From the NCBI GenBank assembly GCA_029261055.1, contig JAJDCA010000037.1, positions 82,818 through 146,817 of the forward strand: a DNA stretch of 64,000 bases, read 5' to 3'. Of the stretch, positions 1-64,000 are shown piece by piece. A program made the translations under genes and the position numbers. The DNA is from Candidatus Omnitrophota bacterium. Lineage in GTDB: Bacteria; Omnitrophota; Gorgyraeia; Zapsychrales; Zapsychraceae. The notes under the pieces are model-generated. The model did not search any database, had not been told where the DNA came from, and saw nothing but the letters and a program-made list of their open reading frames with translations. How positions within the stretch are numbered: position 1 is the stretch's first letter; each line of letters starts with the position of its first letter.

Positions 1-521
1 TATCGCCGGATCTGAGCTAAATTGACCAGATGGACTAATTTCAAACATCCATACATTTATATCTGGTGGGCTATCTGTAATTGTACCACCAGCATCATAT
101 GCATATAACTTTGCATTGAATGTATTGACATCTAATGAGCTTGGTGCTATGAAATCAATAAATAGTGTCCCTGATGGTCTATTTATAAATTCTGGATATG
201 TCGCTATGTTTGCAAAATCAAATGAATTTAGTGCTGTAATCAGCACCTCTGGCCTCGGATCAGATTCACCAACCACTTTCACTATTACCCCAGACGTATT
301 TACAGTGCTTGGACGTGCACAATTCGTCATTTGTCCAGATGTGCCCGCTATGTCTGATACAGTACCAGCAGAATCAGATATAAATGTAGTACCGTTAAAT
401 TGATTTATAGTTATGGCCGAGTTAGTACCAGTTAAACCATAGAAAGCCAAATGATCATAAGTTCCGCTTCCTAAATGACTTATTGCAGTACCACTAGCCG
501 AAGCATTTCTAAAATGAACAA
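1..521 (-). CDS. Tail fibre/structural protein, 5'-truncated by the window edge (N-terminal 173 aa present)
   Basis: Reverse-complement reading from an ATG at 519-521 is preceded by AGGAGG and stays open to position 1. It is absent from the ORF track because no stop codon lies in the window. Thr/Ser/Gly-rich composition resembles the downstream fibre proteins. Confidence 0.5.
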
Positions 522-555
522 TTCCAGTCATTTGTCTTCCTCCTAGTTGTTTTAC

Positions 556-2259
556 TTAAGTATACGAATTCACACCATCGCCAGCAAGACTTTCTTCACC
601 AATGAAGATTGAGTCAACTGCTACAGTGCTACTACCAAATGAACATGGGCTACCCAAACAATTTGGACACGCTCTTCCTCCAGGTACAAATATTGCTGGA
701 CATTCTGTAGATGCTTCGCTAGTTGTTCCTGTCTGTATTGATAGAGATAATAGTAGATCTATTCCACCAACCTCATATGTACTCTGACCAAATTCATTTT
801 TAGATGCTTCGAATATTGCATCCATTAGATTAAATTCAATAGGTAGGTTTGAGCCAACACCAGTCGCAGTATCTACTATGTATGTAAATGGAGTATCAAA
901 CACTCCTATTTTTGCTGTTTTTACTCCAACCCTAAACCTTCCACCGCTGCTAGTACCATTAATTCTAATAATGGTATTTCTATTAAATGCTTTGCCCCTT
1001 GATCTAATTGGAGATGCTTGCGTTGGTTCTACCTCATTGTATATGAATGGAATGCCGCCAATATCTGCAAAGTCACTAGACCACCAGATTGCCAGGGACT
1101 CTTTGGCGCAGGCACAAGAGCAGGTACATGTGTCTGGAGGAAAAAATAAAGAGTATGGACATTCGGTTTGACACGCCTCTTCCTCTTGTGGATTGCTCTT
1201 TACCTCTACCTTTAATATATTATTCTGAACTCCAACGAATCCTGTAAAAAACCAAGACCCCCAATTTTGAATTACAGCCGGTGCCTGTTCTACTGGCTGT
1301 GCAGATGTCCATGCAATATTTGGAGTTTGTGGACCAATTAAATTTGTTGTATACCATATTGGAGTAATGTTTGTTGGAAATGTTTCCAATTGTGGTGGTT
1401 GATATCTTACCTGATGTAAACTTAATGCCAATGCAGACATATACCCATAACCCTGATCTAAATCCGGTTCTGAAGACCCAACTTGATTTTTCGTTATTCT
1501 CTCATCTCTTGGTGGTCTGCCCGCTGGTGTCATTTCCGTATCTCTACCTTCTTGTGGCAGATCTGGATCTCTACTAGATGGATTATTTGCAGGTAATCCA
1601 ACAAGAAATTGTGGAAAATTTGGATCATCAATTGTAACATTGTGTTGGGCACGACCATCCATTGTTACGCCAATTTTTTGTACTAGCCCAACAATATCCT
1701 CTGGTGTAAATGGCCAATTTCCAGCAATAGCCTTACTTAATGGATTTATAGTAATAAAACCTGTGCTACTATCTCCAGGGATACGAATATTGTCTTTTAG
1801 TTTATTTTCACTATTCCATTCGGCCTGACTAGTAACACCCTGATTGTTTGCAAACATTCTTGCCAGATGACCGCCCAATGTGTCTGGACGATCAGAATCA
1901 TTTATTAAATTCTCTATTGCAGCCTGAATATCTCTTATGTAAGATGGATAAAACTTTATAGAAAAATCCTTTAACACTCTACCATCACTGGTTGGTGTAA
2001 ATTCTACCTTTGTGTCTTCATTCTGAGTTGTGTACACATACCATTTTGGCTCCGTTAATTCACGTATTCTATATTCTGCATTTATCTCAAGCATTATTTC
2101 TTCAATATATTGAGATGAAAATTCAATAAATTGACGCTGAATAATATCGTCTGTTGGTGTAACTGGCCTAACATTTCTACGAACATTTTCAATCGGAGTA
2201 GTAAACGGTCTTGGCTTACTGTAAACTATAAATGTTTCTCCAGTGAATCCTTTTGTCAT
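556..2259 (-). CDS. Tail fibre/baseplate structural protein (567 aa) with a Cys-rich cluster
   Basis: Long ORF in the tail module. Contains the cluster CQTECPYSLFFPPDTCTCSCACAKE, a possible metal or disulfide knot. No enzymatic motif recognised. Confidence 0.5.
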   Translation of the reverse strand: MTKGFTGETFIVYSKPRPFTTPIENVRRNVRPVTPTDDIIQRQFIEFSSQYIEEIMLEINAEYRIRELTEPKWYVYTTQNEDTKVEFTPTSDGRVLKDFSIKFYPSYIRDIQAAIENLINDSDRPDTLGGHLARMFANNQGVTSQAEWNSENKLKDNIRIPGDSSTGFITINPLSKAIAGNWPFTPEDIVGLVQKIGVTMDGRAQHNVTIDDPNFPQFLVGLPANNPSSRDPDLPQEGRDTEMTPAGRPPRDERITKNQVGSSEPDLDQGYGYMSALALSLHQVRYQPPQLETFPTNITPIWYTTNLIGPQTPNIAWTSAQPVEQAPAVIQNWGSWFFTGFVGVQNNILKVEVKSNPQEEEACQTECPYSLFFPPDTCTCSCACAKESLAIWWSSDFADIGGIPFIYNEVEPTQASPIRSRGKAFNRNTIIRINGTSSGGRFRVGVKTAKIGVFDTPFTYIVDTATGVGSNLPIEFNLMDAIFEASKNEFGQSTYEVGGIDLLLSLSIQTGTTSEASTECPAIFVPGGRACPNCLGSPCSFGSSTVAVDSIFIGEESLAGDGVNSYT

Positions 2260-2262
2260 TAC

Positions 2263-5200
2263 TTACTCCTGAAACGTTATTCCACCAAAGAATGTTGGTT
2301 TTGATACAAGTACAATTAATCTAAACTGAGCAGATGCATCAGAGCCAGAAGTTGCTGTTTCTAAAAATTGCTGAGCAGTGCATGGATCTCCAACTTCTAT
2401 AATTGAAGGGTCTGCACCAGCAAATATAACATTATATATGACACTACCACCAGTACTAGGAACTTCTCCATCGGCATAAGTTGCTCCACCATCAGGAGTA
2501 AAACTCTTTATTGCACCATTTCTATTATTTGCATCTGGCCTTGTTGTTACTTGTCCAAGAATTATATTACTACCGCCAGTAGCATTAACAAGGAAAACAT
2601 CGCTGGTCCCATCATCCTGCAAAGCAGTTGAGTCTGGAGCTATCGGAGTCTCTCCCCCTCTATTCTTATTTCCATGTGAAACTAGTGTGAATTTATCACC
2701 TACGGAAGCCTGTGGTATATTCTGTTGGTCTAGAAATGGCACCTGAAATACTTCAAATTGTATGGCGGACTGACTTTCTCCAAAATTACTAGTAACCGTT
2801 GTTGGCAGTGTTTTAACATTTGCCACCGACAGTCTTTGTCCAGCGATTTCAACTTCCTGTATTGTGCTAGATATCTCAACAACCTTAGTGTCCTTTAAAT
2901 CTACTCCGCCGGTAAAATAATGCTCAAATGTGCCGTCCGCTCTTTTTTCTATGTGATAGACGGCATCCATTCCGAACTGCAAAAATCCATCAGTTGCCCT
3001 AGCTTGTTTGAGATCGTCATCGCCAAAACCAACATCAAGTGCGCGAGGCCACTTTGTACCTTGTGAGTCTATAGCTAAATAATATTGATTAGCACCAGGA
3101 TTTCTAACGCTTATAATTTCAACTGGTATTTCACGAGTATGTTCTAGTCCTGTGTCTGCTTTTATGCCTCTGCGACCATCTGTTGTTTCAGGTAGTTCAG
3201 GAATTGGTGGCACTGTAAATTCAGGCGCTTCAAACTCTGGTATGCTGGCATCTATTCTTTTAATAGCGAATGAAAAGTCTTCATCAATTGCACGTTGTAT
3301 CGGTTTAACAGTAACAAATTGAGGGAAATGACTTTTTAAACTGTACTTCGTTTGCCATGCTGGTGTTGATATATCTTTAGTTAAGCTTATATTAGTAATA
3401 CCATGCGAAACAGTACCGTAGTTTCCACTAGAATCAATAGATTGGTTTGAATAATTATCAAATGAAATTACTGGTAGTCCAACCTTAACAACTTCAGCAA
3501 ATGTTACAGTGTTGCGATTAACTACCTGTGTACTTAAAAATGCTAATGCATCTTCATTTAGTAATTCATTTGAATCCTGAGATCCTCTAGGTTCATAGCT
3601 CCAAGGAACAAAACTATCAACAACCTCTACCTTTAAGTCTGTTCCAGTTCCAGAAGCCCATATGTCAGGAAAATCAATACCAAATCTTCTTTTAACTTTT
3701 ACAGGAATACATGCACCTATGGCATTTGTTGCAGATGGGTCTAGTTCCTGAAATGGAGTTGCTTGCTTTAGTGGGTCTGGAATATCATCTGTGGTGTCAC
3801 CATCAAAAATGCTGTCTAGTGTTTGTATACGAAATACGTTATTTAGTTCTAAGTCCCTTTGTGCTTCTGGACTCCAAGCAAATTGCGGAAGCCTCACCAA
3901 TATTCCTTTTTCTTGATTATCTATAACTTCTAAAAAATCTTCAGTGAATTTATTTCTATTGCTGTCCCATTTTTTTACTTCGATTGGTACAAATTGATTA
4001 AACTCATCCTCGTTCCATTTTTCAAATGCTGCTGGAACCTGTTCACCGTCTAGACCCCATTTAGTATCTGGAGGCATGACTGCATATGCTCTCATTTTAT
4101 TTGTGTCATGATTGTAGAATGGTGCTAAAAATTTAAACTGATCGGATATCTTATAATTATCATCGAAAGTTCCGCCGTCTGTTTGATTTTCTAAATTGCA
4201 CCACGATTCATTAACAACATCAAATTGATCTAAGTCACCATATAATTGACTATCAGGATCTAGGACATATGTTCTACCATAGTGATTTTGTGCAAATGTG
4301 CGAACACGACTATACCAATTTACAATCCAGCTACGATCAGCAACTCTTCTATTTCTTAAAAGTCCAAGACCAGAGCCCACTACAGACCTTTGCTCTACAG
4401 TCAATCCAGTGTCGGAATTTATAGTAGCATTATCAATTCTGTTATCTAGCCCAACAGATCTAGCCCACCACTCTAAACCTTTTAGAGATGCAGCTAATTC
4501 ATCGTCTGTTGGTTGGTATGAGTTTAAATTGCCATCAGGTCCAAAGTATTTTAAGGTAGCACTCCATCCCTTAATAAACTTAAAATTTGTTTCAAAATTT
4601 ACACCAAGTATATTTCCAACATTACCAAATGAACCGCTTGGCATCAATCTTACATCAGTTGGCCCAATTAAGCCCTCTATATTTCCACCGTATAGTCTTG
4701 CTACTGTTGATCGTTCCGCTTCATCATTTCCATATCGTAGAGAAATAACTTCCGCTGTATCTGACTCTGTTGGTATAGCATCTTCGCTTATTTCAACACC
4801 GAACCTTCTATTTACAACATTTATTTTATCTTTTTTCATGTCATAATAAAAATCATATGCTATATCTTTTAATATTCTTGATACGGCATCTAAAAACGGC
4901 TGTGCCTTAAATTGAAAACGATACGCATCTGGATCTCTTGGCAGTTGAGCATCTATTACCTCTGGTGGCGGCAATTTGTCTATAAGCCCATTTATTGTTC
5001 CAAGTGTGTTTTCAAAATATTGTACAGCCTCATATATTTGGCCATAAGATGCACCAACTGTGCGCAACTGATTTAAATCTTTTATTACTCTTTGACGACC
5101 AACTTCTTGACCCTTTACTTTGCAGTACCAGTATATAACATCTATTACACCAACTGCTGGTGAGTCATTTTCTCCAAAAATACCATATGTATCTATTGTA

Positions 5201-5550
5201 AAGTCATTAAGCTCATCTCTAATGTCTTCTATATCAATGCTTAGTATGTTTCCACGAGATGATTTGCTATAGTCTGAATGCTTTATTCTACCGGCAATGT
5301 GAAAATCATCACCAATATTAAACCTTACAAATGTACCAATTGGAGGTAAATCATTAAATGTAAATTCATCTGGAATATATTCTAATGAAAATCTGTGTGG
5401 TTGTTGACCGAAACCAACAGACGCATTTACAGAAGAAAGAAAGGCTGTCACCGGCACACCAAATACGCCGCTGGCTAGGAAAATTTTCTGCTGCTCAAAC
5501 GTAGTTGTGCCGCTTGCTTCAATAAATGGACTTAGTGGCTCTCCCGCCAT
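2263..5550 (-). CDS. Large tail fibre/baseplate protein (1095 aa)
   Basis: Long Gly/Thr/Ser-rich ORF in the distal tail module, tightly packed with its neighbours. Confidence 0.55.
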   Translation of the reverse strand: MAGEPLSPFIEASGTTTFEQQKIFLASGVFGVPVTAFLSSVNASVGFGQQPHRFSLEYIPDEFTFNDLPPIGTFVRFNIGDDFHIAGRIKHSDYSKSSRGNILSIDIEDIRDELNDFTIDTYGIFGENDSPAVGVIDVIYWYCKVKGQEVGRQRVIKDLNQLRTVGASYGQIYEAVQYFENTLGTINGLIDKLPPPEVIDAQLPRDPDAYRFQFKAQPFLDAVSRILKDIAYDFYYDMKKDKINVVNRRFGVEISEDAIPTESDTAEVISLRYGNDEAERSTVARLYGGNIEGLIGPTDVRLMPSGSFGNVGNILGVNFETNFKFIKGWSATLKYFGPDGNLNSYQPTDDELAASLKGLEWWARSVGLDNRIDNATINSDTGLTVEQRSVVGSGLGLLRNRRVADRSWIVNWYSRVRTFAQNHYGRTYVLDPDSQLYGDLDQFDVVNESWCNLENQTDGGTFDDNYKISDQFKFLAPFYNHDTNKMRAYAVMPPDTKWGLDGEQVPAAFEKWNEDEFNQFVPIEVKKWDSNRNKFTEDFLEVIDNQEKGILVRLPQFAWSPEAQRDLELNNVFRIQTLDSIFDGDTTDDIPDPLKQATPFQELDPSATNAIGACIPVKVKRRFGIDFPDIWASGTGTDLKVEVVDSFVPWSYEPRGSQDSNELLNEDALAFLSTQVVNRNTVTFAEVVKVGLPVISFDNYSNQSIDSSGNYGTVSHGITNISLTKDISTPAWQTKYSLKSHFPQFVTVKPIQRAIDEDFSFAIKRIDASIPEFEAPEFTVPPIPELPETTDGRRGIKADTGLEHTREIPVEIISVRNPGANQYYLAIDSQGTKWPRALDVGFGDDDLKQARATDGFLQFGMDAVYHIEKRADGTFEHYFTGGVDLKDTKVVEISSTIQEVEIAGQRLSVANVKTLPTTVTSNFGESQSAIQFEVFQVPFLDQQNIPQASVGDKFTLVSHGNKNRGGETPIAPDSTALQDDGTSDVFLVNATGGSNIILGQVTTRPDANNRNGAIKSFTPDGGATYADGEVPSTGGSVIYNVIFAGADPSIIEVGDPCTAQQFLETATSGSDASAQFRLIVLVSKPTFFGGITFQE

Positions 5551-5580
5551 GTCTTACACCTTTCCTTTGATATATTTTAT

Positions 5581-6666
5581 TTAGATTGCTCCATCAAAAC
5601 CTGCAACCAGCGTATCAGATGACCAGCGCCATTGACCGCTAACCTGAACTCGATACCTTGCTGTAACTAAATAGAGTCCTGGAGATGAATAATACGTAAA
5701 CGGATTAACAGTATTGCTGCGTGCCAAGTTTCCAAAGTTCCAGAACAAATTGCTGTCAGTTGGTGAACTTGGTTGGAATGACCCGCTAGCAACCAGAGTA
5801 AAATCTACATTCATTGATGGCGGAACAACTCCAGATCTTGGGGTTCCGCTGATAGAGATTAGCGGATAATCAACACCTGCTACTAATCCACTAGCGAGAT
5901 TGAGATTAAAGCTATCCATGCCAACCATCCCAAAATCATCTACCCCACGAGCAGTTATAGTATATATTCCTGCATCTCTATAATTATAACATCCCGACCA
6001 AACGCCTGTCACTTGACTACCAAGATCAAATCCACTTATTGAGCTATTTGCTGTTGGCAACTCATCTCTTTCTGGTTCTCCAAAATCAATCTGATTAATT
6101 ACCCATTGGTTGCCATCTCGTAGGTTTCCGCTAGCTACAACACAAACATCAATGCCGCTACCATTGATAGGTATTCCAGATTGTGGAGTAACACTAGTTA
6201 TTACAACTTGAGGCGGTCTTTTTGATTTTCCTACTGTTAGCTTTGCATTGAAGTCAGATTTAAAAGTGTTTGATATAGACAACTTAGCATTAAAGTCACT
6301 TTGATCTGCTTGAATAAATGCAATTTGCGCATCTATATTTAACGATTGACCAACTGTATCTTCACTATTTGCTTTAGCTAATACTCGACCATGCATCTCC
6401 GCAAATCTGCTAGTTCCTGGTATGCTCCATACAAAGCCACCCAAGCTAAATGGGCCAGCCTGGTACTTTGAGTCAACGAATCCACCGACTACGAACCCAC
6501 TAGCACCAATTAATGGCAGAGCATTAACATAGCCACCAATACTTGTGTCGGGAAATTGAAATCCAGTACCACTAGCAATGCCTCCCAGCAACGCTACTGC
6601 ATCTTGTCCAGGAATACCCACAGATTGGGCAAATCCTCCTAAAATACCAGACCCATCATAAGACAT
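5581..6666 (-). CDS. Tail structural protein with two PKD/Ig-like domains
   Basis: Two matches to the PKD motif Y..AG.Y.v.l.v.D.fG: YNYRDAGIYTITARGVDDFGMV and YYSSPGLYLVTARYRV. Confidence 0.5.
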   Translation of the reverse strand: MSYDGSGILGGFAQSVGIPGQDAVALLGGIASGTGFQFPDTSIGGYVNALPLIGASGFVVGGFVDSKYQAGPFSLGGFVWSIPGTSRFAEMHGRVLAKANSEDTVGQSLNIDAQIAFIQADQSDFNAKLSISNTFKSDFNAKLTVGKSKRPPQVVITSVTPQSGIPINGSGIDVCVVASGNLRDGNQWVINQIDFGEPERDELPTANSSISGFDLGSQVTGVWSGCYNYRDAGIYTITARGVDDFGMVGMDSFNLNLASGLVAGVDYPLISISGTPRSGVVPPSMNVDFTLVASGSFQPSSPTDSNLFWNFGNLARSNTVNPFTYYSSPGLYLVTARYRVQVSGQWRWSSDTLVAGFDGAI

Positions 6667-6669
6667 TAT

Positions 6670-7167
6670 TTACCCGCTATTGGTTTTTATTTGCTCAAGC
6701 AATACTGAATCTCCAGTATAGATATCTACGCTAATAAGTCTACGTGAATTATTAGATTCCCAGCCAAAGTTAAAAAAATTAAAATCTTGCTTTAGGATAC
6801 GCTCTTTAGTTGCGACTAATTTTAGTCGTCCATTAATACCTATATGCTCAGTAATCATTACACGATCATGTATATTTTTAATTCTATCGTCCCATATTGC
6901 AACATTGTCTATCTTACGCTCAACTCCACGCAACACACATTTTACAGAACATACTCCATCACTTAAGTTTATAGCAGTAATATTACCAATACCATCTTTC
7001 ATTGTGTTAGTGCATGTAAATGACTCAAATGCAATTTCGTCTTCTGATATTCTTTGAATTTCATATTCCATATCTGTTTTTAATACAACAGGAGTAAACT
7101 TCTTTCTGTAAACATCATTAATTTCACCAATAGTTTTTCCCATTATTTGATTTTTTATACTTGACAC
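6670..7167 (-). CDS. Small tail-module protein, possible fibre chaperone or assembly protein
   Basis: 165-aa ORF packed between fibre genes. No recognisable motif. Confidence 0.4.
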   Translation of the reverse strand: MSSIKNQIMGKTIGEINDVYRKKFTPVVLKTDMEYEIQRISEDEIAFESFTCTNTMKDGIGNITAINLSDGVCSVKCVLRGVERKIDNVAIWDDRIKNIHDRVMITEHIGINGRLKLVATKERILKQDFNFFNFGWESNNSRRLISVDIYTGDSVLLEQIKTNSG

Positions 7168-7177
7168 TAACCTCTCC

Positions 7178-8659
7178 TTATATGAATGGATAATCTATTC
7201 CATCTCCACTATTGTACAGTGTAGTTTTTTCGTCTGCTGATAGTATTTTGTGCCAAACTCCCCATCTAGACAATCTACCAGATAGTGGGTTAGCAAGATC
7301 TGCATAATTTCCTAACCTGAAGTCTTGTGAGCCGTCAAATACACCAAATGGAGTTATGGTTGCGTCTGATACTGCCGTACCATTATCTATCTGTATATTT
7401 ACAGTGTTTCCAGTTGAGTCATGCCAAATTACTACAAAGTGCCATGTTGCAGCAGACATAGAGGTGAAATCCTCAGCCACACTAAATGATCCTACTCCAT
7501 CTGGACTAGTAACTAATCTAGTCCTACTAGATGCTATATAATCTATTAGATATTCTTTTTGATTTCCTGTATTTGTGTATTTACTCATAATTGATTGATT
7601 TACGGCTAGACTATCAATATAGACCCATCCAGCTAATGTGAAATCTCTATTCCCTATTGTTAGATCCGCGTTGTCTGCTCTAGATAAGTAATTCGAAGCA
7701 TTCCCAACAAGTATTACGCAATCGTTGCCGTCTGGTCCACCCCCAGAACTTACTCCAACTGTACCAATTTCTGACAAGTCAAGTGAACCAACACTATCTA
7801 GTCTCGTCCCTGATGATTCATCCAAGTTCCAATATACCTTTACATCATCTTGTAGTCCAGAAGCTATCGGGTCCACTGGTTCCGGTGGTGTAGGTATCAC
7901 TGCTTCTCCAGCCAAGCAAGATGTTGCATCTGTACTTCTTGTTGCTGCTTCTATCCCTGTCCATTCGTAACTCATTTTAAACTGAAATCCAGATACCCCA
8001 ACGCCACCATATGTTCCTAATTCATATCCACTTGCATGTGCTGGAAAATGTGCCATTGTATATATATAATTTGATACCTGATCTTCTATATATGATCCAC
8101 TAGAAAATATATTTGTGCCATTTACAAATGTATTCTGCAATTCTGGCAAAGATGATGGTAGTGGTAATGCATTGGCTGTTCCAGAACTTAATTGTATATT
8201 TCTATCCCATCCACTTTGTTGTAGGTAAAACCATTGTGGCTGATATCCCTTGTCGCGAAATACATTATCATCATCTATCCAGAACTTCATGTTAAAAGCT
8301 TTGAAATCTGAATCAATAGACCCATCTTCTACCATTAAATTAAAGAAACTATCTGGATGTGAGTTTATTTCACCTAGATTAAATGTCAATGCTAGTGTTG
8401 GTGTCGTGAATCCACTGCTATCAACAAATGTATTTCCAAAACTAGCTGCTACACCCGATTCTCTTTGTGCATCGAACCCACCAACCAAGCCATCAGCTAT
8501 CAGTCTTTCGGACCCCTTTGCTGCTGCCTTGTATACTCCACTCTCCCAATGTCTAAATCCTAATGGGTCTGGAGATTCTGCATCCCATATTTCAATTTGA
8601 CCAGCAGCTCTTAAGGCACCGCTGACTGCGCCAGGAAAGAAACCAGATGTAGTTACCAT
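7178..8659 (-). CDS. Tail fibre protein with a concanavalin-like lectin / LamG (Laminin_G_3) domain
   Basis: C-terminal half matches the LamG jellyroll signature: DFTLAGWVYIDS...WHFVVIWHDSTGNTVNIQIDNG...GRLSRWGVWHKILSADE. Confidence 0.6.
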   Translation of the reverse strand: MVTTSGFFPGAVSGALRAAGQIEIWDAESPDPLGFRHWESGVYKAAAKGSERLIADGLVGGFDAQRESGVAASFGNTFVDSSGFTTPTLALTFNLGEINSHPDSFFNLMVEDGSIDSDFKAFNMKFWIDDDNVFRDKGYQPQWFYLQQSGWDRNIQLSSGTANALPLPSSLPELQNTFVNGTNIFSSGSYIEDQVSNYIYTMAHFPAHASGYELGTYGGVGVSGFQFKMSYEWTGIEAATRSTDATSCLAGEAVIPTPPEPVDPIASGLQDDVKVYWNLDESSGTRLDSVGSLDLSEIGTVGVSSGGGPDGNDCVILVGNASNYLSRADNADLTIGNRDFTLAGWVYIDSLAVNQSIMSKYTNTGNQKEYLIDYIASSRTRLVTSPDGVGSFSVAEDFTSMSAATWHFVVIWHDSTGNTVNIQIDNGTAVSDATITPFGVFDGSQDFRLGNYADLANPLSGRLSRWGVWHKILSADEKTTLYNSGDGIDYPFI

Positions 8660-8671
8660 TAATCTCTCCTA

Positions 8672-9379
8672 TTAGTCAAAAAGTGGTGTGAGGTTATCAA
8701 TTTCAAAAGTTGTTCTAAGTAGAAATCCGCTAGCACTAGTGCTTCCGTATTGGGCTAATGGCAAAGTGCCGGAGGCCGCGACAGCCATATAAACCCACTG
8801 AGAAACATCTGCGTCTCCAGACCCATGAATAGTAGATCCGCCATTTGTTCTTGACAAATTCAATGATTCTGGAAGACTGGTTGGCAAAAACTTTGACTCA
8901 TTTAGTAAATAGTTAGTTGGGAATTGTAGTCCACTAGCCCACGCATTGTGTTTTTCATATACAATTCTAAAAGAGTCTGGTGTGAGGAAGTCGCTTGTGC
9001 TTGATGCCCATAATCTTATATTATGAATTCTGGTGGTATGACAATCAAATTGTTCTGCACGAAATAGAAATACTCTAGCGCATGATATTCCTGATCCTGG
9101 CGATATATTTATAGAATTCATGTCAAAGTCGCCGAAGTTAAGGCTTGCTGGATTACTTCCAGATGCTCTAACACCGATAAAAGCTTCTGGCACACCGGAG
9201 CCGTAATGAATATGGCGTGAACCAGATGGATCTACACCCTCTACGTTATACTCTATCAGCATTGGGGTAACATTTATCTCTGGTGTTAATATAGTTGGAG
9301 ATACTGTGGCTGGCGTACCTATCCTGTTATTTAATGCTATTGGAATACTATATGCCCAATTTCCGTATCTTTCTACCAT
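8672..9379 (-). CDS. Tail-module structural protein
   Basis: 235-aa ORF in the tail gene block. No recognisable motif. Confidence 0.4.
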   Translation of the reverse strand: MVERYGNWAYSIPIALNNRIGTPATVSPTILTPEINVTPMLIEYNVEGVDPSGSRHIHYGSGVPEAFIGVRASGSNPASLNFGDFDMNSINISPGSGISCARVFLFRAEQFDCHTTRIHNIRLWASSTSDFLTPDSFRIVYEKHNAWASGLQFPTNYLLNESKFLPTSLPESLNLSRTNGGSTIHGSGDADVSQWVYMAVAASGTLPLAQYGSTSASGFLLRTTFEIDNLTPLFD

Positions 9380-9394
9380 GCCTTTCTCCTGCCC

Positions 9395-11179
9395 TTATAT
9401 TTTTAATATTGGTGTCACCCTTAACAAGGCTTCTTCTTCCTTGCTGAACCCTACATCATTTACATAGTCCCAATAGAAATCATACTGTATTCCACCTGGA
9501 CTCGTAGGCAAATCTGATACACCACTACCTAACAATATATGAGTATTATACGATCTAAATCTTCTGGCGGTATTCCAGGAAGCACCTTTGTCTATTGAAA
9601 ACTCAATTGTAACGTCTACTGGTCTTGATTCTTCGTCTGATAATGAATATGTCATTACAGCATAGTCGCTACATTTAAACAACTCTGGATTGGTTCCAGA
9701 TGGTATTGTCGCATATGGTCCCAAATTAGCTAATGGCAGAATACCCCTCGGTGTTCCTCCACCGGCACCAACGTAAATCTCTTGCCAGTCACCATTTACA
9801 TATGTGTAGATATATGTACCACCACCGGCAGTTTTTTGAGCTGCATGACCTATTACACCAACATTGCCCATTGTGATATAGCTTACTAGCATTTTATTAT
9901 TTATTGGATCTTCTGAAAGATAAATATTTCCATCAAACCTAGTTAGGTCGTCTGGCAGGTTGCTTGTTGCATTTGTCCAGTTCGATACCCCAGATGCGTT
10001 AAGTCCATCATTGATAAAATGATTAACTCCAGATGCCTCAGTACATATAAACGCATGAAGCTGTCCATCGAAATTTTTCAGAGCGCACGATCTCATGGGC
10101 TGATCGGTGTCGTCCAGTATTCTTGCGGTCCACGGATCGGATACACGAATATCTGTAGTTTGTCCAAGACCAGGAGGAATTGTTAGAGAACTAAGGTCAG
10201 CAAAGAAGTCTACCCCAGATGGGTATTGGCTGCCCAGCCTTACACTTTTTAGTATGCCAGAGCCCTCTAATACGAGTAATCTGCTTGGCCCATTAGACTC
10301 CCCATTTGTAAATCCTCCACTAGGCCATATCTCAAGTGATCTAGTTGTTGGTCTAGATGTATCTGTGTCAACTAGTGACATTGTACCGCTACCACCATTT
10401 ATTTTCACTACATCACATGGATTACAGAAATATATATCATCGCCATAACTTATCATATCGCACATATGTAATAGTTCTGGATCTGGAGAATTTTCTGATA
10501 ATCCTTCAGTAAATCTGGTTGCCGGACCAAATGTTTTTTTGTCTTGGTCATCTATTGTTGCCCAAAAGTATTGACGAGCTATGCGTGAGTCGCTAAGAGG
10601 CAATGCTGTAAAATCATAGTCCCAGCCATTTTGTGGCCATAGATCAGATGCATTATCATCTTTAAATATCTGTTGACCAACTATAAACAGTATACCATTA
10701 TGCACAACCATAGAACAATCACCAGTTCTTGTTTTCATTGGCAAACTTTGTGAATCAGTACCAACGCCACTTGGAGACATTAGTTCTAGTCCTGGACCAC
10801 TCAAGTCTGGTCTAGACTCATATTCAGAATTTCCACCATTAACAAATAATCCAGAACCATCAAATCTAACTATAGACAATTCAGAACCAACAGCTTGAAT
10901 GCTGTTTAGTGCTTGGTATAGTCTTCCATTAAATACAGCCATTGATTTTTTATTATATAGTGCTCCTGGCCATATAGAGTTTGCTCCACCAAAATAAGTT
11001 CTAAAGTAGTCAGTTGTTGATTGTTGATTGTTGAATGATCCCTGATAGTTTGGAGATACATCACTGTCTGCACTACCTGTTGTTGGATTAACCCTAAAGC
11101 TATATGCAAAATGCCTAGCCATCCTTCCATCAACATATATGAGTCCACCTCCCCAGGTTTGTAAAACAATCGGAATCAT
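9395..11179 (-). CDS. Tail/baseplate protein with beta-propeller-like repeats
   Basis: Recurrent blade-like motifs (DGQLHAFICTE, DDIYFCNP, DGNIYLSEDP, NGILFIVGQ) suggest a Kelch/propeller fold. Confidence 0.45.
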   Translation of the reverse strand: MIPIVLQTWGGGLIYVDGRMARHFAYSFRVNPTTGSADSDVSPNYQGSFNNQQSTTDYFRTYFGGANSIWPGALYNKKSMAVFNGRLYQALNSIQAVGSELSIVRFDGSGLFVNGGNSEYESRPDLSGPGLELMSPSGVGTDSQSLPMKTRTGDCSMVVHNGILFIVGQQIFKDDNASDLWPQNGWDYDFTALPLSDSRIARQYFWATIDDQDKKTFGPATRFTEGLSENSPDPELLHMCDMISYGDDIYFCNPCDVVKINGGSGTMSLVDTDTSRPTTRSLEIWPSGGFTNGESNGPSRLLVLEGSGILKSVRLGSQYPSGVDFFADLSSLTIPPGLGQTTDIRVSDPWTARILDDTDQPMRSCALKNFDGQLHAFICTEASGVNHFINDGLNASGVSNWTNATSNLPDDLTRFDGNIYLSEDPINNKMLVSYITMGNVGVIGHAAQKTAGGGTYIYTYVNGDWQEIYVGAGGGTPRGILPLANLGPYATIPSGTNPELFKCSDYAVMTYSLSDEESRPVDVTIEFSIDKGASWNTARRFRSYNTHILLGSGVSDLPTSPGGIQYDFYWDYVNDVGFSKEEEALLRVTPILKI

Positions 11180-11190
11180 ACTTTACCTCC

Positions 11191-13665
11191 CTATATTGGG
11201 TTAGTGAATGTGGGATCTACTCCACGCATTCTTATTTGTACACCTGCATAAAAAACATTTGGACTTAAAGGATTGTCACTTGTTTGGTCAGCATAGTTCC
11301 ATACAAAACTATGTTGTGCGCCAACTATACCAGATGGATCTGCTGACTTATTACTAGTATCTATATTATTAATGGTGCCAACTGATTTCCATTCAGTACC
11401 ATCATCTATAGAATACTGAACCTCAACGTTTATATTTCTCCAAAATGGCCAATCAAAAGTCTCATAGTCAATTGTTACTGTTTTGTTTACTGGATCATGA
11501 CTAGGGTTTGGTCTAGCTTGTGTTCCCGAACATATAATTACTTCTGGATCATACAAATCTATTGGAACTAATCCATTTAGCTGCTTGCTATCTCTTACGT
11601 GATTTATTAGTCTCCAATTGGAGGCAGTATTAAGTTCAAACACCATTGTTCCACCATCGCTATAGTCCTCACTAAACATAACTTTCATCGTGTTATCAAC
11701 TTCATCTACAAATGCGGATATGTGATAATTTCTACATCCTGTATAGTCTAATCCACTTGAACCAACTCCAGATGGAGAATACACTCCACCACTGCCAGAT
11801 GCGAGTGGTATACCTGCCTCTCTACCAGATGCAGCATTAATGAAACCATATCCGCCAGGGTTAACTACTGTTGTTGGATATAATGATCTTACCCTGCGTG
11901 TGTATGATAAAGGTACTCTCAATTGATCAAACGCTGTTCCTTCATCGTCTAATATAACTCCACTCGTTCCAACATTCTGATCAAAACTGTTGATTGCATT
12001 TACACCAGATGCCCATGTATCAAGAACACCCTCTTGTGAGAATCCAGATGGTCCTGCCATTCCAGATGTTGACGGATAGTCTAAAGTATTATTACCATCT
12101 GGCAAAATTCCAGAAGGGAACGATAGTTCTGGAGTTGCAGAAAATCTATATGGCGCTATTTGGCTTGTCCAGTCTACTAATAATCCGCTTGGTTTTATTA
12201 TTCCGCTAGCTGGTAAAGATGAACTTTGATCTGCCCAAGTAACTCCGTCTGTTGAAGTAGCCCAAAACACACCACGACCAAATCCAGGATTACCAGCATT
12301 GTCATCTTTAGCTACATTAAAGTTAGATTTAAAATTAAGAAATGCATGTAGTTCACCATTAAATGATATTAGTTTACAACGATATGCAGAAGATCCTCCC
12401 CATGGACTACCAAGTATTGGATTTTCTGATAAAGATCCACCGAATATTCCAGAAGAAGACAATGTTTCAATTGAGGTTAAATCTGCAACCTCTCTTATTC
12501 CACCTGGCCTGACAAGAAAAATATTACCGAGATTGTTCAACATGAATATATCGCCATCATGAGAAGCTAGCGATCTAGAAGCCGGTCCACCAAATGAGTC
12601 AACCTCTCTTCTCGTTGCATAGTTTGACATTTGCGTTGGTGTTGTTCTGGTTGCTATGCCATTTGAATGAACATCAGACGCCCTTTCGTCATTTATTATC
12701 TGCATTTTGCCACCAGGACTAACACACATTAAATTATATTGAGTCGCAGCCCAAACATGACCCTTGTGATACAATATATCATGTATGTTAGTGGATAGGT
12801 CTGGCATATTCTCTTTTCCACCATTTTTAATGCCACAGTACTGATCTACATTTCCTGGCGCTCCACCAAAACCGGCCTGAAATCTAGAATCTAGTAATAT
12901 GTCTGGACTATCTAAATTTCCGCCTTCACCCTTCCATCCAGACCCAAGCTCTGCTCCATATTGCGAAACACTTGATACTGAAGATACAAACTTATGATGA
13001 GGAAATCTGGCATTCCATAATCCATAGCTGTAAGCCTCTGCATCTTTTGTTTTGAATGCCCAAAATAATCCACCGCCTGCAATTTTTTTAAATCCAAACA
13101 TCTCTTGAAATCCAGCAGGATTATAATAAAATGGCTGCATCCAATTAAAACCATCTTGCATTACAAACTGCAATAGGTCTACCCTTTGTGTTGAGTCAAA
13201 GTTTGAGGCACCATTCTCATCTTCAAATGAGTTTATTCTTGGTTGGCCTCTACCGGCTGTGCTTAACAATGGTACGTTTGGATGATATTGAAAAAAACCA
13301 GAGGCAGGTTGTCCGTATGGTTGAAATGCATATCCAATATTTCTATTATTGGTTGCACCATCTATAAAACAATTTGTTAGATGATTTCTAAACCACTCAA
13401 CCTGCACATGGCTAAATGTCATCTCATATGCTGCCAATTTTGTTGGAAATCCAGCATTATATATATTACTACCATCGTTTGCTGGAGAGGTTGGTATTCT
13501 TACATTTTGCGCAGACGCAAACTGAGTATCGTCATCGTATCCTTTTGGGTATGGCAATTGTACAGCCTGACCACTAGGGCCGAATATAACCGCAAACGGC
13601 CAACCTTCACCCTGATCCCTGTCTCTAATTCCACCTGATGCGTAGTATCTTTTTCCAGCCATCAA
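11191..13665 (-). CDS. Large tail tip/baseplate protein (824 aa), in a Tal-like position, with propeller-like repeats
   Basis: Second ORF downstream of the TMP/Dit pair. Repeat motifs (NGELHAFLNF, HDGDIFMLNNLGNIFLVRP, KGHVWAATQYN) resemble those of the 594-aa neighbour. Confidence 0.45.
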   Translation of the reverse strand: MMAGKRYYASGGIRDRDQGEGWPFAVIFGPSGQAVQLPYPKGYDDDTQFASAQNVRIPTSPANDGSNIYNAGFPTKLAAYEMTFSHVQVEWFRNHLTNCFIDGATNNRNIGYAFQPYGQPASGFFQYHPNVPLLSTAGRGQPRINSFEDENGASNFDSTQRVDLLQFVMQDGFNWMQPFYYNPAGFQEMFGFKKIAGGGLFWAFKTKDAEAYSYGLWNARFPHHKFVSSVSSVSQYGAELGSGWKGEGGNLDSPDILLDSRFQAGFGGAPGNVDQYCGIKNGGKENMPDLSTNIHDILYHKGHVWAATQYNLMCVSPGGKMQIINDERASDVHSNGIATRTTPTQMSNYATRREVDSFGGPASRSLASHDGDIFMLNNLGNIFLVRPGGIREVADLTSIETLSSSGIFGGSLSENPILGSPWGGSSAYRCKLISFNGELHAFLNFKSNFNVAKDDNAGNPGFGRGVFWATSTDGVTWADQSSSLPASGIIKPSGLLVDWTSQIAPYRFSATPELSFPSGILPDGNNTLDYPSTSGMAGPSGFSQEGVLDTWASGVNAINSFDQNVGTSGVILDDEGTAFDQLRVPLSYTRRVRSLYPTTVVNPGGYGFINAASGREAGIPLASGSGGVYSPSGVGSSGLDYTGCRNYHISAFVDEVDNTMKVMFSEDYSDGGTMVFELNTASNWRLINHVRDSKQLNGLVPIDLYDPEVIICSGTQARPNPSHDPVNKTVTIDYETFDWPFWRNINVEVQYSIDDGTEWKSVGTINNIDTSNKSADPSGIVGAQHSFVWNYADQTSDNPLSPNVFYAGVQIRMRGVDPTFTNPI

Positions 13666-13683
13666 ACCTTACCTTTTGCGAAT

Positions 13684-14229
13684 TTATCTAAATTCATAAC
13701 TACATCTGTAAACATGACCACCCGCTGCACCGCCATAAACATTTGGCGGAACGTCTGTGTCTACGCTGACACTTAGATAGATATATTCAGTTACTTCGTC
13801 ATCAGATGCTATCCCACTAATCTCTGGCCAACCATCCTGCCTAAATAGATTTTGACCACTTGGTAGTGCTGTTGGTATGAATAAACCAGACGCATCTGTT
13901 AATTCTATATCCTGAATCCATGTGCCAGACGGAAATCCATTGAAAAAAAATGTACCTGTTGCATAATCAGAAAAATCTGGAATCCAGAATCTCATATTAA
14001 ATATAGCTTCATTGGCACCATTCATCGCGTCAACGGCAGCAGTAACTACACACGTAGAGCTATGTACCTTTTCGTTAGTATTATTAACATCTCCAAAATC
14101 AAGCTCTTGATCTGCCGCTGTTCCAATCTGTTTAACATATGTATCACTAGAAGTTAAGTGTCTAGATCCAGAAGGACTTACACCGCTTGCAGCCCAGTAC
14201 GACCATCTAATTGTTGGTGGAGTAGCCAT
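13684..14229 (-). CDS. Tail-module protein
   Basis: 181-aa ORF between the Dit-like and tip protein genes. Confidence 0.4.
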   Translation of the reverse strand: MATPPTIRWSYWAASGVSPSGSRHLTSSDTYVKQIGTAADQELDFGDVNNTNEKVHSSTCVVTAAVDAMNGANEAIFNMRFWIPDFSDYATGTFFFNGFPSGTWIQDIELTDASGLFIPTALPSGQNLFRQDGWPEISGIASDDEVTEYIYLSVSVDTDVPPNVYGGAAGGHVYRCSYEFR

Positions 14230-14238
14230 TTTATCCCC

Positions 14239-15591
14239 TTACAGTATTACTGGCCCAGTTACCTTTGCTTCGCTCAAGCTTTTAGTATACGTCCATTGTA
14301 ATGACCATTGTATGGTGTTTGAATCCTGATTTTCTGTTGTCTGCTGCTGTGTTTGTCTGAGTGTAATATAGTTAGCTGGCAACGGTCTTAGTGCATTTAT
14401 CTTACCCTCTACAAAATTCTTTAAATCCGTAAATGCAAATCCCTGTTTCCCAACCGCCGATCCTGTTATACTAAATGTTCCCTCTGTTGGGGTAGATACA
14501 TCTTGCACTACATTACCAAGAGATCTTTCAAATATTGGAAAAGATGCAAATAGTCTAATTGGTTGAGTATCTGCTACTTGAATATCAAACGTCTTTACAC
14601 CTGATGGAAGGTTGTCTGCATCATCATCTGTATATTGTGCAGTATAACCAACTGTTCCCAAGAAGCTATTTTTGGAAACACTAAAATTATTAAATTGACT
14701 AGTGTATAAAGTATCAGAGCCACCAAATTCACTGTAAACACCAGATGCATCACCTGGCAGTTGTAGTTTAATTGTATTAAATGCATCTAAAGCACGAGCA
14801 AATGCAACGTCTCCGCGCCCCAAGCCCTGTATATTTCCCTGAAGACCAACAGTAGTTATGCCGTCTTCACCTTCTTCATATGTTGCTTCTTGTACATGGA
14901 CAAAGTTGCCAGAAGACAGCGTAAACGACTCATTTACTGAAACAGAACCTTGTGCAACATCTACTGCCTCAGTTCTAAGACCCTCAAATGCTGTTGCTGT
15001 TCCACTAACAGATGCGAATGCAGGATGATTAGGTGGTACATTTCCGTAACCAACTCTACCTAAAACAAATGCTCTGGCATTAGTAACATTATTGCTTATT
15101 CCAGATCCGGCAGTATTGAGACCGACTGCTGAAATACTGTGCGTAGCATTAACTGTTCTTCTATCATCTGCCTCGTCAAAGTTCCATGCCTCAGAAAAAC
15201 TTTGTATTCCTGTATTATAAAAATCTTCTTGATAGCTGGCATTGAATGTATAATTAAGTCTATCCGCCCATGTGCCTTGTGGACTTGGATCACCTTCAAA
15301 GTTCACGTCTGAAATTTTAGGGTAAATACCACTAAGAACTGCCGAACCGTCATCGGTTATTAATAATTGCTGATTTCCAGATGCTAATGCATCGGTCAAC
15401 TCTTGGCGGCGTTGCATGACAGAGGAAAAGTTACCGCTTTCACCGGCCAATTCAAGGAATATACCATCGAATCCTATAACGTGCTGAATTCCAACTTCGT
15501 CAAGCTTTCCATCTCTTAAATAATTTGTTTGCCAATTTAATATTGGTGTTGGCACAAATTCAAAGTCACCATAAAATACTCTTATCGACAT
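14239..15591 (-). CDS. Distal tail protein candidate (Dit-like position)
   Basis: Lies immediately downstream of the tape measure gene. Its ATG overlaps the TMP stop (TAATG at 15589-15593), indicating translational coupling. Confidence 0.45.
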   Translation of the reverse strand: MSIRVFYGDFEFVPTPILNWQTNYLRDGKLDEVGIQHVIGFDGIFLELAGESGNFSSVMQRRQELTDALASGNQQLLITDDGSAVLSGIYPKISDVNFEGDPSPQGTWADRLNYTFNASYQEDFYNTGIQSFSEAWNFDEADDRRTVNATHSISAVGLNTAGSGISNNVTNARAFVLGRVGYGNVPPNHPAFASVSGTATAFEGLRTEAVDVAQGSVSVNESFTLSSGNFVHVQEATYEEGEDGITTVGLQGNIQGLGRGDVAFARALDAFNTIKLQLPGDASGVYSEFGGSDTLYTSQFNNFSVSKNSFLGTVGYTAQYTDDDADNLPSGVKTFDIQVADTQPIRLFASFPIFERSLGNVVQDVSTPTEGTFSITGSAVGKQGFAFTDLKNFVEGKINALRPLPANYITLRQTQQQTTENQDSNTIQWSLQWTYTKSLSEAKVTGPVIL

Positions 15592-18500
15592 TAGAAGCCC
15601 CTTGAGTTTACAATCTGCGCTTCATTCAACCTAGTTAAAAGACCAACCACAACCTCTTTGAGTGCTGCCTGCTCTTCTCTACTGGCGAAAGTCCCAAACC
15701 TCTCCTGTAAAGAGTTATTGATTGCACTATCTAGTGAATCTAATCCTCTTACATCTACTGTACGATTTGAATCAACCTGCACTGATATATTTTGTTCAAC
15801 TAGAGCAGCGCTGTCTAGCCTTGAAATCAAGGTGTTTACTGCTGCATTTAGCGCCACTGCCATAGATTCTAAAGATCCAGTTGTGGCAGCATTACCATCT
15901 TGTGCATTTGTTTTAGGAACTGGCCTTAACCCCATACCTCTAGCCTGTGTTCTAGTCAATACAGTTTCAGATGTATTAGCCAACATTAATCGTGAACCTG
16001 GAGGCATTCCTCTTTTTTCTCTTTGTGCAGCCAACAAGAGTCCATTTATTTCTGATCCAGACAAAGAACCGCTGGCATTGTTTGCAGTGTTTGCACCGCT
16101 GGTAATTGTTGCACTGCCTAGTCTAGCATTAAGCTCTACTAGCTGGTCCACTGCTTCACTTTGTAGATTACGAGACGCGGCCAATACTTCTAAACTTCTT
16201 TGACCTAAAACAAACTGACCAGATAGCTTTTGTAATGCTCCACTAGCTAATGTTGCTTGACGTGAGAATCCAGCCTGTGCCACATTAGCACCTCGTTGCG
16301 CTGCTGCAAGATTTTCCCTAGCCTTAACCTCCTGCTCTTTGGCAGATTCTAGCAGCCCCTTGGCTATATCTTTCTGCTGTCTAGCCTCGTTCAGTTGTTC
16401 AAATGCTATTGTTACTTGTTTTTCTGCTTGGACTACAGCAACCTGCGCTGAGTCTGCTGTTATTTGCGCCAACTGCAATTGCTTGTCTTGTATGTCTGCC
16501 AATATACTTGGGTCTACACCCAGTCTTTCTAGTCCAATTTCGCTTATTGCTCGCTCAAGACCTGGGAATAGATCTGTGAATTGTGATGCTAACTGCAATA
16601 ATTCTGGTGACAAATCTGCACCCTCACCAGCAACAACCTGTTGTGCGGCACTCAATCCTGTTTGCAAATCTCCAAATTGATCAAGTGTTGCTGTGGCAGC
16701 ACGAGTACCAAGACTTTGAATAGCACTAAACTGGCTTTGGAATATATTCAGTGCTTCTTGTGCTGTATTAGCTCTAATCTCAAGGATTTTTTCTTCGCTA
16801 ACTCCGATGATGTCAGCAGTTGTGGCAGATATTTCACTAAGTGCTGCCACCTGTTCTGCAAATGACCTAAATGCTCCTGTAGAATTCAATACACTAATTC
16901 TAGCAGAGGTAACAGCAATGTTGTAACTAACCTGCGCATCCGAAGCAGCTTGTAGTGCGGTGCTCATTCTTTCCTGTGCAGAAGCAACTTGTTCAGAAGC
17001 CTGAATTAAATTGTCTTGAGCAGATTTAACTTTGTCGGCAGCTTCAGTGGCTTTATCTCTTGCTTCCTTTAATGCTTCTTCTGCGCCTGTAGCACGATCA
17101 GCACTGCTTCTCAACTGTGATAAAATTCTCTCCCTAATAAACTGAACAGCCTCTTCGTTTCTTTGAACTATTTCTTGTTCAGCTTGAGCAGCTCTTCGCT
17201 GTCTTTGAACCGGATCTCTAATTTCAGATATTGATTGAATTATTTCACGACCACGCTCAGCCACTCTTTCAAATGCCTGTAAAGTGTTTCTAACTAAAAT
17301 TGATCCCACAGCACCAAAAGTTCTTCTAGCGTCATCTGAGATGCCCTCAAGTTCATTCTGTATGACTTGTCTGAGTCTTCTTACTGACCCACCACCAGCG
17401 TCTCCGGCTCCGCCAGCATCAATACCTTGAATAAATGACCCAAGCCTTTCTATAAGTTCTTGCTGTTCATTAAATCTTGACTGCTCAGCCTGTAATGTTT
17501 GATCAATTCCATCCAGTCTTATTTGTCTTAATTGCTCTTCATTTCTTTTTAGCTCTTCAAAAGCTTGCGCCTCTAGTTGTGGTTGTAGTTTCAGCTCCAC
17601 CTCTGCCCTAAGAGCACCCTCTTGGTCGGCTATAGCAGAAGAAAGTTGCTTGGCGGCATCATCTAGTGATTGCGCAACCTCTGGAGATGCAGAGCGGATT
17701 TGGTTTGCTAATTGCTGTAATCCTTCTACATTGCGTCTAGCAGATTCTATTTGTCTATCAACATCTGCTGTAGCTGCCTGTAAGGTCGCACCCTGTCGTG
17801 CTTCAAACTGCTGCAATAGCGTCCCGCGATTTTGCTCAACACTTAGTAGATTTCGTTGTATTTCTGCCTGTGTTTGTAGTGCTGAATTTCTATTAAGTAT
17901 TTCTGCTGTTTCACCCCTTGCAACAGATACGGATTCTCTAGATTGAGCAACTATGTCAATAAATAAACCTTGTATATCTTGCAGGTTTGATCTAATGTTT
18001 CCGTCTTCACGAGCCAACTCCTGAGTAATACGAGTCTCTTGTTCTCTTAGTCTCTGTATGTTTGATTGCAGATTCTCTATTTGTTGTTCTCTAGATAATA
18101 GCTGTTCTTTTAACTTTGATTGCTTTACTAATTCATCTGTTATATTTTCTTCTCGTTCTAGGTTTAGTAATCCTTCCAGGTTTGCAACACCAGGCACATC
18201 TTGAAGTACATTTGTTGCACCTACATCACTCAATGCTCCTCCAGCTTCAGCAACCCTCTTGGCTCCAGCTTCTAATTCTGAAACTCTATCAACACTTCTC
18301 TGTATTGCATCACTGAAATCCCCTTGCGCCGCTACCGCTAACTGAAGTTCTGCAACTTGGTTTCTTATATCTTCTGTTAATTGTCCACCTTGCAATTGAG
18401 AGCGAGCACGACTTTCTGTTTGTAGATTAAAAGCCTCGATTGTGTCTTGTATCGTAACACTTTGGTCTTCCAATATGCTTCTACCAGCTTCAAATGCTGC

Positions 18501-21500
18501 CGCTAATCTCTGTGCCGAGTTGGCACTATCATCAAGTCCACGAGTGATGTTTTCAGATATTGCTAAAGCCTGTGATAATGGATCTGTAATACCTCTTAGT
18601 TCTTCTAGTCCACGAACATCAAATTCAGCACGTATTTCGCCACCACGAACTTCTTGCTGAGCTTCTGCAATCTCTCTACGAAACTGACTCTGTGCAGCAA
18701 ATTCATTTACACGATTTGAAAAATCATCAATGGCATTTTTAGATGACTCAAGCGCTCCAGATAAGTCTTGTCCGGCAGATTGCACTAGATCACCAGAACG
18801 AAGAATAATATTTTCTAGATTCAATATAGAGTCTGGATCTAAACTTTCTAATGGACCCTTTATTCTTTCTACAGCGTCTCTAAGTAGGTCTCCACCAAAC
18901 CCTTGTTGCAGGTCTCTTATCGTAAAGTTTCCTGCTGTAGCTAATGCACTCTGAAAATCTAAAGCAGCTTTACTATTTGCCTCTTCATTTTTAGCAAATC
19001 TAATTAATGCCCCACCAGCAGCTATTAGTCCGGCCAATAAGCCAAATTTAATGCTACCTGTTAAGGCACCGAACGTTACACCAAGTTGTAATGCTTGGCT
19101 TGTTGCGTCTATTCCAGCAGCGGCAAATGCATCGTTGGCGGTTTTGCCAGCTTTAAAAGAGTCTGACAGTTTATCCAATTGCCCACCAGCTATATTAGAT
19201 ATTGCACCCAGTGCCGCTATGCCAGCAAGTCTTCGTTGACCCGCAACCTGAGCCTGTCTATCTTCTGGGGCACCGGCACCACTGAAAAAGCCACCTATCG
19301 CCTGCCTTGGGTTCCTTAACGTATCTCTTAAACTGTTTAGAGATCCTGTTAATCTCTCTAAGCCTCTTCCACCTAATCCTCTTAATCCACCTCTACCAGC
19401 AGCACCGACCGCTGCTCCAGCTTGACCAACAACCTGCCTTACCGGCGTTTGTGCAATTTGTGATATTCTTTGACGTAATCCTAGCTGTTTTTCTAGTTGT
19501 AGATTTACACCACGCTCTTTACCTTCTAATGTTGTTGTACTGCTACCAATTCTTTCTAGTGTGCCTCTAATTAATCCACCAATTTGTAGAAATTGTCTAA
19601 ATCCATTTACTAGAGATGATATTATTCTGCCGCCAACAGCCAATAGTCCTGTAGCCACCGCACCTCTTAATGCACCTGATATGGTTTGCACCACTTTACC
19701 TGCATCATTGAAGCTACTGCTTAGGTCAGAAACAACCTGTAAAACTGTAGTGGTCGTGGTTAAAACGTCTGACATTAAGCCGCGCAATCGTCCAGCACCT
19801 TCTGCACCTTCTGTAGTTCCGGCTAATGTGTTTACCAATTCATCAAATACAGATACTACTTTGCGACCTTGTGCTGCAAGTGTACTTAGTTCTTTTTCAT
19901 TTTTTGATAATGCTACACCAGAAGAATTAGCCTGTAATGCAACCAACTCTTGTGTTTTGCTAAAATTGTTTAGAATACCTGCAAAAATATTGAACTGCCT
20001 ACGACCACCAACCAAAAGACCAATTTGGTTACGTTGTGCAATACTTGTAACATCAAACACTTTCGCCAGTTTGCCTAGTACAGTTACCAAGTCGTCTCCT
20101 TGACGAATATTGGCACCAAATTGATTACCAACTTCTCTAAGTCGGTCGGCATTTGAAACTGCACGAGTAAAAATTGTCTTTAATGCTGTACCAACAGTAC
20201 CAGCTTGCAATTGCGTTTCTTCTAATGTTCCGGCAATGATACCTAATAATTGCTCAAACCCAACGCCTGATTCACGAGCGGCAGATGCAGATCTTAAAAA
20301 TGCTTGACCCACTGCACCAGCGGTTGTTGCAGCATTATCAGCAGTTACAGATAATCTGTCTAAAAATTCTATCGGGTTTTCTAAACTATCTCCGAAAACT
20401 TGTAATGCTGAAGTAATTAGTCTCGTTGAATCTGCGGCGTTTAGTTCAGATATATTTGTTGCCACTAGTGCGGCTTCTGCTCGCTCAAGTGCATCTTCTA
20501 CCCCTAAACCAGCACGAACAAATGTACCAAAAGCAGTAGAAACTTCGTCAAATGATCTAGATGTATTTCTTGCTACATCAAATAATCCTTCTGAAACACG
20601 AGCTAATTCTTGTGGAGTTGCATTCAGTACTTTATTTAAGTCCTGAATAACGCTATCAAATCTAACGATACTATCTAATGTTGCACTAAACAATTGCTGT
20701 GCTGCTATGATGGCTCTAACAGAGATAAGATACTGTCCGAACCTTGCTGTTATTTGGCCTAGTCTAGCGCCGAACACTTCAGCAGAACTTCCAGACTGTC
20801 TTAATACATTAGTAAGTTGTCTGGTTGAGCGAGTAGCGGCGTCCTCTGACTGGACCAACTTTAGATTTGCTCTTGCTAAAGCCCCCGCCTCGTTCGCCCT
20901 TCTTTGGAGCTGCATCTGTTCTAAGGCAGCTCTTGTTTGTGTTGCCCTACTTTGGACTTCAGATAAACGACCTGCGGCATTGCGAAGATTGGTTGACAAT
21001 GTTGCGGATTGCGTAGCGGCATCACCAAAGGATTGACGAACTTCCGTTAATCTACTTGCAGTATTGCGTAGGTTGCTGGTTAGAGTTGTGGATTGTCCGG
21101 CAAGGTCTCTAAAGGTTTGTTGCAGGTTTCTAAACCCCTGAACCTGTCTACTAACGCCACTTAACTGAGTTGTAGCTGTTCCAAGATTTTTAAATTCAGC
21201 AGCTAGCGTTCTAATGCGATCAGGATCTATTTTGCCTATGTCAGATCCAGGAACAGTGGCACTTTGTCTTTGCTCAAATTGACGACGAGCGTTGGCTGCT
21301 AATGCATCTCCAGTACCCCTAGCAGGGGTTGTTCTAACCTCCACATTGGATAGTTGGCCTTTTAATTGTCTAATTGCCGCTGCTGCTATTTGTGCAGATC
21401 CAATAGTAAATGGTATTCTCTTGAAGCTTTGCTGTAGTGTACTTTTGCCTGATCTACCAAATGATGTTTTCTGTACTGAAAATGCAATACTTCCAAAAGA

Positions 21501-21728
21501 TGTTTTAAGTTCTCTTTTACTCTCTGCTGAAAACTTTGCTTTGCCAATCCTAAAAGCTATTGTGGAGAATGAATCTTTTATACTAGTTTTTGCTGCCGAC
21601 GAGAATGCCACGCGCTCAATACTAACTGTCGCTGCTCCAATGGCTTTAGCAATCTGTTGGCGTATAGCTTTAACATCTACATCACGAGGTTGAAATTCAA
21701 CACCCAGCTTTAGTATAAAGTCAGCCAT
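15591..21728 (-). CDS. Tail length tape measure protein (2045 aa)
   Basis: Very long, Ala/Gln/Leu/Ser-rich, predicted helical ORF. N-terminus carries repeated (S/T)F..IAF motifs. Tandem 28-aa repeats occur (QSTTLTSNLRNTASRLTEVRQSFGDAAT / QSATLSTNLRNAAGRLSEVQSRATQTRA). Sits between chaperone-like genes and distal tail genes. Confidence 0.85.
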   Translation of the reverse strand: MADFILKLGVEFQPRDVDVKAIRQQIAKAIGAATVSIERVAFSSAAKTSIKDSFSTIAFRIGKAKFSAESKRELKTSFGSIAFSVQKTSFGRSGKSTLQQSFKRIPFTIGSAQIAAAAIRQLKGQLSNVEVRTTPARGTGDALAANARRQFEQRQSATVPGSDIGKIDPDRIRTLAAEFKNLGTATTQLSGVSRQVQGFRNLQQTFRDLAGQSTTLTSNLRNTASRLTEVRQSFGDAATQSATLSTNLRNAAGRLSEVQSRATQTRAALEQMQLQRRANEAGALARANLKLVQSEDAATRSTRQLTNVLRQSGSSAEVFGARLGQITARFGQYLISVRAIIAAQQLFSATLDSIVRFDSVIQDLNKVLNATPQELARVSEGLFDVARNTSRSFDEVSTAFGTFVRAGLGVEDALERAEAALVATNISELNAADSTRLITSALQVFGDSLENPIEFLDRLSVTADNAATTAGAVGQAFLRSASAARESGVGFEQLLGIIAGTLEETQLQAGTVGTALKTIFTRAVSNADRLREVGNQFGANIRQGDDLVTVLGKLAKVFDVTSIAQRNQIGLLVGGRRQFNIFAGILNNFSKTQELVALQANSSGVALSKNEKELSTLAAQGRKVVSVFDELVNTLAGTTEGAEGAGRLRGLMSDVLTTTTTVLQVVSDLSSSFNDAGKVVQTISGALRGAVATGLLAVGGRIISSLVNGFRQFLQIGGLIRGTLERIGSSTTTLEGKERGVNLQLEKQLGLRQRISQIAQTPVRQVVGQAGAAVGAAGRGGLRGLGGRGLERLTGSLNSLRDTLRNPRQAIGGFFSGAGAPEDRQAQVAGQRRLAGIAALGAISNIAGGQLDKLSDSFKAGKTANDAFAAAGIDATSQALQLGVTFGALTGSIKFGLLAGLIAAGGALIRFAKNEEANSKAALDFQSALATAGNFTIRDLQQGFGGDLLRDAVERIKGPLESLDPDSILNLENIILRSGDLVQSAGQDLSGALESSKNAIDDFSNRVNEFAAQSQFRREIAEAQQEVRGGEIRAEFDVRGLEELRGITDPLSQALAISENITRGLDDSANSAQRLAAAFEAGRSILEDQSVTIQDTIEAFNLQTESRARSQLQGGQLTEDIRNQVAELQLAVAAQGDFSDAIQRSVDRVSELEAGAKRVAEAGGALSDVGATNVLQDVPGVANLEGLLNLEREENITDELVKQSKLKEQLLSREQQIENLQSNIQRLREQETRITQELAREDGNIRSNLQDIQGLFIDIVAQSRESVSVARGETAEILNRNSALQTQAEIQRNLLSVEQNRGTLLQQFEARQGATLQAATADVDRQIESARRNVEGLQQLANQIRSASPEVAQSLDDAAKQLSSAIADQEGALRAEVELKLQPQLEAQAFEELKRNEEQLRQIRLDGIDQTLQAEQSRFNEQQELIERLGSFIQGIDAGGAGDAGGGSVRRLRQVIQNELEGISDDARRTFGAVGSILVRNTLQAFERVAERGREIIQSISEIRDPVQRQRRAAQAEQEIVQRNEEAVQFIRERILSQLRSSADRATGAEEALKEARDKATEAADKVKSAQDNLIQASEQVASAQERMSTALQAASDAQVSYNIAVTSARISVLNSTGAFRSFAEQVAALSEISATTADIIGVSEEKILEIRANTAQEALNIFQSQFSAIQSLGTRAATATLDQFGDLQTGLSAAQQVVAGEGADLSPELLQLASQFTDLFPGLERAISEIGLERLGVDPSILADIQDKQLQLAQITADSAQVAVVQAEKQVTIAFEQLNEARQQKDIAKGLLESAKEQEVKARENLAAAQRGANVAQAGFSRQATLASGALQKLSGQFVLGQRSLEVLAASRNLQSEAVDQLVELNARLGSATITSGANTANNASGSLSGSEINGLLLAAQREKRGMPPGSRLMLANTSETVLTRTQARGMGLRPVPKTNAQDGNAATTGSLESMAVALNAAVNTLISRLDSAALVEQNISVQVDSNRTVDVRGLDSLDSAINNSLQERFGTFASREEQAALKEVVVGLLTRLNEAQIVNSRGF

Positions 21729-21740
21729 CTCGGACCTCCG

Positions 21741-22484
21741 TTATTTGGATTTAGCAACACGTTTTTTCTTCGTGGCTGCTTTCTTTTTTGTCGCTTTCTT
21801 TTTAGTGGTTTTCTTCGCAGCTTTTCTTTTTGTCTTTCTACTATTTTTCTTGGTGTTCTTCTTCTTAACCTCTTCATTTAGGCGATCAACAAATTCTATC
21901 TCTGCCCATTCACCTGCAATCTCTTCTGGTAATTTATATTCGTAAAAATATGCTTCCTTGTGTATTAATGACATTTGATCTGGGTCTTCAGATACAAACC
22001 TCTTATATGCCTCCATGTCTTTGAAAAATCTATCACCAGAATCTTTTACGATGCAGCACCTAGCGATAAAAGTATGCATTTTCTGTTCTGTAGCCAACCC
22101 TTCGGCTGTATTAGCAAATAGCTCTTGTTTGTCTCCAATCTTAGACATCATTTCAGCACGTATTGTATTAATATTAGATGCCAATTGAAGCGACTCTGGA
22201 TCTGTTGGATCGCTGGCACGCAGAACCACTTCAAGCTGTGCTATATTTTGTGCAAACTCTCGTATCTCTTTGTCGTGCTGCTCTGTCCATGTTCCAGACT
22301 CATTATGAATACGTCTAGCTTGAATCTCTGTCATTATCCCTTTACGTATTGCTTCTGAATATATTATTCTATATGTTTTATCTACCTCGAATAGGTCTTC
22401 CTGATCTGGAGAACTAAAACATAGATTTAAATCTTGGTTATCTATCGTTACTGAAAACATTCTGCTTTTTGAATCCTTAGACAT
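21741..22484 (-). CDS. Tail-assembly-chaperone-position protein with a Lys-rich, histone-H1-like C-terminal tail
   Basis: Immediately upstream of the TMP. C-terminus reads KKKNTKKNSRKTKRKAAKKTTKKKATKKKAATKKKRVAKSK. Own RBS GGGAGG lies 6 nt before the ATG, which overlaps the stop of the upstream ORF. Confidence 0.5.
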   Translation of the reverse strand: MSKDSKSRMFSVTIDNQDLNLCFSSPDQEDLFEVDKTYRIIYSEAIRKGIMTEIQARRIHNESGTWTEQHDKEIREFAQNIAQLEVVLRASDPTDPESLQLASNINTIRAEMMSKIGDKQELFANTAEGLATEQKMHTFIARCCIVKDSGDRFFKDMEAYKRFVSEDPDQMSLIHKEAYFYEYKLPEEIAGEWAEIEFVDRLNEEVKKKNTKKNSRKTKRKAAKKTTKKKATKKKAATKKKRVAKSK

Positions 22485-22785
22485 TTTTGCCTCCCTTATA
22501 CTCTACCGTTCCTTTGTTGATTTTAAACTCTATAGATTCAGATTTTCTTTCTATGGAGTATTTTGAATCAACCAATTCTTCTAGGTTCCTTATTGCATCA
22601 TTTCCAACACGCAATATTTTTGCTCTTATGTTTTGATACCCTTCAAAGTCAGAGCCAAACCTAATTTCCACAGCCTCTAATGCAGATATAAAAACTTCTT
22701 TTATTGATTTTTCTATATCTATTTTTAAAAGATCAGATGCAGCATTATTTCTAATATTTTTAGAAGATTGTTGCTTCTTGCTCAT
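22477..22785 (-). CDS. Small tail assembly protein (start moved to Met18 of the track ORF)
   Basis: The internal ATG at 22783-22785 overlaps the stop of the upstream 360-aa gene (TAATG) and is preceded by GGAGGA. The track's longer start would overlap the upstream gene by 52 nt. Confidence 0.4.
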   Translation of the reverse strand: MSKKQQSSKNIRNNAASDLLKIDIEKSIKEVFISALEAVEIRFGSDFEGYQNIRAKILRVGNDAIRNLEELVDSKYSIERKSESIEFKINKGTVEYKGGKNV

Positions 22786-23867
22786 TACTTTCCTCCATCC
22801 ATCGTTTGTACATATTCCTTTCCTCTGAGTTGCCACTCAGTCATTCTTTTGCCAGACTTTTTAATTCTTTCGTTTTCTGATTGTAGCTTTTTACGAACAT
22901 CACTAGTATTCATTTGTTGTACTCTCTGAACAGTATCTTTGTCTTGTTCGTCAACCATTATAAATTGCTCTTGCGTGGCACCAGTCGTCCTCCCTTTGCG
23001 TTGTGTATTTTGTGGCTGTCTACTACTATCTTTATTGTTGCCAAATTTCTTATTCTTCAATTGATCATTGACCCAGGCATCACACGAGTCATCGTCGTCT
23101 ATAATTAGCTGAGATGGCCTATCTGGACTTTCAAATACATAGTCATAAAATTGAGACCAGTATACTAGTGAATTTTGCATTTCTGACCATTCGGAAATTG
23201 GCTTTCCAAACAAATCAATACCGTTTTTTGAAGCATTCCATTTAAATCTCCACTGACCACTGCGTGCCATTTCCCTTACTTCTGACTCTGGAAACATGTT
23301 ATGGTTATAATATGCTAGTGCTAGACTAAATATTAAATCAATGTCACACTCTTTAAGAAAATTAGATTCATTTTCCCACAGTTGATCACCATTCATATCT
23401 TCTGTAGACATCATCACCATATATCTACGACTTATCTCCATTGCTCTAGTTTCTGCACTACAGTTAAAAAGTTGCTGCTTTATTTTATTCCTGTCACTAA
23501 TCGTCTGCTCGTTTTCAATTAATTTTTTTCTTAGTTGTTTTTGTTTTACTGGAAAGAATTCTGAGTCTTTTATCTGTGACCTTATAAGAGTGTTTTTCTT
23601 ATCTAATATTCTTATTTCTGCATCATCTGCTTCAGTCCATATTCTATTATCAGAATATAGCTTATCCAGCTCTTTATCGGTCATTATCCCACTATCAATA
23701 CCTGACTGGAATTCTCGTTCGTAAATATGATGTATGAAATTACTCTCTGCGATTGTGAGAGATCTAAGGATAAATGTTGACTCTTGTAAAGATTTATCTT
23801 TTATGAGAACAATTGATTTGCCCCACAAAATCTTATCTAGATTCTGAGTAATCTTTTGATGAATCAT
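22785..23867 (-). CDS. Tail-module protein (360 aa)
   Basis: ORF between the putative major tail gene and the chaperone-like genes. No recognisable motif. Confidence 0.45.
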   Translation of the reverse strand: MIHQKITQNLDKILWGKSIVLIKDKSLQESTFILRSLTIAESNFIHHIYEREFQSGIDSGIMTDKELDKLYSDNRIWTEADDAEIRILDKKNTLIRSQIKDSEFFPVKQKQLRKKLIENEQTISDRNKIKQQLFNCSAETRAMEISRRYMVMMSTEDMNGDQLWENESNFLKECDIDLIFSLALAYYNHNMFPESEVREMARSGQWRFKWNASKNGIDLFGKPISEWSEMQNSLVYWSQFYDYVFESPDRPSQLIIDDDDSCDAWVNDQLKNKKFGNNKDSSRQPQNTQRKGRTTGATQEQFIMVDEQDKDTVQRVQQMNTSDVRKKLQSENERIKKSGKRMTEWQLRGKEYVQTMDGGK

Positions 23868-23885
23868 GTACCTTGCCTTAGAGTT

Positions 23886-23916
23886 TGGCTCCTAAATATT
23901 GTCTATCTAGGAGCCA
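23886..23916 (-). terminator. 9-bp stem hairpin (TGGCTCCTA...TAGGAGCCA) downstream of the putative major tail gene; attenuator or mRNA-stabilising element
   Basis: Perfect inverted repeat with a 13-nt loop in the 80-nt spacer after the 414-aa gene. No U-tract on the minus strand, so probably not a full terminator. Confidence 0.3.
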
Positions 23917-23947
23917 CTTACCTTTTTCTAATCTGTCAACTCACTAG

Positions 23948-25192
23948 TTATTGAGAAGATGGATTAAAATCAAATCTACCTGTAAAACCAGTATGAGTAA
24001 TAGTCAATGAGTTACTATTAGTATATTCAAAATTAGTAGTACCGTTTCCACCACCGGCGTCAAAACCATCAAATGTGACACTTGATAATTTATTTTTAGT
24101 ACCAAGATTTATTGTTAGTCCAGAATCAGTAGCAAGTATAATTGTTCTATTTGTTAGGTTGGAGCTACCATCTCCCACGGCATTAACCAAGTCACCCTTG
24201 TCTGTAATTGCTTCAAAAGTAGTTGTTACCGTTACTGGGAACTGAACCGCTCTAAAGAATGGTGTTTTCGAACCAAGTTCAAATATATCTTCGCGGGTAA
24301 TGTCTACGCTTACTTCAATTGATTGCAAGTGGTCTGCACCAGGAACATCTCCTGGCAAGGTTGATCCCGCAACATCGAAGTTTTCAGACCTTAGTACACC
24401 GGACCCAACGATTGTTGCATCGAATGAATCTGAAGTAGGGAATATACCAGATGGTACACCCTCTTGTCCTCCCCATGTTTTATCATTACCAACGAGAGAA
24501 ATAGACTCGGTAAAGTTACCGTCTGTTGGGAAACTTAGGGTGTATGAACTAATAAACATACCAGAAGCAACTACTGTTGAATCAGGTGTACCCTCTGCAC
24601 TATCTTGTACATCTGGATAAACGCTTACTGCTAAATCTGCCTTGTAACCGGCAGTACGACCCTTAAGTGAAGTGAAATCTGGGTCAGTTACCATTAACCA
24701 AAATGGCTTAGTTCCGTCTAATACTCGTTCTGCTGTTACTTCAACTTCTGGAATACCTTCAACATTTTCATAAGCGTCAAGCTGACCTAAATGAAAAACA
24801 TCTTCTAAGTTAAAGGTGGTTGTAAATCCGGCAGACTGTACACCAAATGGTACTTCCCAGCCCTGAACTGCTGCTACGGCAGCGGTATCGTGACTCACGG
24901 CGGTAGTTCCGGCTGCTCCGCGCTCAATACCAGACGGAACCGTTGAAGACAAGAAACTACTATAACGGATTAATTCAGTTGTATCGGTTCCCGATGGCAC
25001 AACTGCAAACATACCAGAATCAGGCCAAATTCCTGAAACTGCGGTATCCATTTCAATAAATGTATCAGTTGGAAGAATAGATGCTGTAAGACTGCGTGTA
25101 GGGGCAGATCCAGCAATGTAACTAGTAGCATCAACACGATTGTCCTTAATGGAAAGTTGCACAGTCGCATAGATAATTCTATTGTTAGTCAT
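23948..25192 (-). CDS. Major tail protein candidate (414 aa)
   Basis: Preceded by a 130-nt AT-rich intergenic region carrying a TATAAT-like element, and followed by a hairpin. This is typical of an abundantly expressed tail tube gene upstream of chaperones and TMP. The call is positional only. Confidence 0.4.
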   Translation of the reverse strand: MTNNRIIYATVQLSIKDNRVDATSYIAGSAPTRSLTASILPTDTFIEMDTAVSGIWPDSGMFAVVPSGTDTTELIRYSSFLSSTVPSGIERGAAGTTAVSHDTAAVAAVQGWEVPFGVQSAGFTTTFNLEDVFHLGQLDAYENVEGIPEVEVTAERVLDGTKPFWLMVTDPDFTSLKGRTAGYKADLAVSVYPDVQDSAEGTPDSTVVASGMFISSYTLSFPTDGNFTESISLVGNDKTWGGQEGVPSGIFPTSDSFDATIVGSGVLRSENFDVAGSTLPGDVPGADHLQSIEVSVDITREDIFELGSKTPFFRAVQFPVTVTTTFEAITDKGDLVNAVGDGSSNLTNRTIILATDSGLTINLGTKNKLSSVTFDGFDAGGGNGTTNFEYTNSNSLTITHTGFTGRFDFNPSSQ

Positions 25193-25322
25193 GTAAGTTC
25201 TCCTTGTAAAAGGTTTTATGTGACTCGTTTATATTTTAGTGCTCACTAAAAACCATAATTTTGCCAATTTGACAATACATGATTTACTAGTTCTAAGGCT
25301 ATTATATAATACGTTCTTTTGA
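25193..25322 (-). promoter_or_regulatory. Intergenic region with candidate promoter elements upstream of the putative major tail gene
   Basis: 130 nt without coding. The minus strand carries TTGTCA ... TATTATATAAT and an 8-bp inverted repeat TTTAGTG/CACTAAA. Confidence 0.25.
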
Positions 25323-26204
25323 TTATCCGCCACTTGGCAGATAGAAAGTTAAATTCCAGTCAACCCTTGCCCTGTGAAACCCATAAAACACATTGTTGTT
25401 TTCTACAACCCTTGTGGAGTCTATATAAAGCTTCTCCCACTTCAATGCATTATTCGCCTGCATATTCGTAAAATTCTCATACGTTGATGCTCTATCACCG
25501 TTTGATGTAAATAATACTGGTGTTTTGTTAAAATCTACACCCTGTATTACCTTCCTATCACTTCTAGTTGATAGCTGGTCAACTATCCGGTTCATTTGTC
25601 TTCTACTATTGGCTAAAACATGAAATACCACCTGTTGTGCTATCTCTGTCCCTCCTCCTAACTGATGTGGTGAACTTGTTCTGTTCTGTAAATCAATAAC
25701 AACTACTGGTAATTGCGTAATAAACCCAGATGGAACAGAGACGTTGGTGCCCACTACATTATCTTTAAATTCCGAAAATAGCGCTGGCGATAGAAAAGTA
25801 TCGGGGAAATCGAAGTGTGTTTCCTTGTAGCTGAATACCGCTTCGACCGTAGATGTTTCTGGTATATTTACTCCGAAAACAACGCCGCCGCCATTAAAGT
25901 CTATCTCTGGCAAATATGTTCCACTGCCGCGAGGCTGAAATACACCATCAACCGTTACGCCGCTAACATTTACTGTCTCAAATCCTGTTACGCCACTAGC
26001 ATCCGTCTCTAAAACCCAGTCATTAAAGAAACTTTCGTATTTTGTTGATGTTATTCGTGTAAGTACGTCTGAACGCTGTCCACCAATGCGAAGTTGTCCA
26101 CTTGCTATATTTTGGTATAGCCCATTGTCAATAAATTCACGCTCAAGATGAGACTTGATGTTTAGTTCTACTTGTGCAGAGTTATCGTATCTTCTTATGG
26201 GCAC
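25323..26204 (-). CDS. Head-tail connector or tail completion-region protein (293 aa)
   Basis: ORF between the capsid module and the tail gene. Function inferred from position only. Confidence 0.4.
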   Translation of the reverse strand: MPIRRYDNSAQVELNIKSHLEREFIDNGLYQNIASGQLRIGGQRSDVLTRITSTKYESFFNDWVLETDASGVTGFETVNVSGVTVDGVFQPRGSGTYLPEIDFNGGGVVFGVNIPETSTVEAVFSYKETHFDFPDTFLSPALFSEFKDNVVGTNVSVPSGFITQLPVVVIDLQNRTSSPHQLGGGTEIAQQVVFHVLANSRRQMNRIVDQLSTRSDRKVIQGVDFNKTPVLFTSNGDRASTYENFTNMQANNALKWEKLYIDSTRVVENNNVFYGFHRARVDWNLTFYLPSGG

Positions 26205-26209
26205 CTTAC

Positions 26210-26878
26210 TTATCTCCTGCGTCTTCTTAAGACAACGCCGAATCCTCTCTCGAATTCAGATTTACTAAACCTTTCCCCAATTGTTTCTAGTACTCTTGTT
26301 GGACTAAATTCCCAGAATCCAGAGCTAGACTTTCTCATTATTCCTTTTTTACTACGACTAAATCTCTTTGATGCTGCATTACTTCCAACATCTTCAAAGC
26401 TATACCCTCTCACTACGGCACCGTTCTCTAGCCAGTCAATCCATGAAATCGTTTCTGTTAGTTCAAATTGGCCGGTTGTTCTATCAAGCCGCGTCAAATC
26501 ATGCTGTGCTAGCGGGTGATCTTTTAACCTGTCAAAGTCTACCCACTCCAATATAGCCGCAAATTTAGTATTACTTTGTGTGACTTTTAGTGTGGTTATC
26601 TTTTCACTTCCTGGTGTTAGTAGTGCTAAAATCTTGCTTAAATCTCTAACTTCCTCTTGTGTGAACCCAAATTCACCAACTAGTCTTCCGCTCAAGTCAC
26701 GAAACTCCTGAGAATTAGCAAAAGTGTCTCTCAGTATTTCAGATTGTTTCATCAAAAATGATTCGGAGTCCTTTACTATTAACTCCATTTTTTTATTAAT
26801 ATTCTTTTGAAGAAATTCCTCAAACTGTCTTTCATTTGTTATTTTTATTTTTGCCATTATTGTAACTTTTGCCACCAT
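26210..26878 (-). CDS. Head-tail joining region protein (222 aa)
   Basis: Positional call. C-terminus is Arg-rich (RRRRR). Confidence 0.4.
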   Translation of the reverse strand: MVAKVTIMAKIKITNERQFEEFLQKNINKKMELIVKDSESFLMKQSEILRDTFANSQEFRDLSGRLVGEFGFTQEEVRDLSKILALLTPGSEKITTLKVTQSNTKFAAILEWVDFDRLKDHPLAQHDLTRLDRTTGQFELTETISWIDWLENGAVVRGYSFEDVGSNAASKRFSRSKKGIMRKSSSGFWEFSPTRVLETIGERFSKSEFERGFGVVLRRRRR

Positions 26879-27387
26879 GCTCTTACGTGACTGCGTGACT
26901 GTAGCCCTGTTTTCACTGGCTCTCTAATTAGTGCGTAAAATTCTCCTTCAATTCTGGCCTTGACTGACCTCTGAATATCACTAAATGCAACTACCTGCAT
27001 TTTGGTTCTAACCAATTGCGCTGGATCGCGACCAGTAGCCTCAAATTCAATATCCTTTGGATTGTATTTTAATAAAGCTGTATAATCTTGAGAACTTTCA
27101 TCTTCTACTTTGTTAGACCCTTTGCATACTGGACATTGTGCAAATTCTGGAAATGGTATGTTGAATTCTCCATTTAATGCAAACGGATTATTTGTATCTG
27201 TATAAACGCCATCTGAGGCACCATCTGGTCCTCTAGAGCAGTTAGGGCATCCTGATGCTGTAGGTTCAAAAAACAGTGTTACTGTATATCCAAGATCTGA
27301 TACTAGTTGATCAATACTAGATTCGAACTCTTGTTGTAATTCTGGACTTACGAATAGTCCTTTCGTTGGTAGGTTTTCTTCAGCCAT
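26857..27387 (-). CDS. Head-tail joining region protein (176 aa) with CxxC pairs
   Basis: Contains CPNCSRG and CPVCKG motifs, a possible Zn-binding site. Positional call. Confidence 0.4.
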   Translation of the reverse strand: MAEENLPTKGLFVSPELQQEFESSIDQLVSDLGYTVTLFFEPTASGCPNCSRGPDGASDGVYTDTNNPFALNGEFNIPFPEFAQCPVCKGSNKVEDESSQDYTALLKYNPKDIEFEATGRDPAQLVRTKMQVVAFSDIQRSVKARIEGEFYALIREPVKTGLQSRSHVRAWWQKLQ

Positions 27388-27399
27388 TATAGTCTCCTA

Positions 27400-28245
27400 T
27401 TAATGTCTATACCCGAATCCATCAAATGGACTGGTCCAATCTCGCTGATTTCCATTGCCTTCACCACTATGGTCAGAATCAGTTATGACTTTAGAGTTGT
27501 CGTATGTTATTAGTGCTCCATGTTCTCCAGCACCCTGAGTATTATCGTTTGCCAAATAGTCTACTATGGCTCTATCTAATTCGGAACATATAGATTTTAC
27601 AATATCTTTATTGGCTCCAAGTCCTGCTGTTTTATCAATTTCAGAATCGCCATCTTTAACTCTGATGCTGCCACCCAAAGAATCACTATATCTTTGTTGT
27701 GCCATTAAGCATTCCATTTGCAATACAATTAAATCCTGTATGCTTGAATTAGGTGCTGGCGTTATGGCTCCTGTTGTTTGACTAATACTAAGCTCTGATA
27801 CTGTTCCTGTAAAATTAAGCCTACGATTGAGGCGATTAAGCGCCTTTTCTGTAAATATTTCTAATTCATTGTCAGTAAACTTATCGTCTGCTACTGCTAA
27901 ATCTAACTTTACTTGTCCTGTGATGTCATCTATGTTTGTAAATGCTGTTTCCATAGAGGTAGCAACAACGAAATCTTCAGATGCAGTGTTAGTAACACCG
28001 GCAGGAGATGTAACGGTCCATGTTATGCGCCAACCATTAACCGCATGTCCAGACGGCATAACGCCAAAATCTCTAGCATCATAATGACCTGTACTGCGTC
28101 TAAATCCCGCTACACCCGATGGTGAGAGCGTTCCACTTGCAGGAGAAATTATATTGAATACTATCGCCGATGGGTCTGTTAATACCCCACCAAAGCGGGT
28201 AAAGATGTCTAGACCGCTAGGCGCAGCTCCTACTACTATATTCAT
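27400..28245 (-). CDS. Structural protein (281 aa)
   Basis: ORF downstream of the capsid gene. Function from position only. Confidence 0.4.
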   Translation of the reverse strand: MNIVVGAAPSGLDIFTRFGGVLTDPSAIVFNIISPASGTLSPSGVAGFRRSTGHYDARDFGVMPSGHAVNGWRITWTVTSPAGVTNTASEDFVVATSMETAFTNIDDITGQVKLDLAVADDKFTDNELEIFTEKALNRLNRRLNFTGTVSELSISQTTGAITPAPNSSIQDLIVLQMECLMAQQRYSDSLGGSIRVKDGDSEIDKTAGLGANKDIVKSICSELDRAIVDYLANDNTQGAGEHGALITYDNSKVITDSDHSGEGNGNQRDWTSPFDGFGYRH

Positions 28246-28272
28246 TATGTCTCCTAGCTATATATTGATAAT

Positions 28273-28695
28273 TTAGCCTGTAAATGTTAGTGTCATTCCA
28301 GTTGGGCCAGATACTCCGCTGCCAGAGAAATCAGCAAACTTCAGCGTTGCATAGTCTGTTAGTGGAATATCCTCATTTACACTTGCTTTAAACCCACTAG
28401 GAATCGTTGCGCGAAATCTAATGTAGTACGTTTGATCTAGTAACTGTTGTCCAAAATCAGAAGGGTTGAAAGATCGTCTATAAAGTCCATTGTCACTAGG
28501 TACTTCTGTCATTATTGCGAGTCCAGATGCGGGTGAAGATGCTACAAATGTATTGTTTGACCAGTCAGCTATGAAATCATCGCTATTTCTGTACAGCTCT
28601 AATGTTGGGTTTATGCCAGAAACCGCAACAAAATTGTGTTGAACTGATAACATTAGTGGAATTGTGCTGCTGTCTTTTGGCCAAAGTATTTGCAT
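28273..28695 (-). CDS. Structural protein (140 aa)
   Basis: First ORF after the post-capsid terminator. Confidence 0.35.
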   Translation of the reverse strand: MQILWPKDSSTIPLMLSVQHNFVAVSGINPTLELYRNSDDFIADWSNNTFVASSPASGLAIMTEVPSDNGLYRRSFNPSDFGQQLLDQTYYIRFRATIPSGFKASVNEDIPLTDYATLKFADFSGSGVSGPTGMTLTFTG

Positions 28696-28770
28696 TTAAT
28701 CTCCAGAGTAAATTTATACAATAATATACGAATATTGTAATACGCTAACCTAGTACAGCTTTGACCCTAT

Positions 28771-28813
28771 ATCAAAAAATAAAAGTACACGAGTTAATTG
28801 CCCATGTACTTTT
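28771..28813 (-). terminator. Rho-independent terminator downstream of the major capsid gene (a hairpin with T-runs on both sides)
   Basis: 9-bp stem AAAAGTACA...TGTACTTTT with a 15-nt loop. It is flanked by ATTTTTT on the minus strand and TTTATTTTATTTT on the plus strand. Confidence 0.55.
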
Positions 28814-28844
28814 ATTTTATTTTGTCAATTATAATAATGACTTA

Positions 28845-29876
28845 TTATAGGGCACCCAATAGGGTTCTGCGACTATCTAGAACGGCAAGACCAAATTCTG
28901 CCCAACCATAGACTCCACCCTTCATTTCTCTGTGAAGATCATCGGCTGAGAACATTTGCATGTCTTCTCGTACTGGCATTACAAATGAATCCCTGTTACT
29001 TAAATCTAAAGCTACACAAAACTCTTCTTTGCTTGCTGGAACAGAAACACCAAGAGTACTAACAAGATAATCTTGATACTCTTGACCAACACCAAGCTCT
29101 TGAAGTTCATGGAATCTAGTTCCAAACATTCCCATAAATGGTGCAAAACCATCACTATCCATTAAAGACTGTAAAGTGGGATCAGTTACGATTTGTCCAC
29201 CAGAAGATCCGGTATCAAAGTTTCTAATGTCAGCAATTGCCTCTGGTGATAGATAAATATCAGTCACTTTAGAATTACGACCACCGGCAAGACGCTTAAT
29301 AGCTGTTTGTAGGTTGGTAGTTAGACGTTTTGAGTAAACACCGCTAGTAGCAGCGCTATCAACTACAACTGAATTAGAGGCTCCGGCAGCCAATAGTGCG
29401 TGCCATCCGTCATCGTTGATTTTTTGAGTAAATCCATTGGTGTATATCTCAATAGCACGAGCAATAACGTCCCAGCGAGCATCGCGAGCATAGTCAAGAC
29501 CCCATGAAATTGCGTTACCAATCTTGTAGGTAATAACATGCAATTCACCACTATCAATGTTACGGTTAGGAATCGCACCTTCTTTTGGCACCACAAATGC
29601 TTTTCTAGAATCACCTTCTGAATCACTTGGCGTGTAGATATCTAGTGGAAACTTCGCGTCAGTGCCAGCTTCAAGTTGGATAGGGTCAAAAATTCCTTCC
29701 AGTGTGTCTGGTTCTAATACGCCTTGACGCCATGCTTGTTTTAAAACTTGACAAAGCGCCTTCTGATGCTCCTTTGAAACCTCGTCATTTCCAGCGGTTG
29801 CTCGAAGAAGTTCACGAGCCTTTTGATCAATTTTGAATTCTTGACCATTGATTTCAACTTTACCTTTGTTAAACAT
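28845..29876 (-). CDS. Major capsid protein candidate (343 aa, HK97-like size)
   Basis: RBS GGAGGTG upstream. Position after the protease/scaffold-like gene, followed by a strong terminator. No motif-level proof. Confidence 0.5.
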   Translation of the reverse strand: MFNKGKVEINGQEFKIDQKARELLRATAGNDEVSKEHQKALCQVLKQAWRQGVLEPDTLEGIFDPIQLEAGTDAKFPLDIYTPSDSEGDSRKAFVVPKEGAIPNRNIDSGELHVITYKIGNAISWGLDYARDARWDVIARAIEIYTNGFTQKINDDGWHALLAAGASNSVVVDSAATSGVYSKRLTTNLQTAIKRLAGGRNSKVTDIYLSPEAIADIRNFDTGSSGGQIVTDPTLQSLMDSDGFAPFMGMFGTRFHELQELGVGQEYQDYLVSTLGVSVPASKEEFCVALDLSNRDSFVMPVREDMQMFSADDLHREMKGGVYGWAEFGLAVLDSRRTLLGAL

Positions 29877-29927
29877 TTTATCACACCTCCAATTTAGTGT
29901 GTTTATTTCTTCAATTTAAATACTTAA

Positions 29928-30404
29928 TTACCCAGCATTATGAATGTTTAAGAACAAACGAAGCTGATTATCACTGTTTAGGGCAGCAAGTGCTCGTCCA
30001 ATAATTACTGATCCAGGCTGATTAACGTTAGATATAGAGCCATTTCCAGCACTATACAAAATTTCTCCAGCAGCATAAGTTTCGCCAGCAGTTACTTGGT
30101 CAGTTTCAATTTCACCCTGAGTAGCCAATCTAACAACACCAGAAACATAAGTTTGGCGTTTATTAAGATTTCTAGGCAACAGAGTTGTTCCAGTATCGTC
30201 TCCAGTTACAGGCAAACCGTCTGGTACAGAGCGATTAACAACGTCTTCCATTAGTAATCCGGCAATAGTATTACCAGATGCAGCTACATCCTGGATGAAT
30301 CCAGCAGTTGAAGAGTAAGCTACAAGTTGACCATCAGTTAAAACTTCCACTGCTCGGAAGTTAATGTCGTCTACAATATGATTTTCGTGTACTCCACGTC
30401 CCAT
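29928..30404 (-). CDS. Head protein (158 aa); decoration or head-fibre candidate
   Basis: Small Gly/Ala/Thr-rich ORF directly upstream of the capsid gene, with RBS GGAGGA. Confidence 0.4.
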   Translation of the reverse strand: MGRGVHENHIVDDINFRAVEVLTDGQLVAYSSTAGFIQDVAASGNTIAGLLMEDVVNRSVPDGLPVTGDDTGTTLLPRNLNKRQTYVSGVVRLATQGEIETDQVTAGETYAAGEILYSAGNGSISNVNQPGSVIIGRALAALNSDNQLRLFLNIHNAG

Positions 30405-30431
30405 GTTGTTTCCTCCAGTATTGTAATAGAA

Positions 30432-31895
30432 TTACTTGTTTTTGTTTAGATTTTTAAATGTTTTAGAATTGCGACTCACTAGTAACGGATTAATAACATT
30501 CTCAAACTGTTTTACTAAGTCACCTTCGCCAATTACAGCAGAGCTATTACTTTTGACAGGTATGTTTGGATCTGTCTGGGAAATATCACCAAGGTCTAGC
30601 TCAATTCCACTATCTTCTTCATCAGAAGATGCTTCTGACTTATCCTCTTTACTATCTTCTTCAGAGGAGTCATCTTTACTGTCTTCACTCGCCTCAGCCT
30701 TTGAGTCTTTGTCTTCACTAGCATTTGCAACGACAAACTCTTTAATATCCTCAAGATAAGCAGTAAATTCTTCATCTTTCATTGCAGCACACTTAGTAAT
30801 GCGAGCCTTAACCTGATCCTCTGTCAATCCTACCTCTTTTAATGAGTCAGATCGCTTTTGCTTTAGCTCTTGAACTTCAAAGTAACTAATGCGCTCAGAG
30901 AGAGCTTTGTTTTCTTCTAATAGTTCGTCAAGTTTGCTGTTGTCAGATGTTTCTGGCAATTTACTATCTTTTGCTTCTGTCACTTTAGTATCTTCAGAAT
31001 TAGCAGCTTTAATAGCTTCAACCTCTTCCAAGATATCTTCTTTGGTGACTTTTTCACCTTCTCCACTCATGTTGTCTTCCTCCTTGTGAGTAGAAGTTGA
31101 GCTACCGAGACTAGCTACTACATGTTGCGCTAATACCTCGTCTATATATTCTACGTTACATTGAACTAACTTTGCTGAATCAGTATTACCAACACTAAGA
31201 ACTACCGATTCTGGATTTGCTGGATTTGCAACAACTCCGATTCCACCAAACAATATATCTCTCAATACACGTCCAACTCTTTGTCCTTGAAAGTCTCCCT
31301 TTCCGCCATTAGCGCGTAGAATTGGGTCTAGAATGGGTGCTGTATCTTTATTCCTGGCTACTACTTTATTACCTACTAAAAAGTCAAAGTCAGTAAACCA
31401 TGCTTCGACAGAAACAAACAGCTCACCGGCCAGCGCCTTCTCTTTGATGTCTTCTGCTATCTCTGGTAAAATAAAAGAATATATGACAGCTTCGTTAGTG
31501 ATATCAAAATCTTGAGGCATCCCGTCTTCTTCAGATCCTAGTGCCTGATCTATATCTGAATCCTCTACTCTGCTACCATCTTTATCTGTAACAAATGTCT
31601 CAAGCATATGTCCAATTATGCGAGTTTCGTCATGTTCAATATTTACTGGTTTGTGGGCACCTGTGTCACGAGCAGGTAGAACCTCTTCTGCAAGAAAAAC
31701 ATCGTCATTTAGATTCATTCCTGTTGACACAAGAATAGATGTCATTTTTAGTAGATCAAACTGGCTATCAATTTCTCCAGATTCGCTAGCAGCAACCTTT
31801 TTAGGTATACTTATCTTACTCGCCTCTGAAGCTGAGACTTCTCGTAGGCAGGCACGAGCAAGAAGTTTGGTTTTCATCGGTTTTTTATTTGGCAT
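30432..31895 (-). CDS. Putative prohead protease / scaffolding fusion protein (487 aa)
   Basis: N-terminal roughly 250-aa globular part, then a long acidic, coiled-coil-like Ser/Glu/Asp/Lys-rich C-terminal half typical of scaffolds. Lies between the portal-side genes and the capsid gene. Confidence 0.35.
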   Translation of the reverse strand: MPNKKPMKTKLLARACLREVSASEASKISIPKKVAASESGEIDSQFDLLKMTSILVSTGMNLNDDVFLAEEVLPARDTGAHKPVNIEHDETRIIGHMLETFVTDKDGSRVEDSDIDQALGSEEDGMPQDFDITNEAVIYSFILPEIAEDIKEKALAGELFVSVEAWFTDFDFLVGNKVVARNKDTAPILDPILRANGGKGDFQGQRVGRVLRDILFGGIGVVANPANPESVVLSVGNTDSAKLVQCNVEYIDEVLAQHVVASLGSSTSTHKEEDNMSGEGEKVTKEDILEEVEAIKAANSEDTKVTEAKDSKLPETSDNSKLDELLEENKALSERISYFEVQELKQKRSDSLKEVGLTEDQVKARITKCAAMKDEEFTAYLEDIKEFVVANASEDKDSKAEASEDSKDDSSEEDSKEDKSEASSDEEDSGIELDLGDISQTDPNIPVKSNSSAVIGEGDLVKQFENVINPLLVSRNSKTFKNLNKNK

Positions 31896-31922
31896 AGTGT
31901 TTACCTCTTATATTTAAATCAA

Positions 31923-33356
31923 TTATTTTAAAGAGTTAAGAAATTCTGCAAAGTCCTTTATGAACATTTTTGGAATATATGTATCATATGAATCTACAGA
32001 TTCAATATTATTTTCGGAGTCTCGATTTATATGAAGTAACATATAAAAGCTCCTGCCCTCTTCCTCATCCTCCATTATGACCTCGATGGTCTCCCTACTG
32101 CCAATCTTTTCAACTTCCTTTATTTTTGCCTTCATTCCTAGAAATGTTCCGTCTGATGAGCATATTGAATTAATCTCGCTAGGCAATTTGTCATGCATAC
32201 TTTGAATATCTTTATCATCAAAGCTTGCTTCGATTTTTACAATCTTTCCTTCGATTTCTTCAAAACTTGCTTTGCAGGTAAGTTTTTCTACATCTGTCTG
32301 ATCTTTTGCTGCCGATGTGTTTAGACATTTTAATTCTAGATGTAAGGTAGATGCTGACTCACTATCTTCTGATGATTCGGATAATTTAACATCATTAAAC
32401 TTCTCTTCTGTGTCTTCATTATCTTCTACAGGAGTTAGTTCAATTTGCTTGCTCTTATTTGATTTGAGTTTTTTACCTATCTGACTAAGTGCGCTCAGCA
32501 ACATTTTTCCAATGTCTGAACTACGTTCATCAGAGTCTTTTTCTTCATTTGATTGTACTTTTACTTTGTCATCATCATCTGAAGCATCTTTCTTGTATTT
32601 CTTATTATCCGTTTCGGACTCTGATTTATTTTCATCTGTTGCTTTTGGTTTAGTATCTACAACTTTGCCCAAATCTACAGTTTCAGAAGATTCTGAGGTT
32701 TCTAGCTTATTGTTTATTGATTTTCCACTTGGAAATGTCGGAAATATCTGACCACGAATTTCACCTAATGGGTATTCCGCAGAATGAATATTTACCAACA
32801 GTTGTCCTTCCATCAGCATTTTAGCCTGATCATCAGTAAGGGAAACCGAACCCTCTTTTATTCTACCAATTGGTAGTGGAACAACTATCTCTGCCTCGTC
32901 TGTTCTAGTACCACTCATGCCCTTATGGAGATGTGCAGCAGTTTCAACAGTTGATAGCTCATTGTGCTCAATAGTGTAAAATAATTCATTAGATATGGAA
33001 TTGAACATAAATCTAGCAGACCCATTGGCTGGACCAAATATTGGCGGCTTTTCCTGAATGGTGCTCATGCTGGCACTAAAGAACATGAGACTGTTTTCTA
33101 TTCTAATTTTGTCAAACAAAGATGTTGCTTCTGCCTTCTCTAATGAGCCAGCTATGGCATATACGTGGTCCATTAAATGCGATTTGGCAGATTCTATTTG
33201 CTCTTTTGGCAAATCATCTACTAACTTTAAACAGAGTGCCAGTCTATCAATATCAACTGTTGCGTGTGCATTTCCGTCTTTTACATCAGGTGTGTGATGT
33301 AGTAGTAGGCGATTATCTGTAGCAAAAGCCTTTTCCGGTAGCTTATTACGATCCAT
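31923..33356 (-). CDS. CHRD-domain protein with an acidic Ser/Asp/Glu-rich linker (477 aa), in the head module
   Basis: Strong CHRD signature: GSARFMFNSISNELFYTIEHNEL...AAHLHKG..G ... LLVNIHSAEYPLGEIRGQIFP. The consensus is aHiH.G ... NvHt..P.GeiRGQi. Confidence 0.6.
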   Translation of the reverse strand: MDRNKLPEKAFATDNRLLLHHTPDVKDGNAHATVDIDRLALCLKLVDDLPKEQIESAKSHLMDHVYAIAGSLEKAEATSLFDKIRIENSLMFFSASMSTIQEKPPIFGPANGSARFMFNSISNELFYTIEHNELSTVETAAHLHKGMSGTRTDEAEIVVPLPIGRIKEGSVSLTDDQAKMLMEGQLLVNIHSAEYPLGEIRGQIFPTFPSGKSINNKLETSESSETVDLGKVVDTKPKATDENKSESETDNKKYKKDASDDDDKVKVQSNEEKDSDERSSDIGKMLLSALSQIGKKLKSNKSKQIELTPVEDNEDTEEKFNDVKLSESSEDSESASTLHLELKCLNTSAAKDQTDVEKLTCKASFEEIEGKIVKIEASFDDKDIQSMHDKLPSEINSICSSDGTFLGMKAKIKEVEKIGSRETIEVIMEDEEEGRSFYMLLHINRDSENNIESVDSYDTYIPKMFIKDFAEFLNSLK

Positions 33357-33377
33357 GTTTCTCCTAATTGTTTAAGA

Positions 33378-33854
33378 CTATTTATTTCTATCTGTTAATT
33401 TATCAATCTTGCTCTCTACTATTTCTCTAACCATTTCTGTAGAGTGTCTCTGTTCTGATACTAACTTATCTATTAAATTTCTATTTTCTGCATGATCTGT
33501 TTGCTGTAATGTAACTAATTTTTCAACTGAATTTTTCTGTGATTCTACAGATACAGAAACAACTTGTGTAAGACCATCCAACGCTGCCGTAACATGATTA
33601 AGATGATTATCCAATGTTGTATCTCTACTTTGCACTAGTCCTACCATGTTTGTCATATTCTCCTTATGACCCTTAATCATATTTCTAATTAAAAAAAATA
33701 GAACACATGCGACAAATCCAGCCAATACAACTCCAAGACCATATTCTTGTGCAGCTTTACCCCAGCCGTCTATACCCCCTGCGTAACCAACAGAACTTGA
33801 CGCTGCTTCAGCAAGTAAAAAAACCACTAATCCTCCGATATGCTGGCATTGCAA
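33378..33854 (-). CDS. Small membrane protein (two predicted TM helices) within the head module
   Basis: Hydrophobic segments GGLVVFLLAEAASSSV and LGVVLAGFVACVLFFLI. Overlaps the portal gene end by 28 nt. Confidence 0.35.
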   Translation of the reverse strand: MQCQHIGGLVVFLLAEAASSSVGYAGGIDGWGKAAQEYGLGVVLAGFVACVLFFLIRNMIKGHKENMTNMVGLVQSRDTTLDNHLNHVTAALDGLTQVVSVSVESQKNSVEKLVTLQQTDHAENRNLIDKLVSEQRHSTEMVREIVESKIDKLTDRNK

Positions 33855-35920
33855 ATACTGAACGCCTTTTGCACAATTGCTCTCATGGCCTTTTTATTTG
33901 GGGCCTTGTCATGCTTTTTACGAAATTTAGCAACCTCTTCTTTAGTTACTGACTCTACACATCTGTCCAGCTTCTTGCCAGACTTTGACTTAAGTGCATT
34001 CTTTACTAAATCTTTGGTCCACCTATTTTCGCATACTAGTTGCGGCAACGCTTTGCCTATATTATCTATAATATTTATACGATCTGCCTCAGTTAAGTCT
34101 CTCAAGCTATCGTATTTGGCATTATCTGCTATCGTTGTTGCTATCATCTTGTATAGCTTATCAAAACCATTGTCTATCCTGTCTCTAGGTATAGGAGTTT
34201 TTTTAGCCGCTGTCTTTTGACCCTGTGGGCTATCTGGCTGAGTCTGCTGCTGTTGTTTTTTCTTTGTCCCTGGCGGTCGTCCACCCTTCTCACCTTCTCC
34301 GCCCTGTTGTGCTGGATCGTTACCATCTATGTCGTCATCATTAAGTAGTTGAGCTATATTTGATGTAAATTTACCGATTCTTAATAATGCATGATCTGAT
34401 TCTTGTTCTAAGACTTTTCTTTTAGCATCCTCTCTTCTGATTCTCTCTACTTCTATCCCTATATCTTCTCCAAACCTATCAAGAAGTGTTTCAAATGATA
34501 TTACATTGCGATCAAATAGCTCTATCATAAACCTTTTTTCCACTTCTTCGTCTGTGAGTGACATTTTCCCTATGCGCACAATTGGCGATTTTCTAAATCT
34601 CATGTTTCTTGAAACAATATTGACTTGCTCAACCCAAAACGACTCTAATATCTTTTGTCCAGTCTCAAGTCTCTCCATTAGCGTTTTTATAGCTAGAAAA
34701 CTATTGGAAAAGTTTCCACCCTCTCCGTTTATTAATGCTTCCGGTATTCCTAATCCTGCACGAATGTCTGCATCAACTTGCTTATACTTTTCCGCTGAAA
34801 AGAAATTTTCAACTGGTGGAAATACTGTTTCTATTGAAATTAGGTCGTCCCAGACTATGGTTTTGCTCTTGTGGGGATTCATTAACATTGATGTTAATTT
34901 TTGGTATTTCTTTTTAGATGGCAAGAATCCTTTTTCAGTAGATCCAAGTTTCACAATTGTTAAGGCATTTGTTACGCCTTCAGCAACAGATATATCCATA
35001 TTTCGAATAAGTTTTTTAAATTTAACATCAGGTATTACTCTCCAAAGCAACGGAGTAGCCCATGAGCGATATCCGTCTCTTTTGTAATATAGCATCTTTA
35101 GTCTATTTTTAGGAAGATTTATAAATCCAGTGCTTTTAAGTTTATCAAATGTATCAGTACCTATACCTATTTGCTTTTCAAAATTATCTATAGCCTTGTC
35201 TCTGTCTTCTCCAATTTGAGTAGACGTATTTACGCTCTTAAGCCCAAGATCTTCTGGACTGAATCTATATGACCACCCAACAGTGTCTAATAATTCGCTT
35301 CCTGTTCTAAACACTCTTAGCACGTCTAGCATTTCGTATCTAAAAGGAATTACATTTTTAACAGGTATTTCTGGATCTAGTATTCGTGAACTAACAAATT
35401 TTTTCTCTTCTGCTGATGACTTACGCATACGGTTTATTTCTTCTTCGTTAAGTTCACCGAAAAAGCTTAGTATGGGTACATTTCCGTCACGATATACACC
35501 CTTTAGTATTTGCTCCGACACTTCGTATGTTTTGGCAGTTTTCATCCATTTTTTAAAAAACTGTTTTATTTTTTCATCATTATGCTGAATTTCCAAATCT
35601 TCTAATGCAAAATCTACCATTATATCTATGATGTTGCCGATAATGCCTACATTTTCGTATGCTTCACGACATGAGGCTATCCTCTGATGAGTTTCTGCCT
35701 CATCATTTGTTCCATTTATCTGTGTGTTTCCATTAAATGATATTCTATTGTAGTCTAGATTAGTAAAAGCATTGGCCTTACTAAAAACACTGTCAACTGG
35801 CATACTAATAGATGCTCTCATATCATCTTTGGCGAGTATTCCGTCCCACGCCTTAGCTTTTTTGAATAGTGTTTGATTGGCCTTATTTAAAAATGGATTG
35901 TCTGAATCTTTATTTGGCAT
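33827..35920 (-). CDS. Portal protein candidate (697 aa)
   Basis: Large ORF immediately downstream of the large terminase, of the right size. The C-terminal Lys/Gln-rich extension is unusual. Confidence 0.5.
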   Translation of the reverse strand: MPNKDSDNPFLNKANQTLFKKAKAWDGILAKDDMRASISMPVDSVFSKANAFTNLDYNRISFNGNTQINGTNDEAETHQRIASCREAYENVGIIGNIIDIMVDFALEDLEIQHNDEKIKQFFKKWMKTAKTYEVSEQILKGVYRDGNVPILSFFGELNEEEINRMRKSSAEEKKFVSSRILDPEIPVKNVIPFRYEMLDVLRVFRTGSELLDTVGWSYRFSPEDLGLKSVNTSTQIGEDRDKAIDNFEKQIGIGTDTFDKLKSTGFINLPKNRLKMLYYKRDGYRSWATPLLWRVIPDVKFKKLIRNMDISVAEGVTNALTIVKLGSTEKGFLPSKKKYQKLTSMLMNPHKSKTIVWDDLISIETVFPPVENFFSAEKYKQVDADIRAGLGIPEALINGEGGNFSNSFLAIKTLMERLETGQKILESFWVEQVNIVSRNMRFRKSPIVRIGKMSLTDEEVEKRFMIELFDRNVISFETLLDRFGEDIGIEVERIRREDAKRKVLEQESDHALLRIGKFTSNIAQLLNDDDIDGNDPAQQGGEGEKGGRPPGTKKKQQQQTQPDSPQGQKTAAKKTPIPRDRIDNGFDKLYKMIATTIADNAKYDSLRDLTEADRINIIDNIGKALPQLVCENRWTKDLVKNALKSKSGKKLDRCVESVTKEEVAKFRKKHDKAPNKKAMRAIVQKAFSICNASISED

Positions 35921-36014
35921 ATTAAATTCTCCTGATAGATATTCATTATATTGTACGTTTGATGCCTATACATATGGGCCATGTGCCCATAACATATATA
36001 TTCATGGTCTTATT

Positions 36015-39000
36015 TTATGTGAATTCATCAGACCATCCACCAATTGAGTTGTCGTCCTCGTATCTCTCTCTCAGGATCGCGTCTTTGTCATAATTTATCT
36101 CATCTAATCTCATGGCCATATAGTTAGCTAATAGAAATGAGGAATATCTATCTTTGTGCTTTACACCCTCTTCTTTTCTCTCGTCAGGTGGCTTTAAATC
36201 GAATGACTTCTTGCCTGTTTTAGTGTAGACTATTGTGATAGACGACAATTCTTTCTTTAATTCCGATACTTCAAACAGTATATCCTCTGCCTCGTCATCT
36301 AGGGCGCTAGTACTTGTGGTTACTGGAAACATGGTAAGCCTATCTTCAATATTTTTTTGAAGCAGGGTGTTTGACTCATCCAGCCACGCTGAGCCGAAAT
36401 TCTGTAAATTTAGTATTCGTAGCCCTTCTTTTGCCTCTTCGCTGTCGTCATCAAAATGATAAAACTTAGGTTCGTCTGGTTTACGAATTTCAAGACCATC
36501 ATCAGTTTTTTCCATATTTAACATTTCTTCTACAGCGTGGCCACCACCACCCGCATCCATGTTTATTCCAACAATGTTGAATCTTCTCCACAACTCTCTC
36601 ATGTGTGCTGCACATTCTGAATATTTTCTTTTTTGAGCAGTCCATTGATACACTAACTTGTGCGGTGTTCCGACCTCTATTATGGTGACAGCAAACCTAT
36701 CTAGCATTTTAGCTGGATCTACACCCATTACATACTGTCTCTTTGGCTTACCTCGCTTTAACACGGAAAAACCATTGGGCGGAGATGCTGTTGCTTCGCG
36801 TATCTGCTTGGCTTTATAGAATCCTGTACTGTCGTCTCCAAATAGCGTGTTGTACTCCATGTCGAACAATTGTTTTGGCATCTGTGACCTACTGGATTCA
36901 ATCACATCTTTTTCCATCATGCCATCTGGTATTGCCTCCCAGGGATAGCGCACGATACAGTAGTTATTGCAGTCAACCTCGTAGCCTTCGCGCTTTTCAC
37001 TTTCGTCAAATACATCACCGTGTTCGTCCACCGCACCCTTTACATTGTGTTTTATTATCTTCTGATAATGTGCGTAAACATGATGAAACGTCTCTCCTGT
37101 ATATCCTGCGGTTCCGGCCAATATAATTTTATTACCAGAATTGATATCTGACATAGCTAAATCTTCTGGCTCATTACCAATTGTACGAGCTTTTACCTTC
37201 TCCCAGGGGTCTAATTGTGTTGCAGCGAATCCACGCACTACTACATCAAATATTTCAATTGGAATTGAGTTGAACTCATCTGCCAGTATCACATGTCCAC
37301 GCTCTCCTCTAATTCTAGTATTGTGACTAAAGAATCCGTTTGCACAATACTCATGTCCATTTGGTACATGAATATCATATGTATGACCTTGACCATCGTG
37401 CTCTATGTCTGAAACTTTATCATAGAATATATTTGTATCATATAGATTTTCAATATCTTTAACTGTAGAATGATTAGTACCACCATGAACCCTTAAGAAT
37501 GTATTCGCCATCTTCCATGAAATATTTGATTTGTTTTTTAAATATCCATACGAACAATCTCTACTATTGTAGGAGCCTCTTGGTGCTCTAAACTCCTTGG
37601 AAAAACTTTTCACTTTGTCAATCATGTCTGGAAGATAATCGGAATGATTAACAAATCTTTTCTTATTTGCAATAATATTGTCTAGCCCATCTACTTTGCG
37701 AGATAAACGAAACCCTATTTTTTCATGAAATATTTTAAGATTGGCACCTCTTATTGTCAATTGATAACAAGTGTTCCATTTTTCACTACGATCACGTTTA
37801 TATACTGTTGCTACTATGCCGTAATGAAGCAGTATATATTGCAGTTGTTGAATTAGAATTTTGCTGGTATTATTAAACTCTACACATGTAGATCCTTCTC
37901 CAACATCAACAACACCTCCGTCTGAGTCCATTAGTCCTTTTATAAATTCTGTAACAACATGTCTTTCTGCACACATTATACTTTCTGGTATTCGTTTATC
38001 TTTTGTGCTAACATGTTTGTAAGATACTCCAAACTTAGACATAAAATTACTTTTGACAGACTTTCCATATGCATTGTAGTGACACCCATCTGTCGCAGGA
38101 ACAAAATTCCCAATTACACAAACAGCTTCAGCCAACTCCTGATCTTTTGTGGCAAATCCAATATTGTATTTGTCTTTAATACTGCCATCACCTATTATTA
38201 GTCCTAATGCATATGATTCATCTGGTGTAATGCTATTTGCCCCCTTGTGCCAGCGAATAGATCTGTCTATCAATACATGATCTGATTCAGTTATTTCATC
38301 AAATCTTGACCATATGATGTCTCCATCTCTAACAATTTTAACTTTGTGATTTTTTGTGCCACTAATTTCAAATCCACGAGAAGTACGAATTTTGATAATA
38401 TCTGTATAGCGATTATAATAAGACTCATTCGTTGACCTCATTTCCCCATTGCCCCAGACAGTTCTATTCCTATGAACTATGTTTTCGTTTTGGTCAACGT
38501 CTTCTGGTTGATCGTCTGATATGGTTCCAAATCTATCTCCATAAGTCACCATAGTGTCTGGACTTACACAGCCATCTCCCATTGGCAATGCTGTGACACT
38601 TGATCCACATATTTCTAGCTTCCAGCTATCCTGATTATGTACCGGCTCTCTCTCCATCATTTGACTCAACAATGGAGATTTTTTAATCATTTTTTCCATC
38701 TCATTGAAGACCAGCTTGGATTGTCTGAAGCTAGCTGAGACTAATATTATCCTTGAATATGGAAACATGATAGCATGATACAATGAATATGTAGCTAAGC
38801 TAAATGTCTTTCCGGCACCCCTTGACAATAATAGCAATGGAAACTTGTGTCTCAGCATTGCTATTATCATTGACATTTGGAATGGGAATAATTTTACACC
38901 TAGTAAATACTTTATACCAAAGGCAGGAGAATAGAATGGATTGCAGAGCTTGTAAAATTCCGTAAGCTCATCTTTTTCTTTCTGGTCCTCTCTAACATCT

Positions 39001-39101
39001 AATAATGGATTTATTAGTAATCTTTTATCTGGAATATTGTTCATCCACTCATAATCTGGATGAAATACTTTTGCAATTCTAGATATCTGTTTTGAGTCCA
39101 T
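36015..39101 (-). CDS. terL: Terminase large subunit interrupted by an intein (1028-aa precursor; about 611-aa mature TerL)
   Basis: Walker A LLLSRGAGKTF lies before the intein. Walker B-like HVILADEF follows immediately after the intein. The C-terminal half is nuclease-domain sized. RBS GAGGA upstream. Confidence 0.85.
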   Translation of the reverse strand: MDSKQISRIAKVFHPDYEWMNNIPDKRLLINPLLDVREDQKEKDELTEFYKLCNPFYSPAFGIKYLLGVKLFPFQMSMIIAMLRHKFPLLLLSRGAGKTFSLATYSLYHAIMFPYSRIILVSASFRQSKLVFNEMEKMIKKSPLLSQMMEREPVHNQDSWKLEICGSSVTALPMGDGCVSPDTMVTYGDRFGTISDDQPEDVDQNENIVHRNRTVWGNGEMRSTNESYYNRYTDIIKIRTSRGFEISGTKNHKVKIVRDGDIIWSRFDEITESDHVLIDRSIRWHKGANSITPDESYALGLIIGDGSIKDKYNIGFATKDQELAEAVCVIGNFVPATDGCHYNAYGKSVKSNFMSKFGVSYKHVSTKDKRIPESIMCAERHVVTEFIKGLMDSDGGVVDVGEGSTCVEFNNTSKILIQQLQYILLHYGIVATVYKRDRSEKWNTCYQLTIRGANLKIFHEKIGFRLSRKVDGLDNIIANKKRFVNHSDYLPDMIDKVKSFSKEFRAPRGSYNSRDCSYGYLKNKSNISWKMANTFLRVHGGTNHSTVKDIENLYDTNIFYDKVSDIEHDGQGHTYDIHVPNGHEYCANGFFSHNTRIRGERGHVILADEFNSIPIEIFDVVVRGFAATQLDPWEKVKARTIGNEPEDLAMSDINSGNKIILAGTAGYTGETFHHVYAHYQKIIKHNVKGAVDEHGDVFDESEKREGYEVDCNNYCIVRYPWEAIPDGMMEKDVIESSRSQMPKQLFDMEYNTLFGDDSTGFYKAKQIREATASPPNGFSVLKRGKPKRQYVMGVDPAKMLDRFAVTIIEVGTPHKLVYQWTAQKRKYSECAAHMRELWRRFNIVGINMDAGGGGHAVEEMLNMEKTDDGLEIRKPDEPKFYHFDDDSEEAKEGLRILNLQNFGSAWLDESNTLLQKNIEDRLTMFPVTTSTSALDDEAEDILFEVSELKKELSSITIVYTKTGKKSFDLKPPDERKEEGVKHKDRYSSFLLANYMAMRLDEINYDKDAILRERYEDDNSIGGWSDEFT
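37320..38570 (-). mobile_element. Intein (417 aa) with a LAGLIDADG homing endonuclease domain, inserted in the TerL ATPase domain
   Basis: Block A CVSPDTMV follows extein ...ALPMGDG. Block B GTKNHKV. Two LAGLIDADG motifs (LGLIIGDGS and FIKGLMDSDGG). Blocks F/G HTYDIHVPNGHEYCANGFFSHN are followed by extein Thr (TRIRGERGHVILADEF). Coordinates are derived from residue positions 178-594 and are accurate to ±2 nt. Confidence 0.8.
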
Positions 39102-39558
39102 TTCTTATTTCCTCACGATACAAAAATGCTCGTATCAACAAACTTCTAACTATCTTGTGTGCCATCTTTCTACTACCTGCAAAGATTATACTCACATTGT
39201 ACTTCATTGATAACGCTAGTATGCTTTCAAACACTGCATTTGGCGGAATTTTCGCATATCTATTTTTTTTATATATTGACGACCAATGATCTTCGACAAC
39301 TATATATCTGCGAGCGGAAGATTGCATTCTCTCCAGCTCTCTTATGAATCTTTTTCTATGCTTTCCAACATTGGCAGATAGTTCATCTGCGCTCTTTTTA
39401 CGTTCAATTGTGATAAGGTCTTCATGACCTTCGATTCCGTAATCACCGTGATCCAACTTCTTGTGTATTACTAACTCTATTGATTTGCCAGGTTTAAAGT
39501 CATATGGCATTTGCTCTCTTGAATCTATTACAATTGTTGGTAATTCTTTGTCTGACAT
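39079..39558 (-). CDS. ERCC4/XPF-Mus81-family (PD-(D/E)xK) structure-specific nuclease, 159 aa
   Basis: Full ERCC4 signature: IVIDSRE ... LDHGDYGI ... ITIERKKSADELSANV (VxDxRE / GDY / ERKx3D). RBS AGGAAGG upstream. Its 3' end overlaps the terL start by 23 nt. Confidence 0.7.
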   Translation of the reverse strand: MSDKELPTIVIDSREQMPYDFKPGKSIELVIHKKLDHGDYGIEGHEDLITIERKKSADELSANVGKHRKRFIRELERMQSSARRYIVVEDHWSSIYKKNRYAKIPPNAVFESILALSMKYNVSIIFAGSRKMAHKIVRSLLIRAFLYREEIRNGLKTDI

Positions 39559-39584
39559 GCGCCTTCCTGTTTTTGTTGATATTT

Positions 39585-40148
39585 TTATTTACACAAGCCT
39601 TTTGCATCTAGAAGTGCTTTGGCCAAACCCTCAACATCTTGCTTACTGAACCAACTGGTATCTTTTTGGCGCTGTTGCACTTTTGTCGACTTGTTTTTTG
39701 GTTCTTGGTTCAAAAATATTTGTGCCTGATCTTCAATATACGTATCAATACTCTTTTTAATTTCAGACAATTGTAGTGTAGTTTTATCGATAATGTCATT
39801 AAGATCACTGATTTTTTTACTATCATGTTTAATATCATGCTTAGTACAAAAGGACAGGGTGAGCATTGCTTTGGCCTGCTTTATCCTGGCCTCAATAGCA
39901 CGTTTAACAGTGTTTCCCATCATGTCTGGATTATACCAAGGTTCATGCACTATTTCTTTTTCTGGACCAAACATAAGCCTGCCCTCCAAGGCATCTATCT
40001 TTGTTTGTAGATCAACCTCTTGATTATGTATAGCGCTCCACTCATTACCGGATGCTCTACTGTCTAAGTTTAGGCGCTCTTGAGTTTTTGCAGAAAGCTG
40101 CTGCTTAAGTTGTTCGATGTTATCCACTACCATCTCCTGTAAAATCAT
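39585..40148 (-). CDS. Coiled-coil protein (187 aa) in the packaging module
   Basis: Heptad-like Gln/Glu/Lys-rich sequence. No motif recognised. Confidence 0.4.
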   Translation of the reverse strand: MILQEMVVDNIEQLKQQLSAKTQERLNLDSRASGNEWSAIHNQEVDLQTKIDALEGRLMFGPEKEIVHEPWYNPDMMGNTVKRAIEARIKQAKAMLTLSFCTKHDIKHDSKKISDLNDIIDKTTLQLSEIKKSIDTYIEDQAQIFLNQEPKNKSTKVQQRQKDTSWFSKQDVEGLAKALLDAKGLCK

Positions 40149-40971
40149 TAGATAGACCGCTTGGCTCTACTCCAGACTTGAACTCTAAATTTGTATCGTA
40201 CTTGTCGTTTTTGCCAGAATGTATACGTTTTCCTATTTTTTCATTGTAATCTTTTCTGGTCATCCAGCGGAACATAGCAGCCTCGTTCCCGACCTCGCTA
40301 CGAATAGTTGGATTCTGTAAGTCTTTTATTAGTGTTGTAAAATTTACAGCTTGGTCAGAGCTGTTCTTGAGTCTCTGCTCACGAGTTACATTTAGTGACT
40401 TTTCACATTCTTTAATAACGCTATTGCAGTCACCAATCTCCTTACTCTTGTTTGCTATCCACTTTCGCTGTTCCTCTTTCTCCTGGTCTGTTAATTTTTT
40501 ATTCAGTTCTATTGCATTGAAGCTATCTAAAGCACGTTTCTCTTCGGCCATAAACCGCAATAGTCTAACTTCAGCCAATGTTTTTCTATGTAGCGTATCT
40601 TTTTCAGCTGATGTCATAGTCTCGATAGTTGGGTCCATCATAAAATCCATGTAGCGCTCTTGGTAAAACTCTATTTCATGTTTCTGCAACACAGCTTTAG
40701 TCTGTTTAAACTGTGCTGTTCTTTTTAACTCTGCCAACAAAAATGACTCTTTATCGCCTTGGCTTAGTCCAGAAATGTAAGATCCACGATACTGACCCTC
40801 TATGTCTTTCTTTGGTTCTGTAGCCTTGGTCAACTTCATTCGTTCTCGTGTTTTTGTTACAGATGCACGAGTTCTATCAAGCCTATTTGCTATCTGCTGA
40901 TCTGTTAAAAGCAGATAATTAGCAGAAAGAAAATTTTTATCGTCTTGTGACCACTTGCCTCTTTTTGCCAT
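40120..40971 (-). CDS. Putative terminase small subunit / HTH DNA-binding protein (start taken at Met11)
   Basis: N-terminal HTH-like segment WSQDDKNFLSANYLLLTDQQIANRLDRTRASVTKTRERM. Charged, oligomerisation-like remainder. Lies two genes upstream of terL. Confidence 0.35.
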   Translation of the reverse strand: MAKRGKWSQDDKNFLSANYLLLTDQQIANRLDRTRASVTKTRERMKLTKATEPKKDIEGQYRGSYISGLSQGDKESFLLAELKRTAQFKQTKAVLQKHEIEFYQERYMDFMMDPTIETMTSAEKDTLHRKTLAEVRLLRFMAEEKRALDSFNAIELNKKLTDQEKEEQRKWIANKSKEIGDCNSVIKECEKSLNVTREQRLKNSSDQAVNFTTLIKDLQNPTIRSEVGNEAAMFRWMTRKDYNEKIGKRIHSGKNDKYDTNLEFKSGVEPSGLSNDFTGDGSG

Positions 40972-40973
40972 GT

Positions 40974-41537
40974 TTATCCTTTGACTAGGCGACCTGTACA
41001 TTCATCGCATTGGGTGGACCCTTGAACCTTTGTGTCAAACTGACGATGACAGACATCGCAAACGCACTTGAATAATGAAATTCTACGATTAGTTTGTGTT
41101 ACACTTGCTTTACCTGGCCTCACTGCTTTTCCATTTGCATCTACTTCCGGTGGCGGAATAAGCTCACTCTCAAGCATCGGTGGCTGATTATCAGAATCAT
41201 TGTTAGTTTCTGTGGGTTTGGGCTCTACGGATACCGTGGGCTCTGCCTTTTGTAATGTGGACACATGTGTTTCTTGCGGCTTTTTTACAACTAGTGGTTT
41301 TGCCTCATTACTTTCACCCTCTATTGGAGATATAGGCAATGAAACTTCTCCGCCATTTAAACTCTTGTAGAATATGTAAAAACCATCACAATTAGGACAA
41401 CTTACATATGATGCATCTCTATTCCCTTCCATTAATGGCGCAAGATTAGACATAAAACTATCATCTATCCCTTTTGCCATTTTTAAATCTGCTGACCCTC
41501 CCAGCCATCCACAGCTTCCACACATTGAAATGATCAT
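40974..41537 (-). CDS. Zn-ribbon protein (187 aa)
   Basis: Cys clusters CGSCGW, CPNCDG and CVCDVCHRQFDTKVQGSTQCDECTG. Confidence 0.4.
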   Translation of the reverse strand: MIISMCGSCGWLGGSADLKMAKGIDDSFMSNLAPLMEGNRDASYVSCPNCDGFYIFYKSLNGGEVSLPISPIEGESNEAKPLVVKKPQETHVSTLQKAEPTVSVEPKPTETNNDSDNQPPMLESELIPPPEVDANGKAVRPGKASVTQTNRRISLFKCVCDVCHRQFDTKVQGSTQCDECTGRLVKG

Positions 41538-41549
41538 CAGTACCTCTCC

Positions 41550-42260
41550 TTAGTATATATTGTAGCCTTGTAGTGCATCTCTTAATGCCTTTTTTAGTAT
41601 TTTTTGCTCTTCTTCTTGCAAGAGTTCAATATCGTAATTTACATCTTTTAACTTATTGAATAGTGGATGGAAGGCGGACGGAAGATTTAAGCTGATATGC
41701 TCTAATATATCTAAAGTACTTTCATGTGATCCGCTATTTTCATCTTTTAGTATAGTAGAATCTAGTGATGCTGCATTATTTGCACTCATTTTAGCCTTTA
41801 AGAACTTTTCATGAGCTTCATATTTCTCACACTTCATTTTATCCTTATATTTCATACAGTCATGATTGCCAGCCTTAGATGCCACCTTATCCCACAATGG
41901 ACAACGAAAACAGGGCTTATTATGCTTGTATACTAGTGCTCTTTTTATATCTCTAATTCTATTTTCTGCTACGACAGAGAAAAAAGTACGCAGCCTTACC
42001 CCTCGCTCTGGTTTAAACTTATCAATTGATAGCCAGAGCTTCATTCTAATCTCTTGTGCTATGTCTTCCATTGATAGGTATACTATTTTCCAGTGCTTTG
42101 CAGCCTTACTCGTTGCAACACTTTCTATTATTTCCTTTATTTCTTTCTCTGTTAATTCTGCATCTTTAGGTGTCTTCTGTTTCTTCTTCTGAGTCTTCAA
42201 TTGTGTTTTCTTCGATGATTTTTCTTTTTTCTTCTTCACTTTCCGGTGCCTCTCCGCCAA
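41550..42260 (-). CDS. Phage-encoded sigma-70-family factor (region 2 homolog) with a poly-Lys N-terminus and a Cys cluster
   Basis: DIAQEIRMKLWLSIDKFKPERGVRLRTFFSVVAENRIRDIKRA aligns with RpoD region 2.1-2.4 ([40 protein letters not shown]). N-terminus RHRKVKKKKEKSSKKTQLKTQKKKQK. Also contains CFRCPLWDK...CMKYKDKMKCEKYEAH. Confidence 0.6.
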   Translation of the reverse strand: MAERHRKVKKKKEKSSKKTQLKTQKKKQKTPKDAELTEKEIKEIIESVATSKAAKHWKIVYLSMEDIAQEIRMKLWLSIDKFKPERGVRLRTFFSVVAENRIRDIKRALVYKHNKPCFRCPLWDKVASKAGNHDCMKYKDKMKCEKYEAHEKFLKAKMSANNAASLDSTILKDENSGSHESTLDILEHISLNLPSAFHPLFNKLKDVNYDIELLQEEEQKILKKALRDALQGYNIY

Positions 42261-42292
42261 ACTTTTTTACCGACTTAGATCTGGCGAGAACC

Positions 42293-42931
42293 TCAGACTT
42301 TGCGCGTACTTTGACAACTTTTACTTTTTTCTTGCTCATGAACATCTCCTTTTACTGTAATGCTATTTTTTTCACAATATTTATCTACTCCCTTTGTACT
42401 GTTTGTAAATCCAATCATATAGCGAGCATTTTCTATTGTCGTATTTGCTAATTCTAGAAATTCTATATCTCCGAATAGTAGGCAAATGTCTCTAGCCTTT
42501 GAATTATTTAAAATTCTATTTATATGTATAGCGCTCAAATCCTCTTCTGTTGCATATGATTTACTTCTGTGTATTTTATTATCTAATAAATCTGGCCCTA
42601 TACTTAATACAAAGTGTATTTTGGACGTTTCATTACAATACTCTGATGTTATATTATAATTATACCTACAATATAAATTATTGTCAGAAGTAATTTCTTC
42701 GGCAATAGACAGCAGTTGACTTATTTCTTCCATATTGCATCTAACAAACAGTATTCCGTTTTTTGTTTTTAAACGACTCAATGTATTTAATATTGTTTTT
42801 TTCATATCGTAAATATCGTTGCCTGAAACTGTATAGAATGCTAATCTAATGGAATTTGGCTTAGTGTATTTTTTAATATCGTGCCAAGATTTGTTATGCT
42901 CTGCGGCACTATAGACCACATTTAATTCCAT
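42293..42931 (-). CDS. Hypothetical protein (212 aa) between the sigma factor and dut genes
   Basis: Alpha/beta-like sequence. No motif recognised. Confidence 0.4.
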   Translation of the reverse strand: MELNVVYSAAEHNKSWHDIKKYTKPNSIRLAFYTVSGNDIYDMKKTILNTLSRLKTKNGILFVRCNMEEISQLLSIAEEITSDNNLYCRYNYNITSEYCNETSKIHFVLSIGPDLLDNKIHRSKSYATEEDLSAIHINRILNNSKARDICLLFGDIEFLELANTTIENARYMIGFTNSTKGVDKYCEKNSITVKGDVHEQEKSKSCQSTRKV

Positions 42932-42934
42932 CAG

Positions 42935-43396
42935 CTATTCCCCACTACTCCCAAAAGATCCGTCCGAACGACTGGTATTTGTTATTTTATTAACTTCGTT
43001 ATACTGTACATTTGGCAGTTCTAGTATTACTGCCTGACATACCCTGTCTCCAACTCTATAGATGTTATCTATATCTTGAGTATTTTTTTCGTAGCTACCT
43101 TTCGTAAGTCTAAATCTTACACGTACTTCACCCAAGAATCCAGAATCCACAACTCCAACCGCATTGGCTAATTGCAAGTTTTTCTTAGAGATGCTACTAC
43201 GAGGAAATAGAAACATTCCATATCCAGCAGGCACATTAAAGGCAAGACCTATTCCGTACTCTACATACTGGTCTGACACAGCTATACTCGTTGCTGTTAG
43301 GTCAAAGCCAGCATCGTGTTCGTGAGCATGAAATGGCTCTCTTGCTTTGGGATGTAATTTCTTAAAAGAAATATTTGTAACTTGTTTATTTAGCAT
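42935..43396 (-). CDS. dut: dUTP pyrophosphatase (trimeric dUTPase)
   Basis: All five dUTPase motifs are present: AGFDL, PRSSISKK, GVVDSGFLGEV, GDRVCQAV, RSDGSFGSSGE. Confidence 0.85.
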   Translation of the reverse strand: MLNKQVTNISFKKLHPKAREPFHAHEHDAGFDLTATSIAVSDQYVEYGIGLAFNVPAGYGMFLFPRSSISKKNLQLANAVGVVDSGFLGEVRVRFRLTKGSYEKNTQDIDNIYRVGDRVCQAVILELPNVQYNEVNKITNTSRSDGSFGSSGE

Positions 43397-43408
43397 TAAT
43401 TTACCTTT

Positions 43409-45364
43409 CTATTGGATTTCACAGGCTCCACCCTGACAACTGATTTCCTTTGATCCTGTAGTATTGTCATCTATTTCAAATTTAGAGAGTTGACTATAAT
43501 CTATTTTTGGTAATTGTTTTTTCATTATGTTGTATTTTTTTTCATTTATAGATTCAAAAGGGGGCTGTTCGTAGTGTCCAGAATCAAACGGTAAAAACGA
43601 AACGCCGGTAATATATTTCCAGTTTTTATACACCCAGTTACCAACCTCCAGCCACTCGTCTTCTTTAACAAATATTGTGGCGCTAGCATTATGTTCACAC
43701 CAATGCTCCTGAATCTTTTTATAGTGTTCAAGCTGCTCAATAGCCGTCATGTCGTCTCTTAGTACAGACCCTTTGGGGGCAGCTACAGGGAACGATACAA
43801 CCCATGTATTAACCTTATCTTCCGTCCATCTCTTTCCCTTTTCATATATTATACACTTTTCTATATCACCCTTTTGTGCCATTTTCCAATCCTTCAATCG
43901 TTCTCCGTTTTCTGGTGACATCGGAAAGTTTTGATCTTTTAGCATTTGACACAGGGGATCTATAGAGGAGATTCTATAGCGCCTAATATAGAATTTAGAG
44001 AAACGACCATGTATTCCAGACGACGAGTTTACTAATTGTGAAACTGTTCCAGATGGTTTTACTGTGGTGATAGCTGTAGAGAAATTAATCCCAAGAACCT
44101 TTGATGCCTTTTTGGCGATCTTAATAGCTTTCTTTTTCATTGCTTTTAGTGCTATTGGGGTCAACATATCAATATTGTCCATCTGTCCAGTTAACGATAT
44201 TCCCAATAGCCTCTCTTCATTACAGTTTCTCTTCCACTTTTGAGATAGGTAAGAAAAATTTGTATAAGTTGATTGAAGCGCCCCTAACCATGCTGCTGTT
44301 TCTATTTTATCTAAGATATCGTCTAGGTCATCATTTGGACGAATAACAACTTCGGTCAAGTTACACATTTGGCATGATCTTAAAATTATCTCAGCACACG
44401 GATTACATCCTGCTAAAAGATTTGTTTTTCGTCTATCCGGTGATCTCTTTATTGCACCCTCTAGATTAAAAATCCCTCTTTCTCCAGTTCCGCTTTTTGC
44501 TAAAGCAGACCACTCTTCCATAAAACTAATAGCCCCAGGCTTATCCCTATATATTGTTGATATATTCGCCATCGCTCTATGTAATGGAAATGGCCAAGTC
44601 TTGGCCCCTCTAATTTCTTTGTCTGATAAGTCTGATAGAGCCAATTGAGAGCTTCTTCTAACACCCCCTACAACAACTACTTCAGCTATTTTATTTAAAA
44701 TATCCAAGCACTCAATAGATTTTAGCTGTCTGCCCTGCGCCTCAATAAAAATCATTCTAATAAAGTCGTGAAGAGTTATTAGTGGTTGTTTGCCAGAAGA
44801 CCTTCCTCCAAATGTTTTTAATCTTGCTCCCTTTGGTCTAAGTAATCCATAATCAAAGTCCATATCTTTTCCAGCATATAGTGCCTTCATAAGATATTTA
44901 ACAGAATCAGCCCATCCCTCTTTTGAATCTGGAACTATGAAGGTTCCTGCACCTTCTCCAAGCATCTTGCTGATGGTTGGTAATTTATCTACATATTTAT
45001 TTTCTACAGAAAATCCATAACCAGTTCCACACATTAGAATGTACAAACATTCAGCAAACGCCTCAATGCAGTCAATATTTTGATAGGAGCAATTATATAG
45101 TGCTGCATGAACTTTATTTCCAGCGTCTCCAGCAGCCCATAATGCCCTCATGCTGCCCATAACTGAAAAATTTAACATATAGTTTCTAGCTTTACGAAAC
45201 ACCTTTTGTGGAACACTATCACCATTGCCCTGTTCTAAAAACGTAATATATCTATCTACTGTCTCATCCCATGTTTCTCTGCGATTTTCCTCTTCTAGCC
45301 AACGCGAATAAGTCCTGGTGTACACAAATTCAGCCGCTTCATTTGCAAACTCTACTCTACTCAT
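43409..45364 (-). CDS. nrdJ: Ribonucleotide reductase, class II (adenosylcobalamin-dependent, NrdJ-like)
   Basis: Active-site loop GCNPCAEIIL (class II SNPCGEI). C-terminal redox pair CQGGACEIQ. N-terminal ETWDETVDRY. Start chosen at the Met preceded by AGGAGA (track start 45466 would overlap the upstream gene by about 90 nt). Confidence 0.7.
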   Translation of the reverse strand: MSRVEFANEAAEFVYTRTYSRWLEEENRRETWDETVDRYITFLEQGNGDSVPQKVFRKARNYMLNFSVMGSMRALWAAGDAGNKVHAALYNCSYQNIDCIEAFAECLYILMCGTGYGFSVENKYVDKLPTISKMLGEGAGTFIVPDSKEGWADSVKYLMKALYAGKDMDFDYGLLRPKGARLKTFGGRSSGKQPLITLHDFIRMIFIEAQGRQLKSIECLDILNKIAEVVVVGGVRRSSQLALSDLSDKEIRGAKTWPFPLHRAMANISTIYRDKPGAISFMEEWSALAKSGTGERGIFNLEGAIKRSPDRRKTNLLAGCNPCAEIILRSCQMCNLTEVVIRPNDDLDDILDKIETAAWLGALQSTYTNFSYLSQKWKRNCNEERLLGISLTGQMDNIDMLTPIALKAMKKKAIKIAKKASKVLGINFSTAITTVKPSGTVSQLVNSSSGIHGRFSKFYIRRYRISSIDPLCQMLKDQNFPMSPENGERLKDWKMAQKGDIEKCIIYEKGKRWTEDKVNTWVVSFPVAAPKGSVLRDDMTAIEQLEHYKKIQEHWCEHNASATIFVKEDEWLEVGNWVYKNWKYITGVSFLPFDSGHYEQPPFESINEKKYNIMKKQLPKIDYSQLSKFEIDDNTTGSKEISCQGGACEIQ

Positions 45365-45374
45365 GCTTCTCCTA

Positions 45375-46550
45375 TTAGTGCAAATTATGCTCATTGGCTT
45401 TGCGGGTGTAGAATTTACCACCGACCTCAGCAAAATCCCTAACATCTGTATAGTTGAATACAACATCTTTGGTTTCTGTGTCTACATGAATAATAATAAA
45501 CCCATTTGACCATTTTTCACCATCGCAATATGATGCATCCCTATAATGCATACCTCCCAACTGATGCCATTCATATGATCTGCGATTTACGTTATAATCA
45601 TGCCAAACTAAATGATGATGATGATGCCCATTAATTCCTGGCATTCCAGCAATATTACGACCCTGCGGTTCATGATGAACCAAAAATGCGTCATCGTATA
45701 TTTTGAAACTACGAGCAACTTGATTATTTTCGTCACCCTTATTCCATGCAGTAAGGTCAGCTTTGCCAATATAATTTATCTCAAATTTATCTAACCCCAA
45801 CATTTCTCTAACGCCCATATTATGAACTTCAGAGAGTATTGACATTGTTGCTGCATCAGCATTACACATATGCTTAACTAATCTAAGCTCGTGATTGCCT
45901 TCAATCATGTCGATCTGTGCATCACCAGCGGCTTTGCGAACTGGTTTTAGTATCTTTTCGTGAACAAATTTAATTCTGCCAGCGGCATCCCATGTGCGAG
46001 GATCTACTGGAAATCTACCAAACTCTGGCAGGTCAAATATGTCTCCGGCCAGTATCACTCCTGCTAATTGTCCAGCCTTTTTAATACGTGATATTGTATC
46101 AACAAACACTCGCAGGCAAAAGGGATCGCACTCTTTATCGTGGAAGTCTGATGCTGCAACGTATGTTTTTATTCTTCCTTTGGCTGGACGACTAAACTTG
46201 TCCGCCCAAGTTGCTCTCTCAGCATTCATTTTCCTATATATATCAGCATCTTTATGCTTGGCAATATCATTGGCTAGTTTTTTCTGCCCCCTAGTTGGGG
46301 TTATGTTTGCCGCCCTTTGAAATGCCGGAAATGTTCCAAAGTACTTCTCCCAGTGAGAGTCTTTTATCTGTGTTCTGGTTCTAAAGTATCCTCTGCTTAG
46401 CGTGGTACATCCATCATCTTGACGAAACTGCCAAAGTCCCTTTATCAATGTTATGAAATCCTGCTCTGTTAGTTTACTGGCTATTTTGTCTGGTATTTTC
46501 TTTCCAGATTTAATAGCATCATTGAAATATTCTGTTTTTGTTTTTGACAA
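45375..46550 (-). CDS. Calcineurin-like metallophosphoesterase with an N-terminal extension of about 120 aa
   Basis: Motifs ASDFHD (DxH), AGDIFD (GDxxD), EGNHE (GNHE), and histidine-rich GINGHHHHHL. Confidence 0.65.
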   Translation of the reverse strand: MSKTKTEYFNDAIKSGKKIPDKIASKLTEQDFITLIKGLWQFRQDDGCTTLSRGYFRTRTQIKDSHWEKYFGTFPAFQRAANITPTRGQKKLANDIAKHKDADIYRKMNAERATWADKFSRPAKGRIKTYVAASDFHDKECDPFCLRVFVDTISRIKKAGQLAGVILAGDIFDLPEFGRFPVDPRTWDAAGRIKFVHEKILKPVRKAAGDAQIDMIEGNHELRLVKHMCNADAATMSILSEVHNMGVREMLGLDKFEINYIGKADLTAWNKGDENNQVARSFKIYDDAFLVHHEPQGRNIAGMPGINGHHHHHLVWHDYNVNRRSYEWHQLGGMHYRDASYCDGEKWSNGFIIIHVDTETKDVVFNYTDVRDFAEVGGKFYTRKANEHNLH

Positions 46551-46558
46551 GGTTCCTC

Positions 46559-47656
46559 CTACTTTAGTCCGTGAGCACCATTTTCTCCATAGCCAAGCGG
46601 TGTCACTGGTGTAAATATAGCATTTTCATACATTTCTTTAATAGTTCCTGCGTTCAGATATGTCATGCCGGAACGTAATCCTCCAATTAGATCATCCACG
46701 ACACATTCTACTGGCCCCCTACACTCTACCAATGACAACTCACCCTCTGGTGTTCTCTTTTTCGCTATGCCGTCCCAGCCATCCATTGCTGACTGCGATG
46801 CCATGCCTTGATATTTTTTAAATCTAGGCCCTTCACTATATCCTGGACCACTGATACCGACCTCACCATCTTTAAATTGGTGCGGCCCACTAGTTACTAT
46901 TTCTCCTGGAGTTTGATCGGTTCCTGCTAATAAGCTACCCAGCATTACAGAAGAGGCACCAGCGCTTAGTGCTTTGACTATATCTGAAGAGTTCCTAACA
47001 CCACCGTCTGCTATTACAGGCACATTGTACTTTTTAGACGCAGCCGAACATTCTAGGACAGAGGAAAACTGTGGTACTCCGCAGCCAGTAACTACTCTAG
47101 TTATGCACAGTGAACCGCAACCCACTCCGACCTTTATAGCATCTGCGCCAGCTTCACACAGCCTCTTTGTCCCTTCTTCTGTGGCTACGTTTCCGGCTAT
47201 CACATCCCATTCTGGGTATGTCTTTTTTATATATGTAATGAGATCGACTACACGTTCACAATCACCATGCGCAACGTCAACGCAGACTCCAGTAGCTAAC
47301 CTATCTTTATGCTCATAGATTGCTCGCAGCGTCTCTTTATTTCCCTTGCCTAAGCCTATCGAAAAAAACCTATTCTCACAACCGTAAAGTTCTGCCTCTA
47401 AAAGATTCTTTATCATATCTTCGCATGACATAAATCTGTGCAATATGGCTGCACCACCCATTTCGTCCATAGCCACCATCATGCCACTCTCTGTAACGGT
47501 GTTCATATTTGATGCTATAATGGGAATGTTTATAGACTTGTTTTTGGTAAATTTTGTTGTCGTGGTAACGTCATCGCCATATCTAGACACTTTATCTGTA
47601 TATTGCGGCCTCAATAGGACATCATCATAGCTGAGTCCATAATCTGTGAATTTCAA
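46559..47656 (-). CDS. guaC: GMP reductase / IMPDH-family enzyme lacking a CBS domain (GuaC-like)
   Basis: Near-collinear with E. coli GuaC: IPIIASNMNTV, CVDVAHG, VIAGNVAT, GADAIKVGVGCGSLCITRVVTGCGVPQ (catalytic Cys loop), VIADGG, IGGLRSGMTY. TTG start with an AAGGTAGG RBS. Confidence 0.7.
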   Translation of the reverse strand: MKFTDYGLSYDDVLLRPQYTDKVSRYGDDVTTTTKFTKNKSINIPIIASNMNTVTESGMMVAMDEMGGAAILHRFMSCEDMIKNLLEAELYGCENRFFSIGLGKGNKETLRAIYEHKDRLATGVCVDVAHGDCERVVDLITYIKKTYPEWDVIAGNVATEEGTKRLCEAGADAIKVGVGCGSLCITRVVTGCGVPQFSSVLECSAASKKYNVPVIADGGVRNSSDIVKALSAGASSVMLGSLLAGTDQTPGEIVTSGPHQFKDGEVGISGPGYSEGPRFKKYQGMASQSAMDGWDGIAKKRTPEGELSLVECRGPVECVVDDLIGGLRSGMTYLNAGTIKEMYENAIFTPVTPLGYGENGAHGLK

Positions 47657-47716
47657 TATAACCTACCTTGGTATTTAATTTTAATGGCTGTTTGGAGTAT
47701 AATATACGACAATATA

Positions 47717-48658
47717 CTATTCTTCAATGGCTTTTCTCATCATTGTTGCCAAGTCTTGAATCTCGCGTTGCGCGTGTGAATGTTCTCGTAATCCCAAAAC
47801 CCTCTCCATTGCCTTGTTGGTGGCTGTCATGTAAACTTTACTCATCATATTCTGCGGTAGTATCATTCTTGCCATTTCTGGGGCAGTGCCATTTTCTAAC
47901 ATTGTATTATATGCTAATAAACTTCTATCAAGTGTATTTTCTAATTCATCATTATTCATGTATTGAATATCTAAATCAACTTCATCTCCGCTACCCTGCT
48001 TTATACTCTTGTCTGGTCTTTTTCTCCACACCTTGGGTTTAAAAAATTTAGGCTTGTCATCTACGTACCGTCTAGATACTTCGTTGTATGTTACTCCAAC
48101 ATTTGACCTCATCAGCTGTCGAAAGACGAATATTGGTGCCTCTATTAGTAGTGTCACACATTCCGACTCTAGCTCTTCAAAATTTAATGATTCTGTTATA
48201 TTCTTGGGTTCTCCAAATTTATTTATAATGGCATCATATGAAATTGGAGCCTTTTTACGAATACAGTTTAGCACTTGAGATGGTATTTCTGGAGGAGGAT
48301 TAGTTAGCCATCCATACAACGAATCTTCTATTATGACTGTTCCAGCACCGTATGGATCTGATTTATCGACTTCGAATACTGATCCTGGTGATGTTGATAG
48401 CCACTTTGCTAGCTGCCATGTCAAACTTACGCTAAACTTAAACCTATATCTAGCATGGGTTAATGGCGTAAAATGATTGTTATTTACTAAATATTTAATA
48501 AGTCCATCGTCTGGTCCCATGCCATTTTCGGATTTTCTAGCATCTGCTTCCGGTGTATTTGACATTACAATATTATCAACGGTTTTGTCCATCGAAACAC
48601 GAGCGGAATTAACAACCGTTAGGTCGCTATTATTATGATTAATTCTTAATACTTTCAT
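47717..48658 (-). CDS. thyX: Flavin-dependent thymidylate synthase ThyX homolog (divergent: RHR motif replaced by RSN, about 90-aa insertion)
   Basis: Blocks SARVSMDKT / LIKYLVNNNHFTPLTHARYRF / APIFVFRQLMRSNVGVTYNEVSRRYV / EMARMILPQNMMSKVYMTATNKAMERVLGLREHSHAQREIQ align with Thermotoga ThyX. Confidence 0.8.
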   Translation of the reverse strand: MKVLRINHNNSDLTVVNSARVSMDKTVDNIVMSNTPEADARKSENGMGPDDGLIKYLVNNNHFTPLTHARYRFKFSVSLTWQLAKWLSTSPGSVFEVDKSDPYGAGTVIIEDSLYGWLTNPPPEIPSQVLNCIRKKAPISYDAIINKFGEPKNITESLNFEELESECVTLLIEAPIFVFRQLMRSNVGVTYNEVSRRYVDDKPKFFKPKVWRKRPDKSIKQGSGDEVDLDIQYMNNDELENTLDRSLLAYNTMLENGTAPEMARMILPQNMMSKVYMTATNKAMERVLGLREHSHAQREIQDLATMMRKAIEE

Positions 48659-48769
48659 TTTTCTCCAATCTACAATGAATTTCGGTCTACTTCCAATTAT
48701 ATTATAACTATAATTATGTTTCTTGCTATATATTTCTATTCACAAAGCGTATTATAAGTAGATACAACA

Positions 48770-50668
48770 ATGAATATTAATGGAGGGTGGATAGTGACAA
48801 ATTCAATTAATTTTATTCCAGGTTCAGATGGTGAAAATATCGGTGATGGATCTGGCATATTTCAAGATGTAAACAATAATACTCTTCGTTTTAAGACAAT
48901 TGTTCCAGTAAGTGGGTTAGAGATAATAGACACTGGCACAGAGTTGGAATTTACAATACTATCTACTGTTGGGGAAGCTGGACCGTCTGGTGCTACAGGT
49001 CCACAAGGCCCAAGTGGCGTTGCGGGTCCAAGTGGAGCGACTGGTTTGACTGGTGCTACAGGTCCACAAGGCCCAAGTGGCGTTGCGGGTCCAAGTGGAG
49101 CGACTGGTCCTAGCGGCTCTCAAGGAGTCCAGGGAGAAATTGGTCCATCTGGTACAGCACATACTTTTTCAAACATTGGAGCTGGGGAAGGTGTATTTTC
49201 TAGCATTGTATCAGATGATGTTCAATTTAAAAGCATAGTTGGTAATTCGGGTATTGATGTATCTTCTGACAGTGATGAAATATTTATTGACTTTGACATA
49301 ACCGAAGTTACTGAGCTTGGGCCGACTGTATCTGGACTATACTACCGTAAAGACGAAGATGTTATTCCTGATATTGACGAGACATACACTATAGGTAATC
49401 AAACAACTAAATTCGTTACTGTTCATGCATCAACTGGCGTTTTCACTGGTGCCAATAATGAAGTTGGTAAAGTAGCAGTTGGTGATTTCGGCGGCGGACT
49501 AGAGTGTGCAATAATCGAAAGAGGTCTTCCTGGTGCATTTCCGGCTTTAGTTATGCGTGGTGGTAGAGCCGCTATTATGGAGACATCTAATCTGGGAACA
49601 ATGGTTTCTGGATTCTATATGGGTCCAACTCAAAATATAATTATGGGAGATATAGAGGATTATACATCCAAAACAGGTGGTCAATTATATAGTAGTGAGC
49701 TTAACCACTTTGACAAGAAAATAACCTCTGTCCTACATACTAAATTGGTTGACAGTTCTAGCAATAGAGTTGCTCATTATGTTTTTAATACAAATTCCGT
49801 TAATTCTAAAAATAGTAATCCTAGTATTGCTTTAGAGGCTGTGTCTCAAACAAATGTCACGAAGGCTGTTTCTAATTATATTACAGCAATAAAGGCTAGG
49901 GCCGTAGCACTAGATTCTAGTTCTTCAGTTGTTATACCAAACGGTCTTTACGCTGGTCTTGATTGTCAAGTTATTCATAGTGGTGTTGGGAGAGTAAGCA
50001 CAGCTAAAGCTGCTTATTTTGGATTAAGTGCATCATCTACCGGATCATTCGGTAACGCCTATGTTGTTCATATTGCAGCTCCATCTGGATCATTCTCTGG
50101 TGCCAACAAATCTCTGTGGTGTGAGGGCGAGGCATGTTTTACAAATAATGTAGAAATAGTTAATGACTTAAATATCGGCTCTGATATAATTGTTGTAGGA
50201 ACAGTAGAAGGCGATATTTTTCAAGTCAATGATTCCTTGACAGTAGAATCTATATCAACTTTTAATGATGATATTACCGCTACTGCTGATGCCTTTTTCG
50301 ACAATGATGCTAGTGTTAGCGGATGCTTAGAGACCAAAATAAGGCGCGATGCATCACGTAGGGAATCATTTGTTTTTGTCGACAATATTGCATTTGATCG
50401 CAATTTAATCTATGGAGATATGGCTGCTGCTGGCTCCATATTGACAGTGACAGATCCAGGTAAAAATGGACAAGAGACGAAAGTTGTATGGAAACAAAAT
50501 AACGCCGGAACAGGGTTCGTTACGTTTTCTTATTCTGGTGGTATTAAGTGGAGAGGTGGAGCAGCGCCAACGCTAACAGCGACATCTGGTGTCAGAGATA
50601 TATTTACATTTTTGTACGACTCGACTGATGATGTGCTCTATGGGCATGCTGATCAGGGCTATGCTTAA
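48770..50668 (+). CDS. Collagen-like (G-X-Y repeat) fibre protein with a large C-terminal globular domain, 632 aa
   Basis: About 48 uninterrupted G-X-Y triplets ([25 protein letters not shown]...). It is the only plus-strand gene within about 50 kb of minus-strand genes. A GTG at 48794 preceded by GGAGGG is an alternative start. Confidence 0.8.
48989..49107 (+). repeat. Perfect 56-nt direct repeat with 63-nt period (2 copies) inside the collagen-like region
   Basis: ggtgctacaggtccacaaggcccaagtggcgttgcgggtccaagtggagcgactgg occurs at 48989-49044 and again at 49052-49107. It encodes the 21-aa unit [18 protein letters not shown](L/P)(T/S)G. Confidence 0.8.
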
Positions 50669-50677
50669 TTCTCTACG

Positions 50678-50708
50678 CTAGAGGGTGTCTAATTATAACA
50701 TCCTCTAG
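50678..50708. terminator. Convergent-junction hairpin (CTAGAGG...CCTCTAG, 7-bp stem) between the collagen gene and the minus-strand small genes
   Basis: Inverted repeat in the 50-nt spacer where plus and minus transcription converge. Lacks a strong U-tract. Confidence 0.3.
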
Positions 50709-50719
50709 CACCGAAAATC

Positions 50720-51052
50720 TTAACTCGCAAACGTCTCAAATTCTTTTGGACAGTGTATTTCTGTTAACATCGCCACAACTCTAGGGTTGTTTTCGATGCA
50801 TTTCTCTATTCTTTTTCTGCTCCATATCTGTGCATCACTTACCCAGCTAGTCGTTTCTTCAATCTTTATCTCGTTAAATATAATTTTATTTTTTCTCAGT
50901 ATACTGCACAGAAATCTCTTGATTTTATTGTCATCTTCTGTATCGCTAACTAAGAAGTCAAATCTTTTTAAGATAGGCAACTTCTTGTCTCTATTGTCTG
51001 TGTTTATTAGTATCACTACTTTTTTTGCTTGAACGTCTTGCTGTTTTTTCAT
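50720..51052 (-). CDS. Hypothetical small protein (110 aa)
   Basis: ORF in a tightly packed minus-strand small-gene cluster. Confidence 0.35.
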   Translation of the reverse strand: MKKQQDVQAKKVVILINTDNRDKKLPILKRFDFLVSDTEDDNKIKRFLCSILRKNKIIFNEIKIEETTSWVSDAQIWSRKRIEKCIENNPRVVAMLTEIHCPKEFETFAS

Positions 51053-51272
51053 GGATGCTAACTACCTCCCTAAGAGAGTTGATAGTTTCGTCATAGGACT
51101 TGTTTTGGAGAATCCAGGATTTTTCTGCTCTCTCATAAAGTGCTGTAAATGTATTGTATGTAAAATTCATGCGCTTTCTGTTTATCCAGTCTGCTAATAT
51201 GAACCCCAGTCCAACACCTACAATTAAACACATCAGGTATATTAGTATAGAGAACATAGTCTCGTTCACCAC
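50991..51272 (-). CDS. Small membrane protein (93 aa)
   Basis: N-terminal TM helix FSILIYLMCLIVGVGLGFILA. Overlaps the next ORF by 62 nt, so one of the two starts is uncertain. Confidence 0.3.
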   Translation of the reverse strand: MVNETMFSILIYLMCLIVGVGLGFILADWINRKRMNFTYNTFTALYERAEKSWILQNKSYDETINSLREVVSIHEKTARRSSKKSSDTNKHRQ

Positions 51273-51322
51273 AACTCCTTATAGATTAATTACACATAAT
51301 ATAATACGAATTTAGTGTTCTA

Positions 51323-51661
51323 TTAATAGTCATAGTTAATGTTGCTCATTTTTGAAATATCACTATTTAGCCATTTCCACTTAGTTACACGATTTTCACC
51401 TATAAACCACAATAGCTGCAATGGCCTACTATTGCCTTTTAAATATGATGGAAATGCTATTGTCACATTGCTATAATCAATTACTTCCGCTCCCAACTCA
51501 TGTATCTCCTCTAGATATTCAAGAAGAAGATTGATGCTTTTTTCATTCTCGTCTGTAACTGTTGGCCATACTCTTTCTATATCTTTTGCAATGCATGATA
51601 TTAGCGGTATCGTTTTATTGGCAGATTTTACTGTAAATATCTTTTTCAGTGGCTTAGACAT
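51323..51661 (-). CDS. Hypothetical protein (112 aa)
   Basis: ORF with the same coding strand as its neighbours. Confidence 0.35.
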   Translation of the reverse strand: MSKPLKKIFTVKSANKTIPLISCIAKDIERVWPTVTDENEKSINLLLEYLEEIHELGAEVIDYSNVTIAFPSYLKGNSRPLQLLWFIGENRVTKWKWLNSDISKMSNINYDY

Positions 51662-51670
51662 GTATTTACC

Positions 51671-51925
51671 TTATTCTTTACGATCTTTCTTTTTGGTTAT
51701 GTGATCGGATAATTTTCTGTCTATATATTGCATTCCACCTATAATGTAAGCTAGTGCCGCAAAACAAAATACAAGCAATTTATTAGTGAGAAATATAGAA
51801 ATAATACCGGATACTACTAACCACAACAACAACCACTGAATAAATACTTTTAATGTTTTTTTGCTATATAATGACTTAATAGCGTCTAAAATTTCTAACA
51901 GTGCATCATATAAACTTAGTTTCAT
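51671..51925 (-). CDS. Small membrane protein (84 aa, 2 TM)
   Basis: Two hydrophobic helices. Confidence 0.35.
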   Translation of the reverse strand: MKLSLYDALLEILDAIKSLYSKKTLKVFIQWLLLWLVVSGIISIFLTNKLLVFCFAALAYIIGGMQYIDRKLSDHITKKKDRKE

Positions 51926-52018
51926 TTACTTTTATTCTCCGGCATTGGTTTGGCATCATTGAATATTTATTTTACGATTTTAGACATGTTCAAATATTAT
52001 CTATATGATGTAATAAAG

Positions 52019-52354
52019 TTATTTTTTATCAATTCTAGAGCAATATACAAGGTCATGGCTTTTGTTCATGATATCAAATGCCATTTTTGATATTTTTCCT
52101 GCTAAATCGTCGCCATATCCCTTTTGTTTAATTATGTCTGCTCCAACATGCCCCTGAAGAATTGCAACTATAATTGGCTCAAGTGATTTTAGTTCATTTA
52201 TAACTTCTACAAGCTCTTTAGCTATTCCAAGATGTATTTCTGCTCCAATAGTGTTCTTTGTTTGATCATCCCAATCTTGTGCTGGAGTTTTTTGATTTAG
52301 TATCTCGCACACAGAGCTTGTCAGCACATCTACTAGTGTTTTCTCTTCGTCCAT
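52019..52354 (-). CDS. Hypothetical all-alpha protein (111 aa); weak resemblance to MazG-like NTP pyrophosphohydrolases
   Basis: Helical, Glu/Asp-rich. Similarity is weak and not relied on. Confidence 0.3.
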   Translation of the reverse strand: MDEEKTLVDVLTSSVCEILNQKTPAQDWDDQTKNTIGAEIHLGIAKELVEVINELKSLEPIIVAILQGHVGADIIKQKGYGDDLAGKISKMAFDIMNKSHDLVYCSRIDKK

Positions 52355-52583
52355 TTGTTACGCCTAACTTTAATCTGTTTTCATTATAATATTTTTTAAG
52401 ATAGTATGCGGATGTCAATACCCATACTGCAAATATTAATAAAATACCACTTATTGTATAGTTCCTAAATAAGCTAGTATTATCTACCACTGATCCGCCG
52501 ACTATTACATACACTGATCCAGCAATCAACATTAATGTAATCAAATAACTAATTATCAAGGTTTTTTTATGAGACAATCGCAA
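52266..52583 (-). CDS. Small membrane protein (105 aa)
   Basis: Two or three TM segments. Overlaps the previous ORF by 89 nt, so one start is probably wrong. Confidence 0.3.
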   Translation of the reverse strand: MRLSHKKTLIISYLITLMLIAGSVYVIVGGSVVDNTSLFRNYTISGILLIFAVWVLTSAYYLKKYYNENRLKLGVTNGRRENTSRCADKLCVRDTKSKNSSTRLG

Positions 52584-52591
52584 CCTCCTAT

Positions 52592-52903
52592 CTATTCTTC
52601 CATATGTTTTAACGTCTCAAAAATATCATCTAGTCGTTTTGCTAGACCTATTTGTAATACTGAATTGTGAAGAGCCGCTATATGTATAGAAGCAGCAATA
52701 TGATTTAAAACAGCCAATTCGCTCTTACCAGCACCATCTGCCGCCTCAGATCGATTACTAAAATGATTGCCCAGTTGTGTATGTTGATCAATAATACTCG
52801 ATAAAGTACCTGTATCAAGAAGACCTTCCATTATGCTCAACCATTCATTTTTTGGATTATCGTCTGGATGACCCTCTCTATGGTAATTTTGACCTGATTC
52901 CAC
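52592..52903 (-). CDS. Hypothetical protein (103 aa)
   Basis: First gene downstream of the long non-coding spacer and its promoter. Confidence 0.35.
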   Translation of the reverse strand: MESGQNYHREGHPDDNPKNEWLSIMEGLLDTGTLSSIIDQHTQLGNHFSNRSEAADGAGKSELAVLNHIAASIHIAALHNSVLQIGLAKRLDDIFETLKHMEE

Positions 52904-53085
52904 TTCTTTCCTCTCGGCGTATTTCTTTTATTAATTTCGACATGTCAGACACAACTAACTCAAAAGAGTAGCACCCTCTGCAATAGTTGCTATTTTCAAT
53001 GTGTACACTGTTACAATTGCTACATCTTTTTAATACTATCAAAATGCTGTCCTGTCTGGTAACTAAATATCTTTGTCGCTAGTCT

Positions 53086-53094
53086 ATTGTATCA
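53086..53094 (-). promoter_or_regulatory. Extended -10 promoter (TGATACAAT) inside the 425-nt non-coding spacer, reading towards the 52903 gene
   Basis: Minus strand reads ...GTGTTTTTGTGATACAATAGACT. This is TGn plus TACAAT, with a GTTTCA element upstream. Confidence 0.35.
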
Positions 53095-53328
53095 CAAAAA
53101 CACCTGAAACACCATATATTTTAATCCTTTGACACAGAAAAGAATAAGGGGGTCTAGTCGCCTTATGTGTTCGAATAACGATAACCTTAGCCCTCACTTA
53201 CCTTTATCCTGTCTGAGTTTGGGTAATTCATTACACGCCGAAGCGCCAACATTACACCCGCGATTGATAGGTTTGAGTTACTTTTTGTATGTATTTGCAT
53301 TGGATTATCGTTACTGCTTCGCAGGGTT

Positions 53329-53706
53329 CTATTCCCATTCATAGCCTACAACAATTATTTTGCTTATGTCACCATTTACTCTTTTTGCAAAATCTGGTGC
53401 TTCACTATCTGATTCGTCTCCTGATTGTAGCCTCTCTGACCAGTCATTCCATTCTTTTCTGTGTTCCTCTTCTACAATGTACCAATGCCCTGAATCATCG
53501 ACATCGAAAAAGAAGCGACCCCCAGTATAGTTTCTCATTTCTTTATCACTCATAAAATCACCTCTTTCTAATTCTAATGGTTTGTATTCTACTAGTTCGT
53601 TTTTTATTTTTTTTATTTCTTTTTTATCTACTTTGTGCCCTACTAAAGATACTACTATTATCCAAAACATTACTAAAAATAGTACTGCTCCGCTCCAGTC
53701 GTTCAT
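53329..53706 (-). CDS. Membrane-anchored protein (125 aa)
   Basis: N-terminal TM helix AVLFLVMFWIIVVSLVG. Confidence 0.35.
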   Translation of the reverse strand: MNDWSGAVLFLVMFWIIVVSLVGHKVDKKEIKKIKNELVEYKPLELERGDFMSDKEMRNYTGGRFFFDVDDSGHWYIVEEEHRKEWNDWSERLQSGDESDSEAPDFAKRVNGDISKIIVVGYEWE

Positions 53707-53736
53707 TGGTCTCCTTACTGTAGGTTTTTATTTTTT

Positions 53737-54009
53737 TTATTCGTCTGTATTGTATACCGATTCTGCGCACATACTGAGAATTCTTTTTACGTAAGGCCAG
53801 CAGAAGAATCGTTCAATAAGCCCAACTCTTCTACCATAGTGCTCATAGTCATAACTTTTATGGCCACTAAACCCAAGCGGTCCATTGGCAATCCAGTACT
53901 TTTCACCACTTGGTATATGTTTCATTATGCAATCACTGTCACGTCTCCAGTCTTGAGGTTTGTTTTTTAGTGATGCATATACTGGTGAGAAAAATCGCTC
54001 GAAATTCAT
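53737..54009 (-). CDS. Hypothetical protein (90 aa)
   Basis: ORF only. Confidence 0.3.
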   Translation of the reverse strand: MNFERFFSPVYASLKNKPQDWRRDSDCIMKHIPSGEKYWIANGPLGFSGHKSYDYEHYGRRVGLIERFFCWPYVKRILSMCAESVYNTDE

Positions 54010-54013
54010 ATTG

Positions 54014-54247
54014 TTATCCCTGACAATCTATTACGTGTTCTTCTACTACATATCTTTTGCCATTTACTGTTTTTGTCGATTCTGCAATTACGTCCCGCCA
54101 GCCTCCGCAATAAAATCCACTGCTGGAAAATTCAGATTCAATCTGTTTTTTAGCAAGATTCAGGCTAGAGTAAACCCCATCATTGTTTATTATTCCACTA
54201 TAGCTACATATAGAGATAAGAATAAATACCCTTGATTCGTTGCTCAC
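54014..54247 (-). CDS. Hypothetical protein (77 aa)
   Basis: ORF only. Confidence 0.3.
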   Translation of the reverse strand: MSNESRVFILISICSYSGIINNDGVYSSLNLAKKQIESEFSSSGFYCGGWRDVIAESTKTVNGKRYVVEEHVIDCQG

Positions 54248-54259
54248 TTCGTCTCTTTT

Positions 54260-54745
54260 CTATAAAAATGTATAGTTTCTGTGAAATTCATTGTCTCTTA
54301 GCACGAGCAGACTGCCATCTTCTTTTGCCACTACCCAGTCTCCAGGATCTAGATTTTTTCCAGTGTCTCCAGTCCTTATAACTATATTGTCTTCCTTAAA
54401 TTTTTGCAATACATCGCTCCACTCGCTATTTAGTATTTTGTTTAACACTGTATAATTTTCATAGTATATTACATGTAGCGTCTCAAAAACATTGTGGCCA
54501 GAGTATTTGACAGCCTCTACAGTCGTCTTGTCTCTGTTGTTTTTATACATCCCTCTTGTTCCACTGACTGTTTTTCCAGATATGCTGCATGACTCTTCGT
54601 ATGTATAGCGATTTATATAATGTTTTAATTCACTACTATCTAAGTCATTGTATTCATTTATAATTCTTGTGCAGATCGATAAGATGTGGCGCAATGGCGC
54701 ACTGTTTATTTTATTATAATCCACCTGATCATATCTATTCATCTT
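54260..54745 (-). CDS. Hypothetical protein (start taken at the internal Met of the track ORF)
   Basis: The track ORF 54260..54853 overlaps the upstream gene by 119 nt. The internal MNRYDQ start reduces the overlap to 11 nt. Confidence 0.3.
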   Translation of the reverse strand, partial: KMNRYDQVDYNKINSAPLRHILSICTRIINEYNDLDSSELKHYINRYTYEESCSISGKTVSGTRGMYKNNRDKTTVEAVKYSGHNVFETLHVIYYENYTVLNKILNSEWSDVLQKFKEDNIVIRTGDTGKNLDPGDWVVAKEDGSLLVLRDNEFHRNYTFL

Positions 54746-55271
54746 GTTTCTTTCTAGTCGTTTTTTGCACCGCTTCGATTGTTTTATATGTGGCCTCAAA
54801 AATATCATGTCTGACAGAATGCAGTAGGTTATCTTTTCTAACAATCCAATCACTCTTTTTAGCTATCTTTTCATCTTCCGATGTGTGTATTATTAAATCA
54901 GAACTACCAAAAATATGTGATATTTCTTTATGACCTATGTTTAATTTTTTACAAATCTCTTCAATATTATCTCCAGCCCACTGTACTGCTTTAATGTCCA
55001 TATTGTTATGATTTTTATCCTTATACTTCCGCATTTTAAAACAATTTTCACATAATGGTTCGAAAATGGGAGAAAATAAAAACTCTGATTCATGTATGTC
55101 ATAAACATCGTGAGGCTCGCCATCACAGTCTAAGCAGGTTGCGTCAATGGGTAGGCAGCATCCGTCTATTGGGTCATACCAGAATTTTCCATCGGCACTA
55201 AGTTTCCAATTTTCCTTCACTGTATCAACCTCCAGACTCACTGCAATCTTTATTATTGGCCTTTTATCCAA
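54735..55271 (-). CDS. Cys-rich hypothetical protein (178 aa)
   Basis: Contains CCLPIDATCLDCDG and CENCF. Confidence 0.35.
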   Translation of the reverse strand: MDKRPIIKIAVSLEVDTVKENWKLSADGKFWYDPIDGCCLPIDATCLDCDGEPHDVYDIHESEFLFSPIFEPLCENCFKMRKYKDKNHNNMDIKAVQWAGDNIEEICKKLNIGHKEISHIFGSSDLIIHTSEDEKIAKKSDWIVRKDNLLHSVRHDIFEATYKTIEAVQKTTRKKQDE

Positions 55272-55519
55272 GTAACACTATGAAACTTGTTTATTCTTGA
55301 AATAAAAATATTGCCATCATGACTATCCACACTGAATTCTTTACCCAGCAATCTATCGTTCCAATGCCAACAGTTACTATTGTAATAATATGTTGGGTGT
55401 TTTCTGTCTTCTGACCCTATACGACTTAGCGCTTTGTCTGCAAGATATTCTCCATAGCTCTTTGGATTTTGCTCGTATAATATTTGCTCTTGTATTTTTA
55501 ATCTTTCTTTATTTATCAT
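55253..55519 (-). CDS. Hypothetical protein (88 aa)
   Basis: ORF only. Confidence 0.3.
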   Translation of the reverse strand: MINKERLKIQEQILYEQNPKSYGEYLADKALSRIGSEDRKHPTYYYNSNCWHWNDRLLGKEFSVDSHDGNIFISRINKFHSVTWIKGQ

Positions 55520-55757
55520 TGTCGGCCTTATGTTCTGCTTGTCTTTTTAAGTCTAGCTCAAGATACAATCTTTTCCATTCTTCTGCTTGCTCTTTATAGA
55601 ATTCTAAGTCAACTCTGTGGTGTTCACAAATGTATTCCATTCTACGAGAATGTGAAATTATTTCAGCGATTTTTCTAGCCGCCAATATTGAACCTAACCA
55701 TTCGCAGAATCTTATCGGAGCTTCGCTAATGGCAAAAAATAGTTGTACCAATGTCAT
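55509..55757 (-). CDS. Hypothetical protein (82 aa)
   Basis: ORF only. Confidence 0.3.
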   Translation of the reverse strand: MTLVQLFFAISEAPIRFCEWLGSILAARKIAEIISHSRRMEYICEHHRVDLEFYKEQAEEWKRLYLELDLKRQAEHKADNDK

Positions 55758-55990
55758 TTTGCCTCTTTTCCGTTTAAAAAGATCACAAAAGCTATTGCCA
55801 TCATTATTGGTCCAATGAGTATGGAAATTGCGTACGCCAATATAGTAATTTTTATTTCGTCAAGATGTTCGACTTCATACTTTTTGGTATTTTTTAGTAA
55901 TTCATTCGTGGTAGTGTAGGCAACAGAGATTCCCACAAATAGCCACAATATTCCAATTATACATATAATCATTTCTTTTTCACTAAACAT
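55754..55990 (-). CDS. Small membrane protein (78 aa)
   Basis: Two TM helices. Confidence 0.3.
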   Translation of the reverse strand: MFSEKEMIICIIGILWLFVGISVAYTTTNELLKNTKKYEVEHLDEIKITILAYAISILIGPIMMAIAFVIFLNGKEAK

Positions 55991-56513
55991 CTATTATCCT
56001 CTCATCTGTACGATGCCAACCATTTACTCTTAGCTGCTCTAAAAACATTTCTACTTGTGATGGTAGCTTCATATTTTTCAAAGTAGTCTGAGCATCTTCT
56101 ATACATCGAAGCATATGCTTGTTTCCTGCGTTTAGTTCATCTAGTGCCCATAAGTAAAATTCAACCATATCTAACGAGCGCAACCAAAGTTCTTCATCTT
56201 CGGTTATGTCATACTTAATACCCAGTACATCTTCTACTTGTTTTGTAGATTCTGTCATAGCTGATTTTAATTCAGGAAACATTCTTTTAGCAGGAAATGG
56301 AGTGTCACCATTCCATCTTTCGTGAAGGTCATGTCGAATAATCGCTTGATAAAGTTTTAACGATGGGTTAGGATGAAGTACCTCAAGTAGAAGCAGCATA
56401 TCGAATGAGTGCTTACCAACTGAATAGTCTGTAGAATGACGAACCGTGTGTGCTCTTTCTACGCAACTTGCCTCTCTAAGTTGTAGCACTTTGTTTAATA
56501 TTTTTTTACCCAT
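55983..56513 (-). CDS. HD-domain phosphohydrolase, YfbR-like 5'-deoxynucleotidase
   Basis: HSFDMLLL ... IIRHDLHERWNGDTPFPAK matches the YfbR pattern (H...HD...E..TGD.PTP.K). Confidence 0.65.
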   Translation of the reverse strand: MGKKILNKVLQLREASCVERAHTVRHSTDYSVGKHSFDMLLLLEVLHPNPSLKLYQAIIRHDLHERWNGDTPFPAKRMFPELKSAMTESTKQVEDVLGIKYDITEDEELWLRSLDMVEFYLWALDELNAGNKHMLRCIEDAQTTLKNMKLPSQVEMFLEQLRVNGWHRTDERIIDV

Positions 56514-56530
56514 CTAATTTTTCCTTTTTT

Positions 56531-56845
56531 TTAATCCCTACTAGCTTGGTTTCTAATATTTACAATTTTTTTTGCTTGCTCAATATCATCACGACATAAT
56601 GCACCCCAAAAATAAAACTCATCACGTAAAATTTTGTGTGTTTCGCGTAGTTCAAACAGACCCACACCCCTTTCTTTCTCTGACTTTTTATTCATTATTA
56701 ATAATATTTCTACTATTTTGTCAAAACTACAGTCATCTACAATAATGCTAGAAATATAACCACACAAATCACCAATTTTTTTATGGTTTATATTTACATG
56801 ATCACTATGTGTTTCAAACTTTTTACGCTTCATGATCTTTACCAA
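56531..56845 (-). CDS. Hypothetical protein (104 aa)
   Basis: ORF only. Confidence 0.3.
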   Translation of the reverse strand: MVKIMKRKKFETHSDHVNINHKKIGDLCGYISSIIVDDCSFDKIVEILLIMNKKSEKERGVGLFELRETHKILRDEFYFWGALCRDDIEQAKKIVNIRNQASRD

Positions 56846-56852
56846 TCTTTAA

Positions 56853-57230
56853 TTAACAAAGTAGTTCAGACAACTCTTCCATTGTCATGTATATATCATG
56901 AACCCTACAATTTCTATTGCTGGATTTCATAACTACTCTAGTTATGTCTTCCCTATCTAGTGGTGCGCCGAATGAAGAGATGTCGTTTTTAGACACAAAT
57001 ATTTCTTGTATTTTTCCACCCTCTAAAATTTTTGGAAGTTTTACATACTCTGAATCATGACCTAGCACTTTTGTCATTTTTCTAACAGCATTACATAGCT
57101 CTACACTTTGATGCTTGGGAATTTTTGCTAAACTTCTACCATATAAACCATCGTATTCGCAAATATCTAGCGACATATCACTGTTGATTGTGATTTTATA
57201 ATCTGCTCCGTCAATTTCTACCTTACTCAC
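56853..57230 (-). CDS. Hypothetical protein (125 aa)
   Basis: ORF only. Confidence 0.3.
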   Translation of the reverse strand: MSKVEIDGADYKITINSDMSLDICEYDGLYGRSLAKIPKHQSVELCNAVRKMTKVLGHDSEYVKLPKILEGGKIQEIFVSKNDISSFGAPLDREDITRVVMKSSNRNCRVHDIYMTMEELSELLC

Positions 57231-57322
57231 CAGAATATTCTCTTTTCATAAAAATTTACTATAGTTGAAAATAGATTAGTATAATTATTGTTATTATTTC
57301 GAATATTATGAATAATGTCTTC

Positions 57323-57787
57323 TTAAGAAAACTTTTCATCTATTTCTTCTTCTGTTAAACTAGTGCAATAAGAACACGGCGGATTAATATGACAAGAGCA
57401 ACAAGTTTGTGTATCATCGATCCATCCACCTATAGGATCTATAAGATTTGGTAGATCATATCTTCCTGAACCAGGCACAAATCCGACATTGCTCATTACT
57501 CCACTCATTGATCCTGGCCTATCCATATATGGGTCAGTAACAGCAACGCATGGATTGTCTGATACTGTCAAGTCGTTGGTGAATGCGCCTATATAGTCCG
57601 TTCCTTCGACAAAGTTTTCCGGTAAAATAAAATTCTTGGCAGGTTGTATTGGACTATTCTCTATCCAGAACCTTTCATTAAAATTTTTACAGTTTTTAGT
57701 GCCACATTCTATTTTTACAAATAATATTAATGCTGGCTTATTGCACAATGGACAAGTTGTATTTGCTGTCATATTAATCCTTAGCAA
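57323..57787 (-). CDS. Cys-rich (Zn-binding-like) protein (154 aa)
   Basis: Contains CPLCNKP, CGTKNC and CCSCHINPPCSYC. Confidence 0.35.
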   Translation of the reverse strand: MLRINMTANTTCPLCNKPALILFVKIECGTKNCKNFNERFWIENSPIQPAKNFILPENFVEGTDYIGAFTNDLTVSDNPCVAVTDPYMDRPGSMSGVMSNVGFVPGSGRYDLPNLIDPIGGWIDDTQTCCSCHINPPCSYCTSLTEEEIDEKFS

Positions 57788-57987
57788 TGTTTGTGTGTAG
57801 TATACCTTTGAACATCAACCTCCACATACCCTGCTATCCATGCATCTGCTCTTGTACCTGGGCCATATCCGTTAACAAGAAGGTAAATAGGTATACTGGG
57901 ATTTTTAAAAGCTTCTTGTTTGCCCTGCCATCTTACTAGCTTTATAGAAAGATCTTCTTTTGATCCTTTTTCCTCTTTATTGTTCAT
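57781..57987 (-). CDS. Hypothetical protein (68 aa)
   Basis: ORF immediately downstream of the terminator at about 58000. Confidence 0.3.
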   Translation of the reverse strand: MNNKEEKGSKEDLSIKLVRWQGKQEAFKNPSIPIYLLVNGYGPGTRADAWIAGYVEVDVQRYTTHKHC

Positions 57988-57997
57988 TATTTTCTCT

Positions 57998-58032
57998 CAA
58001 TATAAAAGTGCGGGCCTTTTTCTCACCCGCTC
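57998..58032 (-). terminator. Rho-independent terminator (GCGGG-loop-CCCGC followed by CTTTTATATT on the minus strand)
   Basis: The minus strand reads GCGGGTGAGAAAAAGGCCCGC ACTTTTATATTG. It is located downstream of the tRNA and a roughly 165-nt spacer. Confidence 0.45.
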
Positions 58033-58204
58033 GCCAGATTTGAGATGATCATGCTCACCGAGCCATTTGCCTTTCCTTGCGGAAACTTCAAGAATCATAG
58101 CTAGGCTATTCTCGCTCAACTTAAAGTCTTTTTGTTCGTACTGGACTATTGTTACGTTGTCTTAACCATATAGGGATTCGGGCAACGCAACTCAATATTT
58201 AAAA

Positions 58205-58278
58205 TACACTCATTAGGATTCGAACCTAAAACCTACAGGGTAGAAACCTGTTGCTCTATCCATTTGAGCTATGAGTGC
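58205..58278 (-). tRNA. tRNA-Arg (anticodon UCU), 74 nt
   Basis: Manual cloverleaf: acceptor GCACTCA/TGAGTGT(A), D-arm GCTC-AAATGGATA-GAGC, anticodon arm ACAGG-TTTCTAC-CCTGT, variable AGGTT, T-arm TTAGG-TTCGAAT-CCTAA. Lies 12 nt downstream of the preceding CDS. Confidence 0.8.
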
Positions 58279-58289
58279 ATAGCTTATTC

Positions 58290-58841
58290 TTAGTAAGGGA
58301 TAATGTCTTCATCCTCTTCTTTTTCGTCGCCAACTACAACAAATTCAATAATTGAAATGGTTGTTTCTGGACTAAATTCAACGTCAAGGTGTTTTTGAAC
58401 CAAGTCTTCTTTAATAGCGGCTTCGTCTTGGTATCCTGCCAAAACTGCATCTGTATCATTTAGTGAGTCAAACGACTTTGCTTCCATTGCAGTTACATAC
58501 ACCTCTACAACGTCGAGTTGGTCTACGTCATTAAATAAATTAACCAAACCCAATCCACAACCTACTGTTCCAGGAATAGCAAGAGATGTTGCTCCCGCCT
58601 CTGTTACTAGGTTTAGATCATCCTCTACCACTGAAATCTGATATTTTACAGCACTATTATTAGGATCTAAACAACAATCTTCCGTATCTTCTGGCGATGC
58701 CAACATATCTTCGACCCGATTTGCCTTTAAGATATCTAGTTCAGATTCATAGATGGCAACAAGTTCCTGTGCCGCTTCACGATAACTACTATTTCGATTA
58801 CCATAAAGTAACTCAATTAACTGTTTCTTGTCATTACTCAT
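58290..58841 (-). CDS. Highly acidic protein (183 aa); DNA-mimic / anti-restriction candidate
   Basis: Very high Asp/Glu content. C-terminus reads EFVVVGDEKEEDEDIIPY. Its start overlaps the groES stop by 8 nt. Confidence 0.4.
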   Translation of the reverse strand: MSNDKKQLIELLYGNRNSSYREAAQELVAIYESELDILKANRVEDMLASPEDTEDCCLDPNNSAVKYQISVVEDDLNLVTEAGATSLAIPGTVGCGLGLVNLFNDVDQLDVVEVYVTAMEAKSFDSLNDTDAVLAGYQDEAAIKEDLVQKHLDVEFSPETTISIIEFVVVGDEKEEDEDIIPY

Positions 58842-59145
58842 TTAATTCTCCTTTTTCATTTGTTTCTATAACTGCTAGAATATCTCCGGCAGATAAAATA
58901 ACCAGCTCGCCACTGCTGACATTTGTGGCATTGTTAGAGTTTGCATTGACTATAACGGTATCGCCAACGTCGACCGAGATCTCTTCTCTTTCCCCACTGT
59001 CCAGTAGTCTTCCTGGGCCAACGGCCAATACCTCTGCGCGTAGTGTTGCTTCACGAGCAGATTCCACTAGAAACAGCCCATTGTCGGTAGTTTCTGATGC
59101 TCTTATTGGTTTAAGAACAACTCTGTCATTTATTGGTTTCAACAT
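58834..59145 (-). CDS. groES: GroES-type co-chaperonin (103 aa)
   Basis: Collinear with E. coli GroES: NDRVVLKP / EVLAVGPGRLLDSGE / VDVGDTVI / GDILAVIE (versus HDRVIVKR / EVLAVGNGRILENGE / VKVGDIVIF / SDILAIVE). Confidence 0.85.
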   Translation of the reverse strand: MLKPINDRVVLKPIRASETTDNGLFLVESAREATLRAEVLAVGPGRLLDSGEREEISVDVGDTVIVNANSNNATNVSSGELVILSAGDILAVIETNEKGELNE

Positions 59146-59209
59146 ATTTAAACTCCTAGTCTATATTATACATTATATTTTAAATATTTTCAATATTATT
59201 TTTATTTTT

Positions 59210-59785
59210 CTATTCTTTGTCAACGCCACCAAATATTTCTTGATACATACTGATAAATATGTCGGCAGTTTCACGAGCGTCATCTATCGCCAAATGAGTG
59301 TGTTTCTGTGGACCAAACCACGACTTAGGCATATTTCGTTTTGTTGACTTAACAAACTTACAGCACATGGCGCACATTGCCATCGTTTTCATGTCGATAC
59401 ACGAAAATCCTAGACAGTTTCTACTGCCGCAGAATTCAACCATGTACCATCGAACAAATGTGAAATCAAAGCCTGCTGGGTGTGCAGTAAATATTGGTCG
59501 ACCTGGCAAACTCTTCAGCCAATTTTCGTAGTTTCTCATGGCGTATTCTGGGTCTTGAGTATCTATTCGTGTCGCCCTATATTCTTCTGGGTAATCTCTC
59601 CAAAACTTCATCGTGTCTATATCTTCGCAGTCTCCAGGCAATCTTTCAAGATTGGTTTCAAATTCTCCAATCTTATCCATGTTTTCATCAACTGCTACTG
59701 AGGCGAAACTTAACATTGAGTGCTTGCCAGGAATTGGTCCATTTGATTCAACGTCTGTAACTATATAAATTTCTGGCTTACTCAT
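59210..59785 (-). CDS. DEDDh 3'-5' exonuclease (DnaQ/oligoribonuclease-like)
   Basis: Exo I IVTDVESNG (DxE), Exo II HPAGFDFTF, Exo III HLAIDDARETADIF (Hx4D). Confidence 0.7.
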   Translation of the reverse strand: MSKPEIYIVTDVESNGPIPGKHSMLSFASVAVDENMDKIGEFETNLERLPGDCEDIDTMKFWRDYPEEYRATRIDTQDPEYAMRNYENWLKSLPGRPIFTAHPAGFDFTFVRWYMVEFCGSRNCLGFSCIDMKTMAMCAMCCKFVKSTKRNMPKSWFGPQKHTHLAIDDARETADIFISMYQEIFGGVDKE

Positions 59786-60027
59786 TATGACAAATCTTTC
59801 TCATGCTTACTTATTGCTTTGTTGAATTCTTTATTTAAAGCTTTGCTCATGTCCTCAAGTCTTTTTCTGTTCATTCTCTCTGCAAGCTTGCCAGAGCTAT
59901 ACCCTGACTTAAATCCAATATCGCTACCTATCTTATAAGACCCAATTCCGACGAATATAATAAAACACAGCAAAAACCCTACTATTGTGTAAATATATAT
60001 AAATTCCATTTTATCCACTATTTTCAT
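59785..60027 (-). CDS. Small membrane protein (80 aa)
   Basis: N-terminal TM helix. Its stop overlaps the start of the exonuclease gene. Confidence 0.35.
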   Translation of the reverse strand: MKIVDKMEFIYIYTIVGFLLCFIIFVGIGSYKIGSDIGFKSGYSSGKLAERMNRKRLEDMSKALNKEFNKAISKHEKDLS

Positions 60028-60208
60028 CTCTAATTGTAATTGTTATTTTTTGTTTGTCTTTTCCATAAACACTATGAATTTTCTTAAGATTTGCTCTTAT
60101 CTCTGCAATAGTCTCGTCCAGCTTTTCTCCATCTTTGATCTTAATACGATAATTCACCCTAATCTCTATATTTTCAGGCATTGGCGGATACTTTCTCTAC
60201 TGCTGATA

Positions 60209-60553
60209 CTATATTTTAAAATCTCCAGTCTTATTCATCATATCGTGTAACATTTCCGAACATTCAGCACATACGGTAATAGACTCTTGTACTAATTCCG
60301 AACTATTGCAATACTTATTACCATTTGTGAATGGTCGGTTTGGTATTTTCATACAATCATTTCTCATATGTTTAAAATGTGGAGTTTTAATGATTAGTTT
60401 ATTTTCATTTTTTTTATTGATCTTAATACTACAGTATTCACACTCTTTGTCTGTAGAAAAAGCCTGATAAATATTGGCTCCATGTCTAAAGAACGCTGCT
60501 AAAAATAGTGTTGCTATTACACAAGTGCCTATAATTGATAATGTTATCCACAT
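60209..60553 (-). CDS. Membrane-anchored Cys/His-rich protein with an HNH-like arrangement (114 aa)
   Basis: CEYC ... HFKHMRNDC ... N ... CAECSEMLHD resembles the CxxC/H-N-H/CxxC layout. The N-terminal TM helix is atypical for HNH endonucleases. Confidence 0.3.
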   Translation of the reverse strand: MWITLSIIGTCVIATLFLAAFFRHGANIYQAFSTDKECEYCSIKINKKNENKLIIKTPHFKHMRNDCMKIPNRPFTNGNKYCNSSELVQESITVCAECSEMLHDMMNKTGDFKI

Positions 60554-60734
60554 AATTTAACCTTTCTACCAGATTTAAACTATCTTGACAATACCATTAT
60601 ACCGGACTTTACTGAGTTTGTATCAGATTTATCTACAAATGATAAAATATTTTTTTTATCTGACTATGCTAGAATTATGTGATATACTGCTATAGGATAA
60701 AGATTATATTTTAAATTTATAGAAAGAAACTAAA
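60554..60734. promoter_or_regulatory. Divergent promoter region between leftward and rightward small-gene clusters
   Basis: 181-nt AT-rich non-coding gap. Contains TTGACA at about 60582 and an extended -10 element TGATATACT at about 60690, oriented towards the plus-strand genes. Confidence 0.4.
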
Positions 60735-61070
60735 GTGAAATGGGAAATGAAGAGGCGTCTAGATAGGTCTGGACTAATAGAATATGTTTGCAAATGTGGC
60801 GTTGGTCATCCAGTTTGGGGTTCTGCCTTGTGGATATGTCAAAATAAGAATGGGACAGATTATCCTGAACTAGATAGAGATGCTACGAACGAGATGATTC
60901 ACGGCTGTTGCGGTTGCTGTGAAAGAGATGACTGGCCTGGAACAGTTGAAAACTCATTAAAAGTAGCTCATGACATTATTAAATCTCAGAATAAAACAAT
61001 ATCTCAATTAAATCGTGAAATTAGCAGACTATTAATAGTTGAACAGAAGTCAAAGTTAAAACCAAAGTAA
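60735..61070 (+). CDS. Cys-rich small protein (111 aa)
   Basis: Contains CKCGVGH and HGCCGCCERDDW. Confidence 0.35.
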   Translation: MKWEMKRRLDRSGLIEYVCKCGVGHPVWGSALWICQNKNGTDYPELDRDATNEMIHGCCGCCERDDWPGTVENSLKVAHDIIKSQNKTISQLNREISRLLIVEQKSKLKPK

Positions 61071-61085
61071 GGTCTTGGGATTTTT

Positions 61086-61262
61086 ATGGATAACGAGCAG
61101 AAGGTAGAAGTTGCCATCAATCAAATGGAAGAAATAATTGAAAATAATGTCAAACTTCTTGAAAGTAGTAAAAGGTATAAAGTTACAAGAGAAGAACTTT
61201 TGATTCTATTGCATGAAGCATACTGTTTAGGTTTCGAGTCTTGTATGAAAGGAGATTTTTGA
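61086..61262 (+). CDS. Small ORF (58 aa), below the ORF-track cutoff
   Basis: ATG at 61086, sequence MDNEQKVEVAINQMEEIIENNVKLLESSKRYKVTREELLILLHEAYCLGFESCMKGDF. Fills the gap between neighbouring genes. Confidence 0.3.
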   Translation: MDNEQKVEVAINQMEEIIENNVKLLESSKRYKVTREELLILLHEAYCLGFESCMKGDF

Positions 61263-61309
61263 TCTTGTATTTTTTTAACAAAAAGAAAAATTCTGGTGGT
61301 GGCTTTTCG

Positions 61310-61678
61310 ATGTGGGGATATTTTAACAAGAAAAAAGCCGTCGATACCGACAAAGGAGTCACGAGAGAAATCACAATTGGTGATATGTATGATCAGATTG
61401 ATGAACTTTGTGGGTTTTTCAGCAGCATGTCTGATGATGAACTGAGTAACAAGTACTGTGAAGCTGGGAAAATATACGGTGAAGCTCTTGGCTATATTGG
61501 TCTTGGCACATGTGTTCACATGAAACGAAAAAGTCACTTATTTTTTATGCTGGAGAGAGAATATGATGTTAGGGGATTTATTCCAGTAGACTTGAATGAC
61601 TTTATTTCTGCTGGCTATTGGAGCAAGGATATTTCACATTTAATGAATATAAAGAGATCTGAAGAAAAGGAAGACTAA
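61310..61678 (+). CDS. Hypothetical protein (start at the internal Met preceded by GGTGGTGG)
   Basis: The track ORF begins at 61241. The later start avoids overlap with the small ORF and has an RBS. Confidence 0.35.
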   Translation: MWGYFNKKKAVDTDKGVTREITIGDMYDQIDELCGFFSSMSDDELSNKYCEAGKIYGEALGYIGLGTCVHMKRKSHLFFMLEREYDVRGFIPVDLNDFISAGYWSKDISHLMNIKRSEEKED

Positions 61679-61929
61679 TGGACTTATTACCTAAAAAAGA
61701 TATTAATTATGACTTGGTTGAGCTACCTCTCAAGCACCATGAAGAGTATCGCAAGCATACGTGCAAGACTGTGGTTCTTAATCCTCTATTCATTAAGAGT
61801 ATTAAGTGCTTCGGACATCCGACAATTCATCTTGATGATCAGTACGGTGGGTTAGATATAGATCTCCCAGTAGAAGAACTGATCTCTCGCCTCGGCCTAA
61901 CAGTCAAGTGGATGGAGGAGCAGTCATGA
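61678..61929 (+). CDS. Small protein, paralog A (83 aa)
   Basis: Shares DLVELP... and the C-terminal E(E/T)LISRLGL.(V/I)K motif with the next gene. Confidence 0.4.
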   Translation: MDLLPKKDINYDLVELPLKHHEEYRKHTCKTVVLNPLFIKSIKCFGHPTIHLDDQYGGLDIDLPVEELISRLGLTVKWMEEQS

Positions 61930-62282
61930 GTGAGGTGACATTTGAACAGGTAATGGAAGTGGCGACTGATTTCTATGGCAGCGACTCGACTCTAGAGATC
62001 ACACTAAAGAATAATATGGCCAAAGCTATGTTCGAGTTGCTAGATACACACAAACCACCAACCCCTAAGCCTGACTTGGTTGAGTTGCCGTACAGCAAAG
62101 GGAAAACATTTTTTGTTAGTCCAACGGATATAGCCCTGATTGGAAAACATGGTAAGAATGGAGAGTGGACATATTTCATTCGAAAAGGCGATGGAGAAGA
62201 AGAGTGTATGTACAAAGTAGAATTAACTGTTGAGGAAACTCTTTCTCGTCTTGGTTTAAGAATAAAACGACTTAACGATTAG
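61926..62282 (+). CDS. Small protein, paralog B (start at the ATGA overlap, RBS GGAGGAG)
   Basis: PDLVELPYSKGKTFF ... VEETLSRLGLRIKRL parallels the previous ORF. Confidence 0.4.
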   Translation: MSEVTFEQVMEVATDFYGSDSTLEITLKNNMAKAMFELLDTHKPPTPKPDLVELPYSKGKTFFVSPTDIALIGKHGKNGEWTYFIRKGDGEEECMYKVELTVEETLSRLGLRIKRLND

Positions 62283-62290
62283 GCATCATT

Positions 62291-62518
62291 ATGAGTAATC
62301 GTCTTAAGAAATGTCCTCACTGCGCAAGTAAAGATTTAGAAAAATGCGAGGACTACTGTGATGATTTTGGAGACGGACCCTTGCATGCAGTAGTGGAATA
62401 TATTAAGTGTTTAAATTGTGGTGCTACTGGACCTACTTGGATAGAGATGCCTCGCGGTGTTAAGGATATCGGAGAGGCCACATGGAATACGCGAAGAAAA
62501 AAGTTAAGGAAGAGATAA
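62291..62518 (+). CDS. Zn-ribbon protein (75 aa)
   Basis: CPHCASKDLEKCEDYC ... CLNCGATG. Confidence 0.4.
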   Translation: MSNRLKKCPHCASKDLEKCEDYCDDFGDGPLHAVVEYIKCLNCGATGPTWIEMPRGVKDIGEATWNTRRKKLRKR

Positions 62519-62766
62519 TGAAAAAAGAACAGCTTAAAAAAGCTAACGATATTGTAAAGAAGATGTCAGATAATGAAATTATGCAAACCAATGTTAATAG
62601 GTTTCAGAGTTTCCGTGTTGACTCTTGGACACCTCCTGATATTAATAATTTTATTAATATAATGAAACTTATCCGGTCATCTTCCAAAACCAAGATTTGT
62701 GAAATTCTTAGGGAGGATCTTAGGATAGAGAACTATACTCTAAATAAGATGTTTGAGGAACTGTAA
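62518..62766 (+). CDS. Hypothetical protein (start at the TAATG overlap)
   Basis: The track ORF starts at 62482. The ATG at 62518 overlaps the preceding stop. Confidence 0.35.
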   Translation: MKKEQLKKANDIVKKMSDNEIMQTNVNRFQSFRVDSWTPPDINNFINIMKLIRSSSKTKICEILREDLRIENYTLNKMFEEL

Positions 62767-63269
62767 TGATTAACACTGAATATAACTACAAAGAACCAAC
62801 ACACTGCTATACGTGTGAATGCGAGCTTGGTAAACCATTCACGTATGGGTTAGGAGATGACGAAGACAAGCTTACATTTTGTTCTGTTGACTGTATGTGG
62901 AAACAAAAGCATCATCAAGATGCTGCTCTTGATGTGTTCATGAATGACTGGTATGCACACAAGTTTCGTAGCATTATGGCATTTTCAGTCATTCTATTTC
63001 AGTTAATATGTATCACTACTTTTATCATAATGTTCTCTGATATTTTTTCATGGGGTATTCACATATTGTGGCTACTAATTGTACCAACCGCTCTTATTGC
63101 TATTGGTGCCAATGAGTTGTTTTCTATTAATAGAGAAAATCGCAAACTTAGCGGTGAAAATCCATATGGTAACATTGATGATGATGAACAGAAATTCTGG
63201 TACGATTCTTCCTGTAATGATATAAAAAACACCTTTGACGGCATTATGGAAGAGCGTGAGGATGACTAA
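62766..63269 (+). CDS. Membrane protein with an N-terminal Zn-finger-like segment (167 aa)
   Basis: CYTCECELGK ... CSVDCMWKQKHH, then two TM helices. Confidence 0.4.
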   Translation: MINTEYNYKEPTHCYTCECELGKPFTYGLGDDEDKLTFCSVDCMWKQKHHQDAALDVFMNDWYAHKFRSIMAFSVILFQLICITTFIIMFSDIFSWGIHILWLLIVPTALIAIGANELFSINRENRKLSGENPYGNIDDDEQKFWYDSSCNDIKNTFDGIMEEREDD

Positions 63270-63795
63270 CAAGATAATAGATCGTTTTATTGATTTGTGG
63301 GACTATATTAGATATCTACCATATAGAATTTATATCGATATGAAATATTGGTCAACTAACTTGCGTAGAATTATAGACTTTGTACCCATTGTTTGGAGTG
63401 ATTATGATTTTGATTGCCAAAGTGGACTTTATATGCTAATATACAAGAAGCTTGAAAGACTTGAGCCATGTTTACGTAATGGGCATTTGCTTAATGGTGA
63501 AAAATACGCTAAAGAAGTTCGAAATGTTATGCTTGTTCTTGAAAGAATAATGGCAGATGACTATTGTTTTGAAGAGCGCTTAGACCATTTAAAAAAATGG
63601 GGCCAATATCGTATTGGTAGAGCTAATTCAGACGAAAAAACATTTTGTAATTTATTTGTCACTACCGAAGAGGAAGAGAAGTTGTGTAAGTCGGAATATT
63701 TTGACATTATAACAAAACAGGGGCATTTATTACAAAGAGATATTGATTGGGTGTTTCGAATTATTGGAGAGCGCCATTTGTATTGGTGGGATTAG
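63262..63795 (+). CDS. Hypothetical protein (start at the ATGACTAA overlap)
   Basis: The track ORF starts at 63235. MTNKIIDRF begins at the stop of the upstream gene. Confidence 0.35.
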   Translation: MTNKIIDRFIDLWDYIRYLPYRIYIDMKYWSTNLRRIIDFVPIVWSDYDFDCQSGLYMLIYKKLERLEPCLRNGHLLNGEKYAKEVRNVMLVLERIMADDYCFEERLDHLKKWGQYRIGRANSDEKTFCNLFVTTEEEEKLCKSEYFDIITKQGHLLQRDIDWVFRIIGERHLYWWD

Positions 63796-63821
63796 AAAAG
63801 TAAAATAAAGGAGATTTTTAA

Positions 63822-64000
63822 ATGGGAATGAGCGATGGCGAAAATATGAATTTAGAAAAACTTGAAATTGTTAGACTTAACTTAATGCTTGATGAGCTGT
63901 CTGCTACTTCGGGCGGTGCAAGTACCAGAGAAAGACTTATGGACCTACTAAGTAGATATGTCGATGGTAAACCCCTACCAACAAAAGAACAACTTGTTTA
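63822..64000 (+). CDS. Hypothetical protein, 3'-truncated by the window end
   Basis: ATG at 63822 preceded by AAGGAG. Open to the end of the window (MGMSDGENMNLEKLEIVRLNLMLDEL...). Not in the ORF track because it has no stop. Confidence 0.45.
   Translation, partial: MGMSDGENMNLEKLEIVRLNLMLDELSATSGGASTRERLMDLLSRYVDGKPLPTKEQLV

Follow-up and report, generated by a model that had tools for sequence, protein, structure and literature searches.

The window analyzed here, a single stretch of 64,000 nucleotides, contains a terminase large subunit (terL) gene that is interrupted, in frame and within its ATPase domain, by what is very probably a canonical class-1 intein with a monomeric, double-motif LAGLIDADG homing endonuclease. 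The intein covers residues 178–594 of the precursor protein (417 amino acids; 37320..38570, minus strand), and Pfam, NCBIfam, AlphaFold2 and Foldseek all indicate a LAGLIDADG homing-endonuclease domain nested within a Hint splicing domain. The identification is built on the anatomy of the insertion, its homology and predicted fold, a seamless junction in intein-free homologues, the conservation of the catalytic residues and a patchy distribution.

An earlier note on this DNA had placed an intein at 37320–38570, in a terL ORF about 1.7 times the normal length, with the splicing blocks and two LAGLIDADG motifs in residues 178–594 and the insertion between Walker A and the Walker B sequence HVILADEF. 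The placement proved exact as regards the ORF, boundaries, splicing blocks, HMM matches, predicted fold and junction; the length ratio is 1028/611, or 1.68; and the blocks and both motifs were located, the latter with both catalytic Asp residues present. Two of the checks that the note had proposed, an HMM scan and an alignment of the exteins to intein-less TerL proteins, also agree with it, as described below.

The interrupted terminase gene

The terL precursor ORF (36015..39101, minus strand) encodes 1028 amino acids followed by a TAA stop codon; its ATG start is preceded, at a distance of 8 nt, by the Shine-Dalgarno sequence GAGGA. Without the intein the protein is 611 amino acids long. It matches PHROG 2, terminase large subunit (5.2e-24), while the Pfam matches are borderline: Terminase_6N scores 22.3 bits against a cut-off of 22, and Terminase_6C 18.9 against 22.6. 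An AlphaFold2 model of P0002, a 78% identical homologue, was matched by Foldseek to T4 gp17 (6.6e-17), Sf6 gp2, HK97 and D6E, and also to the ATPase and nuclease domains of P74-26. Directly downstream of terL is a portal-like gene (33827..35920), as expected in a head/packaging module. The PHROG match, the fold of the homologue and the adjoining portal gene support the assignment of the intein host as a phage large terminase, TerL.

The N-extein (residues 1–177; 38571..39101, minus strand) is the N-terminal part of the ATPase, ends in ...SSVTALPMGDG, and is 80.8% identical to residues 1–177 of P0002, without gaps. It contains the Walker A motif or P-loop, SRGAGKT (residues 93–99; 38805..38825, minus strand), which aligns to FRGIGKS of T7 gp19, and in which R94, G95, K98 and T99 are invariant in an alignment with 42 intein-free homologues. 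The C-extein (residues 595–1028; 36018..37319, minus strand) holds the remaining ATPase, from Walker B onward, and an RNaseH-like nuclease domain, and is 76.4% identical to residues 178–610 of P0002. Its first residue, Thr595, is followed directly by the RIRGERG loop (37296..37316, minus strand), in which I180, R181, G182 and R184 are invariant in alignment A2. The Arg pair of this IRGxR motif corresponds to R598 and R601 of the precursor and is invariant in the family. Next comes the Walker B strand, HVILADEF (residues 603–610; 37272..37295, minus strand), which includes the catalytic Glu, aligns to DIIIADDVE of T7 gp19 and is modelled as strand 187–191 in P0002. The motifs SRGAGKT and VILADE are invariant across the TerL family. 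Further on lies a stretch with D378, P379 and A380 (36711..36725, minus strand; all three residues invariant), and the Foldseek matches for this part of the protein are to the nuclease domains of G20c and P74-26, with TMt of 0.71–0.75.

The best GenBank phage TerL is only 24% identical to this one, and megablast of 15 kb around terL against GenBank phages gave no match, so that the phage cannot be placed via nucleotide similarity. By tblastn there is no second terL and no second intein within the 64-kb window (the genome is roughly 155 kb), and Rfam and tRNA scans of the terL region detected neither an intron nor any other RNA element. A plus-strand ORF of 80 amino acids inside the intein (37959..38201) was set aside as lacking support.

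Splicing and endonuclease domains of the intein

The intein runs from CVSPDTMV, starting at residue 178, to GFFSHN, ending at residue 594, after which come Thr595 and RIRGERGHVILADEF. The loop that receives it connects the strand ending ..TALPMGDG to the invariant IRGxR, and the insertion point precedes the Walker B strand by 9 residues. Block A, CVSPDTMV (38547..38570, minus strand), provides the nucleophile Cys1, which is Cys178 of the precursor. Block B is TKNH (residues 249–252, intein T72 to H75; 38346..38357, minus strand), block F is YDIHVPNGHEYCANG (37335..37379, minus strand), and block G is FFSHN together with the extein nucleophile Thr595 at +1 (37317..37334, minus strand). The intein therefore ends in His-Asn followed by one of the Ser, Thr or Cys residues expected at +1, namely H593-N594|T595. 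All 14 full-length inteins found at the same site retain C1, T72, H75, D399, H401, H416 and N417; H406 is also invariant, and the +1 residue is Thr in 10 and Ser in 4.

On the excised 417-residue segment, Pfam Intein_splicing (PF14890) scores 50.3 bits (3e-13) against a cut-off of 35.8. NCBIfam intein_Cterm (TIGR01443) matches residues 573–595 with 18.9 bits, over its cut-off of 15.6, and intein_Nterm (TIGR01445) matches residues 178–254, beginning exactly at residue 178, with 24.1 bits against 24.5, which is 0.4 bits short. Taken at the level of sequence, the Pfam, NCBIfam and motif matches are far beyond what would be expected by chance, and point to an intein. The AlphaFold2 model of the intein has a pLDDT of 87.1 and a pTM of 0.89, and its best PDB matches in Foldseek are full-length, endonuclease-bearing inteins, led by TliVMA (7qss; E 4.6e-22, TM 0.71), with further matches to PI-PfuI, PI-TkoII and PI-SceI.

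The first LAGLIDADG motif is YALGLIIGDGS (residues 297–307; 38181..38213, minus strand), with its catalytic Asp at intein position D128, kept in 13 of the 14 same-site inteins. The second is FIKGLMDSDGG (residues 386–396; 37914..37946, minus strand), and its catalytic Asp, D217, is kept in all 14. Pfam LAGLIDADG_3 (PF14528) matches the excised intein over two stretches (1.4e-22), and Hom_end is also above its cut-off (1.5e-5). The predicted fold agrees, with Foldseek matches to I-DmoI (TMt 0.59–0.65), I-Tsp061I and PI-PfuI. The motifs support a putative single-chain, double-motif LAGLIDADG endonuclease that has kept each catalytic Asp. The predicted homing target was reconstructed as AGTGTCACAGCATTGCCAATGGGAGATGGC|ACTAGAATTAGAGGAGAGCGTGGACATGTG, and matches the nearest available intein-free allele at 29 of 40 positions.

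Intein-free relatives and same-site inteins

Three TerL proteins of 610–611 amino acids, P0002, P0003 and P0004, are 77–78% identical to the window exteins and lack the intein. Their junction reads ...ALPMGDG-[S/A][R/K]IRGERGH..., with nothing between, so that they close the gap seamlessly and have no other domain at the site. The gene order at the P0002 locus (L001), namely ERCC4 nuclease, TerL, portal, matches that in the window.

No fewer than 17 other environmental phage loci have a related intein at the same TerL site; a pattern scan of IMG/VR found 18 loci. The context of the N-junction is GDG|[S/T]K[I/L]RG in all 12 same-site loci where this junction is readable, and the same insertion point, just before Walker B, is used in 19 or more TerLs of environmental phages. 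Within this one TerL family there are four different intein sites, and some genes carry two inteins. The distribution is patchy, the intein being absent from the close relatives P0002–P0004 and P0006. A search for the intein in a set of 5.8 billion proteins gave two matches only, which did not include its known 62% relative, P0007.

It is barely credible that the insertion is a non-splicing one, either a degenerate intein remnant or a domesticated domain kept in mature TerL, or else an assembly chimera, since nothing specific favors this beyond the marginal intein_Nterm score, whereas the splicing residues are all intact and invariant, it is difficult to see how the ATPase ring would assemble with a 47-kDa domain in the loop that leads to the Walker B strand, an identical 1028-residue protein occurs in an independent public record (P0001), and the same architecture is found at the other loci. 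The sequence should be annotated as one intein-containing terL gene with a mature protein of 611 amino acids, and labels such as "hypothetical protein" or "fusion" should be avoided.

Inheritance of the intein

The inteins of the window and of P0007, which are the closest pair, are both 417 amino acids long with no indel, and are 62% identical. Their flanking exteins are about 71% identical, which is higher than the value for the inteins. There is thus no sign of recent transfer, since the nearest relative of the intein is more diverged than the exteins are. GC content is 34% in one copy and 56% in the other, each value near that of the respective host, and these hosts are very different, which suggests long residence. 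More generally, intein identity is strongly correlated with extein identity (r = 0.94 over 55 pairs). The earlier note had taken the intein as a marker of horizontal exchange between phages. This stands for inteins of this class, where the patchy distribution supports it, but the copy in the window shows no recent transfer, given the lower identity of the intein and a GC content close to that of the host.

The divergence, the GC contents and the correlation favor a reading in which splicing is intact but the endonuclease is no longer active on any available target. The intein would then be fixed and passed on vertically, near the end of its homing cycle, and would not be actively mobile. We consider this rather unlikely. 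The catalytic Asp residues are preserved over the 14 same-site inteins as described above, together with 71 invariant columns. In the comparison with P0007 the endonuclease part is 61% identical, much like the splicing parts (62–66%), and decaying endonucleases normally shrink, whereas here the length is maintained without indels. The absence of the intein from close relatives also argues against a fixed passenger, as does the finding that among distant TerLs the inteins exceed the exteins in similarity by up to 18 points. For the P0007 pair pN is 0.26 and synonymous sites are saturated, so that dN/dS is not computable for the two closest inteins.

Predicted splicing and homing

A class-1 intein with a presumably working endonuclease remains the preferred reading. 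Protein splicing and DNA cleavage by the intein are what we infer from it, and would proceed as follows. The gene would be translated as a 1028-residue precursor, in which the inserted 417-residue domain accounts for about 47 kDa. Cys178 would carry out an N-S acyl shift, the resulting thioester would be attacked by Thr595, Asn594 would cyclize, and the exteins would be ligated to give the 611-residue TerL with the junction ...PMGDG-TRIRGERGHVILADEF. It is only in this ligated form that the protein is expected to have a complete ATPase active site and to build the pentameric motor. Because the intein occupies a loop so close to the Walker B strand, the ATPase should not be able to assemble without splicing, and packaging would probably depend on it. 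During co-infection the freed intein would target terL alleles that lack it, cleaving them where they encode GDG/[S/T]K[I/L]RG, and the cut allele would then gain a copy of the intein through recombinational repair. In reporter assays comparable terminase inteins did splice, and cleavage of alleles lacking the intein was seen for two of them (PMC5050341).

R598 and R601, in the IRGxR motif beside the insertion, are candidates for a trans-acting arginine finger. The basis for this suggestion is the TerL of P74-26, where R139 is the arginine finger (PMC5727402). In sequence searches neither a profile nor a single sequence reached P74-26 TerL; the fold search matches it, though not residue by residue.

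It has to be asked whether the intein could be more than a parasite, which we think improbable. The more modest and more likely form of the idea, which is consistent with the observations, is that the TerL loop is co-adapted, having changed from GxG-D/E to GDG-S/T and so accommodating the +1 nucleophile. In intein-free TerLs the acidic residue is either at +1 (GxG-D/E) or at −2 (GDG-S/G/A/K), and never at both. If such remodelling did occur, the GDG-S of intein-free relatives would be a footprint of past occupancy. The mutually exclusive acidic residue may be a simple example of intein chemistry constraining, or being constrained by, the host protein.

The other form is a conditional-splicing switch located three residues before IRGxR, in which TerL would stay inactive until a cue such as the redox state of Cys1, temperature, or binding of DNA or a partner set the timing of packaging. 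Insertion in the catalytic core beside invariant Arg residues implies that the precursor must be inactive, the intein has been kept over long divergence, and regulatory roles have been proposed for inteins in ATPase sites (PMC5050341; PMC4760082). Such a switch nevertheless seems very improbable: the sequence offers no hint of a sensor, the close relatives P0002–P0004 work without the intein, and the terminase inteins assayed in PMC5050341 spliced readily, with ligated exteins as the main product. Whatever their role in the phage, the intein and its endonuclease are potential parts for protein engineering.

Comparison with known inteins

Terminase inteins are the commonest phage inteins, and the intein in the window is accordingly an ordinary case of a well-known phenomenon.

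In sequence, the splicing domain is matched best by the Mxe GyrA mini-intein (1am2). In a phmmer alignment the block B stretch isgtknhkv aligns with VTGTANHPL of Mxe GyrA, and the C-terminal ...cangffshn aligns with ...FITNGFVSHN, giving a shared ...NGFxSHN. Unlike the window intein, the Mxe GyrA mini-intein has no endonuclease domain. The predicted fold, a Hint horseshoe with a two-fold pseudo-symmetric LAGLIDADG insert, is shared with the archaeal and yeast inteins TliVMA (7qss), PI-PfuI (1dq3), PI-TkoII (2cw7) and PI-SceI (1vde), over a Foldseek range of E 4.6e-22 to 5e-12 and with TM up to 0.71. These differ from the window intein in having only 11–19% sequence identity to it, and in their hosts, which are V-ATPase, RNR and DNA polymerase.

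Among GenBank phages the best match is the terminase intein of Psychrobacillus phage Perkons (MT325768.1, ORF209), with 27.9% identity over residues 167–597. Like the window intein, this is a LAGLIDADG intein, in a terminase of roughly 1040 amino acids. It was rejected as the same insertion allele, since it sits in Walker A (FPRGFGK|C...SHN|T) and not before Walker B.

Inteins have been described in detail in actinobacteriophage TerLs (TerL1-a to -e, TerL6-f and Pham3880-g; Kelley et al. 2016, PMC5050341), and 293 TerL inteins have been catalogued (bioRxiv 10.1101/2025.01.02.630785). The published sites are in the P-loop, two helices, Walker B and the C-motif (PMC5050341). The window site GDG|[S/T]K[I/L]RG is not obviously any of the actinobacteriophage ones in a comparison at the level of motifs and fold, though it may prove equivalent to TerL1-e. 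The host also differs: its TerL belongs to an unrelated lineage, found in uncultivated phages with genomes of about 130–180 kb. In other respects the window intein resembles the actinobacteriophage inteins: they are class-1 inteins with a LAGLIDADG endonuclease, inserted in the TerL ATPase domain near a catalytic motif; they require Ser, Thr or Cys at +1; and they are patchily distributed among related phages, at several independent sites in one protein family. The invasion of one TerL family at four sites fits what is already well accepted, namely that inteins settle preferentially in the ATPase motifs of terminases.

The terL precursor and its intein

The terL precursor is encoded by a single minus-strand ORF of 1028 codons (36015..39101), which contains an intein of 417 aa on the same strand (38570..37320). 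In translation, the intein starts with CVSPDTMV at residue 178 and ends with GFFSHN at residues 589-594, and is followed directly by Thr595 and then RIRGERGHVILADEF. The splicing blocks and two LAGLIDADG motifs that the earlier note placed in residues 178-594 are all present, namely block B (TKNH, residues 249-252), YALGLIIGDGS (residues 297-307), FIKGLMDSDGG (residues 386-396) and block F (YDIHVPNGHEYCANG, residues 575-589). They are flanked, as described there, by Walker A (SRGAGKT, residues 93-99) and Walker B (HVILADEF, residues 603-610). Removal of the intein leaves 611 aa, making the ORF 1.68 times the spliced length, in line with the factor of about 1.7 originally noticed. The identical 1028-aa protein is present in an independent public record, a 154,790-bp contig.

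Hint and LAGLIDADG profile matches were obtained in both Pfam and NCBIfam. With the excised 417 aa, Pfam returned LAGLIDADG_3 (1.4e-22, in two stretches), Intein_splicing (3e-13, 50.3 bits against a cut-off of 35.8) and Hom_end (1.5e-5). In NCBIfam, intein_Cterm exceeds its cut-off on residues 573-595, intein_Nterm on residues 178-254 reaches 24.1 bits, 0.4 under the cut-off, and there are further matches to the intein parts of models for GyrA, DnaB, RNR, RecA and other proteins that contain inteins. Using phmmer against PDB sequences, the block B stretch isgtknhkv was aligned with VTGTANHPL of the Mxe GyrA intein, and the C-terminal ...cangffshn with its ...FITNGFVSHN. The AlphaFold2 model of the intein segment is confident (pLDDT 87.1, pTM 0.89). 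Its top Foldseek match in the PDB is TliVMA (7qss, E 4.6e-22, TM 0.71), and this and the other top matches (PI-PfuI, PI-TkoII and PI-SceI) are all full-length endonuclease-bearing inteins; lower in the list come mini-inteins and free LAGLIDADG enzymes, for example I-DmoI. The element thus has every sequence and fold characteristic of a class-1 LAGLIDADG intein in TerL.

The host terminase and its neighbours

The spliced 611-aa query retrieved 241 relatives. The three intein-free proteins P0002-P0004 (610-611 aa, 77-78% identity to the spliced sequence) read ...ALPMGDG-[S/A][R/K]IRGERGH... in the alignment, with zero residues between the extein halves, and the junction is therefore seamless.

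The host is a large terminase, as judged by a PHROG 2 match (5e-24), a T7 gp19 profile match in which Walker A and Walker B are aligned, the fold, and a downstream neighbour that matches portal PHROGs. The Pfam Terminase_6N and 6C matches are borderline. The top PDB matches of an AlphaFold2 model of P0002 are all large terminases, namely T4 gp17 (6.6e-17), Sf6, HK97, D6E, T7, and the ATPase and nuclease domains of P74-26. This model has strands at residues 167-173 (ITALPMG) and 187-191 (VIIAD, Walker B), which places the intein in the intervening loop, at 177/178. Gene order at P0002 (127-kb contig) is as in the window: class II RNR, dUTPase, sigma factor, ERCC4 nuclease, TerL and a portal-like gene.

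The ERCC4-type nuclease gene (39079-39558, minus; PHROG 3490, 5.7e-25) lies directly upstream of terL, and the two genes share 23 nt at the terL start. The pairing is also kept at the intein-free locus L001 and at locus L002, and the nuclease might be part of a packaging or concatemer-resolution module. Also upstream of the packaging genes on the minus strand are a sigma-70 region-2 protein (41550-42260), an intein-free class II (B12-type) ribonucleotide reductase (43409-45466) and an enzyme of the IMP dehydrogenase/GMP reductase family (46559-47656, 6.7e-95). The only long plus-strand gene within the minus-strand block (48770-50668) encodes 632 aa, of which residues 60-150 match tail fibre and collagen-like tail protein segments in PHROGs. 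A 2045-aa ORF with a PhageMin_Tail domain (15591-21728, minus; 3.1e-21) is probably the tape-measure protein, which if true would imply a long-tailed virion. A tRNA-Arg (anticodon TCT; 58204-58279, minus) is the sole Rfam or ARAGORN match in the window.

Splicing and packaging

In the precursor, a 47-kDa domain separates the Walker A half of the ATPase from the Walker B half. Splicing is expected to follow standard class-1 chemistry, using Cys178, the block B Thr and His, His593-Asn594, and Thr595 as the +1 nucleophile. The class-1 splicing residues are invariant in 14 full-length inteins from the same site, and the LAGLIDADG Asp residues are kept in 13/14 (first) and 14/14 (second). As the window contains neither a second terL nor a second intein, the phage very probably needs splicing for packaging. 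Terminase inteins of a comparable kind splice efficiently in a reporter, and two cut intein-free alleles (PMC5050341).

A family-invariant I-R-G-x-R motif starts three residues past the insertion. In P74-26 TerL, biochemistry has confirmed R139 as a trans-acting arginine finger; it lies between helix alpha-2 and the Walker B strand, where T4 also has an Arg (PMC5727402). By analogy, R598 or R601 is a candidate trans-acting arginine finger.

Insertion sites in the TerL family

Among the best 120 of the 241 relatives, ten carry inteins, at four sites (arrows mark junctions). Site a is at Walker A (GGK↓C..HN↓T, insertion point GGK↓T; P0008, P0046, P0049, P0099, P0113), site b in the pre-Walker-B loop (GDG↓C..SHN↓[S/T]; the window protein, identical to P0001, and P0007), site c directly behind Walker B (ADEFN↓C..HN↓S, insertion point ADEFN↓S; P0005), and site d near the ATPase-nuclease boundary (MEYx↓C..HN↓C; P0051, P0053). 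The clade of nine that includes the window protein contains four intein-bearing members, with insertions at three different sites, and five intein-free ones. P0005 (MCK5610129.1, 168-kb contig) and P0066 are close TerL relatives whose records bear the names of cellular organisms ('Candidatus Pacearchaeota archaeon', 'Candidatus Makaraimicrobium thalassicum'), and probably come from phage contigs that were assigned to metagenome-assembled genomes.

An IMG/VR scan with a profile built from three inteins found 18 loci. The insertion point is the same in the 17 that have a readable C-terminal junction, and all 12 with a readable N-junction read P[ML/T]GDG↓C...ANGF[F/H/Y]SHN↓[T/S]K[I/L]RG...DE. These inteins are 36-47% identical to the window intein by tblastn (38-48% by global pairwise alignment), and their host TerLs just 24-39% identical to the window TerL over the flanking 370 aa. 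In some of these relatives the terL ORF reaches 1420 and 1518 aa. Locus L005 (326-1585 and downstream) has a second intein at site d besides that at site b (..LMEYGA↓CQLPGS...CIHHN↓CFVKDSDGFF). The extra length and site-d-type end (...TLNATVHN↓C) of L010 (3001-4248 and downstream) suggest that it also carries one. P0122, a PhoH-like ATPase, has a P-loop intein (GVPGTGK↓C...HN↓T) 28% identical to the window intein, so members of the intein lineage are found in other P-loop NTPases too.

An acidic residue at the junction

The G-D-G↓T codons lie at 37317-37328, and the aligned position was compared in 120 homologues. Opposite Thr595, relatives without an intein mostly have an acidic residue (D in 51, E in 42), and otherwise S (10), G (5), A (1) or T (1). 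Proteins without a site-b intein have either G[N/T/Q/A/K..]G-[D/E] (94 proteins) or GDG-[S/G/A/K] (15 proteins), and none of them has GDG-[D/E], while the 14 site-b inteins with resolved junctions all lie in GDG↓[S/T]. The loop thus has one acidic residue, at -2 or +1, and the intein is confined to loops of the -2 type. This pattern fits invasion being possible only in alleles already having S/T at +1, remodelling of the loop after invasion, or flanking codons travelling with the intein through co-conversion. The GDG-S of P0002, P0003, P0006 and P0008, which have no site-b intein, could be a footprint of earlier occupancy. Because the sequences are phylogenetically non-independent, the exclusivity serves as a lead rather than as a statistical result.

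Divergence and mode of spread

The closest same-site relative, the P0007 intein, also has 417 aa and aligns with zero indels at 62.1% identity; the exteins are 73.4% and 68.1% identical. The hosts are far apart in GC (window 38%, P0007 locus 62%), and intein GC tracks the host (34% and 56% respectively), each copy being somewhat AT-richer than its own extein. In the window terL, GC3 is 0.235 in the intein versus 0.36-0.38 in the exteins. Synonymous sites have reached saturation between the two copies; the intein has a pN of 0.26 and the N-extein one of 0.20, and the endonuclease and splicing parts are conserved to the same degree. Taken together, the divergence from P0007, the composition and the selection data indicate long residence under purifying selection, and no recent jump.

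Intein and extein identity are correlated (r = 0.94, 55 non-independent pairs), and in long-range comparisons the identity of inteins exceeds that of their exteins by up to 18 points, which fits mostly vertical descent with occasional horizontal movement between distant TerLs. The suggestion that such inteins mark horizontal exchange holds for the class, and the patchy presence favours it, but the window copy shows no sign of a recent jump.

Comparison with known terminase inteins

The finding of the earlier note is correct and well described, and belongs to a well-known kind of element. Terminases are described as a common phage-intein target (PMC4760082). In mycobacteriophages inteins occur most often in TerL, whose seven insertion sites all fall within the ATPase domain (PMC5050341), and a recent survey of about 800 actinobacteriophage inteins assigns 293 to TerL (bioRxiv 10.1101/2025.01.02.630785). 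The main value here is the multi-site invasion of the TerL family and the exclusivity between acidic residue and +1 nucleophile, rather than the presence of an intein. Judged by sequence, the host TerL lineage is new: the host phage region has no nucleotide match among GenBank phages, and the nearest GenBank phage TerL has 24% protein identity. The insertion point is possibly also new. The best GenBank phage match to the window intein, the Perkons terminase intein, is inserted at Walker A, whereas the window intein is inserted before Walker B.

Follow-up and report, generated by a model that had tools for sequence, protein, structure and literature searches.

A small ERCC4-type nuclease gene conserved next to the large terminase gene in uncultured phages

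Results

Genes at the locus

In the window (the whole stretch of 64 kb that was analyzed), a gene for an ERCC4-type nuclease is followed by the genes of the large terminase (TerL) and the portal protein; the nuclease gene thus opens the packaging module (Table 1).

Table 1. Features of the ERCC4-terL locus, with positions counted from the first nucleotide of the window
Feature	Coordinates	Strand	Basis or remark
terL-linked ERCC4 (XPF/Mus81/Hef-type) nuclease gene, 159 aa, single domain	39079..39558	-	ATG-started ORF
D12-S-R14-E15, first acidic/metal-binding motif (DxRE of XPF; VIDSRE)	39514..39525	-	translation; aligns with DSRE of Hef
G38-D39-Y40, GD of the GDXnERKX3D signature	39439..39447	-	translation; D39 is D in 97/97 copies
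E52-R53-K54-K-S-A-D58-E59, ERK motif	39382..39405	-	family-conserved acid is E59 (ERKx4E)
23-nt overlap ATGGACTCAAAACAGATATCTAG of the ERCC4 3' end (including the TAG stop) with the terL 5' end	39079..39101	-	
TerL, 1028 aa before and 611 aa after splicing	36015..39101	-	Pfam Terminase_6N, Terminase_6C; PHROG 2/38/9
Intein in TerL, 417 aa, LAGLIDADG homing endonuclease	37320..38570	-	Pfam LAGLIDADG_3 E=1.5e-21, Intein_splicing E=7.5e-13
Portal protein, 697 aa, directly downstream of TerL	33827..35920	-	PHROG 16240, E=1.7e-10
Orphan ORF, 187 aa, between HTH protein and ERCC4	39585..40148	-	no significant family match
Conserved helical protein of ~275 aa, N-terminal GcrA-like HTH	40120..41001	-	upstream of the ERCC4-terL pair
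Sigma-70-family phage factor	41550..42260	-	Pfam Sigma70_r2 E=3.6e-10

The ATPase and RNase-H-like nuclease motifs of TerL are intact, with D378 (GVDPA), D432 (MDAGGGG) and D567 (KDRYS) invariant among 17 TerLs. We therefore rejected the idea that ERCC4 compensates for a nuclease-dead TerL. When the TerL profile was compared with the PDB, the ATPase domain alone was aligned, with T7 gp19. The intein is inserted at GDG^T(R/K)IRG, just before Walker B, with the boundaries C...HN|T, and intein-free TerL homologs of 605-610 aa exist. A protein of 660-730 aa comes after TerL in all related loci.

Upstream of ERCC4, the window encodes RNR, dUTPase, ThyX, the sigma factor (also found in the relative L001) and the GcrA-like HTH protein. 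The latter, possibly a regulator or TerS, occupies this position both in the clade of the window and in the largest of the related clades. Family and fold searches identified no TerS at the locus. The orphan ORF has no homolog in any fetched related locus, and ERCC4 directly adjoins the HTH gene in L001, L003 and L007. One homolog of the upstream protein carries the label 'Candidatus Pacearchaeota', which is probably a mis-binning, since a sigma-70-type factor and Shine-Dalgarno sites are present. An HNH profile built from genes upstream of ERCC4 in related phages gave no significant match to any ORF of the window, the best one (E=0.027, + strand ORF 63235..63795) being below the inclusion threshold.

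Domain and fold of the ERCC4 protein

The first-pass annotation, which gave no strand for the gene, had called the protein an ERCC4 nuclease devoid of HhH2 and had proposed Pfam and fold comparisons, which agree with it. The Pfam scan matched PF02732 with 46.5 bits (E=4.6e-12; profile positions 1-137 of 140), above the curated cut-off of 24 bits, and no unrelated family came up. ERCC4 is the sole domain that Pfam detects in the protein, and PF02732 is present in 27/27 of its homologs. Residues 8-141 match PHROG 3490 (E=5.7e-25, 89.3 bits). In the AF2 model, a single alpha/beta domain with the restriction-endonuclease-like fold of the XPF nuclease domain is followed by a long C-terminal helix (residues 130-152). 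Because nothing but a single helix follows the alpha/beta domain in this model, the C-terminal tandem (HhH)2 of full-length XPF, Mus81 and Hef is absent. Since it consists of the nuclease domain only, the protein is a relative of XPF, Mus81 and Hef rather than an orthologue of any of them.

A phmmer search of the PDB with the single sequence returned only noise (SET8, FKBP), and a family profile was needed. No HNH-type match (beta-beta-alpha-metal, CxxC zinc site) was obtained in Pfam or PHROG, nor any match to a TerS family or fold. A second ERCC4 paralog, the possible partner in a heterodimer, gave no significant match within the 64-kb window, so a homodimer is expected.

Catalytic motifs

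D12, R14 and E15 are invariant among the 27 homologs. In the alignment of 97 locus copies, D12, E15, D39, E52, R53 and K54 are kept in all of them and R14 in 96, so the catalytic triad, on which the ERCC4 assignment hung, is not lost. The protein had also been credited with the complete ERCC4 signature. VIDSRE, GDY and ERKKSAD are indeed all there, but the x3D residue, D58, is not conserved in the family, being D in just 7/66 terL-linked copies. The conserved acid is instead E59, which gives ERKx4E in 66/66 terL-adjacent copies and in 67/69 copies of the TerL-anchored sample described below. The literal ERKx3D match in the window protein is thus partly coincidental.

Copies from non-terL contexts are different: 26 of 31 have Asp in the column of E59, and their aligned segments are nearly all ERKx3D. 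The ERKx4E form arises from an insertion of one residue relative to the canonical ERKx3D, and the signature (DxRE plus GDXnERKX3D) is present in the window protein with its last acid one position later than usual. As judged from the alignment, the terL-linked copies are a distinct subfamily, with ERKx4E where the others have ERKx3D. Two proteins that looked like tandem ERCC4 proteins (P0070 and P0089) have a zinc ribbon, one ERCC4 domain with DRK for ERK and a partial second segment, and they were uninformative.

Linkage to terL in uncultured phages

The first-pass annotation had called for a synteny survey of related phages, and its outcome was strongly positive. Of the 80 IMG/VR loci that match the nuclease best, 62 have a TerL homolog directly downstream of ERCC4, and the same arrangement is found in L001-L003. 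In a second sample of 80 loci, anchored on TerL, ERCC4 is found at most one gene upstream in 73 (47 immediate, 26 one gene away), and most of the remaining 7 have no room on the contig for it; gene calling in both surveys was by crude ORF picking. In the cases examined, the gene between the two encodes a ClpP-like or trypsin-like protease, a probable prohead protease. Pairwise identities of ERCC4 and TerL are correlated (r=0.89), a value reached by 0/2000 Mantel permutations, and ERCC4 is kept with TerL across a TerL divergence down to ~30% identity. The linkage is conserved, and ERCC4 co-diverges with terL and carries its own subfamily signature. We found no description of the linkage in the literature.

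A small HNH gene is present in 55/80 of the TerL-anchored loci, against 73/80 for ERCC4, and many relatives carry both nucleases in the order HNH, ERCC4, (protease), TerL. The first-pass annotation put ERCC4 in the usual slot of an HNH cos-nuclease, which would imply a replacement; since many relatives encode both, ERCC4 comes in addition to the HNH and does not stand in for it.

A megablast of positions 35-43 kb against the INPHARED phages gave no match. The closest cultured TerLs (Bacillus phages Slash, Staley and Basilisk, the SPbeta group and Microcystis MaeS) are only ~24% identical, so the lineage has no isolate model. Searching genome contigs with a narrow ERCC4 alignment retrieved just 10 contigs, from MAGs of various bacterial phyla.

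The overlap of ERCC4 and terL

The start of terL has a GAGGA Shine-Dalgarno sequence 8 nt upstream of the ATG and is backed by its closest homolog, in which the N-terminus is conserved (MDSKQISRIAKVF vs MDSVQIARIAKVF). The overlap between the ERCC4 stop and the terL ATG, as first described, is real, but it extends over 23 nt and is not a 4-nt ATGA overlap. Most related loci show abutting genes or ERCC4/terL overlaps of 8-41 nt. These overlaps vary in relative frame (-1 and -4 vs -20 and -23), which led us to drop a programmed frameshift producing an ERCC4-TerL fusion.

No minus-strand terminator-like site was found between ERCC4 and terL. Around the ERCC4 gene, scans for promoters and terminators did no better than on shuffled sequence. 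As no such site separates the two genes, and as they are tight or overlapping on one strand, they are probably co-transcribed. An overlap at the start of the packaging module fits the earlier suggestion of co-expression.

Distribution of ERCC4 nucleases

XPF/Mus81-family nucleases are textbook repair enzymes of eukaryotes and archaea. The ERCC4 fold was accordingly introduced by the first-pass annotation as typical of these two domains, an older view also taken in a 2012 survey (PMC3424549). This restriction is due for retirement: our family profile matches 8,172 cluster representatives at 50% identity, the top matches among them being mostly stand-alone proteins of 145-200 aa, and at least 540 IMG/VR viral stretches encode an ERCC4 relative. 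A previously undescribed phage class is also too strong a description of the gene, since the name 'ERCC4-type nuclease' has already been given to PHROG 3490, and viral copies are annotated in Halorubrum tailed viruses, magroviruses, Bacillus phage vB_BteM-A9Y and ASFV (EP364R). We found no biochemistry on any phage ERCC4 in the literature. Phage ERCC4 nucleases as such are thus already known, and what we found no description of is the tight linkage to terL: in hundreds of contigs of uncultured phages, the gene of the packaging ATPase almost always has beside it one for an XPF-type version of ~155 aa, without HhH2. ERKx4E together with terL adjacency offers a simple annotation rule, separating packaging-linked copies from those of replication modules.

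Discussion

We suggest that ERCC4 is a minimal nuclease which would debranch concatemers for packaging and would be made together with the large terminase, a reading to which we give an even chance. The ERCC4 nuclease domain alone would form a homodimeric, Mg2+-dependent, structure-specific endonuclease, with dimerisation and substrate preference both predicted. It would be produced with TerL, probably from one late transcript, and the overlapping stop and start could possibly couple the translation of both. In the replicated and recombining concatemer, the enzyme would cleave forks, flaps and junctions, whether nicked or intact, and thereby leave unbranched duplex for the packaging motor. Branch removal is the job that seems unfilled, because the nuclease residues of TerL are invariant and many relatives have a terminase-type HNH. 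On this analogy, ERCC4 would plausibly be a functional counterpart of T4 gp49 and T7 gp3 with a different fold.

Two points temper the proposal. The (HhH)2 domain helps XPF-family enzymes to bind and position DNA and, since it is absent here, the activity and specificity of the bare nuclease domain are uncertain. Another resolvase may also be encoded elsewhere in the ~155-kb genome, beyond the 64-kb window. If the debranching role is true, this would be a third independent fold for the problem of branches that block packaging, beside T4 endonuclease VII and T7 endonuclease I, and the smallest natural XPF-type nuclease, a model for substrate recognition without HhH2. A closer association could be imagined, in which the ERCC4 dimer docks on TerL or the portal as a dedicated third packaging component of this large lineage and clears or processes DNA structures at the motor. 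We consider this doubtful; if true, it would be the first demonstrated role of the XPF family in bacterial viruses.

Alternatively, ERCC4 could be a general nuclease of replication, recombination and repair, acting on forks and flaps like Hef or Mus81, with a terL position that was merely inherited and no tie to packaging. Homologs of 33-40% identity do occur in replication modules: the one in L005 is accompanied by an AAA_24 ATPase, methyltransferases and a primase, several IMG/VR loci have a RecD2-like helicase or a primase downstream, and both ORF14 of Bacillus phage A9Y and the magrovirus copies belong to replication genes. In the window itself, the gene stands at the border between the structural module and the genes for nucleotide metabolism and transcription (RNR to the GcrA-like regulator). 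More distant homologs, with the canonical ERKx3D, sit in such replication modules; the ancestral role may have been replication or repair, and the place beside terL an inherited order. Against this, the terL-linked copies are a subfamily of their own, and it is the head and packaging genes that ERCC4 stays with, while its upstream neighbour varies (HTH, orphan ORF, HNH or a ~330-aa protein). In one sub-lineage it even lies between HNH and the probable prohead protease, inside the morphogenesis block. We thus find a role without any tie to packaging unlikely. It overlaps with the debranching proposal in any case, since T4 gp49 and T7 gp3 act in both recombination and packaging.

The same position next to terL could point to a nuclease that assists the terminase holoenzyme in making genome ends (cos or pac cutting, end trimming), as the HNH partner of the HK97 type does. 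Its place immediately upstream of terL, overlapping it and conserved down to ~30% TerL identity, is in agreement with such a role, as are its greater constancy compared with the small HNH and its occupation of a slot usual for small terminase or HNH genes at a locus where no TerS was identified. However, with the TerL nuclease residues invariant, no trans-acting cutter is obviously needed, many relatives already have a terminase-type HNH beside ERCC4, and a protease gene separates ERCC4 from terL in one sub-lineage. Moreover, we know of no sequence-specific end-making activity in the XPF/Mus81 family. A part in making ends is quite unlikely in our opinion.

Genes for counter-defence tend to be early and variable, with a patchy distribution, whereas ERCC4 is near-universal in the lineage and stays with late structural genes. 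An enzyme for counter-defence or host takeover that degrades cyclic-nucleotide immune signals or host DNA is thus very improbable, the more so as the full metal-binding set of a DNA nuclease is conserved. It was considered because our viral-model fold search, which also returned giant-virus homologs, retrieved ASFV EP364R (E=1.5e-6), reported to act on 2',3'-cGAMP (PMC9364804). That resemblance is weak (17-18% identity, TM about 0.65), much weaker than the one to Hef and XPF. Hardly credible, finally, is a selfish free-standing gene of homing type lodged by terL: terL is a common target of mobile nuclease genes, in this lineage repeatedly invaded by LAGLIDADG inteins (window, L002, L009, L012, L077 and L098) and with small HNH genes clustering nearby, but ERCC4 is to our knowledge no homing-endonuclease fold, its position and overlap are conserved, and its presence in 73/80 loci (with no contig room in most others) and its co-divergence with TerL have already largely refuted the idea.

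Comparison with known systems

In Hef, a helicase stands at the N-terminus and (HhH)2 at the C-terminus, and archaeal XPF combines (HhH)2 with a PCNA-binding tail. The nuclease domain of archaeal Hef (P. furiosus, PDB 1j22-1j25) and the short archaeal XPF of A. pernix (2bgw) are among the closest known systems. The phage protein differs from them as a bare nuclease domain of ~155 aa with one long C-terminal helix, which carries the ERKx4E insertion and is encoded by a viral gene adjoining terL. In the eukaryotic structure-specific endonucleases Mus81-Eme1/Mms4 and XPF-ERCC1, an active subunit pairs with an inactive paralog and HhH2 is among the additional domains, unlike the single ERCC4 found in the window.

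Among viruses, PHROG 3490, the Halorubrum viruses, the magroviruses, A9Y ORF14 and the window all have small ERCC4-only proteins. HRTV-25/27 of Halorubrum show 33-35% identity to the window protein by tblastn, and HSTV-2 is its top viral fold match. The contexts are different: the magrovirus gene is in a replication block, A9Y ORF14 is grouped with DNA replication and repair genes, and a role in DNA repair has been proposed for the ERCC4 of Asgard viruses, whereas the window copy is fixed next to terL. EP364R belongs to a eukaryotic virus and has no terminase context.

By removing branches from phage DNA that has been replicated or is recombining, T4 gp49 and T7 gp3 allow the terminase to fill heads. 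This is the job we propose for ERCC4, proven in their case, and their folds are unrelated or only distantly related to it (HNH-like in gp49, a different PD-(D/E)XK branch in gp3). Neither gene is adjacent to terL, unlike that of the window. In this respect ERCC4 is closer to the small HNH endonuclease of the HK97 gp74 type, which lies beside the genes of cos-type terminases and is conserved with them (PMC3592412, PMC9410871): both are small terminase-adjacent nuclease genes, with different folds and motifs.

Gene context of the ERCC4 nuclease

ERCC4 lies on the minus strand, like every large gene around it (Table). Along it, the order is ThyX, dehydrogenase, metallophosphoesterase, class II RNR and dUTPase, then a 212-aa unknown protein, a sigma-70-family factor, a 187-aa protein without family, a 293-aa protein with an HTH at its N-terminus (the HTH protein), an orphan 187-aa ORF, ERCC4, TerL, portal, a scaffold-like protein and further structural genes. 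The nucleotide-metabolism block upstream of the packaging genes has the same order in the related locus L001.

Table. Features of the ERCC4 region and of the surrounding window.
Feature	Position	Strand	Remarks
Very large ORF, 2045 aa	15591..21728	-	Within structural region; possibly tail fibre, tape measure or virion-associated giant protein
TerL (large terminase), 1028 aa, spliced 611 aa	36015..39101	-	Pfam Terminase_6C detected
Intein, 417 aa	37320..38570	-	LAGLIDADG homing endonuclease; inserted at GDG^T(R/K)IRG (window GDG^TRIRG), just before Walker B
ERCC4 nuclease, 159 aa	39079..39558	-	ATG start
Orphan ORF, 187 aa	39585..40148	-	Between HTH gene and ERCC4
HTH protein, 293 aa	40120..41001		Upstream of ERCC4-terL pair
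Nucleotide-metabolism block	43409..48658	-	ThyX-type thymidylate synthase, IMPDH/GMP-reductase-like dehydrogenase, metallophosphoesterase, class II ribonucleotide reductase, dUTPase
tRNA-Arg(TCT), single	58204..58279	-	Amid small early-type ORFs

Translation recovered the three motifs read in the first-pass annotation, VIDSRE (D12, R14, E15), GDY (38-40) and ERKKSAD (52-58). The overlap with terL that it described is real, but on the minus strand, and it consists of 23 nt between the terL start and the ERCC4 stop (shared stretch ATGGACTCAAAACAGATATCTAG) rather than a stop/start ATGA. A GAGGA lies 8 nt upstream of the terL ATG, and this start is credible since the closest intein-free homolog has a nearly identical N-terminal peptide. 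The terminator scan found no minus-strand terminator-like site between ERCC4 and terL, and promoter and terminator scans around ERCC4 were otherwise no better than chance.

The length of TerL is due to its intein. Other intein-expanded TerLs are found in the related loci L002 (1017 aa), L012, L077 (1037 aa) and L009 and L098 (1457 aa, probably with two inteins), while intein-free relatives have 605-610 aa. Across 17 aligned TerLs from the breadth of the lineage, GVDPA (D378), MDAGGGG (D432) and KDRYS (D567) are invariant (spliced numbering), and we take these aspartates to be the catalytic residues of the RNase-H-like nuclease, in line with other terminases. With the TerL profile, a PDB search aligned the ATPase domain alone; a TerL without its own nuclease is ruled out by the invariant motifs together with Terminase_6C.

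The HTH protein is conserved upstream of the ERCC4-terL pair, with hmmsearch E-values as low as 1e-11, both in the window clade and in the large clade. It was considered as a small terminase (TerS), but it has no significant PDB profile match and its PHROG is a transcriptional regulator, so no TerS was recognised. Its homolog P0182 (68% identical) comes from a contig of 168 kb that was deposited under the name 'Candidatus Pacearchaeota archaeon', and the relative L087 was binned as Deltaproteobacteria. MAG labels are mixed and unreliable, and in both cases a viral contig has probably been binned into a MAG by mistake. The orphan ORF matched nothing significantly in Pfam or PHROG, and no homolog of it turned up among the ~175 related loci fetched; it looks like an insertion specific to this lineage, in a string of genes that is otherwise conserved.

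A nuclease-domain-only member of the ERCC4 family

The sole Pfam match of the protein is ERCC4 (PF02732; 46.5 bits against a cut-off of 24, E=4.6e-12), covering nearly the full profile, and the PHROG match (phrog_3490, E=5.7e-25) is already labelled 'ERCC4-type nuclease'. Searching the PDB with the single sequence was uninformative; a profile of 27 homologs retrieved the nuclease domain of Pyrococcus furiosus Hef (E=3.3e-10), followed by FANCM and Aeropyrum pernix XPF. The AlphaFold2 model built from the same 27-homolog alignment is confident (pLDDT 93.5, pTM 0.87) and shows a single alpha/beta domain followed by a long helix (130-152). No (HhH)2 domain was detected in the 159 aa, and there is no room left for one. 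Thus both the family placement and the missing HhH2 domain of the first-pass annotation hold. Every feature of the ERCC4 domain that was checked is present, but the (HhH)2 of full-length XPF, Mus81 and Hef is not, so we class the protein as a nuclease consisting of the ERCC4 domain alone, not as an orthologue of XPF or Mus81.

Residues D12, R14, E15, G38, D39, Y40, E52, R53, K54 and E89 are unchanged in 27/27 homologs, and six of them (D12, E15, D39, E52, R53, K54) in all 97 copies collected. In the profile alignment they fall on the DSRE, GDY and ERK of Hef, and by XPF mutagenesis they are the counterparts of the XPF residues for metal binding and catalysis. Judged by its residues, the phage protein is apparently an active, nuclease-domain-only family member.

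Distribution of ERCC4-only proteins

The family profile matched 8,172 cluster representatives at 50% identity among 1.84 billion proteins searched (5,147 at E<=1e-10), and nearly all of the top 150 matches are stand-alone proteins of 145-200 aa. A pattern scan of IMG/VR confirmed at least 540 viral stretches encoding an ERCC4 relative. The view that the fold is typical of archaea and eukaryotes, found in an older survey (PMC3424549) and repeated in the initial annotation, is therefore outdated. Annotated cases of ERCC4-type nucleases span nearly all magroviruses (PMC10160649), Bacillus phage vB_BteM-A9Y (PMC10535572), the Halorubrum tailed viruses 25 and 27, and Asgard and haloarchaeal viruses. 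A fold search against viral models also recovered ASFV EP364R and giant-virus homologs. Since such nucleases are already common and annotated in viruses, and PHROG 3490 exists, a previously undescribed phage nuclease class is too strong a claim at the level of family membership; a biochemical study of a phage ERCC4 was not found in the literature. Two homologs of ~360 aa (P0070, P0089) combine an N-terminal zinc ribbon, an ERCC4 with DRK for ERK and a partial second ERCC4-like segment, and may be pseudo-dimeric or inactivated derivatives.

Linkage of ERCC4 to terL

Three long contigs with homologs 52-70% identical all carry, in this order, a ~270-aa protein, ERCC4, TerL and portal, while a 38%-identical homolog (~38-kb contig) neighbours an AAA_24 ATPase, methyltransferases and a primase. 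Two surveys were made, each on the best 80 loci and with simple longest-ORF gene calls, so the frequencies describe relatives of the window phage and not all viral ERCC4 genes.

In the ERCC4-anchored survey (80 of at least 540 IMG/VR loci, own ORF calling, blastp against four TerL seeds), a TerL homolog immediately follows on the same strand in 62 loci; 17 others have different neighbours, and one lies too close to the end of its contig. The spacing to terL is between -41 and +41 nt, mostly an overlap of 8-38 nt, with one locus at 172 nt and a small ORF between. The downstream proteins are terminases by Pfam (Terminase_6N, Terminase_6C or TerL_ATPase), by 30-36% identity to the window-clade TerL, and by tblastn (~24% identity to the terminases annotated in the Bacillus phages Slash, Staley and Basilisk). 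Grouped at 50% identity, the ERCC4 proteins form 20 clusters, of which 7 are terL-linked, so the raw count of 62 is inflated by one abundant clade; the linkage nevertheless extends over several deep sub-lineages.

The TerL-anchored survey (TerL-alignment scan, at least 597 confirmed stretches) placed ERCC4 directly upstream in 47/80 loci and one gene, occasionally two, further in 26, so the terL synteny proposed for survey holds from this side in 73/80. Of the remaining seven, three have no room on the contig and four lack ERCC4, two or three of these also without room. ERCC4 is thus near-universal in the head and packaging block of this TerL lineage, and no occasional passenger. In the cases examined, the intervening gene encodes a ClpP-like (PF00574, 9/12) or trypsin-like protein, probably the prohead protease; the insertion occurs in one sub-lineage (e.g. 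L109:2360-2998). Among 48 dereplicated pairs, ERCC4 and TerL identities are correlated (r=0.89, Spearman 0.80; 0/2000 Mantel permutations reached the observed value), with ERCC4 at ~32% identity where TerL is at 30-40%.

The linked copies share a variant signature. The final Asp column of GDXnERKX3D is replaced by a Glu one residue later, ERKxxxxE[LI], in 66/66 terL-adjacent copies, as well as in a copy on a truncated contig and in the one with the 172-nt gap; 67 of 69 alignable copies of the independent TerL-anchored sample also have ERKx4E. In non-terL contexts, 26/31 copies have Asp at the E59 column, and nearly all segments are canonical ERKxxxD. The window protein carries D58 beside E59, which is why its ERKx3D had looked perfect: the match is literal, but the conserved residue of the family is E59, D58 being variable.

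Members of the largest related clade, with a TerL of ~675 aa, have a gene for a ~90-aa HNH endonuclease with CxxC and HH motifs directly upstream of ERCC4, whose start it overlaps (e.g. L020:5700-5981, L034:5715-5990, L160:1567-1833). PHROG 119 and others were matched in 15/33 upstream proteins scanned; Pfam HNH_2 or HNH was matched too, and the HNH profile finds the gene in 55/80 TerL-anchored loci. Small HNH genes beside terminase genes are known in cos-type phages (PMC3592412, PMC9410871, PMC12967558). With both genes present in many relatives, ERCC4 is no stand-in for HNH, contrary to what the first-pass annotation implied. Profile search of the window gave no significant match to the relatives' HNH type, and no second ERCC4 paralog was found in it.

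Within the searchable literature, three points appear to be new: the ERCC4-terL linkage conserved over hundreds of uncultured viral contigs, ERKx4E as mark of the linked subfamily, and the recurrent order HNH, ERCC4, (protease), TerL, portal. Neither the fold nor its occurrence in phages is surprising; the strict tie to the packaging motor is a clean lead that can be tested.

Possible role in packaging

The active enzymes of the XPF family that have been studied cleave DNA where it branches, and T4 gp49 and T7 gp3 clear branches from concatemeric DNA so that packaging proceeds. Here, an XPF-type active site is intact on a minimal scaffold, the TerL nuclease is intact, HNH often co-occurs, and ERCC4 overlaps terL and is locked to and co-diverging with terL and the head genes. 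As TerL, alone or with HNH, would already account for end-making, the task remaining for ERCC4 would be the removal of forks, flaps and junctions that might block packaging. We give about even chances to ERCC4 debranching concatemers in this way. Inspection for other resolvases covered 64 kb of the ~155-kb genome.

ERCC4 could instead serve replication or repair in general and owe its place beside terL to inherited gene order alone, which we consider unlikely and which does not fully exclude debranching. Direct action in end formation with the terminase fits the gene overlap, but seems rather improbable with ends presumably made by TerL. A counter-defence enzyme like ASFV EP364R (PMC9364804), recovered by fold, is very improbable, and a selfish endonuclease gene is scarcely credible, being largely refuted by the co-divergence with TerL and the TerL-anchored linkage.

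The closest solved relatives of the phage protein are the nuclease domains of Hef and archaeal XPF, and its closest catalogued family is PHROG 3490. As a putative debranching enzyme, it would have the same role as T4 gp49 and T7 gp3.

Follow-up and report, generated by a model that had tools for sequence, protein, structure and literature searches.

Phage-encoded sigma factors are the main route by which large phages re-programme host RNA polymerase. To our knowledge, mechanistic studies cover just a few of their types: T4 gp55, SPO1 gp28/gp34 and phiEco32 gp36. T4 late promoters consist of the element TATAAATA, which differs from the CGTA motif described below, and phiEco32 gp36 has a canonical region 4 and uses two-element promoters. 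ECF promoters combine an AAC-type -35 box, a spacer of ~16–17 nt and a CGT-type -10 element. Among established ECF -10 elements is CGTA, which serves sigma-W, and autoregulation is typical of ECF sigma operons (PMC5758882). gp79, a small phage protein of phiEco32, displaces the host sigma and stabilises the phage sigma gp36 (PMC12276001).

Here we describe a phage-encoded sigma-70-family protein from a 64-kb window (the whole stretch of DNA that was analysed, part of a source contig of ~155 kb). The best explanation, in which we have moderate confidence, is that it is a minimal initiation factor by which an uncultured tailed phage would redirect host RNA polymerase to ECF-like 'CGTA' promoters that need no -35 box, possibly together with a small partner. 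Its closest sequence matches in the PDB are ECF group 4 factors (such as SigW and CnrH), in region 2 only. Like ECF sigmas, it is a small two-part protein with a linker and it has their region 2.3/2.4 pattern; the sigma-W element CGTA is also the core of the phage motif. It differs from them in being phage-encoded, in having, behind region 2.4, an inserted four-cysteine (Cys4) module and an additional helix, and in the absence of a detectable sigma-4 HTH from its family (0 of 140 members). By contrast with ECF systems, no gene recognisable as that of a membrane anti-sigma factor lies near the sigma gene, and the protein fails the ECF model TIGR02937 (the cut-off is 42.9 bits; it scores 35.1, and other family members 16–36).

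T4 gp55 is likewise a phage-encoded factor of the sigma-2-only type, which uses a single -10-like promoter element lacking a -35 box, and its system includes small acidic accessory proteins (PMC7892883); this locus, too, encodes a small acidic protein. Kinship with gp55, which the preliminary description had brought into play, could not be demonstrated as homology: the hhalign probability was 33%, and PHROG 234 ('late sigma transcription factor') was matched by 1 of 140 family members. Moreover, gp55 lacks a Cys4 module, whereas the phage sigma described here keeps its own C-terminal helical domain; homologs of gp33 and of the sliding clamp gp45 were not seen in the scanned parts of the window. 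phiEco32 gp36 is also a phage-encoded, ECF-like sigma. By contrast, our protein and four diverse members of its family had no tblastn match in 50,697 GenBank phage records, and megablast of 7 kb around the sigma gene found no match among GenBank phages. The best viral structural neighbours, found in BFVD, are sigmas of Bacillus siphophages (Slash, Staley and Stills) and cyanophages (Foldseek probability 0.93–0.99), but with E-values of 7e-3 or worse and no sequence-level match, and most of them are longer (~225–250 aa). The portal protein is distantly related (~20%) to that of the Slash/Staley/Stills group.

Gene boundaries and neighbourhood

The minus-strand ORF at 41550..42260 (236 aa, the numbering of the preliminary description) is real, although the poly-lysine N-terminus ascribed to it is largely an artefact of ORF extension. 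Every one of 12 homologs (201–219 aa) starts at about residue 21 of this ORF, which corresponds to a TTG codon at 42200, and the database gene call (P0001) is 100% identical to the protein over 216 aa and begins at the same place; start-codon contexts in relatives of the sigma gene were also compared. The 20-codon extension (42201..42260, minus strand) has a counterpart in no homolog and lies out of frame inside a conserved small gene (42166..42339, minus strand; 57 aa), which overlaps the sigma start by 35 nt. Because of these homolog starts and this overlap, we regard residues 1–20 as an over-extension. The corrected gene spans 41550..42200 (minus strand), runs from the TTG at 42200 to a stop codon at 41550–41552 and encodes 216 aa; the N-terminus that is left after correction (MKTQKKKQKTPKD) is not conserved.

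Around the sigma gene, a conserved order runs from the small gene through sigma and the genes for the Zn-ribbon and HTH proteins to ERCC4 nuclease and terminase. As had been proposed, the sigma gene lies near packaging and structural genes, between RNR and dUTPase on one side and ERCC4 nuclease, terminase, portal and tape measure on the other, and the module adjoins packaging genes in every locus long enough to show it. It does not stand at the head of an operon, as had been thought; it sits inside a tight co-directional array, and the DNA just ahead of it offers no promoter-like gap. In 10 of 12 loci, the next gene after sigma encodes a Cys-rich, Zn-ribbon-like protein, here of 187 aa (CGxCGW ... 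CPxC; 40974..41537, minus strand), which belongs to no Pfam or PHROG family. Between sigma and ERCC4/TerL, all longer loci encode a protein (293 aa here; 40120..41001, minus strand) whose N terminus has an HTH-like segment (LTDQQIANRLDRTRASVTKTRERM); it too has no match in Pfam or PHROG, and its position alone makes it a candidate small terminase subunit. Neither the neighbouring genes nor the early-region ORFs gave anything transcription-related in PHROG and Pfam scans, and neither the small acidic protein nor the Zn-ribbon protein that flank sigma matched an anti-sigma family.

A sigma-2 domain with a Cys4 module

The sigma-family identity of the protein was confirmed by a significant Sigma70_r2 match (E = 3.6e-10; 39.9 bits, with the gathering cut-off at 24; aa 60–107 in 236-aa numbering), so the region 2 homology claimed earlier is genuine. 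This Pfam model also scored above threshold in 133 of 140 family members. In the corrected protein, the sigma-2 domain occupies aa 18–89 (41934..42149, minus strand) and consists of three helices with a DxxQE core-binding motif; the AF2 model of the protein has a pLDDT of 89. The similarity had been described as clear similarity to RpoD, of which the sigma-2 assignment stands but the relation to RpoD specifically does not, since the closest relatives are ECF-type: the best PDB matches of the family profile are CnrH (4.6e-6), SigW (2e-5) and SigR (3.2e-5), all within region 2. hhalign aligned the protein with region 2 of RpoE at 90% probability, placing DIAQE on DVVQE of RpoE. Region 2.3/2.4 shows the ECF-like pattern F..(F/L)...A.NR..D..R.

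The family comprises at least 162 clusters (50% identity) at E<=1e-10; it is large, and its known members have been seen only in uncultured phages. No second sigma paralog was found with the family HMM in six-frame ORFs of the 64-kb window or of any fetched locus; a phage-encoded polymerase or a second sigma may lie elsewhere on the ~155-kb contig.

The region 2.2 motif D..QE contacts the beta' clamp helices, and its D46 and Q49 are each at least 90% conserved in 140 sequences. A protein with such a motif could act as a sigma mimic, in which sigma-2 occupies the clamp helices and shuts off host transcription without conferring promoter specificity; sigma-2 is the only domain identified with confidence and region 4 is undetectable, as a mimic would allow. 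We consider this very improbable, because the DNA-reading and melting positions of region 2.3/2.4 are kept across the family alongside the core-binding motif, because the conserved place of the gene adjoins packaging genes and not early host-takeover genes, and because a conserved promoter-like motif exists.

Immediately after sigma-2 lies the Cys4 module, P96-C97-x2-C100 ... C115-x8-C124 (41829..41915, minus strand; C117, C120, C135 and C144 in 236-aa numbering), a zinc site predicted from conservation and the AF2 model. The CxxC...C...C cluster noted at the outset thus held up well: all four cysteines are invariant in 13 close homologs, each is at least 90% conserved in the 140-member alignment, and the pattern is recognisable in most of 161 proteins. 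The four conserved putative metal ligands form two knuckles (CxxC and C-x8-C), the arrangement by which zinc domains are recognised. In the AF2 model, this region is predicted with high confidence (pLDDT 91–97) and forms beta-bridges to the loop at aa 39–42, being packed on sigma-2; the module presumably binds zinc. One family member matches DUF2116, a 'probable treble clef' (E = 1e-3).

CorE-type ECF238 sigmas also have conserved metal-binding cysteines, but these are placed in a C-terminal extension of ~20 aa (sometimes in the linker), where they work as a switch that regulates the sigma (PMC7826278). One possible explanation of the Cys4 module is therefore that it is a metal or redox sensor of the CorE type, through which host physiology gates sigma activity. 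Cys-rich segments do regulate some ECF sigmas (PMC7826278), and four family members weakly match the HIPIP iron-sulfur model. However, the phage cluster lies between sigma-2 and the linker in a folded core predicted with high confidence, packed on sigma-2 in a protein with a degenerate region 4, whereas in CorE-type sigmas the segment is flexible and extends the C terminus. The four cysteines are also near-invariant across a very diverse family, as would be expected of a structural site, and we consider a sensor role improbable.

The C-terminal domain and a candidate partner

After the Cys4 module, AF2 predicts a helix (aa 125–141) followed by an acidic, low-confidence linker (aa 142–155; together 41736..41828, minus strand; pLDDT 71 and 61 in the two blocks) and a C-terminal domain of three helices (aa 156–216; 41553..41735, minus strand; helices 156–172, 175–186 and 196–210). 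The preliminary description had reported no region 4. This holds for a canonical region 4, as the models PF04545 and PF08281 had no match at E<=1 in any of 140 family members; however, the C terminus is present as a conserved three-helix domain with the family consensus I...LP...R.DF..L..G......R........EIL, whose LPxxxR signature resembles the start of region 4. TIGR02937 alignments extend to profile positions 112–126 of 165, into the start of its region 4 part, and Foldseek aligned the protein over its full length to sigma chains with probabilities of 0.97–0.99, but with E-values of at least 0.018. The C-terminal profile matched no sigma-4 in the PDB, giving spurious RNase HII matches only, and hhalign against RpoE aligned only LPedlR, at a non-significant probability of 0.35%. 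The segment past the conserved glycine is too short for a two-helix HTH. Judged by this short motif and the topology, the C terminus resembles the first half of region 4, a possible remnant that lacks a recognisable -35-reading HTH.

The small gene that overlaps the sigma start has a strong ribosome-binding site (AAAGGAG) and encodes a protein with a basic N terminus and an acidic C terminus, for which Pfam and PHROG scans gave no family match. Its best-conserved stretch, IIEENxIDE, coincides with the Shine–Dalgarno sequence and start codon of the sigma gene, so that its conservation may be partly at the nucleotide level. A partner protein had been suggested earlier, and this gene makes the idea plausible: a homolog overlaps the start of sigma in each of the 12 loci, that of the distant family member L021 among them, and the small protein would be the likely partner.

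These features could also reflect a two-component factor on the plan of T4 gp55/gp33, in which sigma-2 and the zinc module form a protein that recognises only the -10 element and is inactive or weak alone, and in which the small acidic protein (or the Zn-ribbon protein) supplies the flap contact or another activating contact. We regard this as possible but doubtful. The invariable overlap of the two genes even in distant family members and the undetected canonical region 4 are in keeping with it, and the small protein resembles gp33 in its acidic C terminus; gp33 touches RNA polymerase through an acidic patch (PMC7892883). By contrast, the conserved C-terminal domain of sigma, with its LPxxxR start, may make a separate flap binder unnecessary, and the possibly nucleotide-level conservation of the small protein, its lack of a family match and the failure to see a clamp or gp33 homolog in the window all weigh against it.

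A CGTA promoter-like motif and its significance

The motif CGTA-t-w-A-T-A-w-A lies ahead of the portal gene in eight genomes whose sigmas are 32–62% identical, and in a four-genome alignment it forms a conserved block in intergenic DNA that has otherwise diverged. The most strongly enriched upstream k-mers of relatives include CGTATA and CGTATATT, alongside the Shine–Dalgarno sequence. When the window was scanned with a relatives-only matrix, the first-ranked match (17.6 bits) was CGTATTATATAA upstream of a 414-aa structural gene (25302..25313, minus strand) and the second (17.5–17.6 bits) was CGTACAATATAA upstream of the portal gene (35946..35957, minus strand). Rank 3 (14.6 bits) is CGTATTATATTA, between small minus-strand genes (51297..51308, minus strand), and rank 4 (14.2 bits) is CGTATTATAAGT, upstream of a plus-strand collagen-like tail-fibre gene (48748..48759, plus strand). 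Tandem motifs, CGTATTACAATA and CGTATATTATTG, lie downstream of a terminator and upstream of a 140-aa gene (28719..28744, minus strand; the copy at 28730 is rank 5). The rank 8 match, CGTAAAATAAAT (51965..51976, minus strand), is a variant that is also found upstream of CHRD genes in two related loci (L001 and L020).

Five of the top ten window matches are intergenic and oriented with a gene, a class that makes up 3.2% of strand positions (binomial p = 7e-6), and five matches reach at least 11.5 bits, compared with a mean of 0.26 in composition-matched shuffles; a reverse matrix test had a similar outcome. Allowing two mismatches, CGTATATTAT was not enriched genome-wide (86 observed against 87 expected). 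The signal of the CGTA motif is thus in the placement of its matches, not in their number. Two other candidates, picked out by eye, were set aside: TACAATA (28 against 17.8 expected) lies mostly in coding sequence and was unconvincing, and CTAGTGAGT (16 against 12.9 expected) was rejected.

In 21 aligned sites, selected by anchoring on CGTA, we found no -35 information upstream of the motif. An AAC-type -35 box 16–17 nt upstream of CGTA, the arrangement of ECF promoters, was not seen in these sites, nor was a TGn extended -10. The unusual promoter architecture lacking a -35 element that had been envisaged earlier fits this motif, which stands ahead of structural genes with no upstream information. 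Of four intergenic regions that had been proposed to share a late-gene motif, one contains it (25193–25322) and three do not (29877–29927, 30405–30431 and 39559–39584). The idea of a strictly late-gene sigma did not survive, because the motif stands ahead of both structural and nucleotide-metabolism genes and so marks no purely 'late' class. Upstream of an IMPDH-like gene, CGTATATTATAC (47697..47708, minus strand), an exact CGTATATTAT that scores only 6.1 bits (rank 57) with the relatives-only matrix, heads the array that contains RNR, dUTPase and the sigma gene itself; a related locus (L019) has an orthologous site upstream of its IMPDH-like gene.

The motif also reads as CG followed by TAnnAT, a -10 hexamer of canonical form that might be open to a host sigma. 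The protein might then be a genuine sigma that recognises a different motif, with CGTA-TAnnAT being a host housekeeping -10 element or the site of another phage regulator. In favour of this, the motif has T, A and T where canonical -10 hexamers are invariant, and several late-gene gaps lack it; the motif also precedes the sigma gene's own operon, so some sigma-independent expression would be needed first. We nevertheless consider it unlikely. No -35 box or TGn extended -10 favours use by host sigma, and matches to sigma-70-type promoters are no more frequent in the structural half of the window than chance would give (64 against 63 expected). Furthermore, CG is invariant at the selected sites and CGTA k-mers are independently enriched in relatives, which fits the ECF -10 type of the nearest sigmas, and the motif co-occurs with the sigma family down to 32% sigma identity. 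Sigma-70-type promoters are mildly enriched at 42–62 kb (95 against 76 expected). One 11/12 sigma-70-like site within the upstream 212-aa gene (42659–42687) was rejected as an internal promoter, as relatives do not keep its -35 box; conserved Tyr-Asn codons account for its TATAAT.

In the mechanism that we propose for a phage sigma acting at CGTA promoters, the ECF-like sigma-2 would bind the beta' clamp helices of the host core and would read and melt a -10-type element. The family-specific Cys4 module, presumably with zinc, would pack on sigma-2, one helix and the acidic linker would join this unit to the C-terminal domain, and the short three-helix domain could still hold the beta-flap tip. 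The factor would replace the host sigma and steer the host core to phage middle and late promoters, each consisting of the single extended element CGTA-t-w-A-T-A-w-A with no -35 box. Positive autoregulation in the ECF manner is likely, as the operon of the sigma gene is itself preceded by a CGTA motif.

A bolder reading, which we put forward tentatively and hold to be less likely than the mechanism above, is that the protein is the founding example of a distinct and widespread class of phage initiation factors. Such factors would comprise sigma-2, the Cys4 module, an acidic linker and a three-helix remnant of region 4, would always be co-translated with a small acidic partner, and would serve -35-independent CGTA-tWATAwA promoters across a whole deep branch of large uncultured phages. 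The zinc module might then provide a new contact to RNA polymerase or to DNA just upstream of the -10 element, standing in for sigma-3 and sigma-4, with the zinc ribbon of TFB/TFIIB as a loose analogue.

The family combines an ECF-like sigma-2 with a conserved predicted zinc module and a seemingly degenerate region 4. If the proposed mechanism is correct, it would represent a second, independent solution to -35-independent promoter recognition and a compact orthogonal sigma/promoter pair for synthetic biology, and the motif would be a practical annotation marker for the middle and late transcription units of many uncultured phages.

The sigma gene and its family

The interval 41550..42260 (minus strand) holds an open reading frame of 236 codons with a TTG start, in which the sole Pfam family above threshold was Sigma-70 region 2 (PF04542; E = 3.6e-10, residues 60-107, 39.9 bits against a gathering cut-off of 24 bits). 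This result upheld the preliminary description of a phage sigma-2 homolog without a recognisable region 4. PHROGs returned weak matches to 'RNA polymerase sigma factor' families (phrog_1740, 1.4e-5; phrog_351, 2.9e-3). A protein search yielded 12 homologs of 201-219 aa, among them the database's own call of this gene (P0001, 216 aa, 100% identity). All homologs align from about residue 21 of the 236-aa frame, and a small open reading frame at 42166..42339 (-), preceded by an AAAGGAG ribosome-binding site, crosses its first 20 codons in another frame; we therefore place the start at the TTG at 42200, giving a protein of 216 aa. The poly-lysine N terminus described earlier was mostly a product of the over-extended frame, and the leftover lysines (MKTQKKKQKTPKD) are not conserved. 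The protein very probably belongs to the sigma family.

A profile built from 13 sequences and searched against 1.84 billion representative proteins matched 683 clusters at E<=1e-3, of which 162 reached E<=1e-10 and 19 reached E<=1e-30; almost all were about 200 aa long and aligned over their whole length. Columns averaged 18% identity in a 140-member alignment, in which conservation of at least 90% was seen at D46, Q49, R87, P96, C97, C100, C115 and C124 (216-aa numbering). The D..Q pair is part of the region 2.2 motif, which contacts the beta' clamp helices, and the ECF-type pattern of region 2.4 ends with R87. Directly after region 2.4, the four cysteines make up a CxxC...C-x8-C site that was seen in most of 161 family proteins, so that the Cys cluster noted previously is a hallmark of the family.

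The best sequence matches of the family profile were ECF sigmas (CnrH, 4.6e-6; SigW, 2e-5; SigR, 3.2e-5), always across region 2 only. By hhalign, the family aligned with E. coli RpoE across region 2 with a probability of 90% and with T4 gp55 with a probability of 33%, at which gp55 homology is not demonstrable. The NCBIfam sigma70-ECF model scored 35.1 bits, below its cut-off of 42.9. By its sigma-2 domain the window protein groups with the sigma-70 family, and it fails the ECF family model; we file it in neither the ECF nor the gp55 family, although its mode of action probably combines features of both. A tblastn search with five family members, including the window's sigma, found no match in 50,697 GenBank phage records, nor did megablast of the sigma locus against GenBank phages. 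Literature searches found no description of such a sigma, and phage sigmas were not captured in the ECF reclassification (PMC7826278). Scanned with the family HMM, neither the window nor any related locus yielded a further sigma paralog.

Predicted structure and the C terminus

AlphaFold2, given the 140-sequence alignment, produced a confident model (mean pLDDT 89.2, pTM 0.67). It comprises a three-helix sigma-2 domain (residues 18-35, 44-61 and 70-89), the cysteine module (90-124; pLDDT 91-97), which forms beta-bridges to loop 39-42, a single helix (125-141), an acidic linker of lower confidence (142-155) and three C-terminal helices (156-172, 175-186 and 196-210). Foldseek aligned the model over its full length with holoenzyme sigma chains at a probability of 0.97-0.99, yet the best E was only 0.018; among predicted viral structures it matched phage sigma factors only, and weakly (best E 7e-3).

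At a cut-off as loose as E<=1, none of the 140 family members matched Sigma70_r4 or r4_2, and a profile of the C-terminal part found no sigma-4 in the PDB. Against RpoE this profile aligned nine columns only (LPSAFHP versus LPEDLRM; probability 0.35%). The C-terminal consensus, I...LP...R.DF..L..G......R........EIL, opens just as ECF sigmas do where regions 4.1 and 4.2 meet, and alignments of several members with the sigma70-ECF model continue unbroken from region 2 as far as profile positions 112-126 of 165, at scores below its cut-off. In most members just some 20 residues, forming one helix, follow the conserved glycine, too few for a two-helix HTH that reads the -35 element. We infer that the C terminus is a remnant of region 4, which may still clamp the beta-flap tip but probably does not read a -35 hexamer. 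We describe the protein as a phage-encoded factor of the sigma-70 family that pairs a novel, conserved module, presumably zinc-binding, with a reduced C-terminal domain.

The conserved gene module

From 556 to about 48658 every gene is encoded on the minus strand. The sigma gene is preceded by ThyX, an IMPDH-like dehydrogenase, a metallophosphoesterase, a class II RNR, dUTPase, a 212-aa protein and the small gene. Following the sigma gene are a Cys-rich protein of 187 aa, a 293-aa protein with an HTH-like N terminus, a 187-aa protein, an ERCC4 nuclease and an intein-bearing large terminase, and beyond these the portal, a CHRD-domain protein, a probable capsid protein, a 2045-aa tape measure and tail genes. 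The order dUTPase, ~190-aa protein, small gene, sigma, Zn-ribbon protein, ~280-aa HTH protein, ERCC4 and TerL recurs in sufficiently long loci, whose sigmas are 32-62% identical to that of the window.

The 57-aa product of the small gene (MSKKKVKVVKVRAKSEVLARSKSVKKFGGEAPESEEEKRKIIEENTIEDSEEETEDT) is clearly homologous to a 58-aa product in the same place on a related 168-kb contig, and the overlap with the sigma start was found in 12 of 12 loci, including the contigs of the distant homologs P0041 and P0107. The nucleotides encoding its conserved C-terminal IIEENxIDE also provide the Shine-Dalgarno sequence and start codon of the sigma gene; its N-terminal core, V.AKSE..AKP..VKEF, is conserved independently. 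This acidic, co-translated protein is a candidate co-factor that could function in the manner of T4 gp33 (PMC7892883) or phiEco32 gp79 (PMC12276001), or a candidate anti-sigma.

In every case the gene between dUTPase and the small gene encodes a conserved 180-212-aa protein (42293-42931, -; MELNVxY...KKT..N...R), which has no family assignment. The Zn-ribbon-like protein (40974-41537, -; CGxCGW...CPxC) directly follows sigma in 10 of 12 loci, and the ~280-aa protein (40120-41001, -; LTDxxIAxxLxRxxxSVxxxRxxM) is possibly the small terminase; Pfam and PHROG gave no family for either. The large terminase (36015-39101, -) has 1028 aa versus 610-611 aa in the related loci L019 and L020. The ~400 extra residues in its middle match endonuclease-type PHROGs, and the ortholog in locus L001 carries Pfam Intein_splicing and LAGLIDADG_3, which together indicate an intein with a homing endonuclease. 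L001 bears the NCBI label 'Candidatus Pacearchaeota archaeon', probably a binning error. The class II RNR has 650-685 aa in the window (43409-45466), L019 and L020, and is longer in L001 (956 aa, 5761-8631), L006 (1286 aa, 4734-8594) and L013 (1654 aa, 3366-8330), which suggests one or more inteins in these three; as the relatives begin MSKVEF..., the window's frame is probably over-extended at its 5' end. The CHRD-domain protein (31923-33356, -; 477 aa, Pfam 70.7 bits) sits among the head genes, as in L001, L019 and L020. Among cultured phages, the portal protein (33827-35920, -) is closest to those of the Staley/Slash/Stills group of Bacillus siphophages and of Bacillus phage G; an identity of only ~20% places the phage lineage very far from anything cultured. 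A collagen-like tail-fibre gene (48770-50668, +), the block's only large plus-strand gene, diverges from thyX with a CGTA-type motif ahead of it. The early small-gene region contains a tRNA-Arg (anticodon TCT; 58204-58279, -; ARAGORN and Rfam, 68.6 bits).

A CGTA promoter-like motif and the proposed mechanism

Sigma-70-type promoters were not enriched in the window's structural half, and TACAATA and CTAGTGAGT, chosen by eye, were dropped because they were not enriched. When the terminase-portal spacer was aligned across four genomes, we found a single conserved block, ACGTAyAwTrTArTG, in otherwise diverged DNA. CGTA followed by an AT-rich element also precedes the portal gene in four more genomes (L006, L013, L007 and L012), and sites precede other window genes at 25313, 28744/28730, 35957, 47708, 48748(+), 51308 and 51976. 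In the relatives alone, CGTATA, CGTATAT and CGTATATT were among the most enriched upstream k-mers, beside Shine-Dalgarno. Alignment of 21 sites gave the consensus CGTA-t-w-A-T-A-w-A; each position from -35 to -1 carried <0.5 bit, so that these sites show no -35 box.

For a test that drew nothing from the window, we scanned both of its strands with a matrix from the sites of 12 relatives only. Five of the ten top matches fell at gene-oriented intergenic positions, which make up 3.2% of all strand positions (binomial p 7e-6); a sixth, at 51308, lies between two genes and went uncounted owing only to a small, probably spurious ORF. Five intergenic matches reached at least 11.5 bits, versus a mean of 0.26 and a maximum of 2 in 1000 composition-matched shuffles. 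The reverse test, with a window-only matrix on the relatives, gave the same picture. The 47708 site is weak with the relatives-only matrix (rank 57). Of the late-gene gaps proposed to share a motif (25193-25322, 29877-29927, 30405-30431 and 39559-39584), three lack this one and the remaining one has it.

In L007 and L012 only 12-13 nt separate CGTA from the downstream Shine-Dalgarno sequence, which would be part of the transcript only with CGTA itself in the -10 region. In B. subtilis the ECF factor sigma-W has CGTA as its selective -10 element (PMC5758882), which fits the ECF-like sigma-2 of the phage protein; the motif can also be read as CG + TAnnAT, a canonical -10 hexamer. From the ECF analogy and from co-occurrence, it is plausible that the phage sigma reads the CGTA motif.

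Five genomes (window 34070-34081, -; L001 17369; L019 16164; L006 17561; L013 17124) also have a CGTA-type match within the portal gene, in its 3' part. It was recurrent in the four relatives with the window-only matrix and weak in the window (34081, 7.4 bits) with the relatives-only matrix, and may be an internal promoter for genes downstream of portal. After the probable major capsid gene (28845..29876), the interval 28696-28844 (-) contains a hairpin and T-run (aaaagtaca...tgtacttttatttttt), directly followed by two tandem CGTA-type motifs. The arrangement resembles a terminator with a promoter after it, set between the head genes and those downstream, although a simple terminator scan did not list the hairpin.

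The motif precedes the sigma-containing nucleotide-metabolism array as well as structural genes, and autoregulation is typical of ECF operons (PMC5758882). We consider it likely that the protein serves the middle and late phage genes as an alternative sigma. As a minimal phage sigma factor, it would bind host core through conserved region 2.2, with sigma-2 recognising and melting the CGTA-type element. Presumably loaded with zinc, the Cys4 module would stabilise and extend sigma-2 where sigma-3 or the ECF linker begins, and the acidic linker and three-helix domain would reach the beta flap, with no -35 contact. The small acidic protein translated with it could serve as its co-factor or anti-sigma. 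A promoter of this type would drive sigma together with the nucleotide-metabolism genes, creating positive feedback after initial read-through, and sigma would then switch on the portal, head and tail units.
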